In this document: positions 1 through 32,000 of the stretch, in pieces | Layout of the letters: each line of letters starts with the position of its first letter | How positions within the stretch are numbered: position 1 is the stretch's first letter | The notes under the pieces: model-generated | The model's database searches: none | The model's input: the letters and a program-made list of their open reading frames with translations, nothing else | What the model was told of the DNA's origin: nothing | Assembly (NCBI RefSeq): GCF_000009705.1 | Contig: NC_003272.1 | Span: 1,410,001-1,442,000, forward strand | Direction: 5' to 3' | Length of the DNA stretch: 32,000 nt | DNA from: Nostoc sp. PCC 7120 = FACHB-418 | GTDB taxonomy: Bacteria > Cyanobacteriota > Cyanobacteriia > Cyanobacteriales > Nostocaceae | Position numbers and translations under genes: made by a program

Positions 1-2
1 GA

Positions 3-155
3 CCACAAAGGTTTAGTGGTATAGAGGTATTGGGAAAAAACTTAGATGAGTCGGCAATGAGACAGACTTTGGCAGATTGCTATTTAACAGATGTAGCGAT
101 CGCACAATACCAAGAACAGGTAACACAAATTTTACTAGAGGAGGGTAGCGAGTGA
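3..155 (+). CDS. 3' end of an ORF truncated by the window edge; product unknown
   Basis: Frame 3 is open from the window edge (PQRFSGIEVLGKNLDES...LLEEGSE*) to TGA 153-155. The stop overlaps the GTG start of the next gene in a GTGA junction (152-155), the geometry of translational coupling. No family recognised. Confidence 0.35.
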   Translation, partial: PQRFSGIEVLGKNLDESAMRQTLADCYLTDVAIAQYQEQVTQILLEEGSE

Positions 156-964
156 AAATAGCAGTTATGTCCTGCATTCATAGTAACTATGAGGCGTTAG
201 ATGCAGTTTTGTTAGATATTGACCAACAAAAAGCCGACCAAATCTATTGTCTGGGTGACTTAGTAGGATACGGGCCATATCCCAATGCTGTAGTTACCCA
301 AATTCGCTCATTAGATATTCCCACCTGTGTCGGCTGTTGGGATGAAGATATTGTGGAAGGTTTAAACTCTTGTGACTGTAGTTACCCTTCACTGTTAGCG
401 GAAAAACGCGGTAAACTTGCTCACGAATGGACACATAAAGAACTCCATCAAGAAAACCAAGAATTTCTTGCCCAATTACCCCACACCTTACGTCAAGACA
501 ACTTGGTTTTTGTTCATGGTAGTCCCCAGAGTAACCACGAGTATCTGTTACCAGAACTTGACGCTTTTGCCGCCTTAGAAAGAGTATTTTCCACAGACGC
601 AGATGTACTATTTTGTGGACATACTCATGTACCTTATGTCCGTACCCTAGATGCAGGTAGTTTACAAGTCTCCGTCAAAGGTATGGGAATAGAACAGAAA
701 GAAATTAACTTTTCTGCTTCAGTAAAACGAATCGTCAATGTAGGTTCAGTGGGAGAACCCAGACACGGGCGACCAAATGCCACCTACGCTATTTATGATA
801 CAGATACTCAAGAAGTAAATCTCAGAGAAGTACCTTACAACTATCAAAAAACCTGCGCCGCCATCATCGAACAAGGTTTACCCCCCATCTTTGCTTGGCG
901 TTTAGCCCAAGGCTTGGAATATGCAGAAAGGGCTGATGACCCCACTCATGTTTGTACTCGATGA
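152..964 (+). CDS. Metallophosphoesterase-fold protein (YfcE/MJ0936-like) with non-canonical metal-ligand positions
   Basis: 270-aa ORF with a GTG start a few nt after GGAGGG. Calcineurin-like phosphoesterase blocks appear in order: SCIHSN (block I, normally SDIHGN), CLGDLVGYGP (GD block), VGCWDED (normally GN(H/Y)DE), VHGSP, CGHTH, VGSVGEPR. Confidence 0.8.
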   Translation: MKIAVMSCIHSNYEALDAVLLDIDQQKADQIYCLGDLVGYGPYPNAVVTQIRSLDIPTCVGCWDEDIVEGLNSCDCSYPSLLAEKRGKLAHEWTHKELHQENQEFLAQLPHTLRQDNLVFVHGSPQSNHEYLLPELDAFAALERVFSTDADVLFCGHTHVPYVRTLDAGSLQVSVKGMGIEQKEINFSASVKRIVNVGSVGEPRHGRPNATYAIYDTDTQEVNLREVPYNYQKTCAAIIEQGLPPIFAWRLAQGLEYAERADDPTHVCTR

Positions 965-1068
965 AGGATATAGGGGATTAGGGATTGGTCAATAGTCTAT
1001 GGTTCTCTTGTCTCCTTACATCCCTAAAGCTTTTTGCAAAAAATAAATTATAAAATCGCAGAATTATT

Positions 1069-1821
1069 ATGAATAAATGGGCAATTTTAAGCGGTATTGA
1101 GGGCAATTTGGCAGCTTATGAGGCTGTAATGGCAGATATTAAGCGCCAAAGTAAACAGATAGAAGCTTTATATATTTTGGGTGATTTGGTGGGGCCAAGA
1201 CCAGAAGTGGAAAAAGTTGTAGAACGAGTCCGCAACCCACTAAACGGTGAGTTAGAACCTCTGGTTTGTAAAGGTTGGTGGGAAGAACAGTGCTTCATTT
1301 TGCATGGTCTTGGCCCCACTGGCGAGGCTGATGATTTACTAGTGCAGTATGGCGGAGAAACAGTTAAGTTACTTTGGGATTCTGTTTCTCGTCAAACGGT
1401 GCAATGGTTAAGAACTCTAGATTTTGGTTTTTTTGAACTAGATTGTTTATTAATTCACGGTACAACTGTATCAATTGATGAAGCATTAACTCCCGATACT
1501 TCACCAATTCAAATGCTTGACCGCCTGACAAGAATGCAGGCAAATAATTTATTTTGCGGTCGTTCTGGTTTAGCTTTTCAATATCACCTTCAAGCTGGTT
1601 CAGTAACTACAGGTATCACAACTCTTGATAGTCCAAAATCCCCGGAAACTATGACCATTTCTCCGCGCCAGATAATTGGAGTGGGTAATGTAGGTAGAAC
1701 ACCAGGTGTAGCAACATACACTCTCTATACTCCCGCTACAAACCATGTAGAATTTAAAACTATCCGTTATGGTATTGGTCAAGGATTTCAGCGTAATTCT
1801 GTTAAAGCTATCTCATCTTAA
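1069..1821 (+). CDS. Degenerate metallophosphoesterase paralog (probable pseudo-enzyme)
   Basis: 250-aa ORF 104 nt downstream of the previous gene. Same block order but ligand positions replaced: SGIEGN, ILGDLVGPRP, CKGWWEEQ, IHGTT, CGRSG (in place of GHTH), VGNVGRTP. Confidence 0.7.
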   Translation: MNKWAILSGIEGNLAAYEAVMADIKRQSKQIEALYILGDLVGPRPEVEKVVERVRNPLNGELEPLVCKGWWEEQCFILHGLGPTGEADDLLVQYGGETVKLLWDSVSRQTVQWLRTLDFGFFELDCLLIHGTTVSIDEALTPDTSPIQMLDRLTRMQANNLFCGRSGLAFQYHLQAGSVTTGITTLDSPKSPETMTISPRQIIGVGNVGRTPGVATYTLYTPATNHVEFKTIRYGIGQGFQRNSVKAISS

Positions 1822-1882
1822 AGTGAGTTATGCCAAATTAATATGAAGCTGCATAGAATAATTGAATGCAGATGCACGCAGC

Positions 1883-1924
1883 GAAAAGTTCTGTAGGAGG
1901 GTTTCCCTCCGTAGGAAACTTTTC
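1883..1924. repeat. Dispersed hairpin module (GAAAAGTT-CTGTAGGAGGG-TTT-CCCTCCGTAGG-AAACTTTTC)
   Basis: Imperfect inverted repeat just downstream of the second phosphoesterase gene. CTACG/CGTAG-type hairpin modules recur at 2571-2725, 14838-14925, 22990-23060, 26770-26825 and 29445-29525. It may also act as a terminator. Confidence 0.5.
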
Positions 1925-2135
1925 AAGACAGAGAAACGCGGATAAATCAACGGATTTTATTTTCTGGTGTTCCCTAAAATAACTATAAGCACGTCGGATG
2001 ATTTTGCATCTATCCTGCGTAGTAAATATATAAGTTTGATTTCTGTCTCCAGATTTATGAATAATTAGCGGACAGTGCTTATAGTTAAGTTCTTAGGTGA
2101 GGCTAAACCTAGTCACGCAAGTGAGGCTAAAAATC

Positions 2136-2210
2136 ATGTTACTTAAATATTTGTATTTGCATTGTTTCTCAATCAATGATTGGTTCAATTGCAATTACCA
2201 TTCTGAATAA
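2136..2210 (+). CDS. Candidate 24-aa micro-ORF (MLLKYLYLHCFSINDWFNCNYHSE)
   Basis: The ATG lies 9 nt after AAGTGAGG (2119-2126). This is the same extended SD context (AAGTGAGG-N8/9-ATG) seen at the precursor genes at 8141 and 8674. No GG leader and no family recognised. Confidence 0.2.
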   Translation: MLLKYLYLHCFSINDWFNCNYHSE

Positions 2211-2570
2211 ATCTTCATGTTAGAGGTTTGCTTTTTAAGATTCCCTAGTTAGCACCGTAAATTTGGGGATTTTAAGCTAACAGGCTTTTAAATTACCTAT
2301 TTTTTGTGGTCAGAGTAAATGTCTGGGATTTACTATAAATTTCGACTGTTAACTCTAGATTAACCATAAGATAGTAGGCAACTGATATCTGTTTGCTTGT
2401 ATGTGGAGTATATGCACTGTAAAGTGGGCATCTTGTCCGCCTAGTATCTCCCAGTGAAACTTGCAACAGCTTCTTAAATCAATCTATAGTCTTGTGTGTG
2501 AGTTAACCTAATTCTGGAAAATACTCTAGAAAACGGAACTGAAACAACGTGAGTTCGACGGTTGGAACAA

Positions 2571-2725
2571 CCCCTCTCCATAGCTTGCTACTCTACGAGT
2601 TCTCCGTAGGAGTACCCGTAGGGTACCTCCCCTGCAAGGAGAAAGGCTTTAAAACCTTTATTTTTTTCGATATTTCATGCTCTTTACTCCCCTCTCCGCG
2701 TCGGAGAGGGGTTGGGGGAGAGGTC
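2571..2725. repeat. Cluster of short dispersed hairpin modules
   Basis: Contains CTCTACGAG...CGTAGG, GTACCCGTAGGGTAC and CCTCTCCGCGTCGGAGAGGGGTTGGGGGAGAGG. These are related to internal modules of the MITE at 9781 and 25635 (CCTCTCTCCGCTTCGGGGAGAGG, GGTTGGGGG). Confidence 0.5.
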
Positions 2726-3294
2726 AAAAAAGACTTGTTGAACTCCTAAGAAAACAGCAAGTTTTCTTTCGCCCTTCCAGTGGGTGCGTCTTCGTTGGAG
2801 ACTCACGTTGAAACAGAATTTTTTGATCAGACTATATAACAGATGACCACTTCCCTCTCTGGTTTTGCTACAGCTTCCTTTGTTGAATAAGGATATAGCT
2901 TTGTTCATGCTGCAAGTTGTTCTTGCTTGCAATGCAAACAAAATTTCCCATGTGTATATTGTGGAAAAAGGGGTAGAGGAGGTGATAATAACTCGCTCAA
3001 CGTAAGTGAGGTTTTTGAGGGAGTTTGAGCGTTCTCCTCTATATTTCTCCACACGTTATCCGCGTTAGAGATTCCAGAAAAGTAAGCACATCTCAAAGCA
3101 CATTCTTTTCTTATTCCCCATATCTTATTATAGCCAATTTGGAACATAAATTGGAGAGAAGAGAAAAATGTTTGTATCAATCTGCAAACTAAAATTAACT
3201 CATCAACCCATGAATAACAGCGTCTATAAGAATAACCAAACACATCATTTAACAGCCTAATTTCTATCATATTCATATACCAAGGTGCAGTATC

Positions 3295-5427
3295 GTGAAC
3301 ACCTTACGCCGCCAAGAGAATGATTTTTGGCATCGATCGCATCAGCCAATTCCCGAAGAACTTCCTACCTTGGAAGCTAACGAATTTTTACCCCATATTG
3401 GGAAATGGACAAGTATCGGTGGGGTAGTTGTCTTCAGTATCTTTATTGTGGGGGTGGTGCTAACATCTGTTCTCAAGTACAACGTGACGGTGAAAGTGCC
3501 GGCGACTATTCGCCCTGTGGGAGAATTAAGGCTGGTACAGTCGCTAATTAATGGCAAAATTCTCAAGATTAGTGTTGCAGAAAATCAGATGGTAGCCGAA
3601 GGACAAGCGATCGCCTACATTGATGATTCCCGCCTCCAGACTCAAAAGAGCCAGTTACAAAACCTCATCCAGCAAAGTCAACTACAACTCAATAAAATCG
3701 ATGCACAGTTGGGAGAAATCGACGCTCAAATTACAGCACAGACAAATTTAAACGATCGCACCACAATCGCTGCACAAGCTGAACTGAGTGGTACACAACG
3801 CAACTATGCCGATCAGCAAGTGAAAGCTACGGCGGATATGACACAAGCACAATCAGCCTTAACTTTAGCCAGGATCCAAAAAGACCGCCTGCAACGGGAA
3901 AAGCTGTTAACGGCGACTGTGCGAGAAACAGAAGCCGCTTTGCAGTTAGCCAGGGTGCAAAGCGATCGCCTACAACGGGAAAAGCTGCTAAAAACTACCG
4001 TAGATGAAGCGGAAAGAGGCTTAAAATTGGCGAGAGAACAACGCGATCGTTTACGACGGGATAGGCTTCTCAGGACGACTGTGCAAGAAACACAGACGGC
4101 TTTGAACTTAGCAAAGGCGCAACAAGAAAGATTACAAAGGGAACAACTCTTAGCCAAAACTGTGCAGGAAGCAGAAACCGCTTTAAATTTAGCCAGGGTA
4201 CAACGCGATCGCCTACAACAAGATAGAGTTTTAACTGCAACTGTCCAAGAAGCAGAAGCCGCCTTGAGTTTAGCTAGAGTACAGCGAGAAAGATTACAGC
4301 CGATAGTAGCATCAGGAGCGATCGCCCGTAGTTTCTTCGAGGAAAAAGACCAAGCCGTAATATCGGCGGAGGCGAGGCTGGAACAAGCCAAAGCTAACGC
4401 TAAAAATCTGCTGGAAGAGAAAGAACAAGCGGTGATTGCGGCGGAGGCGAAGTTGGAACAAGCCAAAGCCAACGCCAAAAATCTTTTGGAGGAGAAAGAA
4501 CAGGCTGTCAAATCAGCAGAAGCGAAGCTAGAACAAGCCAAAGCCAACGCTAAAAATCTCTTAGAAGAAAAAGACCAAGGGGTGATTGCGGCGGAGGCGA
4601 AACTGGAACAAGCCAAAGCCAACGCCAAAAATCTCTTAGAAGAGAAAGAACAAGAGGTGATTGCGGCGGAGGCGAAACTGGAACAAGCCAAAGCTAACGC
4701 CAAAAATCTCCAAGAAGAAAAAGACCAAGCTTTAACAGTGGCGCAAACAAATCTCGCCAAGGCCAGAACAGCGATAAATCCCAATGATGCTAACGTGACT
4801 GTAGCATCGGAACGAATTAAACAAGAACAAGCCAGGGGTGAAGTTACCTTAGCCGCCTTGAAAAAAGAAAGAGAAACTTTGCTACAACAACGCCTAGAAT
4901 TTCAAAAACAACTGGATAGAAACCGCAAAGAACTACAACAAGCCGAAAATGACTTAAAACAGAGTATAGTCCGCGCACCCATCGCCGGGACAGTGCTGCA
5001 ATTGAATTTGCGTAACCCTGGACAGGTAGTACAACCAAGTGAGGCGATCGCTCAAATTGCGCCGTTAAATGCACCAATACAGATCAAAGCTAACGTCCAG
5101 GCGCAAGATATCAACAAAGTCAAACCCGGTCAACAAGTCCAAATGCAGGTTTCTGCTTGTCCCTATCCAGACTACGGCACTCTCAAAGGAACAGTCAAAA
5201 CAATCGCCCCAGATGCCCTACCCGTAGCCAACAATAACCCACAGACCACCACAGCTAAAGCCACAGCCTATGAAGTCATTGTAGAACCACAAACCCCATA
5301 CGTTGGTAGAGGCGATCGGCAATGTCAACTTAAAACCGGGATGCAGGGTAAAGCAGATATTATTTCCCGTCGAGAAACAGTATTACGCTTCATCCTCCGC
5401 AAAGCCAGATTAATTGCAGATTTGTAA
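3295..5427 (+). CDS. HlyD-family membrane-fusion (periplasmic adaptor) protein with a greatly expanded coiled-coil
   Basis: 710-aa ORF with a GTG start. It has an N-terminal TM helix (WTSIGGVVVFSIFIVGVVLTSVL), lipoyl-like halves (KILKISVAENQMVAEGQAIAYID ... RAPIAGTVLQLNLRNPGQVVQPSEAIAQIAP) and a C-terminal beta-barrel-like region. About 300 aa of Q/R/E/A/K/L-rich repeats lie in between. It sits directly upstream of an ABC exporter. Confidence 0.85.
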   Translation: MNTLRRQENDFWHRSHQPIPEELPTLEANEFLPHIGKWTSIGGVVVFSIFIVGVVLTSVLKYNVTVKVPATIRPVGELRLVQSLINGKILKISVAENQMVAEGQAIAYIDDSRLQTQKSQLQNLIQQSQLQLNKIDAQLGEIDAQITAQTNLNDRTTIAAQAELSGTQRNYADQQVKATADMTQAQSALTLARIQKDRLQREKLLTATVRETEAALQLARVQSDRLQREKLLKTTVDEAERGLKLAREQRDRLRRDRLLRTTVQETQTALNLAKAQQERLQREQLLAKTVQEAETALNLARVQRDRLQQDRVLTATVQEAEAALSLARVQRERLQPIVASGAIARSFFEEKDQAVISAEARLEQAKANAKNLLEEKEQAVIAAEAKLEQAKANAKNLLEEKEQAVKSAEAKLEQAKANAKNLLEEKDQGVIAAEAKLEQAKANAKNLLEEKEQEVIAAEAKLEQAKANAKNLQEEKDQALTVAQTNLAKARTAINPNDANVTVASERIKQEQARGEVTLAALKKERETLLQQRLEFQKQLDRNRKELQQAENDLKQSIVRAPIAGTVLQLNLRNPGQVVQPSEAIAQIAPLNAPIQIKANVQAQDINKVKPGQQVQMQVSACPYPDYGTLKGTVKTIAPDALPVANNNPQTTTAKATAYEVIVEPQTPYVGRGDRQCQLKTGMQGKADIISRRETVLRFILRKARLIADL
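3859..4302 (+). repeat. In-frame tandem array A within hlyD: 5.5 units of 81 nt (27 aa)
   Basis: Units: LTLARIQKDRLQREKLLTATVRETEAA / LQLARVQSDRLQREKLLKTTVDEAERG / LKLAREQRDRLRRDRLLRTTVQETQTA / LNLAKAQQERLQREQLLAKTVQEAETA / LNLARVQRDRLQQDRVLTATVQEAEAA / LSLARVQRERLQP. Confidence 0.9.
4339..4776 (+). repeat. In-frame tandem array B within hlyD: 5 near-identical units of 75 nt (25 aa) plus one degenerate unit
   Basis: EEK(E/D)QAVIAAEAKLEQAKANAKNLL occurs five times, followed by EEKDQALTVAQTNLAKARTAI. Differences between units are mostly synonymous. Confidence 0.9.
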
Positions 5428-5442
5428 TTAGTTATTGGTCAA

Positions 5443-5545
5443 TAGTCATTAGTCCATAGTCCATAGTCAATTTTCTTCCCCCTACACCCCTGCACCTAAA
5501 AAACTCCGCGTACCTCCGCGCTAGCCTCCGTATTCCTCTGCGTTT
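5443..5545. repeat. STRR heptamers (TAGTCAT/TAGTCCA x4) followed by about 10-nt tandem units (CTCCGCGTAC, CTCCGCGCTAG, CCTCCGTATT, CCTCTGCGTTT)
   Basis: Read directly in the 143-nt hlyD-ABC spacer. Confidence 0.7.
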
Positions 5546-5570
5546 AAAAAAGCCAAAATTACAAATTAAT

Positions 5571-7739
5571 ATGCTTAATTTCTTCAAACTCCGAAAAAAT
5601 TACCCCTGTGTTTTACAGTTGAGTGAAGAAGATTGTGGAGCCGCTTGTATAGTTTCCATTTGTCGGCAACACGGACGCTTTTTAAGTATGAATAAAAGCC
5701 GTGAAGCAGTAGGGACTGGACAACTGGGTACAACCTTATTAGGTCTAAAACGTGGCTCAGAAAATCTCGGTTTTAATGCCAGAGCCGTGAAAGCATCCCC
5801 CGCCATCTTAGACAGAATTAAAGAAATTCAACTACCAGCAATTATTCATTGGCGGGGCTATCACTGGGTAGTTTTATATGGCAAAAAGGGAAGCAAATAT
5901 GTCATAGCTGATCCAGCCGTAGGCATTCGTTATATTCACCGGGAAGAGTTAACAGCCGCCTGGAATGGGGTCATGCTATTAATGGAGCCAGATCACCAGC
6001 GTTTTTCTCAACAGCCCCACGACAAACCACAGCCAGGATTTACCCGCTTTCTTCAGCGCATCTTGCCCTATCATGGGCTATTGTCCCAGGTTTTTATGAT
6101 CAACATTGTCCTGGGTATATTGGCTTTAGGCTCACCAGTCCTGATTCAAATCCTCACCGATGATGTCTTAGTTCGTGGCGATACTCAACTACTAACTGTG
6201 ATAGCGATCGCTGTCATCATCATGAATTTATTTAGTAGTGGTATGCAGGTATTAGAATCTACGATGATTGCCCATTTTAGCCAACGCCTGCAATTAGGTT
6301 TAGTCTTGGAATTTGGGCGGAGAATTCTGCAATTACCATTGACTTATTACGAAGCTCGTCGCAGTGGAGAGATTACCAGCCGACTTAGAGATATTAATGA
6401 AATTAACCAATTAGTCTCGCAAGTGGTAGTGCTTTTACCTAGCCAATTTTTCATAGCTGTAATTTCTTTTGGCTTAATGCTTTTTTATAGTTGGCAGTTA
6501 GCATTAGCGGTAATCCTCATCGGTGCATTGATGAGTTTAGCTACATTGCCGCTTTTACCAGTCCTGCAACAAAAAACTCGTAGTCTTTTAGTTTTAGGTT
6601 CAGAAAATCAAGGCGTGTTAGTAGAAACTTTTAAAGGCGCACAAGTACTTAAAACTACAAATGCTGCACCGCAATTTTGGGATGAATTACAAAATCGTTT
6701 TGGTCGTCTGGCAAATTTAACATTTAGTACTATTCAAATTGGCATTATCAACAATACTATTGCGAAATTTCTCTCTGCTATCGGCGGTGTAGTTTTATTA
6801 GGGCTAGGGAGTATTTTAGTTATCCAAGGAAAGTTAAGTATTGGTCAAATGTTAGCAATTAATGTACTACAAGTTAATGTATTGACATTAATTAGCTCAC
6901 TAGTAGGTTTAGTAGATGAATATTTTCGTTCCCAAACTGCTATCTCTCGGCTTTTGGAAGTGATTGATGCTACTCCCGAAGTAGATAATACTTCTCAAAA
7001 ACCATTCGCCCAAATCTCTAGTGATGCAGACATTCGTTTTTCACATATCAACTTTCACCATCCTGGTAGAGTTGACCTCTTGGAAGATTTTTCTCTCAAG
7101 CTACCAGGAGGACAAATTATAGCTTTAATTGGCAAGTCAGGCTGTGGTAAAAGTTCCTTAGCCAAACTCATGGCAGGATTATATCAGCCCAATTCTGGTA
7201 ATATCCGCATCGGCTTTTATAATATTCAAGATATTGCCCTTGATTGTTTACGGCAACAAGTAGTTTATGTACCTCAAGAACCTCATTTCTGGAGTCGTTC
7301 AATTTTAGAAAACTTTCGTTTAGGAAGTCCCCATATTTCCTTTGAAGAAGTCGTCACAGCTTGCCAAATTGCCGATGCTGATAGTTTTATTAGCCAACTA
7401 CCAAATAAGTATCAAACAGTGCTAGGAGAATTTGGAGCAAATCTTTCTGGAGGACAAAAACAAAGACTAGCGATCGCCAGAGGTATTCTCAATAATCCCC
7501 CAGTCCTAATTTTAGATGAAGCAACAGCCGGACTAGACCCAGTTAGTGAAACTCAAGTCCTTGATCGGTTGTTAGAATCACGTCAAGGTAAAACTACAAT
7601 TCTCATTACCCATCGTCCCAGCGTAGTCCACCGCGCTGATTGGATTGTATTACTTGATCAAGGCAAAATACAACTCCAAGGTAATTTAGAAGATTTCCTG
7701 TCTCAACAAGGAGAGCATCTAAAGTTTTTATCTCTATAA
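5571..7739 (+). CDS. Peptidase-C39-domain ABC transporter (double-glycine leader cleaving bacteriocin/peptide exporter)
   Basis: 722-aa ORF. N-terminal C39 motifs: LSEEDCGAACI (catalytic Cys), GYHWVVLYG (His), VIADPA. A multi-helix TM domain follows. NBD motifs: Walker A GKSGCGKSS, signature LSGGQKQRLAIARG, Walker B VLILDEAT, H-loop ILITHR. Confidence 0.9.
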   Translation: MLNFFKLRKNYPCVLQLSEEDCGAACIVSICRQHGRFLSMNKSREAVGTGQLGTTLLGLKRGSENLGFNARAVKASPAILDRIKEIQLPAIIHWRGYHWVVLYGKKGSKYVIADPAVGIRYIHREELTAAWNGVMLLMEPDHQRFSQQPHDKPQPGFTRFLQRILPYHGLLSQVFMINIVLGILALGSPVLIQILTDDVLVRGDTQLLTVIAIAVIIMNLFSSGMQVLESTMIAHFSQRLQLGLVLEFGRRILQLPLTYYEARRSGEITSRLRDINEINQLVSQVVVLLPSQFFIAVISFGLMLFYSWQLALAVILIGALMSLATLPLLPVLQQKTRSLLVLGSENQGVLVETFKGAQVLKTTNAAPQFWDELQNRFGRLANLTFSTIQIGIINNTIAKFLSAIGGVVLLGLGSILVIQGKLSIGQMLAINVLQVNVLTLISSLVGLVDEYFRSQTAISRLLEVIDATPEVDNTSQKPFAQISSDADIRFSHINFHHPGRVDLLEDFSLKLPGGQIIALIGKSGCGKSSLAKLMAGLYQPNSGNIRIGFYNIQDIALDCLRQQVVYVPQEPHFWSRSILENFRLGSPHISFEEVVTACQIADADSFISQLPNKYQTVLGEFGANLSGGQKQRLAIARGILNNPPVLILDEATAGLDPVSETQVLDRLLESRQGKTTILITHRPSVVHRADWIVLLDQGKIQLQGNLEDFLSQQGEHLKFLSL

Positions 7740-8008
7740 ATATTATTTTTAGTTATAGAAAATATAGTAGGTTGTAATTTACCAATAAAGATACGGCAAA
7801 GTTGAAATTTTATTTATAAAGTAGTGATTAAATTACTTTATTAAGCACCCATTATAGCTTATGGGGTACATATTTTGGCACTTAAAGAGTTGTATTAATA
7901 GCTAAAAGCTCATAAGCAAAATAAACTGATTACAGGGATGTGGCTAATCACATTCCTGTATTTTTGCACCCTTGATTTATATGGAAGTTATATTTTATGA
8001 TCAAAATA

Positions 8009-8131
8009 TCATGAGTCAAAAGTAGTAAAATTTATTTTTATAAATACTACTACAGAATAATTTAAATAAACAAGTGATATTGAATAATAAAAACATAGGT
8101 AATAACAAACCTATGTTGTACGTAAGTGAGG
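8009..8131 (+). promoter_or_regulatory. Conserved upstream cassette of precursor gene 1
   Basis: Blocks TCATGAGTCAAAAG (8009-8022), AGAATAATTTAAA (8054-8066) and ATATTGAA (8077-8084). Hairpin CATAGGT-N8-ACCTATG (8094-8115). AAGTGAGG SD (8124-8131). The same blocks recur at identical spacing upstream of gene 2. Confidence 0.55.
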
Positions 8132-8140
8132 TAAAAGTTC

Positions 8141-8329
8141 ATGTCAAACCAAATGCTAGCTTCTAATTTACTTGAAGATTTATCCTTAGATCAACAGCAA
8201 TCTTTGGCTGGTGGTCAAACCTTTGATGATGGAGATGATGAAGGCGGAAATACACGACTTGGCACTGGTGAAACTCGTCGCTATAGAATTAGAAGTGTCA
8301 GCATCGTTAGTGTCCGCAAATTGTCATAG
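8141..8329 (+). CDS. Double-glycine-leader precursor peptide 1 (25-aa leader + 37-aa core)
   Basis: MSNQMLASNLLEDLSLDQQQSLAGG | QTFDDGDDEGGNTRLGTGETRRYRIRSVSIVSVRKLS. Strong SD 9 nt upstream. The leader is shared with two neighbouring ORFs. The gene lies downstream of a C39-ABC exporter and has its own terminator. Confidence 0.8.
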   Translation: MSNQMLASNLLEDLSLDQQQSLAGGQTFDDGDDEGGNTRLGTGETRRYRIRSVSIVSVRKLS

Positions 8330-8424
8330 TTAGTGGTGAATGGAGTGAACTGAAATAAACCGCTCAAAGCCTAATTGTATTTGAGCATTTCTACACCATC
8401 TCCTATTTTCTGCTAAATATAATT

Positions 8425-8457
8425 AAGCTAGGTACTAATAATACCTAGCTTTTTTTG
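8425..8457 (+). terminator. Rho-independent terminator of precursor gene 1
   Basis: Perfect 10-bp stem AAGCTAGGTA / TACCTAGCTT, 7-nt loop, then a T-run. Confidence 0.75.
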
Positions 8458-8545
8458 GCGAGAAAATCACATATTTTTGTTCTTGATTAAAGTATAATAT
8501 TTTAGATTTAAATCTAAAATAGTAACTTCACTTAAAAGATTATTT

Positions 8546-8665
8546 TCATGAGTCAAAAGCTAGATTTTTAATATTAAATTATCCGACCAAAGAATAATTT
8601 AAAATATATGTAAATATTGAACAATTAAATTATCAGGTGTTAGACACCTATGTGATTAAGTGAGG
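8546..8665 (+). promoter_or_regulatory. Conserved upstream cassette of precursor gene 2
   Basis: TCATGAGTCAAAAG (8546-8559), AGAATAATTTAAA (8591-8603) and ATATTGAA (8614-8621). Hairpin AGGTGT-N3-ACACCT (8635-8649). AAGTGAGG SD (8658-8665). Block 1 to block 2 is 45 nt and block 2 to block 3 is 23 nt, exactly as in cassette 1. Confidence 0.55.
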
Positions 8666-8673
8666 TAAAAAAT

Positions 8674-8961
8674 ATGTCTAATCAAACCGTTGCATCTAAT
8701 TTGTTGGCAGATTTATCCACAGAACAACAGCAGTTTCTGGTGGGTGGTCAGCAAACAACTCAACCACGACAAGGTCAAGGTGGTTGTCCGGGTGGTATGG
8801 GTATGGGTTCTGGTGGTATGGGTATGGGTTCTGGTGGTACTGATCAAGATAGCTGGGATCAAAATGGCTATGATCAGGAAGGGGGTGGCTCTGGAGGTAG
8901 CTTCGGTAGTCGCCGTCGCCGCTTGCGAGTAAGACTTTCCGGCTACGTCTATCTCAGATAA
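8674..8961 (+). CDS. Double-glycine-leader precursor peptide 2 (25-aa leader + 70-aa Gly-rich core)
   Basis: MSNQTVASNLLADLSTEQQQFLVGG | QQTTQPRQGQGGCPGGMGMGSGGMGMGSGGTDQDSWDQNGYDQEGGGSGGSFGSRRRRLRVRLSGYVYLR. SD 8 nt upstream. This frame was chosen over overlapping ORFs because it carries the conserved leader. Confidence 0.8.
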   Translation: MSNQTVASNLLADLSTEQQQFLVGGQQTTQPRQGQGGCPGGMGMGSGGMGMGSGGTDQDSWDQNGYDQEGGGSGGSFGSRRRRLRVRLSGYVYLR

Positions 8962-9125
8962 ATCGGTAAATTTTAAAAGTAGGCTCTGATGAGCCATTAA
9001 ACTTGCACTATTGTTCATACAAGGTAAATGTTCTCAAACCTTGTAGTCAGCATTTAGACACTCTGTTTCTTTGTTGTCCTGACTAGTGCAATCAGAACAC
9101 TAACTATATTGGATTTTTGCTCAAC

Positions 9126-9156
9126 AGCCAGTTTCTTCGAGGAACTGGCTTTTTTG
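9126..9156 (+). terminator. Rho-independent terminator, probably ending the precursor gene 2 transcript
   Basis: Stem AGCCAGTT / AACTGGCT, 9-nt loop, followed by TTTTTT. Confidence 0.6.
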
Positions 9157-9484
9157 AATTTAAAATTACTTTTTGAGGATAAAATTTTCAGCCATAGTCT
9201 ATTAATAATGCAGTACAAATATATTATTTTTGCATCAAAATCTAAATTCAAAAATAAAATATTATTTGTATTTATACCTGCAATAATTACAAAAAGATAA
9301 GTAAAAATATCATACTTCTTAAGCATGATATTTAGTATTTTTATTTCCACCTCTAGGGGAGTTTAATTTGTCAAAATTCTTCCTATAAATAGAATCAAAG
9401 TATTACATATTTATGGTTCCCGTCCATATTTGTGTAAACCTTCTAGGCGTGTACAAATAATAGATAGAACAGAGGAAAAGAATC

Positions 9485-9691
9485 ATGTCAAATCAAGTTT
9501 GGCAATCCGATTTACTCGTGGAACTATCCACAGAAGACCAGCAAAATCTAGCTGGAGGTCGCTGGGGTCATTTCGGTGGTTTCGGTGGTTTCCGGGGTCG
9601 CTCTTGGTTTAGAACAGGCAGGTTCTGGGGAGGTCGCTCTTGGTTCAGACCAGGTGGTTTCCGGGGTCGCTGGGGTGGTTACTGGAGATAA
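9485..9691 (+). CDS. Double-glycine-leader precursor peptide 3 (25-aa leader + 43-aa Gly/Arg/Trp/Phe core)
   Basis: MSNQVWQSDLLVELSTEDQQNLAGG | RWGHFGGFGGFRGRSWFRTGRFWGGRSWFRPGGFRGRWGGYWR. GAGGAAAAG SD 9 nt upstream and own terminator. Confidence 0.8.
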   Translation: MSNQVWQSDLLVELSTEDQQNLAGGRWGHFGGFGGFRGRSWFRTGRFWGGRSWFRPGGFRGRWGGYWR

Positions 9692-9730
9692 TTGCCTGAA
9701 GCTCATCGATAGAAGCTTATTGGCTATGAT

Positions 9731-9770
9731 GACAAGTCTTGATTTATCGTAAATCAGACTTGTCTTTTTG
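9731..9770 (+). terminator. Rho-independent terminator of precursor gene 3
   Basis: About 15-bp stem GACAAGTCT(T)GATTTA / TAAATCAGACTTGTC with a short loop, followed by TTTTT. Confidence 0.75.
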
Positions 9771-9780
9771 CTATTTATAA

Positions 9781-9960
9781 CGCCGTGTGCAACTTTCTCT
9801 CAAACCTAACCCCCAACCCCTTCCCTGCAAGGGAAGGGGAGCAAGATTCAAAGCCTCTCTCCGCTTGCCTAACGGCAGGCTAACGCCAACGGGGAGAGGT
9901 ACTCTACGAGAAGCGCTCCGCGCTATGGAGAGAGGTTTCAAAAATAAGTTGCACATCGCG
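9781..9960 (+). mobile_element. MITE-like element, copy A (180 bp, with two nested insertions)
   Basis: Termini CGCCGTGTGCAACTT ... AAGTTGCACATCGCG form a 15-nt imperfect TIR. Copy A equals the reverse complement of 25635-25767, apart from extra segments GCCTAACGGCAGGCTAACGCCAA and ACTCTACGAGAAGCGCTCCGCGCTAT. Confidence 0.75.
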
Positions 9961-9979
9961 TTATTTATATTAAAAATAA

Positions 9980-10906
9980 TTACCCAATTGTCTGGGAATT
10001 ATGCTCAATTTCTTGGGATTCTAAAAGCCTAGTTTGTTCCCATATCCAATCTTGTAAAATTGGATTAACTAATTCAGGAGCTTCATCTTGAGGACAATGC
10101 CCTACACCTTCCAAGGGAATAAACTTGAGGACTTGAGGATAGTTGGCTAATTCTCGACCTAAATCTATCGGTTCCCAAGGATCATTTGTCCCCCACACAA
10201 TCAATGCTGGACAGGGTAGCAATGGTAAAAGGTCTTCTGGTAAGGGGCCAGAAGAATAGGAAGTAAAGGCAAGGAATACAGCCGCAGCACCAGGATCACT
10301 GGCTGGTACTGTCAAAATATCTACCAGTTCCTCTGTCACTGCTTCGCTATTAATGTAGGCTTGTAGCAGAATCTTTCTCACTGTTTTTGGTTGCGCGACT
10401 TGACGGAAAAAAAACTGACCAATTGCTTTAATAGATAGTACGCGTTGCAGCACAGGCGCGCCAAAACGACGTGACCAAGGTAGAGTTTCCCGTTTGCGAT
10501 CGTGCAGTAATCGTAGAGAACAGTTGAGTAAGGCAACACTTAAACTAATCTCTGGATTGCTGACTGCTGCTTGCATCACTACAATACAGCCAATAGAGTT
10601 ACCCACTAAAAAAGCTGGTTCACCGACAATCTCACGGCAAAAATCCGCTACTTGTTCTCCCCAAGTTTCTAGTGTATAGGCCATTTCCGTATCTGGTTGA
10701 GGTTTGGCTGAACCACCAAAACCAATTAAATCGATTGCATAAACACGGCAATTTTCCGCTAGTACGGGTATATTTTTTCGCCAGTGTCCCCAAGAAGCAC
10801 CAAAACCATGTACGAGTACAACAGATGGCCCAGTAGTTCCTTGTGTTTGATAGCAGATGGGGAAGCCTCGCCAAATCCAGGTTTTTGTAGAAGTAGAAGT
10901 ATTCAT
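9980..10906 (-). CDS. Alpha/beta-fold hydrolase
   Basis: 308-aa ORF. Motifs: HGFGASWGHWRKN (oxyanion region), nucleophile elbow GNSIG, C-terminal GVGHCPQDE (catalytic His). Confidence 0.8.
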   Translation of the reverse strand: MNTSTSTKTWIWRGFPICYQTQGTTGPSVVLVHGFGASWGHWRKNIPVLAENCRVYAIDLIGFGGSAKPQPDTEMAYTLETWGEQVADFCREIVGEPAFLVGNSIGCIVVMQAAVSNPEISLSVALLNCSLRLLHDRKRETLPWSRRFGAPVLQRVLSIKAIGQFFFRQVAQPKTVRKILLQAYINSEAVTEELVDILTVPASDPGAAAVFLAFTSYSSGPLPEDLLPLLPCPALIVWGTNDPWEPIDLGRELANYPQVLKFIPLEGVGHCPQDEAPELVNPILQDWIWEQTRLLESQEIEHNSQTIG

Positions 10907-11667
10907 GAGAATTTAAAAATAGCTGAAGATATTAAAGAAAAAGATTGTACCTCTAGAGTTAGAGTGTAGTTATTTTGCTGAACAAATCCTGGGGATACTC
11001 CCTCCTTATGGAAAAACTCATAACCCTGAAAGAAACTCAGCTACCTGTTAGTATTGTGTACAAAAGAACAAAAGCAGCAATTTCTACAGCACTGAGATTT
11101 TTGTCAAGTTAGAAATCAATAAACAAAAATTCCACAACAAGAGTGTGAAATTTTTTATTTCCCATTTCTTCTTTTTTATTGCCTATACCTTATTTTCAAC
11201 TCAGAGCATGGACGCAATCAAGGGATTAATAAAAATTATCACACAGATGCCAGTAGCAATAGTCTAATCTCTGAGGTTTAACATGGGCATTATTGATTTT
11301 CTTATTTATATGTAGGTACGGGCTTGACTAATAAAAATCAAGGTGGGTTGAGATATTATTAACTTAAGCTTATTAGTTTATAGATATTATGTAATAGTTT
11401 TCTTAGATGAACTTAGTTCTATCTTCATATTTTTATTTATGGCTCATGAATAACACAATTTGAATATTTTTACACAAGATTATGAAGTTAATACAAGATA
11501 ATGGAATAAGCATCCGCATAAATTCAGTAATTTTACAATTTACGGGCTTGAAGTTAGCCCATAAAATGTACTGGATACAAAGCATCTACTAATAGGTGAG
11601 CTAAACCTAAACGCTAAGGTTAAATTTCACCTAGATTTTTGTTCCTAGTGCAGGCTGGCTAAAGAAA

Positions 11668-12222
11668 ATGACCATACTAGAAACAAGTAACACTCCTGTT
11701 GGTGGTTACGCGCCAGATTTTGAATTACCAGGGATTGATAATCAAGTCCATCATCTCAGTCGTTATTTAGATAATTTTCGCGCAGTTGGCGTAGTTTCTT
11801 TGGGGAATTACTGCTCTTATGTAAATTTATATCTAGACCGGTTAAAAGGCATTCAAGGGGAATTTGGGACGGATGGCTTTATCTTAATTGGCATAAATGC
11901 TAGTGACATTACCGAGCCAAGTTGGTCAAGCTTAGAGAAAATGAAAGCCTTTGCCCAAAATCACGAGTTAAACTTTCCTTACCTGTGGGATTCGACCCAA
12001 GAAGTTAGCAGAAGCTTTGGCGCTACTAAAACACCGATCGCCTTCTTGATCGACAGTCATGGTATATTGCGATATAGAGGGCAGATTGACAATCATCCTC
12101 AAGAGCCATCATCTGTAGGTGAAGACTACCTGCGAAATGCGATCGCTGCTCTGTTTAAAGGCGAAGAAATCCTAGTACCTGAGACGGAACCAGTAGGCAC
12201 TTCATTGATCTGGCGTATATAG
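11668..12222 (+). CDS. Thioredoxin-fold (AhpC/TSA-redoxin-like) protein with a degenerate CxxC
   Basis: 184-aa ORF. N-terminal PVGGYAPDFELPGIDNQVHHLS, then NFPYLWDSTQEVSRSFGATKTPIAFLID, typical of this family. The active-site position reads GNYCSY rather than the CNHCPY I recall for relatives. Confidence 0.65.
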   Translation: MTILETSNTPVGGYAPDFELPGIDNQVHHLSRYLDNFRAVGVVSLGNYCSYVNLYLDRLKGIQGEFGTDGFILIGINASDITEPSWSSLEKMKAFAQNHELNFPYLWDSTQEVSRSFGATKTPIAFLIDSHGILRYRGQIDNHPQEPSSVGEDYLRNAIAALFKGEEILVPETEPVGTSLIWRI

Positions 12223-12292
12223 ACATAGATAGTCATTGTACTGCTATCTTAAATTGGAGGCACTTGCAACTTTTTTGATAAAGCGGAACTTC

Positions 12293-13021
12293 ATGGGAAC
12301 GAATTACCGACGGGTTTTACTCAAACTGAGCGGTGAAGCCTTAATGGGCAACATGGGCTATGGGATTGATCCAGAAGTGGTCAAGGAAATAGCTCAAGAA
12401 ATAGCGGAGGTGATAGCCACTGGCGTTCAAATTGCCATCGTCGTTGGCGGTGGGAATATTTTTCGTGGCGTGAAGGCAGCGTCGGCGGGGATGGACAGGG
12501 CAACCGCCGACTACATTGGGATGATTGCCACGGTAATGAATGCCATGACTCTGCAAGATTCACTGGAACGCATAGGAGTACAAACGCGGGTACAAACTGC
12601 GATCGCTATGCAGGAATTAGCCGAACCATATATTCGCCGTCGAGCCATCCGTCATCTAGAAAAGGGACGGGTGGTTATTTTTGGCGCTGGTTCCGGTAAT
12701 CCCTTTTTTACAACAGATACAACAGCAGCATTAAGAGCCGCAGAAATCGACGCAGAAGTAATTTTTAAAGCCACCAAGGTAGATGGGGTTTATGATGCAG
12801 ACCCCGAAATCTATCCTAACGCCAAACGTTATAACAGTCTCACCTACGCCCATGTTCTCGCTCAGGACTTGCGGGTGATGGACAGTACGGCGATCGCCCT
12901 TTGTAAAGAAAATAATATCCCTATTCTTGTATTTGACCTAACAACGCGGGGTAATATTCGCCGCGCCGTTTTAGGAGAATCTATCGGTACCCTTGTGGGA
13001 GGTTCTTGTGAAATTAGCTGA
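12293..13021 (+). CDS. pyrH: UMP kinase
   Basis: [17 protein letters not shown]..., [29 protein letters not shown]. The ATG at 12293 is preferred over the track's upstream start at 12236, whose 19 extra residues are not PyrH-like. Confidence 0.9.
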
Positions 13022-13556
13022 AGCTGAAAGTAAAATGCAACATACTGTTGAGGCGACTCAACGGGCATTTAATACAATTCGTACTGGCCGCGCCAATGCC
13101 AGCTTGTTAGATAAGGTGTTAGTAGACTACTACGGTTCACCTACACCCTTAAAATCTCTGGCAAATATTAGCACGCCAGACGCAACGACAATACTGATTC
13201 AGCCTTACGATAAGAGCAGTTTAAATATTGTCGAAAAAGCCATTTCTCTCTCCGATGTTGGTTTAACACCAAGTAACGATGGTGCTGTTATTCGCTTGAA
13301 TATACCACCATTGACAAGCGATCGCCGCAAAGAACTAGTCAAAATTGCAGCCAAGTACGCGGAAGAAGGGCGTGTTGCTATTCGTAACATCCGCCGTGAT
13401 GCCGTAGACTCAATTCGCAAGCTAGAGAAAAACGCCGAGGTTTCCGAAGATGAAGCCAAAGACCAACAAGACAAACTGCAAAAGCTAACCAATAAATACA
13501 CCGCCAGAATCGATGAATTGTTGGTAGAAAAAGAAAAAGACATCTCCACTGTTTAA
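13008..13556 (+). CDS. frr: Ribosome recycling factor
   Basis: (V)[47 protein letters not shown]... The GTG at 13008 gives the canonical N-terminus and overlaps the pyrH stop (13019-13021) by 14 nt. Confidence 0.9.
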
Positions 13557-13566
13557 ACAGTTTTCA

Positions 13567-13599
13567 GGCTGAGGAACATGAGATTCTTCAGCCTTTTTT
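13567..13599 (+). terminator. Rho-independent terminator after frr
   Basis: Stem GGCTGAGGAA / TTCTTCAGCC (one mismatch) followed by TTTTTT. Confidence 0.65.
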
Positions 13600-13632
13600 A
13601 TCTGTAAGTGTTGACTGTTGATCAGTCTCAGA

Positions 13633-13657
13633 AATTTTGAATTTTGAATTTTGAATT
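13633..13657. repeat. STRR heptamer array (AATTTTG)x3.5
   Basis: Read directly. It is the reverse complement of the array at 14799-14829. Confidence 0.85.
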
Positions 13658-13661
13658 ATTT

Positions 13662-14783
13662 ATGTACGACACCATCATTGTTGGTGCTGGGCCTGCGGGT
13701 GGCGCAGCAGCCTATCATTTAGCCAAGAAAGGGCGCTCAGTATTAGTTTTAGAAAAAGAATCCTTACCTAGATATAAACCATGTGGCGGGGGAGTGTCAC
13801 CAATAGTTGCCGAATGGTTTGACTTTGACTTTAGCCCAGCAATTTCTCTGAAAGTAGACTCGTTTCGCTTTACTTGGAACTTAGGCGATCCTGTAGAAGC
13901 GAAGATTGAGACTAAAGAGCCAGTGTGGATGGTACGTCGAGATGTTTTTGACCATTTCTTAGTCCAGCAAGCCCAGAAACAAGGGGCTGAACTGCGTGAT
14001 AATACAGAAGTTACAGGAATTGAGTTTAAAAGCGATCGCTGGCAAGTTGACACTGTCAACGGCCCTGTTACAAGTCGCTACTTAATTGCGGCTGACGGTG
14101 CTAAAGGGCCAATGGCAAAATGGTTAGGCTTTAAAGAGCGTAAACGCCGTTTAGCCGGTGCATTAGAAGCAGAAGTTCCCGCCAATGTCGAAGATAAATC
14201 TACAATTCACTTCGAGTTTGGTTTAGTGAAAAATGGTTATATTTGGAACTTCCCCAAAGAAGATGGTTATTCTATTGGAGTGGGAACCTTCATTGGTGGT
14301 CAACCCCAAGATTTTAAGAAAATTTTGGTTGAATACTCTCAATTATTTAATATAGATGTCAAAACCAGTAAGCAGTATGGTCATCCAATTGCTTTGTGGG
14401 ATGGTAATCAAAAATTACACACTCAAAATGCTATTTTGGCAGGGGAAGCAGCTTGTGTAGTTGACCCCATGACCGCCGAAGGGATTCGTCCCTCAATTTA
14501 TAGTGGTGTTATGGCCGCCGGAGCCGTTGACAAAGCGCTTTCTGGTGATATCAACGCTTTGGAACAATACACCGAAATCATCCATGAAAGTTGGGGTGCG
14601 GAAATGGCTTGGGCGCAAAAATTAGCCGGAGCATTCTATCGCTTTCCTAGCGTTGGTTATCAAGTTGGTGTTAAGCGTCCCACTGCACCCAAAATTATGG
14701 GTAAAATCCTCTGTGGTGAAATGTCTTACAGCAGCGTTGCTGGTCGCGCTCTCAAGCGTTTAATCCCTGGCTTTAGAGGTTAG
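13662..14783 (+). CDS. Geranylgeranyl-reductase-family FAD-dependent oxidoreductase
   Basis: MYDTIIVGAGPAGGAAAYHLAKKG (GxGxxG dinucleotide fold), LIAADGAKGP, GEAACVVDPMTAEGI. The ATG at 13662 is preferred because the track's start lies inside the heptamer array. Confidence 0.75.
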   Translation: MYDTIIVGAGPAGGAAAYHLAKKGRSVLVLEKESLPRYKPCGGGVSPIVAEWFDFDFSPAISLKVDSFRFTWNLGDPVEAKIETKEPVWMVRRDVFDHFLVQQAQKQGAELRDNTEVTGIEFKSDRWQVDTVNGPVTSRYLIAADGAKGPMAKWLGFKERKRRLAGALEAEVPANVEDKSTIHFEFGLVKNGYIWNFPKEDGYSIGVGTFIGGQPQDFKKILVEYSQLFNIDVKTSKQYGHPIALWDGNQKLHTQNAILAGEAACVVDPMTAEGIRPSIYSGVMAAGAVDKALSGDINALEQYTEIIHESWGAEMAWAQKLAGAFYRFPSVGYQVGVKRPTAPKIMGKILCGEMSYSSVAGRALKRLIPGFRG

Positions 14784-14798
14784 GGAACACCGATTAAC

Positions 14799-14829
14799 AA
14801 TTCAAAATTCAAAATTCAAAATTCAAAAT
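14799..14829. repeat. STRR heptamer array (AATTCAA)x4.5
   Basis: Read directly. It begins 16 nt after the stop codon of the reductase gene. Confidence 0.85.
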
Positions 14830-14923
14830 GAAGAGAAGTATCTGTAGGGTGGGCATTGCCCAACGCCACTTGCTCCAAGCCGGGAAACCCGTCCAACGCA
14901 GTGGCTCCCCTACATAGGAATCA

Positions 14924-14960
14924 CTACACCCCTACACCCTTACACCCTTACACCCTTACA
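14924..14960. repeat. STRR heptamer array (CCTTACA/CCCTACA)
   Basis: CTACACCCCTACACCCTTACACCCTTACACCCTTACA, read directly. Confidence 0.8.
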
Positions 14961-14977
14961 TTTTGGATATTTTTTTA

Positions 14978-17698
14978 CTACTGAGAAACCGTATTAGCTC
15001 TATGGTTAGAACGTGAATCTAATTGGCGTTCGCCATAACGTAACAGTCTTTCTATAATTGCCAGACGATTTTCCCAGGCTTTGACTTGATAGCTATTTTC
15101 TATCTGTTGTTGACGCATCCAGACTCGAAATAGTGATTTAAAGCGAGTTAAATTAGCTCTAGCTGTGACTAACTTACTAGCAGAGGGTGCGGTTGCTAGT
15201 TGATTTAAAGCATTTTGCAGTAATTCTGCCTGGTTATGAAAATCGGAAGTGCTTTTATTTGTTATCTGTTGCTTCTCATCCTGTAGAACTAATTGCCATT
15301 CACGTTTCAAACTCAGATATCGGGTCACAGCACTTTGGAATGGTTCACGATGAGGTAAAGGTTCACTAATTGCCGATTGTTGCTTTCCTTGAGTATTACT
15401 AAACAGCTTGTGCAACTCGTTATTTAAATTCTCGGCGGCGAATAGTGCATAACCACTCACTGGTAAATCTCTTACCAGTTGTAGTTGGTCAAATGCACCT
15501 AATGTTGGTAGAGAAAGTAATCTGATTCCAGGGATTAATAAAGTAGAACCTAACTGTGTCGAAGTAATCCAAGGTTTTGCTAAAGTTTGGAAGCGCACCG
15601 TATCTTGGGCATAAGTCATGGGAATAATTAAATCTATATTTCCCTGTCTTGCCCAAATTTCCCAATGCTGTTGAATTTTTTGGACGCGTTCATATTCTGG
15701 TAGGGGGAAGACTGCAACTGACAAAATCAGGTTGCGGTCTTGCTGACGTAACATTTGGGAAACTTGAGCAACGAAGCTATCAACTTGCTGGGTACGGAAT
15801 GTTGTCCACTGCTGCCATAGTTGTGTTTGACTAGGGGAAATCTTCATCGGATCTACACCTGTCAATTGTTGAAACTGGGTTCTGGCTGCTTTACCGTAGC
15901 CGTAACTTCGTCCGGCTGCTGGGTCTTGGAAAGGGTAGCGAATATAGTCTAGCTGTAGACCATCGACTTTATATTTAGTAATAATCTCTTCATACAGTTT
16001 CAGCAAATACTGGCGTAATTCTGGATTGGCTGGATCAAAAAAGGGCTTAGTTTGACCAAGGGGAATCATTTGCCCTTGGTGGTCGTAGTTTGCCCAATCA
16101 GGGTTAGCAGCTAAGACTGGCCCTGGATAATTGGTGGGAATGTTCAGTAATTCATTATGACGCTGGTTTCCAGCCGCGAATGTCCAAACCCAAGCGTGTA
16201 ATTCCATCCCTCGCGCATGAGCTAATTTCACCCCAGAAGCTAAGGGGTCCCAACCGCGAATTAATGGGTTTTGCTGGGGTGCAACTTTACTGGGATAAAT
16301 GGTGTAGCCAGCGTTGATTGTTTCAAAAAAGATAGTGTTGATTCCTGCTTGCGCCAAACGATCAAAAATTTTGGCTAATTCTTGTTCGCTACCTGCACGG
16401 ACAATTGTCCCTCTGTCTAGCCATACTGAGCGAATTTCGGCTGGCGCTAATCTGCGGTCTGTGGGAAACTGCTTCCACAAGTTTGTTCTGGTTGCAAGCC
16501 ATTGTTGACGCGCCAGAGCATAATTTTTATTGGCAATTAATTGCGGGATGTTTTTAGCTACTATTCTGGCTTGTGCCAAAACTTGCTCTTTGTTAGCGAT
16601 GGGAGTTAAAGAGGTGCTGGTAATTCGTGGGGTTTCAGCTTTCACAGACAGAGAGGTGTTGCTATTTCCATCATTTACCATTGCAGCTAAATGGGCGCTT
16701 TCTACTCGTCCAATGAGGTTTTCTAACTCTTGTTGGAGAGCGATCGCTTCACTACTACCTATTGGTGCATTAGAATGAGGCGCAACATCCCAATGTACCT
16801 GTTGTTCCAGTTGATCAATCGCTTCTTCAGTTGCGGGTGGTTTGGTTACTGGTAAGACTGGTTTAGGCGGAGTGATCGTTCGGGGGGCGATATCATTAGT
16901 TCTCTTCTGTTCCTCTGAAACAGTTGCTACCGATGTGGAACAATTGGACGCACCTCCGGTGATTTTTTTGGTGTTATTTCCTGACGCATAACGAGTCACA
17001 GCAGCTTTTAACCAAGAACTATCTAATTCTGCTGTAGATGCTGCATCTGTTCCCCAGCGCCAGCCCAAAAAAGTAGCGCGTTCGGTGGAGACTACGGCGG
17101 CGGGATTCTCTCTGGAACTCCACACAGCCACAGTTTGACTAGCACCACTATTGGGTATCAAAACACCACCATGCACATTACCAAAAATTCCCCCGTTGTT
17201 TACCCAGCTATGACTTAAGGTTTTGGGGGGTTTGATTTCTTGTTTATCTTTGAGGCTAAATCCCCAATAGCCGCCTAAGAGGGTTTTTAATAATTGACGG
17301 ACTCCTGGGGCGGAGAGACTACCAACGGGGCCGCTAGCAATGATGTTACCGCCTTGGCTTTTCCACTGTTCCAAGGCGATCGCTTGAGTTGGTGTCAGGG
17401 TTTCAATATTCGGTAAAAATAACACGCGGCGATCGCCCCAATCTGCTGCATTACTCACACTTGCTAGGGGAATTACACAATATTCCACCCCAATATTTTG
17501 CAAGCGTTTGGTAATTCCAGCCCAATGCTGTGTATTGTCTGGACTTTTAACTACACTCAAAACGGGTTTTTCTGCCGCCTTTGCTGTCAAAATATCAACA
17601 CAATTAAAAATAACTAATTGCAGAGTAAAAATGAAGAATCCAGTTTTTTTAATTTGTAATCTATGATTATCTTTATTGACTTTTTTGTGATTCTTCAC
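14978..17698 (-). CDS. Large exported glycoside-hydrolase-like protein (GHL10/DUF187 family) with an N-terminal extension
   Basis: 906-aa ORF with an N-terminal hydrophobic segment (FFIFTLQLVIFNCV). The central region has blocks I associate with DUF187/GHL10: INTIFFETINAGYTIYPS, MELHAWVWTFAAGN, VDGLQLDYIRYP, IIPMTYAQD. Confidence 0.6.
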   Translation of the reverse strand: MKNHKKVNKDNHRLQIKKTGFFIFTLQLVIFNCVDILTAKAAEKPVLSVVKSPDNTQHWAGITKRLQNIGVEYCVIPLASVSNAADWGDRRVLFLPNIETLTPTQAIALEQWKSQGGNIIASGPVGSLSAPGVRQLLKTLLGGYWGFSLKDKQEIKPPKTLSHSWVNNGGIFGNVHGGVLIPNSGASQTVAVWSSRENPAAVVSTERATFLGWRWGTDAASTAELDSSWLKAAVTRYASGNNTKKITGGASNCSTSVATVSEEQKRTNDIAPRTITPPKPVLPVTKPPATEEAIDQLEQQVHWDVAPHSNAPIGSSEAIALQQELENLIGRVESAHLAAMVNDGNSNTSLSVKAETPRITSTSLTPIANKEQVLAQARIVAKNIPQLIANKNYALARQQWLATRTNLWKQFPTDRRLAPAEIRSVWLDRGTIVRAGSEQELAKIFDRLAQAGINTIFFETINAGYTIYPSKVAPQQNPLIRGWDPLASGVKLAHARGMELHAWVWTFAAGNQRHNELLNIPTNYPGPVLAANPDWANYDHQGQMIPLGQTKPFFDPANPELRQYLLKLYEEIITKYKVDGLQLDYIRYPFQDPAAGRSYGYGKAARTQFQQLTGVDPMKISPSQTQLWQQWTTFRTQQVDSFVAQVSQMLRQQDRNLILSVAVFPLPEYERVQKIQQHWEIWARQGNIDLIIPMTYAQDTVRFQTLAKPWITSTQLGSTLLIPGIRLLSLPTLGAFDQLQLVRDLPVSGYALFAAENLNNELHKLFSNTQGKQQSAISEPLPHREPFQSAVTRYLSLKREWQLVLQDEKQQITNKSTSDFHNQAELLQNALNQLATAPSASKLVTARANLTRFKSLFRVWMRQQQIENSYQVKAWENRLAIIERLLRYGERQLDSRSNHRANTVSQ

Positions 17699-17789
17699 TA
17701 TTTCTCCTCACTGCTCATTAATTATTATTTATTATTTATGAATTAAATCAACCAGGATTTACATCAGGAAAACAACTGATATTGCCTAT

Positions 17790-19130
17790 TTAAACGCTAA
17801 CACTATCAGTAATACAGGTCTTTATCAGTTCTTCAACACCTGCTATTGGTAAGATTTTGGTTTGTAATTGCCGAGCTACTTCTTCAACACTCATATCATC
17901 TAAAAAAACTAATTCTCCATGTTTGAGCATGACATTAGGTAGCAAAATGCCTCCACCTAAATCCTGTTCTTTTAAGTGTAAAAGTAAATCGTGTCCAGTA
18001 ATTAACCCGGTAACACTAATAGTTTGTCCCCAGTAATCACTAGATAAAGCACGCATATTTATTTCTAATCCTTCCACCGCATTTAAGCTTTTGAGAATTG
18101 GTTGAAAGGCTTTTTCTACAGCATTACCAACAACCCAAGTTAACTTTTTGGGATGGTTGATTTTTGCTGGTAATAATTCCGCCGCAGTCTCAGCAAATTG
18201 TTTGAGAAATAACCTAATTGAACCTACACCATTATCAATTTGGGGGTATTCTTCGTACTCAGCTTCGCTAGGTAATTCCTCACCCGCAATCAAAAACCAT
18301 TCGTCTGCTAACCAAGCCACATTAGAACCAAATTGTCGGCGAAATTCTTGAGTTAGCGATCGCACCTGTGCAATCACTTCTTGGGCTTTCTCTCTAGTTA
18401 CAGGTATAAGTTCGTCTTCTTCAGGACGAAATCTTGTTAACCCGACTGGTACAACTGCCACTGAGGCAACGGTAGGCACATCCCTATCATGAAATGACGC
18501 TAAATCCCGTAGTGTTTGTTCCAGATGTTTGCCATCATTTATACCAGGACACACAACTACTTGAGCATGGATTTGCAGCCTTCTGGTTTGAAACCACCGC
18601 AACTGGTCTAATATTTGCGCCGCACGGGTATTTTTCAGCAGTCTAATTCTCACTTCCGGTTCCGTCGCATGAACGGATACATATAAGGGAGACAGACGCA
18701 TTTGTTCAATCCGTTGCCACTCCCTTTCCGGTAAATTGGTGAGAGTTAGATAAGAGCCGTATAAAAAACTTAACCGATAATCATCATCTTTTAAATACAG
18801 GCTAGAACGCTTACCTGGGGGTTGTTGGTCAATAAAACAAAACGGACAACGATTATTGCACTGAATTAGACCATCAAACAAAGCCGTTTCAAACTCTAAC
18901 CCCAGGTCTTCGTCGTAGTCTTTCTCAATTTCGATATGATGAGTTTTGCCAGAAGCGTCTAAAACCTCCAATTCCAGGAACTCATCAGAGCATAAAAATT
19001 TATAATCAATTAAATCGCGGGGCTGTACACCATTAATAGCTACAAGCGCATCCCCCGCTTCAAAGCCAATCTCAGCAGCTATAGAATCAGGTAGTACTTT
19101 GGTGATACGGGCGGGAAGAATAGCAGCCAT
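17790..19130 (-). CDS. PDZ + radical-SAM-like Fe-S protein (DUF512 family, cyanobacterial)
   Basis: 446-aa ORF. N-terminal PDZ-like GFEAGDALVAINGVQPRDLIDY, a CX3CX2C cluster motif CNNRCPFCF, and a long conserved C-terminal region. Confidence 0.7.
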   Translation of the reverse strand: MAAILPARITKVLPDSIAAEIGFEAGDALVAINGVQPRDLIDYKFLCSDEFLELEVLDASGKTHHIEIEKDYDEDLGLEFETALFDGLIQCNNRCPFCFIDQQPPGKRSSLYLKDDDYRLSFLYGSYLTLTNLPEREWQRIEQMRLSPLYVSVHATEPEVRIRLLKNTRAAQILDQLRWFQTRRLQIHAQVVVCPGINDGKHLEQTLRDLASFHDRDVPTVASVAVVPVGLTRFRPEEDELIPVTREKAQEVIAQVRSLTQEFRRQFGSNVAWLADEWFLIAGEELPSEAEYEEYPQIDNGVGSIRLFLKQFAETAAELLPAKINHPKKLTWVVGNAVEKAFQPILKSLNAVEGLEINMRALSSDYWGQTISVTGLITGHDLLLHLKEQDLGGGILLPNVMLKHGELVFLDDMSVEEVARQLQTKILPIAGVEELIKTCITDSVSV

Positions 19131-19474
19131 GAATCAAAAGCCAATATCTCATTAGAGTCACTACTAATGAATATAGACTAATGGCAGTAAGATTCAGAAC
19201 ACAGACAACCGCTTGCAAACAATCTTACAAAAGTTATTCATACTGACGCACCCTTGTATATTAAAAGAAGTGGTAGACCGTCGCACCCTAGGTCATTAAA
19301 GACCGCTTTGTAGCATGGGTCACCACAACAATCTCTTTGACAGAACTCGAACAGTCGCCGGGGTCAAAGCTTTAAACTACTGACATTTAAAGTATACAGT
19401 CCGCATCGGGCAAGGATGAGTGAAATCAAGGGGATGAATTAAAAACTTCTTGACAAAATAGTTGAGATTCAAAA

Positions 19475-20437
19475 ATGGAAAACATCTCTGTGTGGGTAGG
19501 CATTGACGTGAGCAAAGCGACCCTCGATGTTTATATCCGTCCCATCGGTAAAGCATTGAAGTTTGCTAATACAGAACTAGAAATATTTAATTTAGTTGAA
19601 CAATTAAAATTTTATGATTTGAACCTCATCGTACTAGAAGCAACCGGAGGATTAGAAACAGAACTGGTCATTCAACTACAGGCAGCAATGCTACCAGTAG
19701 CATTAATCAATCCACGTCAAGGACGAAATTTTGCCAAAGCCACTGGTAAACTCGCCAAAACAGATGCTATCGATGCACAAATATTGGCACACTTTGGGGA
19801 AGCAATGAAACCTCAAGTGTTAAACATTGAGTCACAAGCATCTCGTCAATTAGGAGAATTAATTAGTCGTCGAAGACAATTAGTTGAGATGCAAACTGCT
19901 GAAAAAAATCGACGCTCACGCGCCCGTGGTAAAGCATTGGCAGATATTGAAGCACACATTGAATATCTTGACGAACGTCTCAAACAACTCAATCAAGAAA
20001 TTGAGCAATTAACTCAAAACAATCAACAATGGATTGAAAAAGTTAATTTACTCAAAACTACTCCTGGTATTGGCCAAGTTATTTCGACAACTCTGGTTTC
20101 TGATTTGCCAGAACTCGGTCAACTCACTGCCAAACAAATTTCTCGCTTAGTTGGTGTTGCACCTATCAATCATGATAGTGGTCAACACAAAGGTAAGCGC
20201 ATGATTAATGGCGGTCGCGCTCATGTTCGTGCCACTCTTTATATGGGTGCTGTTGTTGCTATGCGTCATAATCCGGTTATCAAGGCCTTTTATGAGCGTC
20301 TTGTCGAACGTGGTAAATCGAAAAAATTAGCTCTCACTGCTTGCGTTCATAAAATGTTAGTCATTTTAAATGCAATGGTTCGGGATAATTTACCTTGGCG
20401 TGTTACTGACAACTTACAACCCATTCCCAACGCTTAA
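19475..20437 (+). CDS. IS110-family transposase (DEDD RuvC-like N-domain + Transposase_20 C-domain)
   Basis: 320 aa. Motifs: VGIDVSK, LEATGGLE, AKTDAIDAQILA, TTPGIGQVISTTLV, SGQHKGKRMINGGRAHVRATLYMGA. No frameshifts. Confidence 0.9.
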   Translation: MENISVWVGIDVSKATLDVYIRPIGKALKFANTELEIFNLVEQLKFYDLNLIVLEATGGLETELVIQLQAAMLPVALINPRQGRNFAKATGKLAKTDAIDAQILAHFGEAMKPQVLNIESQASRQLGELISRRRQLVEMQTAEKNRRSRARGKALADIEAHIEYLDERLKQLNQEIEQLTQNNQQWIEKVNLLKTTPGIGQVISTTLVSDLPELGQLTAKQISRLVGVAPINHDSGQHKGKRMINGGRAHVRATLYMGAVVAMRHNPVIKAFYERLVERGKSKKLALTACVHKMLVILNAMVRDNLPWRVTDNLQPIPNA

Positions 20438-20540
20438 TCACAATTGACCGTTTTTATACTTGGAAATACTCTCCCTGATGATCCTATTGCCGCATTTGGG
20501 TCAATTTTTGATGCTCTTTTTTATCTTCACGGGAAATCCA

Positions 20541-20667
20541 GCAACTGGGGAAGATTCTGCGGCGAAGCGGAGTGGCTGGTGCGGGCTGCTACCATCTTAG
20601 CCAAGAGCCACAAGTCTTTTTGCCCGTACCAGCCACCGCAGAATCTAGCGCAGCGTTCCCCAGTTGC
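20541..20667 (+). ncRNA. Candidate structured RNA 3' of the IS110-family transposase (bridge/seek-RNA-like)
   Basis: Three-segment imperfect hairpin. GCAACTGGGGA (20541-51) pairs with TCCCCAGTTGC (20657-67). GATTCTGCGG (20553-62) pairs with CCGCAGAATC (20636-45). GGCTGGTGCGGG (20574-85) pairs with CCCGTACCAGCC (20623-34). One 11-nt asymmetric internal loop sits on each side. Confidence 0.3.
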
Positions 20668-20868
20668 GTCAATGTTCAGAGTCCCGGTTTTTGTTAACGA
20701 TCGCTTGACTTTCAAGACAGTCGCTACTAACTTGTATGCTTTGTTGTCAGTTGATAGTTGTCAGTTGACCGTTGTCAGCGAAAACGAAAAGACGTGCAAG
20801 TTAAACGCGTGACAGTTTATGAGGAATTGGGTAAAAGATAAATTACCTAGTCCCCAGTCCCCAATCCC

Positions 20869-21831
20869 CTAACTATTTTGCAAAATTCCGGCGCTAATTG
20901 CCCCTAAAATCGCTACACCAAACACTAACCGATACCAAATAAACACCCAAGTACTTTGGGTTTTAAGAAAACTCAGTAAGCCAGCGATCGCAAGATATGA
21001 AAAAATAGCCGCAGAAATCACTCCCATAATTAGAGGAAGCGCTGCACCATCGGCTATACCTTCAGCTAAAAGATCTTTTAGTTCGACTAACCCAGCCAAA
21101 GTAATCGCAGGAATCCCTAGCAAAAAGGAAAATCTGGCGGCGGTTTCCCTTTGTAGTCCCATAAATAACCCGCTTGTGAGGGTGGAACCGGAACGGGAGA
21201 CACCAGGAATTAAAGTTAGTGCTTGGGCTAAACCCATCAACAGCCCATCCTGCATTGTCAGATGTTCAAAATCTCGCTCACGTTTGCCTAATTTTTCCCC
21301 CACCCCTAGTAACAAGGACATCACTATCGAGGCAACGGCGATCGCTCCTAAACTTCTAATAGGCGAACTATCATAGTCGGGGATAAATGTTTTAATCAGC
21401 AACCCAAAAAAGACGATGGGTATGGTTCCTAAAACAATTCCTAAAGATAAACGTAAATCATAATCAGCGTAATCTTTCAAGGCGATCGCTCTTGTCGCGC
21501 CCTTAATAATTCTTGTCAAATCTCCCCAGAAGTACCACAGCACAGCCGCAATACTCCCCAACTGGATGATAGCCGTGAAAGCTACCCCCGGATCACCCCA
21601 ACCAAGGGCGACTGGTACAACTTTCAGATGTGCTGTACTACTAATGGGTAGGAACTCAGTCATTCCTTGCACAAAACCTAAAACAATCGCCTGCAAAATA
21701 TTCATTTGCTGCACCCCACCACCTCCTGAGTTAGGTGAGGCGCTAAAAACTTCCAACGGAAACAGCACTACCGACAAAGCCGCCGATACTGCACTGATAA
21801 GCACAAACCATTGACGTTTGAATATAGACAT
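20869..21831 (-). CDS. uppP: Undecaprenyl-diphosphate phosphatase (BacA/UppP)
   Basis: MTEFLPISSTAHL, PGVSRSGSTLTSG, multiple TM helices. The ATG at 21831 (MSIFKRQ...) is preferred over the upstream TTG. Confidence 0.85.
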   Translation of the reverse strand: MSIFKRQWFVLISAVSAALSVVLFPLEVFSASPNSGGGGVQQMNILQAIVLGFVQGMTEFLPISSTAHLKVVPVALGWGDPGVAFTAIIQLGSIAAVLWYFWGDLTRIIKGATRAIALKDYADYDLRLSLGIVLGTIPIVFFGLLIKTFIPDYDSSPIRSLGAIAVASIVMSLLLGVGEKLGKRERDFEHLTMQDGLLMGLAQALTLIPGVSRSGSTLTSGLFMGLQRETAARFSFLLGIPAITLAGLVELKDLLAEGIADGAALPLIMGVISAAIFSYLAIAGLLSFLKTQSTWVFIWYRLVFGVAILGAISAGILQNS

Positions 21832-21910
21832 TACTTTACCTGCGATCGCTTTAATTAAAAGAATTAAGTAACCCAAGTTGCCAGTTTAAGGCTGCTGTAG
21901 TTTTTGGGCT

Positions 21911-21963
21911 TGGTCATTGGTAATGAATTGTTAACCAATTACCAGTTACCAATTACCAGTTCT
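21911..21963. repeat. STRR heptamers (CCAATTA/CCAGTTA) with a partly palindromic left half
   Basis: TGGTCATTGGTAATGAATTGTTAACCAATTACCAGTTACCAATTACCAGTT, read directly. Confidence 0.7.
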
Positions 21964-22201
21964 CGTCAGATAACTAGCAACTTATGTTAAATAAACAGCT
22001 AACTAGATAAGTCCCCAGGAAAATAACCCAACAAAGCATCTCATGTTACAGCTTGCGGTGCAATAGTCAATCGTCAATTGTTATTAGTTCTTTCCCCTGC
22101 GCCCCATCTCCTCATACGTGGTAGTATAAATATGCCCCCAGGGGGGATTATTGAGTATGGTATTTTGAGTAATATAAAGATTAGTAACAATTATTAAAAC
22201 T

Positions 22202-22981
22202 TTGATTAATAATATTTTGGCATCTTACGCAACTTCTACCACTCCAGGGATTACGGAACTACCGCAAGGCGAAACTGGACAGAAGAATATTAAAGAATTG
22301 GAATCAACACTACAAGCATCTCCTTCTTTGCCTTTAGCCCTAGTGTCTAGGCAAACATGGCTAGTGTTTGCAGCAGCAGTGTTTTTAGTATCAGTACCAG
22401 TATTTATAGAAGCGCCATTAGTGCGATCGCTGCCCACATTGAGTTTAGCTCTCACAGGATTTTGGGTGTGGCTAAGTTTTACTTTAATGTCCCGTCCAGC
22501 AACCTATGTATGGGGAGATTTGCTTTTAGGCTTTAGCTGGAGTTGGCTAGCAGGGGGAATTTATTGGGGTTGGCTACGTTGGGAACCTTTGTGGCATTTA
22601 CCAGTAGAGTCTATAGGATTACCATTTGCTTGTTGGTGTTTGTTACGCAACTGGGGCAAAGTAGGTAACTGGTTTTATTTAGGTTCCTTACTCGGCACAG
22701 TTTTAACAGATGTGTATTTTTATTTAGTAGATTTAATGCCCTACTGGCGGCAAATCATGGTAGTAGAACCTGAAAACGTGTCGCCCATTTTACAAGCAGC
22801 TGTTAGCCAAGTGCAAACACCTTGGGGTATATCGTGGGCAGTTATTCTGGGTTTGGTACTACTAATAGCGGGAACTGTACCCTTAACTAAAAAGCAGCGA
22901 CACTGGTACGCTTTCGGTGGAGCAGTCTTAAGTACAATTTTGGTAGACAGCTTATTTTTAATAGCCGCCCTGACAGCATAA
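22202..22981 (+). CDS. Conserved cyanobacterial integral membrane protein (DUF3120-like)
   Basis: 259-aa ORF with several predicted TM helices (WLVFAAAVFLVSVPVFIEAPL, LALTGFWVWLSFTLM, ...). The family name is from memory only and the start codon (TTG) is uncertain. Confidence 0.55.
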   Translation: MINNILASYATSTTPGITELPQGETGQKNIKELESTLQASPSLPLALVSRQTWLVFAAAVFLVSVPVFIEAPLVRSLPTLSLALTGFWVWLSFTLMSRPATYVWGDLLLGFSWSWLAGGIYWGWLRWEPLWHLPVESIGLPFACWCLLRNWGKVGNWFYLGSLLGTVLTDVYFYLVDLMPYWRQIMVVEPENVSPILQAAVSQVQTPWGISWAVILGLVLLIAGTVPLTKKQRHWYAFGGAVLSTILVDSLFLIAALTA

Positions 22982-23291
22982 TTCAATTCAAAATACCCTA
23001 CGGGAAGCTCAAGCTACAAAATTCAAAATAGCCTACGGCAAGGCTACACCAACAAAATTAAAGACAGCTACCCACAAGAGGCTGTTTAGATTGGGTGTAA
23101 TGGTGTTAAACCCCTAAACCCCCACACCCCTAAACAAATATTGTGAGCATTAATAAGCTGTATATTAGTTTCTGATGGCTGCTGTGTGTTGATTAAGTCA
23201 TTAGCTTCTCATAAACAGTAGAAACGTTGTACGCAAAGTCTCTACTATATATTTTTGAAGGCTTTTTGCTTAAAGCTGTTGTTTCAGTTTG

Positions 23292-23741
23292 ATGGAAAGA
23301 GGTAAAAAAATCGTGAAAGGATTGGTGCGTTTATTAACAGTATTTAGCTTGTTGCTAGGCTGCTGGGGATGGTTAGGAACAACTCAAATTGCCCAAGCTG
23401 GCAGTTTACAAAGTTTTTTGGTTCCTCAAATCCCAGTTTTGGCAATTGAACGACAAAATCGGGCAGATGCCAAACTAGCAACAGAATTCGGTGAAAAAAT
23501 CGATTTGAACAATACCAACGTAAGAGCTTTTCAACAATATCCAGGGTTATATCCCACTCTGGCTAAAAAGATTATCCAGAATGCTCCTTACGGCAAGGTA
23601 GAGGATGTCTTGAATCTACCAGGATTAAGCGATGGTCAAAAACAACTCTTACAGTCTAATTTTGATAAATTCACCGTCACAGAACTAGAACCTGCCTTCA
23701 ACGAAGGAGACGATCGCTTTAACAACGGTATTTACAGATAA
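23292..23741 (+). CDS. psbU: Photosystem II 12-kDa extrinsic protein PsbU
   Basis: Signal peptide [19 protein letters not shown], then the mature region [52 protein letters not shown]. An alternative GTG start exists at 23313. Confidence 0.9.
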
Positions 23742-23820
23742 CCCAATTTGTATTTTCCGTCAACAAGACTAACCCACTCTCTATCCCAGGGGGTGGGAGT
23801 CTTATTATTAAATCAGGGGA

Positions 23821-23897
23821 TAGGTAATAGGTAATAGGTGATTGGTGATTGGTGATTACCCATTATTCATTACCCATTACCCGTTACCCATTACCCA
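23821..23897. repeat. Palindromic STRR: (TAGGTAA/TTGGTGA)x5 abutting (TTACCCA)x6
   Basis: Read directly. The two halves are near reverse complements, with about one mismatch per heptamer. Confidence 0.85.
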
Positions 23898-23908
23898 GAT
23901 TTCTAACC

Positions 23909-25588
23909 TTGTCACAAATAGAGTTTCCTAGCCAATTTGATGTTTTAGTGGTCGGTGCTGGTGCGGCTGGACTGTATACGGCATTGTGTCTGCCAGAATC
24001 CTTACGAGTCGGCTTGATTACCAAAGAAACTGTTGCTTTATCTGCTAGTGATTGGGCGCAGGGTGGTATAGCTGCTGCGATCGCCCCTAATGATTCTCCT
24101 TCTCTACATATTGAAGATACAATTCAAGCAGGAGCAGGCTTGTGTGATGTTGCAGCCGTAGAATTTCTGGCTCAACAAGCCCCCAAATGTATCGAATCTT
24201 TGGTTAACTTGGGAGTTGCTTTTGACCGACACGGACAAGCTTTAGCATTAACTTTAGAAGCTGCCCATTCTCGTAACCGTGTTCTTCACGCCGCCGACAC
24301 TACAGGTAGGGAAGTCACAACTACTCTCACGGATCAAGTATTACGTCGTCCCAATATCCAAGTAATTCAGCAAGCTTTGGCTTTGAGTCTTTGGCTGGAA
24401 CCAGAAACTGGTCATTGTCAAGGAATCAGCCTGTTTTATCAAGGTGCAATTACATGGGTCAGGGCTGGGGCTGTAGTCCTGGCGACTGGTGGCGGTGGTC
24501 AAGTATTTGCCCAAACCACAAACCCGGCGGTCAGTACTGGCGATGGAGTTGCAATTGCATGGCGGGCTGGGGCTATTCTCCGGGACTTAGAATTTGTCCA
24601 ATTTCACCCCACAGCCTTAACTAAACCAGGTGCAGACCGTTTCCTGATTAGTGAAGCAGTCCGTGGTGAAGGCGCACACCTAGTAGATAATGAAGGGCGG
24701 CGATTTGCTTTTGACTATCACCCGGCTGGAGAATTAGCACCCAGAGACGTTGTGAGTCGGGCTATATTTAGTCATTTACAACGCACTGCTGTCGATCCTG
24801 CCACAGCCCATGTGTGGTTGGATATGCGCCCCATCCCCGAAGACAAGATTCGTCTCCGGTTTCCTAATATTGTTAAGGTTTGTCAGCGTTGGGGTATAGA
24901 TGTTTTCCGCGAACCAATTCCTGTAGCCCCAGCCGCCCATTATTGGATGGGTGGTATTGCCACCAATTTAAAGAATCAAACTAATATACCTGGATTGTAT
25001 GCAGTGGGAGAAACCGCTAGTACAGGTGTACATGGTGCTAATCGTTTAGCAAGTAATTCATTGCTGGAGTGTATTGTCTTTGGCGCGCAACTAGCAAATC
25101 TCACGCCAGCAGATTTGATACAGCATACAGAAACACCAGCCTTACCCACAAGAGAATTTAAGATTGATGCCAGCGAGTGGCAACACCAGCAATCACAATT
25201 AGCCATACTGCGAGAAAAGTTACCGCGTCTAGTTTGGCAAAGCGCTGGTATTTGTCGAGAACAGTCTACTTTATCTGTGGCGATCGCTACTGTAAAATCT
25301 TGGCAACAGGATTTTGCAGCGCTGCCTTTAAGCCAATTTTTGTTATCTCTACAACCAAACGAGCCAGTTAGCTGTAATTTTTCAGATACCGACCAACAAC
25401 TACGACTCTGGGCAGAAACAGGCAATTTACTCGATGTTGCCTATTTAATACTCAAAAGCGCTGCTTTTAGAATTGAAAGCCGTGGCGGACACTTCCGTTT
25501 AGACTATCCCCACTCAAATCCTGATTGGCAAGTCCACTCTCTAGTACAAAAGCACCAATGGTGGCAATCTCCGATTATGAAATCTTAA
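23909..25588 (+). CDS. nadB: L-aspartate oxidase
   Basis: FDVLVVGAGAAGLY (FAD fold), AQGGIAA, RFHPTAL-like FVQFHPTAL, HYWMGGI, ESRGGHFRLDYP. The start is set at TTG 23909 because the track's upstream extension is translated STRR. The start remains uncertain. Confidence 0.85.
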   Translation: MSQIEFPSQFDVLVVGAGAAGLYTALCLPESLRVGLITKETVALSASDWAQGGIAAAIAPNDSPSLHIEDTIQAGAGLCDVAAVEFLAQQAPKCIESLVNLGVAFDRHGQALALTLEAAHSRNRVLHAADTTGREVTTTLTDQVLRRPNIQVIQQALALSLWLEPETGHCQGISLFYQGAITWVRAGAVVLATGGGGQVFAQTTNPAVSTGDGVAIAWRAGAILRDLEFVQFHPTALTKPGADRFLISEAVRGEGAHLVDNEGRRFAFDYHPAGELAPRDVVSRAIFSHLQRTAVDPATAHVWLDMRPIPEDKIRLRFPNIVKVCQRWGIDVFREPIPVAPAAHYWMGGIATNLKNQTNIPGLYAVGETASTGVHGANRLASNSLLECIVFGAQLANLTPADLIQHTETPALPTREFKIDASEWQHQQSQLAILREKLPRLVWQSAGICREQSTLSVAIATVKSWQQDFAALPLSQFLLSLQPNEPVSCNFSDTDQQLRLWAETGNLLDVAYLILKSAAFRIESRGGHFRLDYPHSNPDWQVHSLVQKHQWWQSPIMKS

Positions 25589-25634
25589 ATAATGCTTAAG
25601 TATATTCAACTAAGTGTTTAAGTTCCATATACTA

Positions 25635-25767
25635 CGCGATGTGCAACTTATTTTTGAAACCCCTCTCCAAACCTCTCCCCGAAGCGGAGAGAGGCTTTGA
25701 ATCTTGCTCCCCTTCCCTTGCAGGGAAGGGGTTGGGGGTTAGGTTTGAGAGAAAGTTGCACACGGCG
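25635..25767 (-). mobile_element. MITE-like element, copy B (133 bp, compact form)
   Basis: CGCGATGTGCAACTT ... AAGTTGCACACGGCG. It is the reverse complement of copy A, essentially identical outside copy A's two insertions. Internal hairpins: CCCTTCCCTGCAGGGAAGGG and CCTCTCCCCGAAGCGGAGAGAGG. Confidence 0.75.
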
Positions 25768-25950
25768 TTATACTGACTTCCAATAGACACAAATAAATAC
25801 TGATAGCAAATTGATATTTATTTCCAGGTAATCACTCTGGATTTAAATTTTTCACGGTGTTAGGCGCAAATTACCGCAGCTACGGAACTATTTAGTCAAA
25901 TAGTCCACACCGTGCTTGTTAGCTTATAAAACCCTGGAAAAAATCAATAT

Positions 25951-26187
25951 TTAGCGAGTACCGCTACCATGCTGGCTATCTGGCCCACCGTAATTTGGTG
26001 GAACATAAGATTCTTCCAAATCTTGTGGTTTTTGCTCAGATTGGCTCGGTATCGTGCTTATATCCCTAGAACTGCTAGCCAAGGAAACATGACTCTGGTT
26101 GCCATTGGCATCTGCCACCTTGGGAATAATTAGGCTGGCACTAATGCAAAATATCACAACACCGATAATTGTCCAGTTGGTTTTCAT
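25951..26187 (-). CDS. Small exported/membrane-anchored protein, unknown function
   Basis: 78-aa ORF. N-terminal hydrophobic helix WTIIGVVIFCISASLIIP, then a polar S/Q/P-rich tail ending ...YVPPNYGGPDSQHGSGTR. Confidence 0.5.
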   Translation of the reverse strand: MKTNWTIIGVVIFCISASLIIPKVADANGNQSHVSLASSSRDISTIPSQSEQKPQDLEESYVPPNYGGPDSQHGSGTR

Positions 26188-26854
26188 ATGCTTGGGGAAT
26201 TATTTTTAAATTTCTGATTTATCTACAGGTTGTTTATTTTTTTACAAAAGAGAAAAGGATTTTTCCCAAAAATTAAACACTGGGTAATTTTATTGGTGAG
26301 ACAGAGAAATACTTAACTAAAACACCGTGAAGAGTCGCATCCTTTCAAGAATTGACACAGAAAGGTACTCAATAGTTAAGCAATATAACTTACGGCCAGT
26401 TATTTTCACCGGTCTTTGGTTATAGTTATTTCTCCGTCAAAAGTTATATATGTTCATTAATTACCACAGGAGAAATATCAACATCATATTTTTTTAATTA
26501 TTTTTTAACAATTCATAGTGTAAATACTCACATTCATAGTAGCGGTTTACGTAACATTACGCAGGCTCATCTAAATTTCATAAATTCATAATCTTAAGAA
26601 TATGTAAAATTTAGGGAGAGAACGACCATTATAATCATTCTTTTTAAAGATTGGCTTTACAGAGATCAGTAAAATTTCATAATATGTCTGGCTAAGACTA
26701 GTTGTGCTGTTCAATATCTAAGTAACTATCATGACTATCCGACAGTAATAAATTCAAAATTCAAAATACTCTATAAGTAGTTTTACTCCTGTGTAGCATC
26801 CGCGCCAGAAAGGTTGCGCCAACAAAATTCAAAAATTATTTAGAAGTTCCTGAC

Positions 26855-29074
26855 TCAGAACTCAGTATTTACCCTATCCGCCAATTCAAAGCGATTTTTT
26901 CCTAAATGTTTAGCACGGTACATAGCAGCATCCGCTTTTTTTAGCAATGTATCAGGATCTAAGCTTGTTTCTGGGTAAATGCTAATACCAATACTCACGG
27001 AAACTTTGGCAGTACACCCGTTCAAAACAATTGGCTCAGTGATATTCGCTAGAATTTTTTCAGCGACTTTGGCTGCTACCTGCACGTTAGGTATTGCCTG
27101 TAAAATGACGGTAAATTCGTCGCCACCTAAGCGAGCCACTGTATCACTAGCGCGTAAAGAATTGCTAAGTCTTTGAGCTATCACCACTAACAAGCGATCG
27201 CCCATCTCGTGACCAAGGCTATCATTAACCTGCTTAAAGCCGTCTAAGTCAATAAATAGGAGTCCAAGGGATAAATTATTATCTTTTGCCCAGTTAATAG
27301 ATTCGTAAAGTTGTTCCGCAAAATATTTACGGTTCGGAAGACCAGTTAAAGCGTCGTGATAAGCTAAATAACGCAGATGGTCTTCTTTCAGTTTTAATTC
27401 ATTATTAGAGCGAAACAACTCAGCTGCTGTGCGCTTGAGTTCTTCCTCCATGATTTTGCGCTGAGTAATATCTCTAATCACCCCAACTAAAAAGAAATTA
27501 CCGGCCGCATCCTTGTGGAGCGATCGCTTAGTAGCAATTAAATGAGTTTTCCCATAAGCATCAGTAAATTCTTCCTCATTTTCCTGAGGTCTTTGAGTTT
27601 CAAACACTAACTCATCTTGCTGTCGAAAAACATCAGCTTCATGTTTAGGGAAAAAATCAACATCTGACTTTTCGACTAAAAAACTCTCAGGATAACCAAT
27701 AAATCGACAGTAAGCTTTATTTAAAACAATCCACTGATGTTGCTCATTTTTTACAAAAATTGGGTCAGCGATCGTATCAATTACTTGCTGCAAAAATTCT
27801 TTGGAACGCTTTAACTCTTCCTGCATATGAGCAAGATAATTAATCATCCAAATGACTGAACCAACTAAGGTCACCAGTGCTGGAATTAACGGTATCCACC
27901 ACCCTGATAAAAAAGCTAGATAAGCACCTAAACAAAGCAAGCAACAAGCAACAAGTATTGCCACGATACTGGGAATCGTTCCCCTTATTCGCCATGCTAC
28001 TACTGCTCCTAAATATGACCAAGCAAAAATCCACAAGTATTCCCAAAAATCAGACCAAACCTTTAATACAGGTCTTCCGTCCAAAGCCGCAGAAATTAAC
28101 TGGCTAATAAAATAAGCTTGCAGTTCAATCCCCGCCACCGGTTTTGCTGCTCCCATCCAACGACCTGAATAGGGAATAAATACAAAATCTTGGAGGCTAG
28201 GAGCAGTAGAGCCGATTAAGACAATGCGATCCTCTATCAAACTGCGCGGAACTTTGTCATCTAGCACATCTAGCATACTCACCCGGTGGAAGCCGCAGGA
28301 ATCTGAAGACGAATTTCGACAACCTGGTTTAGGAAAATTAGACAGAATTTGAGTACCTTTGTCATCGGCTCCAACGTAAGCGCCATCATTTTTTTTAAAT
28401 CGAGGAAAAACTGACTTACCTAACTGTAAATACTCCGGGTTGCTAGCCGCTTTTTTAGGAAGAATTTTCTCTGATTTTAAATATAATAAAGCTAACTTCA
28501 AAGCAAAGCTTTCATAATAATTTTCACCAATATGCCAATACAACAAAATTCGGCGTACTTTGCCATCAGGGTCATAAAGTAAGTTATTAAAACCTATTTG
28601 TTGGGAATTTAATTGTGGTGGCGGCGCAACTTTATAACTTTTATTATTTGATAATAATTGCGTGCCGATTAAATTCGGTATTGTTTTATAAGTATCAACT
28701 AGATTTTCATAACCATCTTTGGTTGGTAAATCTCGATAAATATCTAAACCAATAGCACGGGGTTGATTGGCTTGTAATTTCTTTAATAAATTAGCAATGA
28801 TGCCATCAGGAATGGGGAATCCTTGACTTAAAGAAGCTTCATCAATGGCGACGATAGTAATGCGATTATCAGGCTGTTCGTTTGGTCGGAGGCGAAAAAA
28901 TTGGTCTAATGCAGCCAATTCTACGGATTGCAGTAATCCTATAGAACGCATCATCAGGACACAAACCAAAACGATGGAAGCAGTAATGAATTCTCTCCGT
29001 CCTCGACTCAGCCATTGCTTTAGTCCCAGAATTAACCTCACAAGAGGATTCCCTAGTTGCTTATTCATTCCCAA
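26855..29074 (-). CDS. CHASE2 sensor - TM - PAS - GGDEF diguanylate cyclase
   Basis: 739 aa. It has an N-terminal TM helix and a large extracytoplasmic region, then three TM helices (about residues 345-415). The PAS region reads ADPIFVKNEQHQWIVLNKAYCRFIGY. The GGDEF domain has an intact RLGGDEF and an I-site RASD five residues upstream. Confidence 0.85.
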   Translation of the reverse strand: MGMNKQLGNPLVRLILGLKQWLSRGRREFITASIVLVCVLMMRSIGLLQSVELAALDQFFRLRPNEQPDNRITIVAIDEASLSQGFPIPDGIIANLLKKLQANQPRAIGLDIYRDLPTKDGYENLVDTYKTIPNLIGTQLLSNNKSYKVAPPPQLNSQQIGFNNLLYDPDGKVRRILLYWHIGENYYESFALKLALLYLKSEKILPKKAASNPEYLQLGKSVFPRFKKNDGAYVGADDKGTQILSNFPKPGCRNSSSDSCGFHRVSMLDVLDDKVPRSLIEDRIVLIGSTAPSLQDFVFIPYSGRWMGAAKPVAGIELQAYFISQLISAALDGRPVLKVWSDFWEYLWIFAWSYLGAVVAWRIRGTIPSIVAILVACCLLCLGAYLAFLSGWWIPLIPALVTLVGSVIWMINYLAHMQEELKRSKEFLQQVIDTIADPIFVKNEQHQWIVLNKAYCRFIGYPESFLVEKSDVDFFPKHEADVFRQQDELVFETQRPQENEEEFTDAYGKTHLIATKRSLHKDAAGNFFLVGVIRDITQRKIMEEELKRTAAELFRSNNELKLKEDHLRYLAYHDALTGLPNRKYFAEQLYESINWAKDNNLSLGLLFIDLDGFKQVNDSLGHEMGDRLLVVIAQRLSNSLRASDTVARLGGDEFTVILQAIPNVQVAAKVAEKILANITEPIVLNGCTAKVSVSIGISIYPETSLDPDTLLKKADAAMYRAKHLGKNRFELADRVNTEF

Positions 29075-29625
29075 TACCTAAGTGGGATAATTGTCTCTAT
29101 TGCTGATAAATATCAATCCAAAATTCTCAAAATCAGAAGAGTCTTGAGATCCAAGTTAAATAATCAGAAGAAAAATATAATTTTAGGCATTTATTTCTTC
29201 ATGATTGTGAATGATGTCACCTGAATTTCGACTTCTTACATATCAACATAAACTAGACTGACTTGTATGGAATATGTATATCTAAATAATATCTATCCGG
29301 ATAATATCGCCTGGTATAGATAACAATTAATTGTGTGATTGATATTTTATTATTCATAGACACAAGCTTAGTCTAAATACTATTTGTCAATAGTATATTT
29401 TCACTTAGTTACAATTGCCATCTTTTTTATGAAAAAAGCTAGTTACCCTACGGTTAGGCTTAAGCCTGCGTAGCATTCCCGCAGGAAAGGCTTCTCTACG
29501 AGACGCTACCGCGTTAAGGGACTTCCAGAAAATAAAACAGTCAACAGGTGACTTACGCTTATCAACCAGTTGACTGTTTTATTTGTCATATTTATTTGTG
29601 TCTGGACTGGGATGATTTGTAGAAG

Positions 29626-30609
29626 TTACCTAAAGTACTTGAAGTTGCTTGGCCCTGTATAACCTGTGATTTTGGCTAATTCTGAGAGGTTCTGCACTCC
29701 ACTATAGGTTTGACCATTGATAATCCAAGTGGGGAAACCCTGTATTTTTGCAGCTCGACACAATTCTGGCTGACCCTTGGGACTATCCTCAGCACACTCT
29801 ACCTTAATGTTGTCACTGATGATTTGGTAAGCTTCTTTCCCAAAAAGTAGTTTCTGGTCATGGCAGTGAGGACACCAATACGCTACATATTCCTTAGCAC
29901 CTACCTTAACTAAATGCTGTGCTAAGGCGATTTCTGCCTCACCAGAAGTACTATTAATTTCCCAGCCAAATTCTGGGTTAGGATTGGTTTTGGGGACAAA
30001 AGGTGCTACCTGTCCAGGAGGTATATTAGAAGACGTAACATCTGGTTTATTAATACCTGCATAAACGCCTAGAGTACCTATCAGCGTTACCATGCCCACG
30101 ATCAAAGCAGTAAATAATATTTGTCCGATATCTTCCCAAGAGCGCCCAAGAATTGTTAGCACCAAAAGGCTGAGGGAGAATAAAGCCGAACTAATACAAT
30201 AAAGGCACAGAGCTTTAATTTCAAATGCCAGTAAATACATTAAATAGCCACTGAAAACAGACATGGCGATCGCACCTACCAGCAGTAGCCACCATGTCAC
30301 ATTTTCTAGTTGTTTGCGGCTGTTGTTGTCTCCACCTTTCCAAACAACAGGTGCTAACGCTAACACCAACATACTGGTGTATGCTAGAAACCCAAACAAG
30401 GCTAATGGCTGTCCTAAAATTGTTGCCCAGGGGCTGGAAAGTACATCAGTACAACCCTTAGCACCAGCTTGTGCTACACAAGCAGGGCTACCTCCTGTTA
30501 ACTTTTCTATAGTTAGATAACCGGTATTGAGAGCGCCAAATCCGGCGATCGCGGCAATTATTAGACGCGACCATTTATGAATCCAAGGAGTAGAACGGCG
30601 GCGAATCAT
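29626..30609 (-). CDS. Vitamin K epoxide reductase (VKOR) domain fused to a thioredoxin-like domain
   Basis: 327 aa. Loop cysteines GGSPACVAQAGAKGC, membrane CLYC redox motif, C-terminal WCPHC thioredoxin motif. Confidence 0.85.
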   Translation of the reverse strand: MIRRRSTPWIHKWSRLIIAAIAGFGALNTGYLTIEKLTGGSPACVAQAGAKGCTDVLSSPWATILGQPLALFGFLAYTSMLVLALAPVVWKGGDNNSRKQLENVTWWLLLVGAIAMSVFSGYLMYLLAFEIKALCLYCISSALFSLSLLVLTILGRSWEDIGQILFTALIVGMVTLIGTLGVYAGINKPDVTSSNIPPGQVAPFVPKTNPNPEFGWEINSTSGEAEIALAQHLVKVGAKEYVAYWCPHCHDQKLLFGKEAYQIISDNIKVECAEDSPKGQPELCRAAKIQGFPTWIINGQTYSGVQNLSELAKITGYTGPSNFKYFR

Positions 30610-30616
30610 AAATTGC

Positions 30617-30650
30617 GATTGGGTATTAAGGATTGGGGATTAGGGATTGG
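30617..30650. repeat. STRR (GGATTGG/GGGATTA family)
   Basis: ATTGGGTATTAAGGATTGGGGATTAGGGATTGG. Related arrays occur at 973-988, 20847-20868 (opposite strand) and 31553-31612. Confidence 0.75.
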
Positions 30651-30686
30651 AGACTAAAAGAATTCCCAGTCACCAGTCCCCAGCAA

Positions 30687-31535
30687 TTACGAATGTATAG
30701 TGATTGAGGAAACCGATTTGCTCTCACCTTTAGAGTTCCAACTCCGATGAGCAGCTTCCACAAATTGGCTGACGCGAATCGGGTCAATTGGTTGCTCGAT
30801 TCGACCGTGACGTTTGAGTGAACTAGAAACAATTACACCGTTTGCAGCCTGCAACAGTGTAGCAATATTTTCCCAACTCGCCCCACTACCAATAAATACG
30901 GGTGTGCCATTGGCAGCATCACAAGCTAATTCCAAATCTTCTTGATTGGGGGGGCTACCAGTAGCCCAGCCAGACAAAATCACCGCATCTGCCAAACCCC
31001 GCTCAATCGTGTCTTTTACCGCAACAGTCAGATTTGGTGAACTCAGTGGTCTAGCGTGCTTGACTAAGACATCAGCCAGGATTTGTACATCACTACCCAA
31101 TTCTCGCCGATAGCGCAATAATTCATGGGCTTCTCCCTCAATTAATCCTTGATCTGTCGCCATCACCCCAGTTAGAACGTTGACACGAATAAACTGGGCG
31201 CGGACACAGCTAGCGATCGCCATCGCACTTTTTCCATCATTTCGCAACACATTTAGACCGACCGGCAATGTCACCAAATTCTGTATTCTTTGCACGACAA
31301 CAGTCATGGCGCTAACAACGGCTGGATCAACCTGATTTTTAGTAAACGGCGCATCGAAAAAATTCTCTACGATAATACCGTTCACTCCGCCACTAGCCAG
31401 AGCCGTGGCTTCTTGTTCTGCCCGATCAATCACTGCTTTCAGGCTTCCTCCCCAACGGGGTGAGGTAGGCAGTGGGAGCAGATGAACCACGCCAATAATC
31501 GGTGTGCGAGTTTTAAATAGTTGATATAAGTCCAC
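30687..31535 (-). CDS. btpA: BtpA-family (photosystem I biogenesis) TIM-barrel protein
   Basis: (V)DLYQLFKTRTPIIGVVHLLPLPTSPRWGG..., IIVENFFDAPF, VNVLTGV, FIGSGAS. GTG start. Confidence 0.85.
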   Translation of the reverse strand: MDLYQLFKTRTPIIGVVHLLPLPTSPRWGGSLKAVIDRAEQEATALASGGVNGIIVENFFDAPFTKNQVDPAVVSAMTVVVQRIQNLVTLPVGLNVLRNDGKSAMAIASCVRAQFIRVNVLTGVMATDQGLIEGEAHELLRYRRELGSDVQILADVLVKHARPLSSPNLTVAVKDTIERGLADAVILSGWATGSPPNQEDLELACDAANGTPVFIGSGASWENIATLLQAANGVIVSSSLKRHGRIEQPIDPIRVSQFVEAAHRSWNSKGESKSVSSITIHS

Positions 31536-31552
31536 GTCTTTAACTATTGTCA

Positions 31553-31612
31553 GGGATTGGGGATTGGGTACTGGGGATTGGGTACTGGGGATTGGGTAAT
31601 GGGGATTGGGTA
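31553..31612. repeat. Tandem 14-nt STRR (GGGGATTGGGTACT x4)
   Basis: Read directly. Confidence 0.85.
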
Positions 31613-32000
31613 TTCAAAAAAATTCTCCCTCATTTCCTTCATCTTTCTTATCTCCCCTATGTTCCTTATCTCCCTCACCCCCAGCCCACATCATTAAATT
31701 TCGTTTTATGCAGGATATTTTACTACCTCCTCCTGAAGACAGAATTTGGCGCAAAACTTACCATAAGATATGTTAAGATAAAACCTGGCTACAAGAGGAG
31801 TTTGCCACTCACAACACGCAAGGCAGCTTCCCGTGGTTTAGGCACATCACCTGCGATTCATGTAGGTCAAGCCTGATCGTTAGGGTAGCATTACTGCTTT
31901 ATTGGGCGTAGTCGCAAGTGCGATTTCCCTGAGGGTAGCGACTTCTCACAACCAGCCCTTTGGGCGGCTTCCCGATGGGTAAATTAACAACGCATACGCT

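Follow-up and report, generated by a model that had tools for sequence, protein, structure and literature searches.

This region is, with good confidence, alr1200-alr1201-asr1202-asr1203-asr1204, the 'group III' double-glycine peptide secretion locus of Nostoc sp. PCC 7120. The cleave-and-export pump and the three small secreted-peptide genes behind it are real and are kept across heterocyst-forming cyanobacteria. The gene identities follow from the coordinates: asr1202 (1418141..1418329), asr1203 (1418674..1418961) and asr1204 (1419485..1419691), as given in Table S3 of Wang et al. 2011, correspond to BA000019 positions equal to those in the window (the whole 32-kb stretch of DNA analysed here) plus 1,410,000. 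The locus is already annotated and was catalogued in 2011, and the novelty implied by an initial annotation made from the sequence falls away.

Wang, Fewer and Sivonen (2011, PLoS One 6:e22384) described group III as bacteriocin-type clusters with a short exporter, HlyD and precursors, without a modifying enzyme, and their Table S3 labels asr1202 (62 aa), asr1203 (95 aa) and asr1204 (68 aa) as group III. The domain content of the window agrees with this: a short-type C39 ABC transporter (no CAP_ED), HlyD and adjacent GG precursors are present, and SurA, LanM, an S8 peptidase and a second ABC transporter are absent. There is no structural difference from the group III clusters of that study, and the precursor coordinates and lengths are identical. 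The additional 'CDS21' of that study (window 2549-2749) falls on a repeat element and gave no leader-HMM match. A 2025 paper (PMC12267927) treated the locus as a candidate akin to the EbfG/PteB biofilm system. The features discussed below are:

2000-2135, plus strand: relic promoter and 5'UTR of a CTB-family precursor gene (DNA block in 72/80 Nostocales loci)
2136-2210, plus strand: decayed leader-coding ORF remnant, 24 codons, frameshifted relative to MSxQI... leaders (alignment A4)
2974-3041, plus strand: conserved hairpin upstream of hlyD, 'Block 2' (conserved over about 2965-3085; 66/80 loci)
3295-5427, plus strand: alr1200, HlyD-family membrane-fusion (adaptor) protein, 710 aa, with an expanded helical hairpin (Pfam, NCBIfam, pN/pS, AF2)
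4334-4730, plus strand: 75-bp tandem repeat (5.3 copies) inside hlyD, encoding 25-aa units in the second arm of the hairpin (Tandem Repeats Finder and translation)
5571-7739, plus strand: alr1201, peptidase-containing ABC transporter (PCAT), 722 aa (Pfam, PCAT1/ComA alignment, catalytic residues)
7931-7965, plus strand: intrinsic-terminator-like hairpin and T run after alr1201 (-17.7 kcal/mol, z -3.9)
8061-8131, plus strand: cargo 1 upstream region (promoter-like sequence, hairpin, box)
8141-8329, plus strand: asr1202 (cargo 1), 62-aa precursor, 25-aa leader and 37-aa core (translation; Wang et al. 2011 Table S3)
8425-8457, plus strand: terminator-like hairpin and T run after asr1202 (-12.9 kcal/mol)
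8635-8665, plus strand: cargo 2 5'UTR hairpin (8635-8649) and box TTAAGTGAGG (8656-8665) (hairpin and box scan)
8674-8961, plus strand: asr1203 (cargo 2), 95-aa precursor, 70-aa core (translation; Wang et al. 2011 Table S3)
9126-9156, plus strand: terminator-like hairpin and T run after asr1203 (-17.3 kcal/mol)
9368-9395, plus strand: promoter-like TTGTCA-16-TAGAAT upstream of cargo 3 (consensus match only)
9485-9691, plus strand: asr1204 (cargo 3), 68-aa precursor, 43-aa core (translation; Wang et al. 2011 Table S3)
9731-9770, plus strand: terminator-like bulged hairpin and T run after asr1204 (-16.6 kcal/mol, z -5.4)

Adaptor, exporter and proposed route of export

Pfam confirmed the hlyD-like gene of the initial annotation, alr1200, through HlyD_3, HlyD_D23 and Biotin_lipoyl_2 domains; its matches to NCBIfam HlyD-type models lie below the cut-offs. 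It is under strong purifying selection (pN/pS 0.03). Helices are predicted by AF2 at residues 182-334 and 342-489, and the repeat units read LEEKEQAVIAAEAKLEQAKANAKNL. A possibly new observation is that adaptor lengths step by approximately 52 aa.

Alr1201 carries Peptidase_C39 (aa 11-141, 1e-34), ABC_membrane (aa 175-435) and ABC_tran (aa 504-653) domains, the single-chain PCAT order of N-terminal C39, transmembrane domain and ATPase. It matches PCAT1 (4ry2, 1e-111) over its full length, as well as ComA, and its pN/pS is again 0.03. A catalytic Cys, His and Asp together with an oxyanion Gln set active MEROPS C39 peptidases apart from C39-like domains that are inactive, for example in HlyB. 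In Alr1201 the motif EEDCGAAC aligns with the catalytic Cys of PCAT1 and GYHWVVL with its catalytic His, and Gln16, Cys22, His97 and Asp113 are all conserved (PCAT1: dCGAAC, aHfvv, aDPgkG), which bears out the apparently active peptidase reported earlier. The ATPase motifs are Walker A GKSGCGKSS, signature LSGGQKQR and Walker B LILDEAT. In NCBIfam, the protein scores 399.8 bits against TIGR01193 bacteriocin_ABC (cut-off 523.85) and 434.8 bits against TIGR03796 NHLM ABC1 (cut-off 853.3); by architecture it is thus a PCAT, and by sequence scores no equivalog of either subfamily. That both transport proteins fall below the cut-offs for named bacteriocin or type I secretion subfamilies counts against the explanation that follows.

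It is very likely that the pump works by leader docking, Gly-Gly cleavage and tripartite export of three apparently unmodified peptides; homology is the ground for cleavage, for export and for the lack of modification. The 25-residue leader (consensus MSxQxIxSDLLVELSTEEQQLLSGG) would dock in the C39 domain at the N-terminus of dimeric Alr1201, where Cys22, His97 and Asp113, with oxyanion Gln16, would cut after Gly24-Gly25. Powered by ATP hydrolysis, the core would then pass from Alr1201 via the adaptor Alr1200 into a TolC-like outer-membrane channel whose gene lies elsewhere, and apparently unmodified peptides of 37, 70 and 43 residues would leave the cell. Recognition of the leader by the C39 domain is assumed here, since Gln occupies -7 in place of the hydrophobic residue of the classical LSxxELxxIxGG.

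A Gram-negative exporter of the PCAT and HlyD type also needs a TolC-like outer-membrane channel, here presumably HgdD (Alr2887). No gene for an outer-membrane factor was found in the 32-kb window, so the locus lacks one component of a tripartite (type I-like) diderm export system and is not self-contained. Furthermore, Synechococcus elongatus also needs a separate C39 peptidase, EbfE, of which a 74%-identical homologue is encoded elsewhere in PCC 7120 (PMC12267927). The description of the locus as self-contained and complete is consequently overstated; that of an exporter and adaptor module with three double-glycine cargo genes is supported.

Cargo genes, leaders and control regions

The three short ORFs are as first described, with leaders of exactly 25 aa (MSNQ...GG) that diverge after GG, and six-frame regular-expression and HMM searches found no other ORFs with such leaders in the window. 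A GAGG ribosome-binding site precedes each ATG by 8-9 nt, in keeping with the claim that every ORF has its own. At the DNA level the genes are about 97% identical to those of Nostoc parmelioides, as against 78-81% for the flanks, and pN/pS in the same comparison is 0.07-0.26; this conservation argues that they are real genes. That they are instead untranslated, non-functional remnants is highly improbable: one such remnant does exist upstream (2136-2210), but the values just given, intact ribosome-binding sites, leaders and terminators, and an 11-fold induction of asr1202 mRNA in PCC 7120 biofilms (PMC13156569) all speak against decay.

The core of asr1202 has an acidic N-terminal part and a basic tail RRYRIRSVSIVSVRKLS (predicted unmodified mass 4142.5 Da). 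That of asr1203 has Gly/Met repeats, an acidic stretch, the tail RRRRLRVRLSGYVYLR and one Cys (predicted mass 7289.8 Da); the gene contains a perfect 21-bp tandem repeat (8791-8839) whose copy number differs from that in N. parmelioides. The asr1204 core is rich in Gly, Arg, Trp and Phe, with a net charge of about +10 and a pI of 12 (predicted mass 5198.8 Da). The initial annotation recognised no bacteriocin family in the cores, and neither Pfam nor NCBIfam returned a family for them. The accompanying claim of three unrelated cargos goes too far: cargos 1 and 2 both end in a basic alternating-strand tail (RRYRIRSVSIVSVRK and RRLRVRLSGYVYLR), cargo 1 is a member of a family found in 11 species, and cargo 3 represents a recurrent Gly/Arg/aromatic compositional class (37/181 downstream cores).

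The leaders are related to that of the CTB family (NF038167), scoring 20.4, 20.0 and 23.4 bits over model positions 1-27 only; these scores lie below the 32-bit cut-off of the 72-position model, for which upstream precursors of other Nostocales, as positive control, gave 61-84 bits. The initial annotation had singled out Gln-Gln at leader positions -8/-7 as a departure from the canonical Glu-Leu of LSxxELxxIxGG. Gln at -7 is indeed family-wide (182/182 downstream leaders), but Gln at -8 is particular to the PCC 7120 strain group, with Glu there in 63% of relatives; both figures lean towards the local pattern, the leader HMM having been trained on the window's own leaders. A search of the leaders against Nif11/NHLP models, which had been proposed as a check, gave no match (E up to 0.1 in Pfam and up to 1 in NCBIfam). 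This contradicts the labels N11P (asr1202) and NHLP (asr1203, asr1204) in Table S3 of Wang et al. 2011, which current models do not support.

The same result bears on whether the peptides are RiPP precursors modified before export by enzymes encoded outside the locus, which we regard as improbable. LanM enzymes encoded on their own can act on precursors from distant loci (Wang et al. 2011), Gly and Ser are abundant in the cores, asr1203 has its Cys, and about 8 kb downstream (17790-19130) there is a radical-SAM-like DUF512 gene. Against this, the leaders miss the Nif11/NHLP models that accompany such enzymes, and 25 aa is short for a modifying-enzyme recognition sequence; Cys is absent from asr1202 and asr1204, and the latter offers only two Ser and one Thr for modification. 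Nor does the 32-kb window, the remainder of which consists of housekeeping genes, encode LanM, a cyclodehydratase or any other tailoring domain, as had been noted for maturases.

The AT-rich, HIP1-free character ascribed to the cargo upstream regions was borne out: intergenic spacers have 25-29% GC (ORFs 41-53%), and none of the 29 HIP1 sites of the window falls between 7471 and 12138. Hairpin and U-run terminators follow the ABC gene and, as claimed, every cargo gene (-17.7, -12.9, -17.3 and -16.6 kcal/mol; z -3 to -5.4), that of asr1204 having been missed by a simple scan because of its bulge. Each cargo gene would be transcribed from its own promoter and stopped at its own terminator; with a further terminator closing the hlyD-ABC pair, cargo expression would be uncoupled from that of the pump.

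Upstream of cargo 1 we found a promoter-like TTTAAA-16-AATAAT (8061-8088), a 5'UTR hairpin (8092-8117) and the box CGTAAGTGAGG (8121-8131), the architecture of CTB-precursor 5' regions in other genomes. The 5'UTR of cargo 3 differs from those of cargos 1 and 2 and has no box. In the Block 2 hairpin, stem P1 is GAGAGGAG/CTCCTCT and P2 is ACTCGCTCAA/TTGAGGGAGT, with the cargo 1 box recurring in the apical loop (3001-3011). Approximately 60 nt are nearly invariant, and the fold (MFE -28.6 kcal/mol, z -3.3) has 89% of cells paired versus 42-66% when slid. Seven pairs have changed on both sides, a number reached in only 1/500 shuffles, and G-U pairs favour the plus strand. No Rfam match was obtained. 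The 11-nt box common to cargo 5'UTRs and the conserved hairpin upstream of hlyD may be new. The initial annotation's statement that there is no regulator stands insofar as none is encoded at the locus; the strongly conserved cis-elements ahead of hlyD and of the first two cargo genes nevertheless point to regulation in trans.

Further upstream, the 2000-2135 relic has a TATAGT -10-like box, an AGGT..ACCT hairpin and a GCAAGTGAGG box (2117-2126); elsewhere its counterpart extends to the start codon (ATG) of the first precursor of the CTB family. Apart from a 1-nt deletion, the adjoining 2136-2210 remnant aligns with the points where leader coding begins at other loci; it gave neither a GG-leader HMM match nor, by tblastn, a CTB core remnant.

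Conservation in the Nostocales and role of the peptides

Identity of the exporter ranges over 75-99% in 80 Nostocales species, among them the obligate symbiont Trichormus azollae. The exporter occupies the same chromosomal site in 50/80 genomes, with the downstream flank (alpha/beta hydrolase, pyrH, frr) kept in 42-50 loci. A comparison of syntenic loci for cargo turnover, suggested together with the initial annotation, revealed 0-7 leader-bearing genes with very diverse cores in the slot behind the exporter (66 loci with enough downstream sequence); clustering of the 181 downstream cores gave 89 clusters and 64 singletons. The only ORFs conserved in the 50 syntenic slots are further GG-leader cargos or antisense shadows of cargo genes. 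No conserved immunity-like or regulator gene was found there, and the linked immunity gene that marks class II bacteriocin or microcin loci is lacking both here and in these slots, extending the earlier remark on its absence.

We tentatively lean towards the peptides being self-directed surface, matrix or adhesion peptides, by analogy with EbfG/PteB of Synechococcus elongatus. Alr1201 is 55.8% identical to PteB and the asr1202 cluster is one of three candidate Anabaena counterparts (PMC12267927); the biofilm induction of asr1202, the lack of a conserved immunity ORF and the inheritance of the locus in the manner of a core-genome locus are counted on the same side. Against it, the induction comes from a single transcriptome and concerns asr1202 only, BLASTP found no EbfG homologue in Anabaena (PMC12267927), the cargo sets are as hypervariable as expected under an arms race, and asr1204 looks like a cationic antimicrobial peptide.

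The last two points would instead suit classical unmodified (class II or microcin-like) bacteriocins directed against related cyanobacteria, with producer immunity elsewhere or intrinsic, a possible but rather unlikely role. The repertoire varies even among close relatives, asr1204 is rich in Trp, Arg and Gly, and the related family is named 'CTB family bacteriocin' by NCBI; Nodularia CTB genes are upregulated under phosphate starvation, which was read as allelopathic, and there are historical reports of bacteriocins from filamentous cyanobacteria (Flores and Wolk 1986). However, no immunity-like ORF accompanies the genes, and the exporter locus is vertically conserved, occupies a single chromosomal site and persists in an obligate symbiont, which is unusual for bacteriocin islands. 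Moreover, the one cyanobacterial group III system that has been tested functions in biofilm formation, and the literature examined holds no antimicrobial activity for any CTB-type peptide, nor any report of one for asr1202-1204.

A role as quorum or developmental pheromones, exported as ComC is by ComA, seems improbable as well. PCATs export signalling peptides in Gram-positive bacteria, Alr1201 matches ComA, and the conserved cis-elements suggest tight regulation; HetC, a related exporter of the same organism, acts in heterocyst differentiation (PMC10986499). No receptor kinase or response regulator is linked, though, at the locus or in the syntenic slots, and the long (37-70 aa), low-complexity, hypervariable cores fit specific receptor recognition poorly.

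Comparison with known systems

The closest parallel to the matrix or adhesion role is EbfG1-4/PteB/HlyD of Synechococcus elongatus PCC 7942, likewise a group III system with GG proteins beside a C39 exporter and HlyD; PteB is needed for EbfG secretion and biofilm formation, and its catalytic Cys is required for secretion (Parnasa et al. 2016). The role of that system in biofilms and matrix amyloid may extend to the Nostoc locus by exporter identity and asr1202 induction. In Synechococcus, ebfG1-4 lie upstream of pteB on one polycistronic transcript, whereas the Nostoc cargo genes follow the exporter gene and are terminated individually, and their cores have no sequence similarity to EbfG by BLASTP (PMC12267927).

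CTB precursors (NF038167), such as those of the phosphate-starvation-induced genes of Nodularia spumigena CCY9414, have the same leader type (S-18 .. L-12 S-11 .. Q-7 .. L-4 x G G) and the same 5'UTR order of hairpin and box. Their genes lie directly upstream of the orthologous hlyD in most Nostocales, and PCC 7120 retains only a decayed 5' remnant; the CTB core (ADFELxxSNFANR...NTAAQDLLGLG) is absent from the three cargos of the window.

PCAT1 (Clostridium thermocellum), ComA (Streptococcus), LahT and CvaB/CvaA/TolC (colicin V) have their domain order and catalytic Cys, His and Asp in common with Alr1201, which probably shares their coupling of cleavage after Gly-Gly to export. Diderm PCAT systems add the logic of an adaptor and TolC. 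Unlike these systems, the Nostoc locus has no linked immunity gene, its leaders carry an invariant Gln at -7 where the others have a hydrophobic residue, and its adaptor is distinguished by an unusually long, repeat-built helical hairpin.

Genes and signals of the export locus

Five open reading frames (ORFs) on the forward strand make up the export locus:

3295-5427, + strand: HlyD-type adaptor gene alr1200 (hlyD), 710 aa, from the ORF list, with Pfam domains HlyD_3, HlyD_D23 and Biotin_lipoyl_2
5571-7739, + strand: ABC exporter gene alr1201, 722 aa, with Pfam domains Peptidase_C39 (E 1e-34), ABC_membrane and ABC_tran
8141-8329, + strand: cargo 1, asr1202, 62 aa, from the ORF list
8674-8961, + strand: cargo 2, asr1203, 95 aa, from the ORF list
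9485-9691, + strand: cargo 3, asr1204, 68 aa, from the ORF list

Adding 1,410,000 to the cargo coordinates yields those that Wang, Fewer and Sivonen (2011; PLoS One 6:e22384; their Table S3) give for accession BA000019 (Nostoc sp. PCC 7120), where asr1202 (1418141..1418329, 62 aa), asr1203 (1418674..1418961, 95 aa) and asr1204 (1419485..1419691, 68 aa) are all placed in group III; the window accordingly spans 1410001-1442000 of the PCC 7120 chromosome, with alr1200 as the adaptor and alr1201 as the exporter.

The N-terminal 150 residues of Alr1201 align to the peptidase domains of PCAT1 (7n87/4ry2), ComA and LahT, and in this alignment the catalytic positions are occupied by Gln16, Cys22 (EEDCGAAC), His97 (GYHWVVL) and Asp113 (IADPAVG). 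At full length the protein matches PCAT1 with an E-value of 1e-111, and its sequence retains intact Walker A, ABC signature and Walker B motifs. The three cargo proteins have a common N-terminus of exactly 25 residues up to Gly-Gly, after which their sequences differ. A six-frame regular-expression search together with a leader HMM recovered no further GG-leader ORF in the 32-kb window. GAGG is found 8-9 nt ahead of the ATG in each cargo gene, and a hairpin followed by a U run lies after the ABC gene and after cargos 1, 2 and 3 (-17.7, -12.9, -17.3 and -16.6 kcal/mol, respectively). The initial annotation had described an adaptor, a C39-ABC exporter and three GG cargo ORFs, with 25-aa leaders, divergence past Gly-Gly and a separate ribosome-binding site and terminator for each cargo; every one of these observations was confirmed. 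Its AT-rich surroundings were likewise recovered, with a spacer GC content of 25-29% at the locus. HIP1 (GCGATCGC) has no site in 7471-12138 (4.7 kb), a segment which spans the cargo slot and the adjoining alpha/beta hydrolase gene, compared with 29 sites in the entire window, in agreement with the HIP1-free environment described.

Cleavage after Gly-Gly would release three predicted cores: 37 residues, 4142.5 Da and a net charge of about +1 for cargo 1; 70 residues, 7289.8 Da and about +3 for cargo 2; and 43 residues, 5198.8 Da and about +10 for cargo 3. A perfect 21-bp tandem repeat (2.3 copies, 8791-8839) codes for the GGMGMGS units of asr1203; this region differs from that of N. parmelioides by an indel, from which it follows that core length varies through repeat slippage. 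The unannotated precursor CDS21 of Wang et al. (2549-2749) was considered as a fourth cargo and rejected as a probable spurious ORF: it lacks a match to the GG-leader HMM, is conserved only in the closest relative and sits on a repeat-like element (…CTCCCCTCTCCGCGTCGGAGAGGGGTTGGGGGAGAGGT…), and a similar Gly/Pro-coding repeat follows asr1204 at about 9790-9960.

Against the NCBIfam model for CTB family bacteriocins (NF038167), the three cargos score 20-23 bits, under the cut-off of 32, and the match is restricted to leader positions; for genuine members of the family in other Nostocales the score is 61-84 bits. None of the cargos matches a Nif11 or NHLP model in Pfam or NCBIfam, and these results contradict the N11P/NHLP labels in the table of Wang et al. 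Measured against the NCBIfam models of the bacteriocin, type I secretion and NHLM subfamilies, Alr1200 and Alr1201 stay below the curated cut-offs; they are members through architecture and active site and not equivalogs of those named subfamilies. A search of a 5.8-billion-protein collection with asr1202 returned only three matches, all unnamed: one each in N. parmelioides and Anabaena subtropica and one on a metagenome fragment, too small a set for predicting the cargo's structure from an alignment.

The locus across the Nostocales

Exporter relatives were sought in one genome per species, and 529 were found. The best 80 of these, which form the comparison set, are all cyanobacterial and nearly all from Nostocales, with 75-99% identity over the full length; the obligate fern symbiont Trichormus azollae is among the carriers. 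The downstream flank is conserved, with an opposite-strand alpha/beta hydrolase gene in 50 loci and, beyond it, a thioredoxin-like gene, pyrH, frr and a geranylgeranyl-reductase-like gene in 30-42 loci. On the upstream side, the two metallophosphoesterase-like genes that flank the locus in the window recur only in N. parmelioides.

The slot between exporter and hydrolase measures 1.2-5.0 kb (median 2.2 kb) and holds 0-7 leader-bearing genes, mostly two or three, in the 66 loci whose sequence extends far enough downstream. Clustering by sequence divides the 181 downstream cores into 89 groups, 64 of them singletons, and the cargo turnover across syntenic Nostocales loci is accordingly rapid. 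The family of cargo 1 spans 11 species and is usually first in the slot; its members have an acidic spacer followed by a basic alternating tail (e.g., TRVYRISSTGLVRVRRVR). Gly/aromatic/basic low-complexity peptides resembling cargo 3 account for 37 of the 181 cores. The plan of cargo 2, an acidic or Gly-rich spacer plus a basic alternating tail, is also that of cargo 1; the claim that the three cargos are unrelated was thus overstated. The other conserved slot ORFs are only further GG-/AG-leader proteins and antisense shadows of cargo genes, and no immunity-like or regulatory gene was found in any of 50 syntenic slots, as had been noted for the window.

With a leader HMM seeded by the window's own leaders, and statistics biased that way, the leader is 25 aa long in 153 of 182 downstream cases and nearly invariant at S-18, L-16, L-12, S-11, Q-7, L-4, G-2 and G-1. 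Relative to N. parmelioides, pN/pS is 0.03 for both hlyD and the ABC exporter and 0.07, 0.26 and 0.21 for cargos 1, 2 and 3, values drawn from small counts at a synonymous divergence of about 0.15. The intergenic DNA is just 78-81% identical between the two, and, small counts notwithstanding, this and the cargo values indicate that the cargo genes are under purifying selection.

Many Nostocales carry one to six CTB precursor genes upstream of hlyD, with cores of the type ADFELxxSNFANR...NTAAQDLLGLG. When 55 CTB-type precursors were compared to the window by tblastn, the only matches were the three leaders, and the 1.47-kb gap contained no CTB core remnant. Two upstream elements survive:

about 2000-2135: promoter and 5'UTR block of CTB precursors, conserved in 72 of 80 loci
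2136-2210: decayed, frameshifted 24-codon leader remnant, where the CTB gene is expected

The same decayed form is seen in Anabaena azotica. In other genomes the CTB ATG is preceded, at a distance of about 110 nt, by an inverted repeat (CTACTT..AAGTAG). Directly past the exporter stop codon, at least 41 loci by direct count, or about half of the Nostocales set, encode a conserved GG/AG-leader protein of ~105 aa that is missing in PCC 7120 and its nearest relatives; tblastn with a set of this family, into which one frr sequence had strayed, revealed neither gene nor remnant in the window, and the gene is absent from 7740-8140. Its leader deviates slightly in type (..LSEEEQESLxGGQ..NFFFQKTDIETEA..TKYxLSQIT..LFS), and one copy of the protein is encoded at 12200-12517 of comparison locus L007. 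Neither gene nor remnant was detected in the window by tblastn for a 203-aa membrane protein encoded upstream of hlyD in some relatives.

The lengths of 78 Nostocales adaptor orthologs are quantised at about 502, 524, 553, 606, 665 and 709 aa, the longest form being that of PCC 7120. The series 502-553-606-(~660)-709 rises by ~52 aa, with ~524 off the series, and this step is the combined length of a 27-aa and a 25-aa unit from two repeat arrays around a Pro/Gly tip:

about 3850-4300 and 4334-4730: adaptor repeat arrays in hlyD

An AlphaFold2 model of Alr1200 built without an alignment (mean pLDDT 56, pTM 0.27) is usable only for helices 182-334 and 342-489 (pLDDT 70-86). Together with the repeat units, the model suggests that both arms of a predicted helical hairpin lengthen in step.

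Conserved non-coding elements and regulation

About 120 copies of an exact 11-mer, CGTAAGTGAGG, are spread over 61 of the 80 loci, on the + (coding) strand only, lying about 20 nt before the ATGs of CTB precursors and likewise of downstream cargos, as well as in a block upstream of hlyD. The window has the 11-mer at 3001-3011 and 8121-8131 and, with one mismatch each, at 2117-2126 and 8656-8665; cargo 3 (asr1204) is without it. The box extends the GAGG ribosome-binding site, and its conservation is far above that of the neighbouring spacer DNA. Between a -10-like TATAGT and the box, the 5'UTRs of CTB precursors and cargos have a small hairpin (AGGTGG..CCACCT type) in which a few of the changes are compensatory. 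The block upstream of hlyD is:

about 2965-3085: Block 2, non-coding, present in 66 of 80 loci with ~60 nt nearly invariant; predicted hairpin at 2974-3041

Single-sequence folds of Block 2 predict a hairpin of -28.6 kcal/mol (z -3.3) with the box CGUAAGUGAGG in its apical loop. With this structure then counted on the alignment, a procedure biased towards that structure, 89% of cells pair compared with 42-66% when the partners are slid, and two-sided changes occur in seven pairs, among them a switch from A-U to G-C seen in seven sequences; the G-U pairs point to the + strand. Support for the hairpin is moderate, because the structure derives from one aligned sequence and variation is scarce. 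Because the sequence barely varies, the RNAalifold consensus is weak (-10.6 kcal/mol, covariation term -0.23). An alternative inner-helix pairing, CGCTCAA/TTGAGCG, was rejected, since variants in two loci (L071 and L020) break it uncompensated, as judged by eye. In addition, the repeat TGAG(G/C) occurs three times in Block 2, spaced by 10 nt. An Rfam search of 1-12000 at E-values up to 1 gave two chance-level matches only (RsaE and a human lncRNA model), and a known RNA family is thus absent from the upstream gap and the cargo spacers. Flaherty et al. (2011) described abundant RNA-seq reads running leftward in the alr1199-alr1200 interval, corresponding to the minus strand of the gap 1822-3294; no Rfam family and no ORF in this gap accounts for them.

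A speculative and, in our judgement, rather improbable reading would join these elements: the exporter operon and its cargos would form one post-transcriptionally controlled regulon, belonging to a core Nostocales matrix or envelope pathway and not to a bacteriocin island. The loop of Block 2 would then present the same box, CGUAAGUGAGG, that makes up the extended ribosome-binding site of the CTB-type and downstream cargos, pump and cargo would be tuned together by one trans-acting factor (RNA-binding protein or small RNA), and new cargos would arise from core swaps behind a fixed promoter/5'UTR/leader cassette. The shared 11-mer, the Block 2 hairpin, the 5'UTR hairpin and the adaptor length series may be new, and the conserved non-coding elements offer a handle on the regulation of such loci.

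Export, peptide role and relation to known systems

By analogy with PCAT1, ComA, LahT and CvaAB-TolC, the GG leader would dock into the C39 domain of Alr1201, and the cut after Gly25 would be coupled to ATP-driven export via the adaptor and a TolC-like channel. No gene for such a channel occurs in the 32-kb window; HgdD (Alr2887), the TolC-like protein of PCC 7120, would probably serve as the channel. In Synechococcus elongatus a separate C39 peptidase, EbfE, is also needed, and its PCC 7120 homologue All5219 is 74% identical (PMC12267927). Given the missing channel and this precedent, the description of the locus as self-contained was too strong. The absence of a tailoring gene, in contrast, was upheld: no such enzyme is encoded near the cargos within the window, the rest of which includes genes for a glycosyl-hydrolase-like protein, UppP, a DUF3120 protein, PsbU, an aspartate-oxidase-like flavoprotein, VKOR and BtpA. 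The zone 8-19 kb downstream includes a PDZ/radical-SAM-like/DUF512 gene (17790-19130), an IS110-family transposase (19475-20437) and a CHASE2-PAS-GGDEF diguanylate cyclase (26855-29074).

As to the role of the peptides, the extreme cargo turnover and the character of asr1204, a +10, Trp/Arg/Gly-rich peptide, would suit antimicrobials, a reading which we regard as unlikely though worth keeping in mind. We tentatively favour over it a putative self-directed extracellular role in matrix, adhesion or envelope. This is consistent with the EbfG/PteB biofilm secretion system of S. elongatus as a precedent, with the absence of an immunity gene from the slot in 50 genomes, with core-genome-like inheritance in which the locus is kept in a symbiont, with cores which appear aggregation-prone and with the induction of asr1202 in biofilm, where it is up 11-fold in PCC 7120 (2026 transcriptome, PMC13156569). 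That the exporter keeps a fixed chromosomal site throughout the Nostocales, next to a slot with rapidly changing cargos and without an immunity gene, is relevant to whether "cyanobacterial bacteriocins" are antimicrobial, and three secreted peptides (4142.5, 7289.8 and 5198.8 Da) are a testable prediction in a genetically tractable organism.

The interpretation in the initial annotation holds for the most part. The locus itself is not new: it has been annotated, was classified in 2011 and is under discussion as a biofilm candidate in the model strain PCC 7120, so that the finding itself contributes little beyond the existing record. Group III of Wang et al. (2011) is defined by a short-type C39 ABC transporter, HlyD and arrayed precursors, with modifying enzymes absent, which matches exactly the arrangement first described here. 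Alr1201 is 55.8% identical to PteB of S. elongatus, and the asr1202 cluster is one of the three best EbfG/PteB-like biofilm candidates (2025 New Phytologist, PMC12267927).

Follow-up and report, generated by a model that had tools for sequence, protein, structure and literature searches.

Models of type I secretion and of tripartite pumps represent the adaptor hairpin as a strut of constant length whose size matches the periplasm and the duct of the outer membrane. As a general rule, adaptor hairpins lengthen or shorten when heptads are inserted into or deleted from both of their helices (Symmons et al. 2015, PMC4446572), and an extended coiled-coil of 127 Å has been described for Aquifex aeolicus EmrA (PMC4158417). 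At the hairpin tip, the RLS/RLT motif (RxxxLxxxxxxS/T) serves for docking to the outer-membrane factor, and replacement of its Ser by Ala is tolerated (PMC3391258). The unlinked outer-membrane factor HgdD of Anabaena PCC 7120 reportedly serves at least eight adaptors (PMC8277102).

The window analyzed here is a stretch of 32,000 nucleotides from Nostoc sp. PCC 7120 (NC_003272.1, positions 1,410,001 to 1,442,000). It contains a gene for an adaptor of the HlyD family, followed by a gene for an ABC transporter and three small open reading frames (ORFs). The features are as follows, in window coordinates and, for the adaptor, residue numbers.

3295..5427, + strand: HlyD-family periplasmic adaptor gene (710 aa, GTG start, stop included; ORF list)
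3397..3471, + strand, residues 35-59: predicted N-terminal transmembrane anchor helix (AF2 helix 35-59; WTSIGGVVVFSIFIVGVVLTSVL is hydrophobic)
3475..3624, + strand, residues 61-110: N-terminal beta strands including the first half of the lipoyl domain (AF2 strands 61-109; Biotin_lipoyl_2)
3628..3813, + strand, residues 112-173: ascending helix, non-repeat proximal part (AF2 helix 112-201, pLDDT 80-93)
3814..4299, + strand, residues 174-335: array A, repeated part of the ascending arm (lag-27 identity, 81-nt direct repeats, AF2 breaks)
4300..4338, + strand, residues 336-348: 13-residue hairpin tip PIVASGAIARSFF (AF2 loop at residues 340-344, flanked by helices 312-339 and 345-442)
4339..4788, + strand, residues 349-498: array B, repeated part of the descending arm (TRF, lag-25 identity, AF2 helices 345-442 and 449-493)
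4789..4959, + strand, residues 499-555: descending helix, non-repeat proximal part, after a conserved INPND break (AF2 helix 499-555, pLDDT 84-94)
4960..5424, + strand, residues 556-710: second half of the lipoyl domain, beta-barrel domain and C-terminal helix (Pfam HlyD_3, HMM alignment, AF2)
5571..7739, + strand: partner ABC transporter with an N-terminal C39 peptidase domain (722 aa; Pfam)
8141..8329, + strand: candidate cargo 1, a 62-aa peptide with a double-glycine leader (MSNQMLASNLLEDLSLDQQQSLAGG; ORF list, leader compared with the motif in PMC3140520)
8674..8961, + strand: candidate cargo 2, 95 aa, glycine-rich, with a double-glycine leader (…LSTEQQQFLVGG; ORF lists, no Pfam family)
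9485..9691, + strand: candidate cargo 3, 68 aa, rich in Gly, Arg, Trp and Phe, with a double-glycine leader (…LSTEDQQNLAGG; ORF list)

The Pfam search revealed matches of the adaptor to HlyD_3 (3.4e-18, residues 559-680), HlyD_D23 (2.1e-11, residues 480-641) and Biotin_lipoyl_2 (1.7e-7, residues 81-110), all of which exceeded the curated cut-offs. The family profile matched E. coli HlyD (8dck_C, 5.2e-22) and Serratia LipC (5nen_A, 3.9e-16), and the region of residues 556-710 was HMM-aligned to residues 315-464 of 8dck_C. The Foldseek server returned EmrA (4tko), MacA, EmrAB-TolC and HlyD (5c21/5c22) as top matches, with a probability of 1.00 for EmrA, MacA and HlyD. In the AF2 model, two long helical arms were joined at a tip at residues 340-344; the helical region extended from residue 112 to residue 555, i.e., beyond the repeats, and the C-terminal region contained strands and a helix at residues 696-709. 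The confidence of the model was moderate (mean pLDDT 69.7, pTM 0.38), with pLDDT values below 50 at residues 222-240, 252-261 and 419-449. The AF2 model of an ortholog with a single repeat module likewise had a single N-terminal anchor helix, and a 710-aa protein from Nostoc parmelioides was 99% identical to the adaptor. The Pfam, PDB sequence and Foldseek matches thus support the placement of the predicted protein among the HlyD/EmrA-type adaptors.

The gene immediately downstream, which begins 144 nt after the adaptor gene on the same strand, encodes the predicted exporter, with Pfam matches to Peptidase_C39 (9.8e-35, residues 11-141), ABC_membrane and ABC_tran. A C39-ABC gene occupied this position in 77 of 79 related loci, at approximately 70-99% identity, and its length did not depend on how many modules the adaptor had. 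All three candidate cargo ORFs begin with the pattern MSNQ...L..LS...QQ.L.GG; ORFs similar to candidate cargo 1 were found in related loci, and comparable double-glycine ORFs flanked most of them. Across the classes, the length of these neighboring double-glycine ORFs varied between 39 and 132 aa and followed no clear trend with module number beyond phylogeny. Judged by sequence, the operon of a C39-peptidase ABC exporter and three candidate double-glycine peptides is an ordinary one that is conserved in all length classes. Upon consideration of these results together with the repeats described below, we assign a probability of roughly 80% to the reading that the gene encodes a membrane-anchored periplasmic HlyD/EmrA-type adaptor of a double-glycine-peptide C39 ABC exporter, whose hairpin is built of paired 27/25-aa modules.

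The tandem arrays in the adaptor, which the preliminary description had placed at window positions 3859-4776 (adaptor residues 189-494), were confirmed. In the protein autocorrelation, identity peaked at lag 27 (61%) for the first array and at lag 25 (79%) for the second, while other lags gave at most 21%. At the DNA level, TRF detected a 75-nt array at 4334-4730 (5.3 copies, score 514), and the repeat search gave direct periods of 81 nt (3845-4298) and 75 nt (4317-4765). The natural phase of array A (R-E-K...L-Q) revealed one degenerate and five full 27-aa (81-nt) units at residues 174-335, and that of array B five full and one degenerate 25-aa (75-nt) units at residues 349-498, so that each array held six units when degenerate ones were counted. 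The earlier count of 5.5 units of 27 aa in A and five plus one degenerate unit of 25 aa in B was right in both periods and in the B units, and array A is now divided into one degenerate and five full units. The 12-residue spacer reported between the arrays was recovered as IVASGAIARSFF (residues 337-348), and the B units were again seen to differ mostly by synonymous changes (e.g., 10 synonymous versus 3 non-synonymous codons). Array B additionally contained exact repeats of 31 nt and 39 nt. No inverted repeat or palindrome linking A and B was found in the repeat search of both arrays, and we accordingly rejected a DNA-level coupling that would expand both arrays at once.

The two arms differed in the continuity of their predicted helices. 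In the AF2 model, the ascending arm was broken at residues 202-203, 256-257, 282-283 and 310-311, with a low-confidence gap at residues 226-233, so that a break recurred once per 27-aa unit; the descending helix was largely continuous (residues 345-442 and 449-493). The one-module ortholog showed the same two-residue break at residues 203-204, where a 10-residue block had a pLDDT of 80. From the profile of 146 A units and 146 B units, the core positions were 5, 9, 12, 16, 19, (23) and 26, then +6, in A and 7, 10, 14, 17, 21, 24 and (28), then +4, in B. When the two-residue bulge was removed, both units showed an identical 7-7-11 core spacing, and 27 can for this reason be written as 25 + 2. 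The mismatch between the unit lengths would thus be reconciled by one two-residue non-helical bulge per ascending unit. In particular, each ascending unit would consist of 25 helical residues and a two-residue bulge in the always-polar R-E-K triplet; with the bulge looped out, both arms would share two heptads and one hendecad, which amounts to 25 residues in seven turns. Such an arrangement would be a clear example of the extension of a helical hairpin by modules that are not multiples of the heptad.

Orthologous loci in the reference genomes of closely related Nostocales contained one to five modules, equal on both arms, and the PCC 7120 adaptor has five, four more than its one-module relatives. 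Examples of the classes are Cylindrospermum NIES-4074 with one module, Nostoc linckia NIES-25 with two, Nostoc PCC 7107 and Calothrix PCC 7507 with three, and Aliinostoc HNIBRCY26 with four. The non-repeat proximal part of the ascending helix (residues 112-173) was found in every length class, and that of the descending helix (residues 499-555) was conserved across all of them. The AF2 helix lengths gave approximately 211 helical residues per arm for the full hairpin of the adaptor; estimated from such lengths, the five-module hairpin would measure approximately 31 nm if straight, compared with approximately 17 nm in one-module relatives. The span of approximately 22 nm that was calculated earlier from the arrays is therefore too low. 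The tip carries an RLS-like pattern, R333-x3-I337-x6-A344. R333 and G341 were invariant in 85 sequences; at the position four residues after the arginine, the orthologs have I, V or L, and at +11, which is Ala here, they have S, A or P. The variation at this third motif position counts against the adaptor reading given above. No gene for an outer-membrane factor was found among the window ORFs scanned, which include part of the shorter ORFs listed.

How such a hairpin fits the envelope is less straightforward. The cyanobacterial sacculus is thicker than that of E. coli (PMC4453526), and septa span 26-79 nm (PMC6630896); for the lateral periplasm of Anabaena or Nostoc, no width was found in the literature searched. 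The one-module orthologs work with an ABC transporter of the same type and probably with the same outer-membrane factor, and a tube approximately 15 nm longer than theirs is hard to fit into one periplasm. The preliminary description had offered two explanations for the great length, and neither is supported by these comparisons. These were an adaptation to a thick envelope and a conduit without an outer-membrane partner of the usual geometry. One to five modules occur among closely related Nostocales, and one genome assembly (MAG) carries one-module and two-module paralogs together; in the RLS-like tip, the arginine is conserved and so is the hydrophobic position, the third position being S, A or P.

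A different shape of the hairpin would ease this problem. The modules could still pair one-to-one, with the two-residue breaks acting as hinges, so that the hairpin would be a bent or folded-back bundle like that of CusB, with its reach little changed, instead of a straight 31-nm rod. The break that AF2 placed at every unit of the ascending arm is in line with this shape, as is the low confidence in the middle of the hairpin; the CusB hairpin is known to fold back into a four-helix bundle (PMC4446572), and such folding would remove the difficulty of adaptors that differ by 15 nm in one envelope. However, the very long helices predicted for the descending arm lack matching breaks, which counts against a sharp fold, since this needs breaks on both arms. 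The register of 25 residues in seven turns also corresponds to a continuous low-twist helix pair, and the hairpins of the nearest folds, EmrA and HlyD, are long and straight. We consider the folded-back hairpin unlikely.

The comparison of arm lengths across relatives bears on the paired-module reading itself. Matched arms were found in 79 of 79 species-representative genomes, with no unmatched pair in any of the five length classes: (117,120) in 40 genomes, (144,145) in 20, (171,170) in 13, (198,195) in three and (225,220) in three. A rough NJ tree of the non-repeat parts required no fewer than nine independent class changes and no fewer than 14 unit steps. Among the database protein clusters, 113 of 120 had matched arms and 7 did not. 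P0122, a relative with 45% identity, possessed its own 27/25 arrays, whose units differ in sequence. Much longer relatives (up to 1070 aa) were considered as bearers of longer hairpins and rejected, as their extra length was N-terminal and their helical spans were approximately 139-241 residues. These results strongly support the earlier proposals that one hairpin, extended in step on both sides, has A as its ascending and B as its descending helix and that the arms of orthologs should always change together; the structure prediction that was suggested as a check returned the two long arms joined at the tip, which would pair with each other. The arrays might instead be independent, structurally uncoupled expansions whose equal counts stem from shared ancestry or chance. 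They have neither common DNA similarity nor inverted symmetry, and the A units are orthologous level by level while the B units are more homogenised; nevertheless, the matching in every genome through repeated class changes, the separate 27/25 pair of the divergent P0122 lineage and the core register common to both arms effectively refute this explanation.

That the long arrays, or their equality, arose as an assembly artefact in the window is highly improbable: array B does contain the exact repeats of 31 nt and 39 nt, and short-read assemblies of the same strain show B arrays of two, three and four units, but such errors shorten arrays and do not extend them, the independent assemblies of other species are also 5+5, and megabase-scale and complete chromosome assemblies show 4+4, 3+3, 2+2 and 1+1. 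In particular, the 5+5 structure was present in Nostoc parmelioides FACHB-3921 (99% identical), Anabaena subtropica FACHB-260 and Anabaena minutissima FACHB-250, and arms of 225/220 were found in three more 709-aa database proteins (P0008-P0010), two of them named Anabaena sp. CCY 9402-a and ATCC 33047. The protein P0003 from Logan was identical to the window sequence except for a 150-nt deletion at the 31-nt exact repeat, and Logan contigs cannot hold any 31-mer twice (PMC12424806). From this position of the deletion and this 31-mer rule, which accounts for the shorter version, P0003 is an assembly collapse by its sequence, and it was rejected as counter-evidence to co-variation. The other three unmatched variants derived from Logan are probably collapses too. 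In P0028, located on a 401-kb NCBI contig (GCA_032153685.1), there were three distinct A units and only two B units; a simple collapse was not demonstrated, and this protein counts against the paired-module reading. The collapse of near-identical 75-nt units by k-mer assemblers places false 'unmatched' proteins in databases.

Under the paired-module reading, the alpha-helical hairpin would leave and re-enter the lipoyl domain and bear the RLS-like tip. One 27-aa ascending unit paired with one 25-aa descending unit would form a stackable module, each adding approximately 3.7 nm of low-twist antiparallel helix pair. The basal family would have one such module and the PCC 7120 adaptor five, with arms of approximately 225 and 220 residues. 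Because the arrays are unrelated at the DNA level, they would have to expand and contract by separate events in A and B, through slippage or unequal crossing-over, and selection for a closed, in-register hairpin would remove the unmatched forms. We infer that unit k physically pairs with unit k, that the hairpin is straight, and that the adaptor forms a hexameric tube docking to an HgdD-like outer-membrane factor encoded elsewhere.

A further and more tentative reading is that the hairpin length is an evolvable 'ruler', quantised in steps of approximately 3.7 nm per module from approximately 17 to approximately 31 nm. The length might track differences in the distance between cytoplasmic and outer membranes from one Nostocales strain, cell type or envelope site to another, or it might alter the engagement of the shared outer-membrane factor, which the adaptor could sheathe, for instance, or engage without tip-to-tip docking. 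The ABC transporters of the orthologous operons are nearly identical and the outer-membrane factor is probably common to all of them, yet between the longest and the shortest hairpins there would be a difference of approximately 15 nm, in 3.7-nm steps. If the ruler reading is true, tripartite exporters tolerate or exploit conduit lengths far wider than the fixed-geometry models assume. This natural length series would suit the questions of how much mismatch is tolerated and whether adaptor length follows or sets the envelope spacing, and it also bears on how two tandem arrays that are not linked are held at equal numbers by selection.

Braun's lipoprotein Lpp is a coiled-coil parallel trimer that tethers the outer membrane to the peptidoglycan. 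Like the proposed adaptor ruler, a role that is speculative, it is a coiled-coil in which the number of residues would set a distance across the periplasm. We know of no natural quantised length series of the adaptor's kind. A search of the literature, incomplete in its coverage, gave no prior description of repeat-built adaptor hairpins.

E. coli HlyD and Serratia LipC (8dck, 5c21/5c22 and 5nen) were found to be similar in overall plan: a single N-terminal anchor, a lipoyl domain split by the hairpin, a beta-barrel and no membrane-proximal domain, with the gene adjoining that of an ABC exporter, and with significant sequence homology and fold matches. In contrast, the PCC 7120 adaptor contains tandem-repeat modules, none of which were seen in the non-Nostocales relatives surveyed, and its inter-lipoyl region comprises 445 residues, compared with 185-241 in most of the relatives surveyed. 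Its partner has an active-type C39 peptidase domain, and the predicted cargo consists of small double-glycine peptides, not RTX proteins. The order of the genes, HlyD, C39 ABC transporter and precursors, is the same as in the cyanobacterial double-glycine bacteriocin clusters of Wang et al. 2011 (PMC3140520), a report that, in the portion available, catalogues clusters and does not deal with variation in adaptor hairpin length.

Aquifex aeolicus EmrA (4tko) was the best Foldseek match for both the five-module and the one-module model. It shares the hairpin, lipoyl and beta-barrel domains, the absence of a membrane-proximal domain and an unusually long rod-like hairpin. EmrA, however, serves an MFS pump, and its hairpin of approximately 12.7 nm has not been reported to be repeat-built, whereas the hairpins here are estimated at approximately 17 nm (one module) and approximately 31 nm (five modules). 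Finally, the principle of matched arms is common to these adaptors and to the rule of Symmons et al. 2015, and the unit differs in the Nostocales subfamily. The wider family steps by +7/+7, with arms of (95,90), (102,97), (109,104), (116,111), (123,118) and (130,125), while the subfamily gains or loses 27 residues on one arm for every 25 on the other, so that the equal gain or loss of heptads does not hold there. Compared with that heptad rule (PMC4446572), the Nostocales step is a 27/25 tandem-repeat module of approximately 3.7 nm, iterated up to five times among close orthologs.

The HlyD-family adaptor of the window carries two tandem arrays. Self-comparison of the protein revealed 61% identity at a lag of 27 for residues 189-336 and 79% identity at a lag of 25 for residues 349-494, against ~20% at background lags. 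The corresponding direct repeats in the DNA were spaced 81 nt (array A) and 75 nt (array B), and the DNA repeat search of the window found no inverted repeats between the two arrays. Both arrays of the preliminary description are therefore real, and the drift that it reported among the B units was indeed mainly synonymous (in one example, 10 synonymous versus 3 non-synonymous codons), which indicates selection on the B-unit peptide sequence and not merely recent copies.

Adaptor gene, hairpin and export cluster
3295..5427, + strand: HlyD-family adaptor ORF, 710 aa, both arrays inside (Pfam)
Adaptor residues 81-110: Biotin_lipoyl_2 (Pfam)
Adaptor residues 480-641: HlyD_D23 (Pfam)
Adaptor residues 559-680: HlyD_3 (Pfam)
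Adaptor residues 174-335: array A in natural phase, one degenerate and five full units
Adaptor residues 336-348: hairpin tip
Adaptor residues 349-498: array B in natural phase, five full units and one degenerate unit
5571-7739, + strand, downstream of the adaptor: ABC transporter, 722 aa, with an N-terminal C39 peptidase domain (Pfam)
8141-8329, 8674-8961 and 9485-9691, 3' of the ABC transporter gene: three small ORFs with double-glycine leaders

The adaptor shares 99% identity with its counterpart in Nostoc parmelioides FACHB-3921, and the operon is a known cyanobacterial bacteriocin-type export cluster (PMC3140520). The three double-glycine peptides have unusual low-complexity cores, one Asp/Gly-rich, one Gly/Met/Ser-rich and one Gly/Arg/Trp/Phe-rich, and all three tails are basic or aromatic; a perfect 21-nt tandem repeat (8791-8839) lies inside the Gly/Met/Ser-rich ORF. 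An antisense ORF of 323 aa (3813-4784, minus strand) spans both arrays and, judging by its repetitive Ala/Ser/Cys/Phe-rich translation, looks more like a side effect of repeats without stop codons than a genuine gene.

Other features of the window
152-964: metallophosphoesterase gene, 270 aa (Metallophos_2, 9e-23)
1069-1821: adjoining gene, 250 aa, no Pfam match at 1e-5
19475-20437: IS110-family transposase (DEDD_Tnp_IS110 and Transposase_20), flanked by housekeeping-type genes

The 1069-1821 product shares a similar N-terminal MK/NK..IL/MS..H/G motif with the metallophosphoesterase and looks like its diverged paralog. Short intergenic heptanucleotide tandem repeats (23815-23897, 31553-31614, 14799-14829 and 13633-13657), with the units AGGTGAT, ATTACCC, GGGATTG, AATTCAA and AATTTTG found in the window, resemble the STRR (short tandemly repeated repetitive) elements known from heterocystous cyanobacteria.

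The arms were compared across relatives by two distances, both taken to the tip proline: that of the ascending arm starts at a conserved anchor point within the first half of the lipoyl domain, and that of the descending arm at one that precedes the second half. Every adaptor in 79 species-representative genomes fell into one of five matched classes, with none unmatched, and the classes were separated by 27 residues in the ascending arm and 25 in the descending arm, that is, by one module of one A unit and one B unit.

Matched arm classes (lengths in residues)
1 module: ascending 117, descending 120, 40 genomes
2 modules: ascending 144, descending 145, 20 genomes
3 modules: ascending 171, descending 170, 13 genomes
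4 modules: ascending 198, descending 195, 3 genomes
5 modules: ascending 225, descending 220, 3 genomes

The expectation that the arms change together in orthologs thus held in 79 of 79 genomes, and the matched arms support the central reading of the preliminary description, in which arrays A and B are the arms of one hairpin lengthened in step. Starting from a one-module root, a neighbour-joining tree of the non-repeat adaptor parts, which is rough and includes paralogs, requires a minimum of 9 class changes or 14 single-unit steps, so the matched arms do not reflect one inherited event. Because arrays A and B have no DNA similarity, each class change needs at least two separate events; unmatched intermediates would presumably be purged by purifying selection. 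The A units were recognisably orthologous level by level across species, and in five-module proteins their identity was 0.78 at the same level between species versus 0.65 within a protein. For the B units, within-protein similarity was equal to or higher than between-species similarity; this similarity, combined with many synonymous differences, points to strong constraint and perhaps some homogenisation.

Among 120 database protein clusters, the arms were matched in 113 and unmatched in 7. Three of the unmatched representatives (P0002, P0003 and P0004) were the same as the window protein elsewhere but short of one, two or three B units. In Logan contigs assembled from the short reads of five public runs, the window adaptor gene had zero mismatches, one deletion excepted; the P0003 gene lies on five such contigs (loci L081-L085) and differs from the window only by a 150-nt deletion with an exact repeat of 31 nt at its junction (as in L081). 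The same 31-mer cannot occur twice in Logan contigs by construction (PMC12424806), and array B contains exact repeats of 31 nt and 39 nt, while those of array A do not exceed 15 nt. P0003 thus reflects a collapse during assembly and not an allele, and P0002 and P0006, also derived from Logan, are probably collapses likewise. Of the other unmatched proteins, P0004 and P0020 came from JGI metagenome contigs, P0028 and P0036 from NCBI assemblies. In particular, P0028 (L086:3001-4752, GCA_032153685.1, a 401-kb NCBI contig) has three distinct A units versus two full B units; its A units share ~90% nucleotide identity and two have identical protein. The imbalance may be a real mismatch of one unit or else an undetected B collapse. 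Repeat-number surveys on k-mer assemblies call for caution, as collapse yields proteins with fewer B than A units.

How arms with different periods stay in step is suggested by the AlphaFold2 models. The window adaptor model (85-sequence alignment, mean pLDDT 69.7, pTM 0.38) has ascending helices at 112-201, 204-225, 234-255, 258-281, 284-309 and 312-339 and descending helices at 345-442, 449-493 and 499-555, with a predicted 2-residue break in each 27-aa ascending unit, always within a polar R-E-K triplet. The same break was found at 203-204 in the model of a one-module ortholog (mean pLDDT 79.7; 10-residue block means of 75-97 in the hairpin); the predicted break is thus intrinsic to the adaptor family and copied with each A unit. 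Over 146 units each, the hydrophobic core occupies positions 5, 9, 12, 16, 19, (23) and 26, then +6 residues, in A, and 7, 10, 14, 17, 21, 24 and (28), then +4 residues, in B. When two residues are subtracted at the A junction, both arms are alike, with 3/4 spacings and one 4,4 stutter per 25 residues, a pattern of two heptads plus one hendecad, or 25 residues in 7 turns. With a helix turn of roughly 100 degrees for every residue, an unbroken 27-residue period would put the core on the opposite face in each unit, and the 2-residue bulge restores the face. The core positions, as read from the unit sequences, agree with the bulge independently of the models. A 45% identical relative, P0122 (596 aa), has its own 27-residue (LQANEQEA...) and 25-residue (G.KKEYDTRKQ...) arrays with units unlike those of the window adaptor, which suggests that module size is set by structure. 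One A junction of P0122 has a 25-residue spacing and hence no bulge.

The downstream ABC transporter was ~70-99% identical and essentially constant in length (~720 aa) across all module classes; the variable part is the hairpin only. Across loci L001-L080, extra longer double-glycine ORFs (90-130 aa) upstream of the adaptor gene were frequent in one-module loci, and loci with at least three modules had mostly just the shorter downstream ones, a difference that may simply track phylogeny.

An earlier hairpin estimate of ~22 nm had counted the repeats alone; the full descending arm of 211 residues (345-555) would span ~31 nm if straight, at 1.5 Å per residue, compared with ~17 nm for the one-module ortholog (112 residues), a gain of ~3.7 nm per module. 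For the EmrA coiled-coil, the reported length is 12.7 nm (PMC4158417). Adaptation to a thick envelope, as originally proposed, is not supported, as all carriers were Nostocales and one MAG, Desmonostoc vinosum HA7617-LM4, contains two paralogs, one with a single module and the other with two. In the most likely model, standard for HlyD-type adaptors, oligomers would ring the ABC transporter, and their hairpins would together form a helical tube, docked at its tip to a TolC-like factor. The window ORFs scanned included no outer-membrane factor gene; in Anabaena PCC 7120, HgdD is reported to be common to at least eight adaptors (PMC8277102). The orthologous systems of close relatives would then have tubes differing by up to 15 nm, which the standard model does not account for. 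The main rival, a bent or folded hairpin, would remove this difficulty, but the long unbroken descending helices in the predicted structure argue against it. This natural hairpin-length series could serve to test how tripartite exporters deal with conduits of different length.

The adaptor-family profile matched E. coli HlyD (8dck_C, 5e-22) and Serratia LipC (5nen, 4e-16), and Foldseek matched both models to EmrA, MacA, EmrAB-TolC and HlyD with a probability of 1.00. The RLS motif at adaptor tips follows RxxxLxxxxxxS (PMC3391258); in the RLS-like tip here, R333 is invariant, I337 is kept within I/V/L, and Ala occupies position +11 in the window adaptor, against S/A/P elsewhere. The 445-residue helical span of the window adaptor was the largest among the relatives surveyed, and relatives of up to 1070 aa owed their extra length to N-terminal extensions, with hairpins no longer. 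Three relatives of 600-673 aa (P0129, P0168 and P0192) showed another type of extension, with a descending-arm period of 46 residues, a longer ascending insertion and unequal arms (~183-195 versus 164 residues); in P0129 and P0168 this insertion includes a Cys-containing, apparently non-helical loop, e.g. LASCDRDAICNISS.

The gene family, the operon and the principle of matched arm changes are already known, while the 27/25 modular repeat mechanism, the period-reconciling bulge, the one-to-five ortholog series and the hairpin length appear to be new in the literature searched. Measured to the invariant tip glycine, the arms of the wider family (50%-identity representatives) were (95,90), (102,97), (109,104), (116,111), (123,118) and (130,125), with 95/90 and 123/118 dominant. 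These paired +7/+7 steps follow exactly the rule of paired hairpin-arm length changes of Symmons et al. (PMC4446572). In the Nostocales subfamily, the rule takes a variant form whose step is much larger and built from repeats.

Follow-up and report, generated by a model that had tools for sequence, protein, structure and literature searches.

A Gly/Arg/aromatic double-glycine-leader peptide of Nostoc sp. PCC 7120 as one member of a Nostocales-wide class of putative exporter cargos

What is the product of a small open reading frame (ORF) that combines a double-glycine leader with a core dominated by glycine, arginine, tryptophan and phenylalanine, and is it an oddity of a single strain? We approached this question with a 32,000-nucleotide stretch of the Nostoc/Anabaena sp. 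PCC 7120 chromosome (positions 1,410,001-1,442,000; hereafter, the window). The ORF occupies window positions 9485..9691 on the plus strand, starts with ATG and is annotated as asr1204 (BAB73161.1). Its 68-aa precursor is MSNQVWQSDLLVELSTEDQQNLAGG|RWGHFGGFGGFRGRSWFRTGRFWGGRSWFRPGGFRGRWGGYWR, a 25-aa double-glycine leader followed by a 43-aa core. The predicted mature peptide has a mass of 5198.75 Da (average; 5195.564 Da monoisotopic) and a pI of 12.0. Wang, Fewer & Sivonen 2011 (PLoS One 6:e22384) already list the gene in their Table S3 (BA000019 1419485-1419691, 68 aa, 7943.77 Da), where it is classified as a group III putative bacteriocin precursor with a pI of 12.325 and a charge of +6.5 and carries the label 'NHLP'. 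Their text makes no mention of arginine, tryptophan or glycine-rich, and the composition and its recurrence in Nostocales are not discussed. For the Gly/Arg/aromatic compositional class itself, we found no description in the searchable literature. What is new here is this class across Nostocales; the gene and its listing as a putative bacteriocin precursor were known. The initial annotation had taken the composition to be undescribed for a double-glycine-leader cargo and, by implication, singular. As stated, this view is not supported, since asr1204 is annotated, was catalogued in 2011, had its locus re-examined in 2025 and has the company of at least 55 protein clusters described below.

The ORF and its flanks display the following features:
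9368..9395, plus strand: promoter-like site TTGTCA-16 nt-TAGAAT, 10/12 matches, ~90 nt 5' of the start codon
9472..9475, plus strand: Shine-Dalgarno-like GAGG, 9 nt before the ATG, invariant in an upstream alignment of 8 loci
9485..9559, plus strand: double-glycine leader MSNQVWQSDLLVELSTEDQQNLAGG, 25 aa, net charge -4, predicted helix
9560..9691, plus strand: 43-aa Gly/Arg/Trp/Phe core and stop codon, composition recomputed
9731..9769, plus strand: intrinsic-terminator-like hairpin followed by TTTTT, 3' of asr1204, fold -25.8 kcal/mol, z = -3.85

Both promoter-like hexamers are kept or nearly kept in A. variabilis and N. parmelioides, and so are the GAGG and the terminator-like hairpin. Transcription is predicted to start near BA000019 position 1,419,402. 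The ORF runs without frameshift or stop in PCC 7120, FACHB-709, ATCC 29413, CCY 9910 and N. parmelioides. Its codons lean towards C-ending ones and GGT (GGT 12/14 versus 41% in the background, TTC 6/7 versus 19%), counts that are not independent given the internal repeats. Taken together, the promoter-like site, the GAGG, the terminator, the conservation of these signals, the intact ORFs and the codon preference indicate that the gene asr1204 is genuine, has a transcript of its own and encodes a precursor with a double-glycine leader. No match was obtained in Pfam for the peptide, in Rfam for the whole window, in a PDB sequence search with the core or by blastn against a plasmid collection.

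We then recomputed the composition of the core and obtained the values first reported for it: 43 residues, 86.0% of them Gly, Arg, Trp or Phe, a net charge (K+R-D-E) of +10 and no acidic residue. In full, it consists of 14 G, 10 R, 7 F, 6 W, 2 S and one each of H, T, P and Y, while D, E and K are absent. Each Arg lies at most two residues from an aromatic side chain. In the real genes of the window, G+R+W+F account for 17%; stop-free 43-aa windows in all six frames have a mean fraction of 0.18 (sd 0.08), and the best one outside asr1204 reaches 0.51 compared to 0.86 in the core. The bias is thus far beyond chance. AlphaFold placed a helix over residues 4-24, in the leader, and predicted an unstructured core, in line with the initial expectation; with a pLDDT of 52 this model is of low confidence and by itself no proof of disorder.

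The core is assembled from re-used modules. GGFRGR (core positions 9 and 32) and GRSWFR (core positions 13 and 25) each occur twice, as the initial annotation had it. GRWG, also thought to occur twice, lies wholly inside the core only once (position 36); its other copy borrows the final Gly of the leader's GG motif. That the modules are visible as nucleotide repeats was borne out by in-frame copies:
9596-9630 and 9632-9666, plus strand: two 35-nt direct repeats that code for GRSWFR(T/P)G...
9566/9575/9644/9653 (span 9566..9685), plus strand: GGTGGTTTC-based repeats that code for GGF(R)G modules

The 35-nt repeat, of 83% identity, includes GGTCGCTCTTGGTT at 9596 and 9632. Further copies in the core DNA are GGTGGTTTCCGGGGTCGC at 9584 and 9653, and GGTCGCTGGGGT at 9557 and 9665.

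Two transport genes and two further cargo genes precede asr1204:
3295..5427, plus strand: alr1200, HlyD-family periplasmic adaptor (membrane fusion protein), 710 aa, with Pfam domains HlyD_3, HlyD_D23 and Biotin_lipoyl_2
5571..7739, plus strand: alr1201, peptidase-containing ABC transporter (PCAT) with C39 peptidase, transmembrane domain and ATPase, with Pfam domains Peptidase_C39 (9.8e-35), ABC_membrane and ABC_tran
8141..8329, plus strand: asr1202, GG-leader cargo 1, with an acidic patch and then a basic C-terminal motif
8674..8961, plus strand: asr1203, GG-leader cargo 2

The HlyD protein, called Alr1200 in PMC12267927 as well, has expanded coiled-coil repeats, with tandem 81-nt and 75-nt repeats in its DNA. 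Alr1201 matches PCAT1 (4RY2) over its full length (E 1.4e-111), and its catalytic Cys (EEDCGAAC) and His (YHWVVLY) align with those of PCAT1. Linkage of cargo genes to a PCAT and a HlyD protein recurs in the other loci that were inspected. With 25 aa and the ending ...NLAGG, the leader falls within the range of PCAT cargos (~15-30 aa ending in GG, GA or GS). Leaders of such cargos are typically hydrophobic at -4, -7, -12 and -15, acidic at -8/-9 and have Ser at -11, on an amphipathic helix; in asr1204, L-4, L-12, L-15, S-11, D-8 and E-9 are present, and position -7 is Gln as throughout the Nostocales leader family. The reading of asr1204 as a double-glycine-leader cargo is therefore upheld, since its neighbours are a C39 peptidase/ABC exporter that carries the active-site residues and an adaptor of the HlyD type. 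The same layout, HlyD plus C39-ABC plus arrayed short precursors, characterizes the group III clusters of Wang 2011.

The leader also resembles that of an established family. Against NF038167 (CTB family bacteriocin, 'cyan_ocin_like'; Pfam PF28158 'CTB'), it scored 23.4 bits (cut-off 32), and the match was confined to profile positions 1-23 of 72. The pattern MS.Q.I.S.LL.ELS.EEQQLL.GG is common to CTB and asr1204, and long CTB genes precede the equivalent HlyD-PCAT pair in other genera. In Nodularia, CTB genes respond to P-limitation. However, the conserved CTB core (ADFELAGSNF...VNTAAQDLLGLG) is missing from asr1204 and Gly/Arg/Trp/Phe repeats stand in its place. No canonical CTB gene was detected in the PCC 7120 window, where tblastn with six canonical CTB proteins matched leaders only. 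Likewise, the precomputed PF28158 mark is absent from the asr1204 entry (P0001) but present on many relatives. With a leader-only match below the cut-off and no CTB core, we rejected full CTB membership. Export of asr1204 by the PCAT is supported because Alr1201 keeps its catalytic Cys and His, HlyD adjoins, and the leader has L-12, S-11, D-8, L-4, the GG and the CTB-leader match. Alr1201 is thus predicted to be the leader-cleaving exporter of asr1202-1204.

Is asr1204 restricted to PCC 7120 and its closest relatives? A word-indexed homology search with the whole precursor returned near-identical relatives only; exhaustive phmmer and profile searches were needed to reveal the family. Exhaustive phmmer yielded six other representatives, all with a leader and a G/R/aromatic core, and the profile search 135 peptide clusters, all from Nostocales where named. 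The leader MS[DN]Q.I.SDLLVELSTEEQQLLSGG is common to more than 120 Nostocales peptide clusters. Among the clusters from the profile search, 55 have a core with at least 70% G/R/W/F/Y and without D or E. On average these contain 37.5% G, 16.2% R and 0.5% K, an Arg:Lys ratio of ~32:1. The C-terminal residue is aromatic in 37 of the 55; across the class the C-terminus is aromatic or Cys. Hosts include Nostoc, Anabaena, Dolichospermum, Nodularia, Fortiea, Trichormus azollae and others, and the reading frame of asr1204 is kept across genera. Because at least 55 Nostocales protein clusters share its composition type, asr1204 is no oddity, and the comparison of predicted proteins identifies it as one member of a Nostocales-wide Gly/Arg/aromatic cargo class. 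What began as a lone odd ORF is now a defined and easily synthesised class of at least 55 protein clusters, whose hallmarks are a conserved leader, a Gly/Arg/aromatic core with far more Arg than Lys, an aromatic or Cys C-terminus, a place among the 3'-most cargo genes and repeat-driven change.

The position in the array is based on contigs obtained through exact-protein look-ups, since a contig scan gave only two loci. In every inspected locus that has a Gly/Arg/aromatic peptide, it is encoded by the last or second-last cargo gene. It is the last one in the six loci found via the peptide, and in one of these (L008) the last two cargo genes are of this type. Among five loci sampled through the exporter alone, only two contained such a peptide, and we therefore rejected the idea of a universal locus component. 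Cargos that are co-encoded with Gly/Arg/aromatic peptides carry poly-acidic tracts in nearly every locus, and asr1202 has orthologues in other genera.

The peptide could alternatively be the precursor of a ribosomally synthesised and modified product (RiPP), in which enzymes encoded elsewhere act on aromatic, Arg or Gly residues, for example by radical-SAM (rSAM) cyclophane formation or prenylation, so that the linear peptide would not be the bioactive product. Wang 2011 treated such clusters as a source of bacteriocins that undergo modification. Aromatic-rich repeat cores also serve as substrates for cyclophane-forming rSAM enzymes, and the precursors of GrrA/OscA1 rSAM cyclophane RiPPs (TIGR04260, 'Cyano_gly_rpt') are likewise cyanobacterial, aromatic-rich and built from Gly-rich repeats. 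A faint match to this model was found for the relative P0010, the best one among the relatives (E 0.064, 13.8 bits, cut-off 31). However, asr1204 itself did not match TIGR04260 at E <= 1, and no rSAM maturase or other modifying enzyme was detected in any inspected locus, which led us to reject GrrA/OscA1 membership. The only radical-SAM gene of the window, a DUF512/PDZ gene at 17790..19130, was discarded as a partner because it lies 8 kb away on the opposite strand, beyond pyrH and frr. The 'NHLP' label fared no better, since no NHLP or Nif11 NCBIfam model matched asr1204 at E <= 1. The NHLP leader domain (TIGR03793) is long, ~70-80 aa, compared to just 25 aa in asr1204. In addition, many aromatic-x-x triplets of the core end in Gly, which has no beta-carbon, the atom used in known cyclophane links. 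We thus consider a modified product improbable.

We favour a different reading, in which the peptide is an unmodified antimicrobial polycation. The C39 peptidase domain of the neighbouring Alr1201 would recognise the amphipathic, acidic 25-aa leader and cut after Gly25 while the peptide is exported through Alr1201, the HlyD-type Alr1200 and an outer-membrane TolC-like channel, the latter by analogy with how such systems operate in Gram-negative bacteria. This would release an intrinsically disordered polycation of 43 residues, 5.2 kDa and net charge +10, whose guanidinium and aromatic groups may bind polyanionic surfaces outside the cell. Its most likely function would be that of an antimicrobial, allelopathic peptide that permeabilises membranes or envelopes. 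What the sequences show is the gene anatomy, the exporter context, the conserved frame and composition and the lack of linked modifying enzymes; that the leader is cut, that the peptide is secreted and left unmodified, and how it acts as an antimicrobial is what we infer. As a whole, we hold the proposal of a PCAT-exported, unmodified and disordered polycation, with polyanionic surfaces as its target and an antimicrobial effect as its most likely role, tentatively, at a likelihood somewhat short of even.

Two kinds of known peptides illustrate this proposal. Class IIa microcins of Enterobacteriaceae such as microcin V are unmodified, smaller than 10 kDa, often Gly-rich and made with a double-glycine leader; they leave the cell through a PCAT, a membrane fusion protein and TolC. 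Microcins are anionic or hydrophobic in character, rely on specific receptors in the outer membrane and are encoded next to an immunity gene. In contrast, asr1204 has a low-complexity repeat core of charge +10, no detected immunity gene and a cyanobacterial host. A close compositional counterpart of the core comes from an animal: armadillidin H (PMC5031766) is a linear peptide of ~50 aa with six GGGF(H/N)(R/S) repeats between a GRPY-like start and a GYR-like end, has 47% Gly, a charge of +7, a pI of 12 and no defined structure, and is a membranolytic peptide of broad spectrum. With its GGF(R)GR repeats, its pI of 12 and its charge of +10, asr1204 is similar in composition and repeat style. It differs in having less Gly (33% versus 47%) and much more Arg and Trp, and in its bacterial origin with a GG leader instead of a eukaryotic signal peptide. 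Indolicidin and tritrpticin share with asr1204 the juxtaposition of Arg and Trp, the absence of acidic residues, a small size and an unstructured core (predicted for asr1204), but comprise 13 aa, are Pro-rich and are neither Gly-rich nor repetitive. The suggested likeness to cationic Gly-rich and Arg/Trp-rich antimicrobial peptides (AMPs) thus stands for composition, with armadillidin H close, but not for sequence homology, as BLASTP revealed none with armadillidin (E = 49). We count this purely compositional likeness against the antimicrobial reading. By analogy, asr1204 might represent a cyanobacterial counterpart of class II microcin-type secretion whose core converged on animal Gly-rich cationic AMPs. 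If the class is antimicrobial, it would be a bacterial, unmodified and PCAT-exported counterpart of these AMPs and might play a part in the ecology of blooms and symbioses.

Further observations weigh against an antimicrobial function. The ORF lists revealed no conserved gene for a small membrane protein in the intervals separating the cargo genes or beyond the last of them. This tells against the antimicrobial reading because bacteriocin and microcin loci usually carry an immunity gene; as a comparison of ORF lists it is weak evidence for absence. The surroundings of the exporter locus, hydrolase-redoxin-pyrH-frr, are a conserved part of the chromosome and not a mobile element, a position that also fits a housekeeping extracellular role. 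Finally, asr1204 of the PCC 7120 clade has lost an upstream GAGTCAAAAG motif and a 5' hairpin that counterparts in other genera keep, and we count this loss against the favoured reading too.

A serious rival is a role in the extracellular matrix or in a coacervate. Here the PCAT-secreted polycation would bind anionic sheath or exopolysaccharide (or eDNA or polyphosphate), possibly along with the neighbouring acid-tract peptides, and would cross-link or coacervate them in biofilms, aggregates or the sheath. The kept chromosomal synteny and the lack of an evident immunity gene agree with such a role, as do the poly-acidic tracts of the co-encoded cargos. The class average, Gly spacers plus Arg and aromatics with hardly any Lys, follows the sticker-and-spacer pattern of phase-separating sequences. 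To our knowledge, the EbfG proteins of Synechococcus are the only cyanobacterial double-glycine-motif peptides with a phenotype, functions being otherwise largely unknown; they are reported to be amyloid-forming matrix proteins. In Synechococcus elongatus PCC 7942, EbfG1-4 are small GG-motif proteins exported by PteB, a C39-ABC exporter with a HlyD protein beside it (PMC12267927), so that both systems consist of small GG-motif proteins, a C39-ABC exporter and HlyD; by analogy, the role of EbfG in biofilms provides a precedent. Alr1201 is 55.8% identical to PteB, the asr1202 cluster was among the three best EbfG-like candidate clusters of Anabaena in that 2025 study, and asr1202 is induced 11-fold in biofilms (PMC13156569). 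However, BLASTp detected no EbfG1-4 homologues in Anabaena, the best identities fell in the asr5139 cluster, and this cluster, not that of asr1202, was favoured as the EbfG equivalent (PMC12267927). Moreover, the EbfGs are not Gly/Arg/aromatic polycations, unlike the asr1204 core, and the cargo is missing from three of the five exporter-anchored loci, which is unexpected for a core structural component. A matrix or adhesion function is possible, though on balance we doubt it. In a specific form, Gly/Arg/aromatic cargos, acid-tract GG peptides and anionic sheath polysaccharide would together form an extracellular complex coacervate or gel round Nostocales filaments; we regard this as unlikely. 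Such a PCAT-exported phase-separating matrix might double as an antimicrobial coat, tuned by repeat expansion and contraction. If the peptides are matrix ligands, they would be relevant to how multicellular cyanobacteria build their sheaths and biofilms.

It is very improbable that the peptide is a pheromone-like signal that the producer or neighbouring filaments sense. Gram-positive PCATs do export pheromones, HetC of this organism has been suggested to have a signalling cargo (PMC10986499), and hypervariable cores could define pherotypes. However, in the window and in most loci we saw no linked gene for a sensor kinase or a response regulator, and repeats of variable length and low complexity, kept in composition only, are unlike specific receptor ligands.

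How the gene changes was examined last. Between PCC 7120 and A. variabilis, the leader has one nonsynonymous versus four synonymous changes, and the core four nonsynonymous versus one synonymous. This ratio, the lost upstream motif and hairpin, an in-frame deletion variant in circulation and the absence of expression data in the literature searched (in whose main texts we also found none on secretion or activity) would be expected if asr1204 of the PCC 7120 clade were a decaying or untranslated relic of a once-functional cargo gene, with no stable product. The ORFs are intact in all five strains named above, though, the strong promoter-like site, the ribosome-binding site and the terminator are kept, codon choice is biased to GGT and TTC, and the substitutions in the core (R to G, H to S, T to A) all preserve its composition. 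The deletion variant stays in frame, too, and we consider decay hardly credible. This variant, on contig L012, equals the window sequence save for a 36-nt deletion between the 35-nt repeats, which results in a 56-aa precursor. A collapse during assembly is unlikely, as the repeats measure 14-18 nt, far below the assembler k-mer of k127; the deletion is repeat-mediated. The class evolves by repeat expansion and contraction, with composition kept rather than sequence. The cargo slot is itself variable and non-universal among the exporter-anchored loci. A conserved leader, a fast core, an in-frame deletion and a variable slot together make up a pattern typical of bacteriocin and AMP cargos.

The precursor gene asr1204 translates as MSNQVWQSDLLVELSTEDQQNLAGG followed by RWGHFGGFGGFRGRSWFRTGRFWGGRSWFRPGGFRGRWGGYWR, that is, a 25-residue double-glycine (GG) leader and a 43-residue core. 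A recount of the core gave 14 Gly, 10 Arg, 7 Phe, 6 Trp, 2 Ser, one each of His, Thr, Pro and Tyr, and no Asp, Glu or Lys. This bears out the composition reported in the initial annotation (86% G/R/W/F, net charge +10, acid-free); the net charge of the leader is -4. Each of the ten Arg has an aromatic residue at most two positions away. The sequence modules described earlier and the DNA repeats encoding them were also found, except that one GRWG copy reaches back into the GG cleavage motif and uses its last Gly. G, R, W and F together make up 17% of the real genes of the window, and other stop-free 43-residue stretches in any frame reach at most 51%. The composition of the core is not due to chance. 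Codon choice in the core was skewed (GGT 12/14 versus 41% background, TTC 6/7 versus 19%), counts that are not independent because the core modules are copies of one another; other genera displayed a similar, weaker trend.

AlphaFold modelling with a 20-sequence alignment placed leader residues 4-24 in a helix and the core without secondary structure (pLDDT 52, pTM 0.14), a low-confidence model that fits, and falls short of proving, a disordered core. A PDB sequence search with the core gave no match. The mature peptide is predicted to be a 5.2-kDa polycation, and we calculated a precursor mass of 7943.69 Da.

The gene and its surroundings comprise the following features:

3295..5427, alr1200, HlyD-type adaptor
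5571..7739, alr1201, C39-ABC exporter (PCAT)
8141..8329, asr1202, GG-leader cargo
8674..8961, asr1203, GG-leader cargo
9368..9395, promoter-like TTGTCA-16-TAGAAT of asr1204
9 nt 5' of the asr1204 ATG, GAGG
9485..9691, + strand, asr1204 precursor ORF, ATG start, 68 codons
9731..9769, strong hairpin and T-run 3' of asr1204 (-25.8 kcal/mol, z = -3.85)

Terminator-like hairpins also follow alr1201, asr1202 and asr1203, and the three cargo genes are separate units. Promoter, ORF and terminator of asr1204 are all kept in A. variabilis and N. parmelioides. Alr1201 contains Peptidase_C39, ABC_membrane and ABC_tran domains and shows a full-length alignment with PCAT1, a bacteriocin exporter of solved structure (4RY2, E 1.4e-111), in which the Cys in EEDCGAAC and the His in YHWVVLY match the PCAT1 catalytic residues. 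The asr1204 leader carries the landmarks GG, L-4, D-8/E-9, S-11, L-12 and L-15, with Gln at position -7, as throughout the cyanobacterial leader family. No outer-membrane partner of Alr1200, the HlyD-type adaptor, and Alr1201 is encoded in the window. Gram-negative systems of this type are completed by a TolC-like protein.

Within alr1200, four 81-nt and four 75-nt tandem repeats (3829-4233 and 4317-4765, + strand) encode coiled-coil heptads reading LQREKLL...TVQEAE... and AKANAKNLLEEKEQAV..AEAKLEQ. Through these repeats Alr1200 is longer (710 aa) than its orthologues (496-659 aa), which points to a lengthened periplasmic hairpin.

To which family does asr1204 belong? Its leader aligned with positions 1-23 of the 72 in the NCBIfam model NF038167 ("CTB family bacteriocin") at 23.4 bits, below the cut-off of 32, and the canonical CTB core ADFELAGSNF...NTAAQDLLGLG is missing. 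The "NHLP" label given to asr1204 in a 2011 table lacks support, since no NHLP or Nif11 model matches it. The GrrA/OscA1 cyclophane RiPP model picked up one relative faintly, through composition (13.8 bits, cut-off 31), and asr1204 not at all. Judged from local gene lists, the inspected loci contain no modifying enzymes, and a RiPP made by unlinked enzymes appears improbable. The radical-SAM gene at 17790-19130 (- strand), whose product has PDZ and DUF512 domains, was judged unrelated to the cluster: it lies 8 kb away on the other strand, with pyrH and frr in between.

Upstream of the HlyD gene, loci of other genera contain between one and four long canonical CTB genes (PF28158, core ADFELAGSNF...), as at L007 15-1464, L013 359-2276 and L014 392-2410; none was found in the PCC 7120 window, including the region 1800-3300 compared with them. 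In Nodularia spumigena CCY9414, phosphate starvation for 7-14 days induces the genes NSP_RS14110-14125, annotated 'CTB family bacteriocin' (PMC9846622).

Among close relatives, asr1204 is intact in four named strains or species. Between PCC 7120 and A. variabilis the leader differs by one nonsynonymous and four synonymous substitutions, the core by four nonsynonymous (H to S, R to G, T to A, R to G) and one synonymous. A conserved leader with a fast-evolving core is the usual pattern of leader-dependent secreted peptides. A metagenomic locus (ERZ926325 contig k127_30233), otherwise 100% identical to PCC 7120 (window 9596-9631 compared), lacks exactly the 36 nt between two GGTCGCTCTTGGTT repeats, in frame, leaving a 56-aa precursor. 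A 45-aa variant in a public assembly (P0008) represents a loss between two GGFRGR modules. Thus, the repeats of asr1204 are recombinationally active. Public assemblies also contain a frameshifted 88-aa variant (P0006).

When asr1204 was compared exhaustively by phmmer with 1.84 billion representative proteins, seven matched (E <= 0.001): the deletion variant and six others, all six with the same leader and a Gly/Arg/aromatic core (e.g. RYGFRRGGFRRGGFRRGGFRRFGYFF, YGYYGGGYGRPYYGRPYYGRPYYGRPYC). The profile built from them recovered 135 clusters at E <= 1, essentially all annotated as hypothetical proteins. Those with names were all Nostocales (Nostoc, Anabaena, Dolichospermum, Nodularia, Sphaerospermopsis, Calothrix, Cylindrospermum, Komarekiella, Goleter, Halotia and others). 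After splitting at the GG site, 55 of the 135 had cores of at least 70% G/R/W/F/Y with no acidic residue, a fraction inflated by the presence of such cores in the query profile. These 55 cores average 35 residues and a charge of +5.9, and consist of 37.5% G, 16.2% R, 10.5% Y, 9.7% F, 9.5% W, 5.8% P, 3.1% H and 0.5% K. The C-terminal residue is aromatic in 37 and Cys in 10.

We inspected eleven loci outside the PCC 7120 clade, six found via the peptide and five via the exporter. The six come from other genera and are all arranged as (long CTB genes)-HlyD-PCAT-short GG peptides. The Gly/Arg/aromatic peptide closes the array at its 3' end, and one locus finishes with two such cargo genes. The genes that come next are usually those of the window: convergent alpha/beta hydrolase, redoxin, pyrH and frr. 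To remove sampling bias, the other five were fetched via Alr1201 orthologues (77-90% identical across Nostocales):

L016, Fortiea contorta, Gly/Arg/aromatic cargo present, YYGSGFGFGRGYGRGYGRGF...
L014, Trichormus azollae, Gly/Arg/aromatic cargo present, WGGYSWGGGPWGGGPWGPW...QRRHPYW
L013, Cylindrospermum stagnale, no Gly/Arg/aromatic cargo
L017, Aliinostoc, no Gly/Arg/aromatic cargo
L015, Cylindrospermopsis, no downstream cargo genes at all

L016 and L014 again have it as their last GG peptide. Presence in two of five therefore makes this cargo recurrent, not universal, in a variable array slot.

It is highly probable that asr1204 is a real gene whose precursor would be recognised by Alr1201 through its leader, cut after GG and exported unmodified. 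For the exported 5.2-kDa polycation we tentatively favour, at somewhat short of even odds, an antimicrobial or allelopathic attack on membranes and envelopes, because Arg sits alongside Trp, Phe or Tyr, the core has no acidic residues, the cargo slot evolves fast, through repeats, and is not universal, and armadillidin H offers a close compositional parallel. This animal peptide (GGGF(H/N)(R/S) x6, pI 12, charge +7) is unstructured, broad-spectrum and membranolytic (PMC5031766). The main rival, which we regard as rather unlikely, is a matrix, EPS-binding or coacervate role. It draws on the kinship of Alr1201 with PteB, the exporter of the Synechococcus biofilm proteins EbfG (55.8% identity, PMC12267927), the 11-fold induction of the neighbouring asr1202 in biofilms in a 2026 study (PMC13156569), the strong preference of the class for Arg over Lys, the Gly spacers between aromatics, the acid-tract peptides co-encoded in nearly every locus, the conserved chromosomal synteny and the lack of a visible immunity gene in local gene lists. 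Both roles are compatible, as a cationic peptide in an anionic sheath could do both. A signalling peptide and a decaying relic are both very improbable.

Neither the gene nor its general kind is new. The peptide is identical to BAB73161.1, asr1204 is annotated, Wang, Fewer & Sivonen 2011 (Table S3) already listed it among putative bacteriocin precursors, and PCAT cargos with double-glycine leaders are well known. A 2025 study counts three clusters, that of asr1202 among them, as candidate equivalents of the EbfG/PteB system (PMC12267927). The main texts of the literature searched do not name asr1204, and Wang, Fewer & Sivonen 2011 do not discuss its composition. The initial suggestion of an undescribed cargo needs qualifying, since the gene was catalogued in 2011. 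In the searchable literature we found no description of a Gly/Arg/aromatic, acid-free, Lys-poor, repeat-built class, of its spread in Nostocales or of its position at the 3' end of cargo arrays. Being well defined, easy to synthesise and encoded in a model organism open to genetics, this peptide family could help to show the purpose of cyanobacterial GG-motif peptides.

The co-encoded cargos form conserved classes of their own (window 8141-8329 and 8674-8961; L007 6388-6606; L009 6827-7033; L010 6656-6883; L016 7424-7645; L017 7452-7643). An acidic tract (e.g. FDDGDDEGG, EDETDDESEFDDEGE) precedes a basic, beta-strand-like C-terminus, (K/R)xF/YRI(R/T)SxxIVxVRKL(S/R) or RRYP(V/I)RLxGxL; further ones are Cys/Lys-rich with poly-Asp/Glu tails. 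Acid-tailed peptides adjoin the polycationic peptide gene in nearly every locus.

An exact 13-nt motif, CATGAGTCAAAAG, occurs at 8010-8022 and 8547-8559 (+ strand), 131 nt upstream of the asr1202 start and 127 nt upstream of that of asr1203, within a 58-nt repeat of 71% identity. In other genera, (G/A)A(G/A)TCAAAAG variants precede short GG-peptide genes by 122-128 nt and Gly/Arg/aromatic genes by 156-167 nt, and are followed by TTTAATCT and a 5' hairpin CATAGGT...ACCTATG. Neither the long CTB genes nor the PCC 7120-clade copies of asr1204 have the motif upstream. It may be a shared regulator site.

'CDS21' of Wang et al. 2011, an unannotated precursor (2549-2749, + strand), has no recognisable GG leader and overlaps a dispersed G-rich repeat, TTACTCCCCTCTCCGCGTCGGAGAGGGGTTGGGGGAGAGGT (2684-2724), that has its inverted partner immediately 3' of asr1204 (9804-9844); CDS21 is therefore unlikely to be a cargo gene. 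A conserved protein of ~100-110 aa, encoded in several genera and missing from PCC 7120, starts ~30 nt after the PCAT stop codon (L007 5759-6091; L011 5937-6248; L013 7199-7528; L014 7204-7503; L002 9391-9690). Its leader-like LSE.EQE.L(V/A)(A/G)GQ is followed by ...FFFQ.T.I....NL....SQ.S.Y..SQ.T...., and it may represent a further cargo class.
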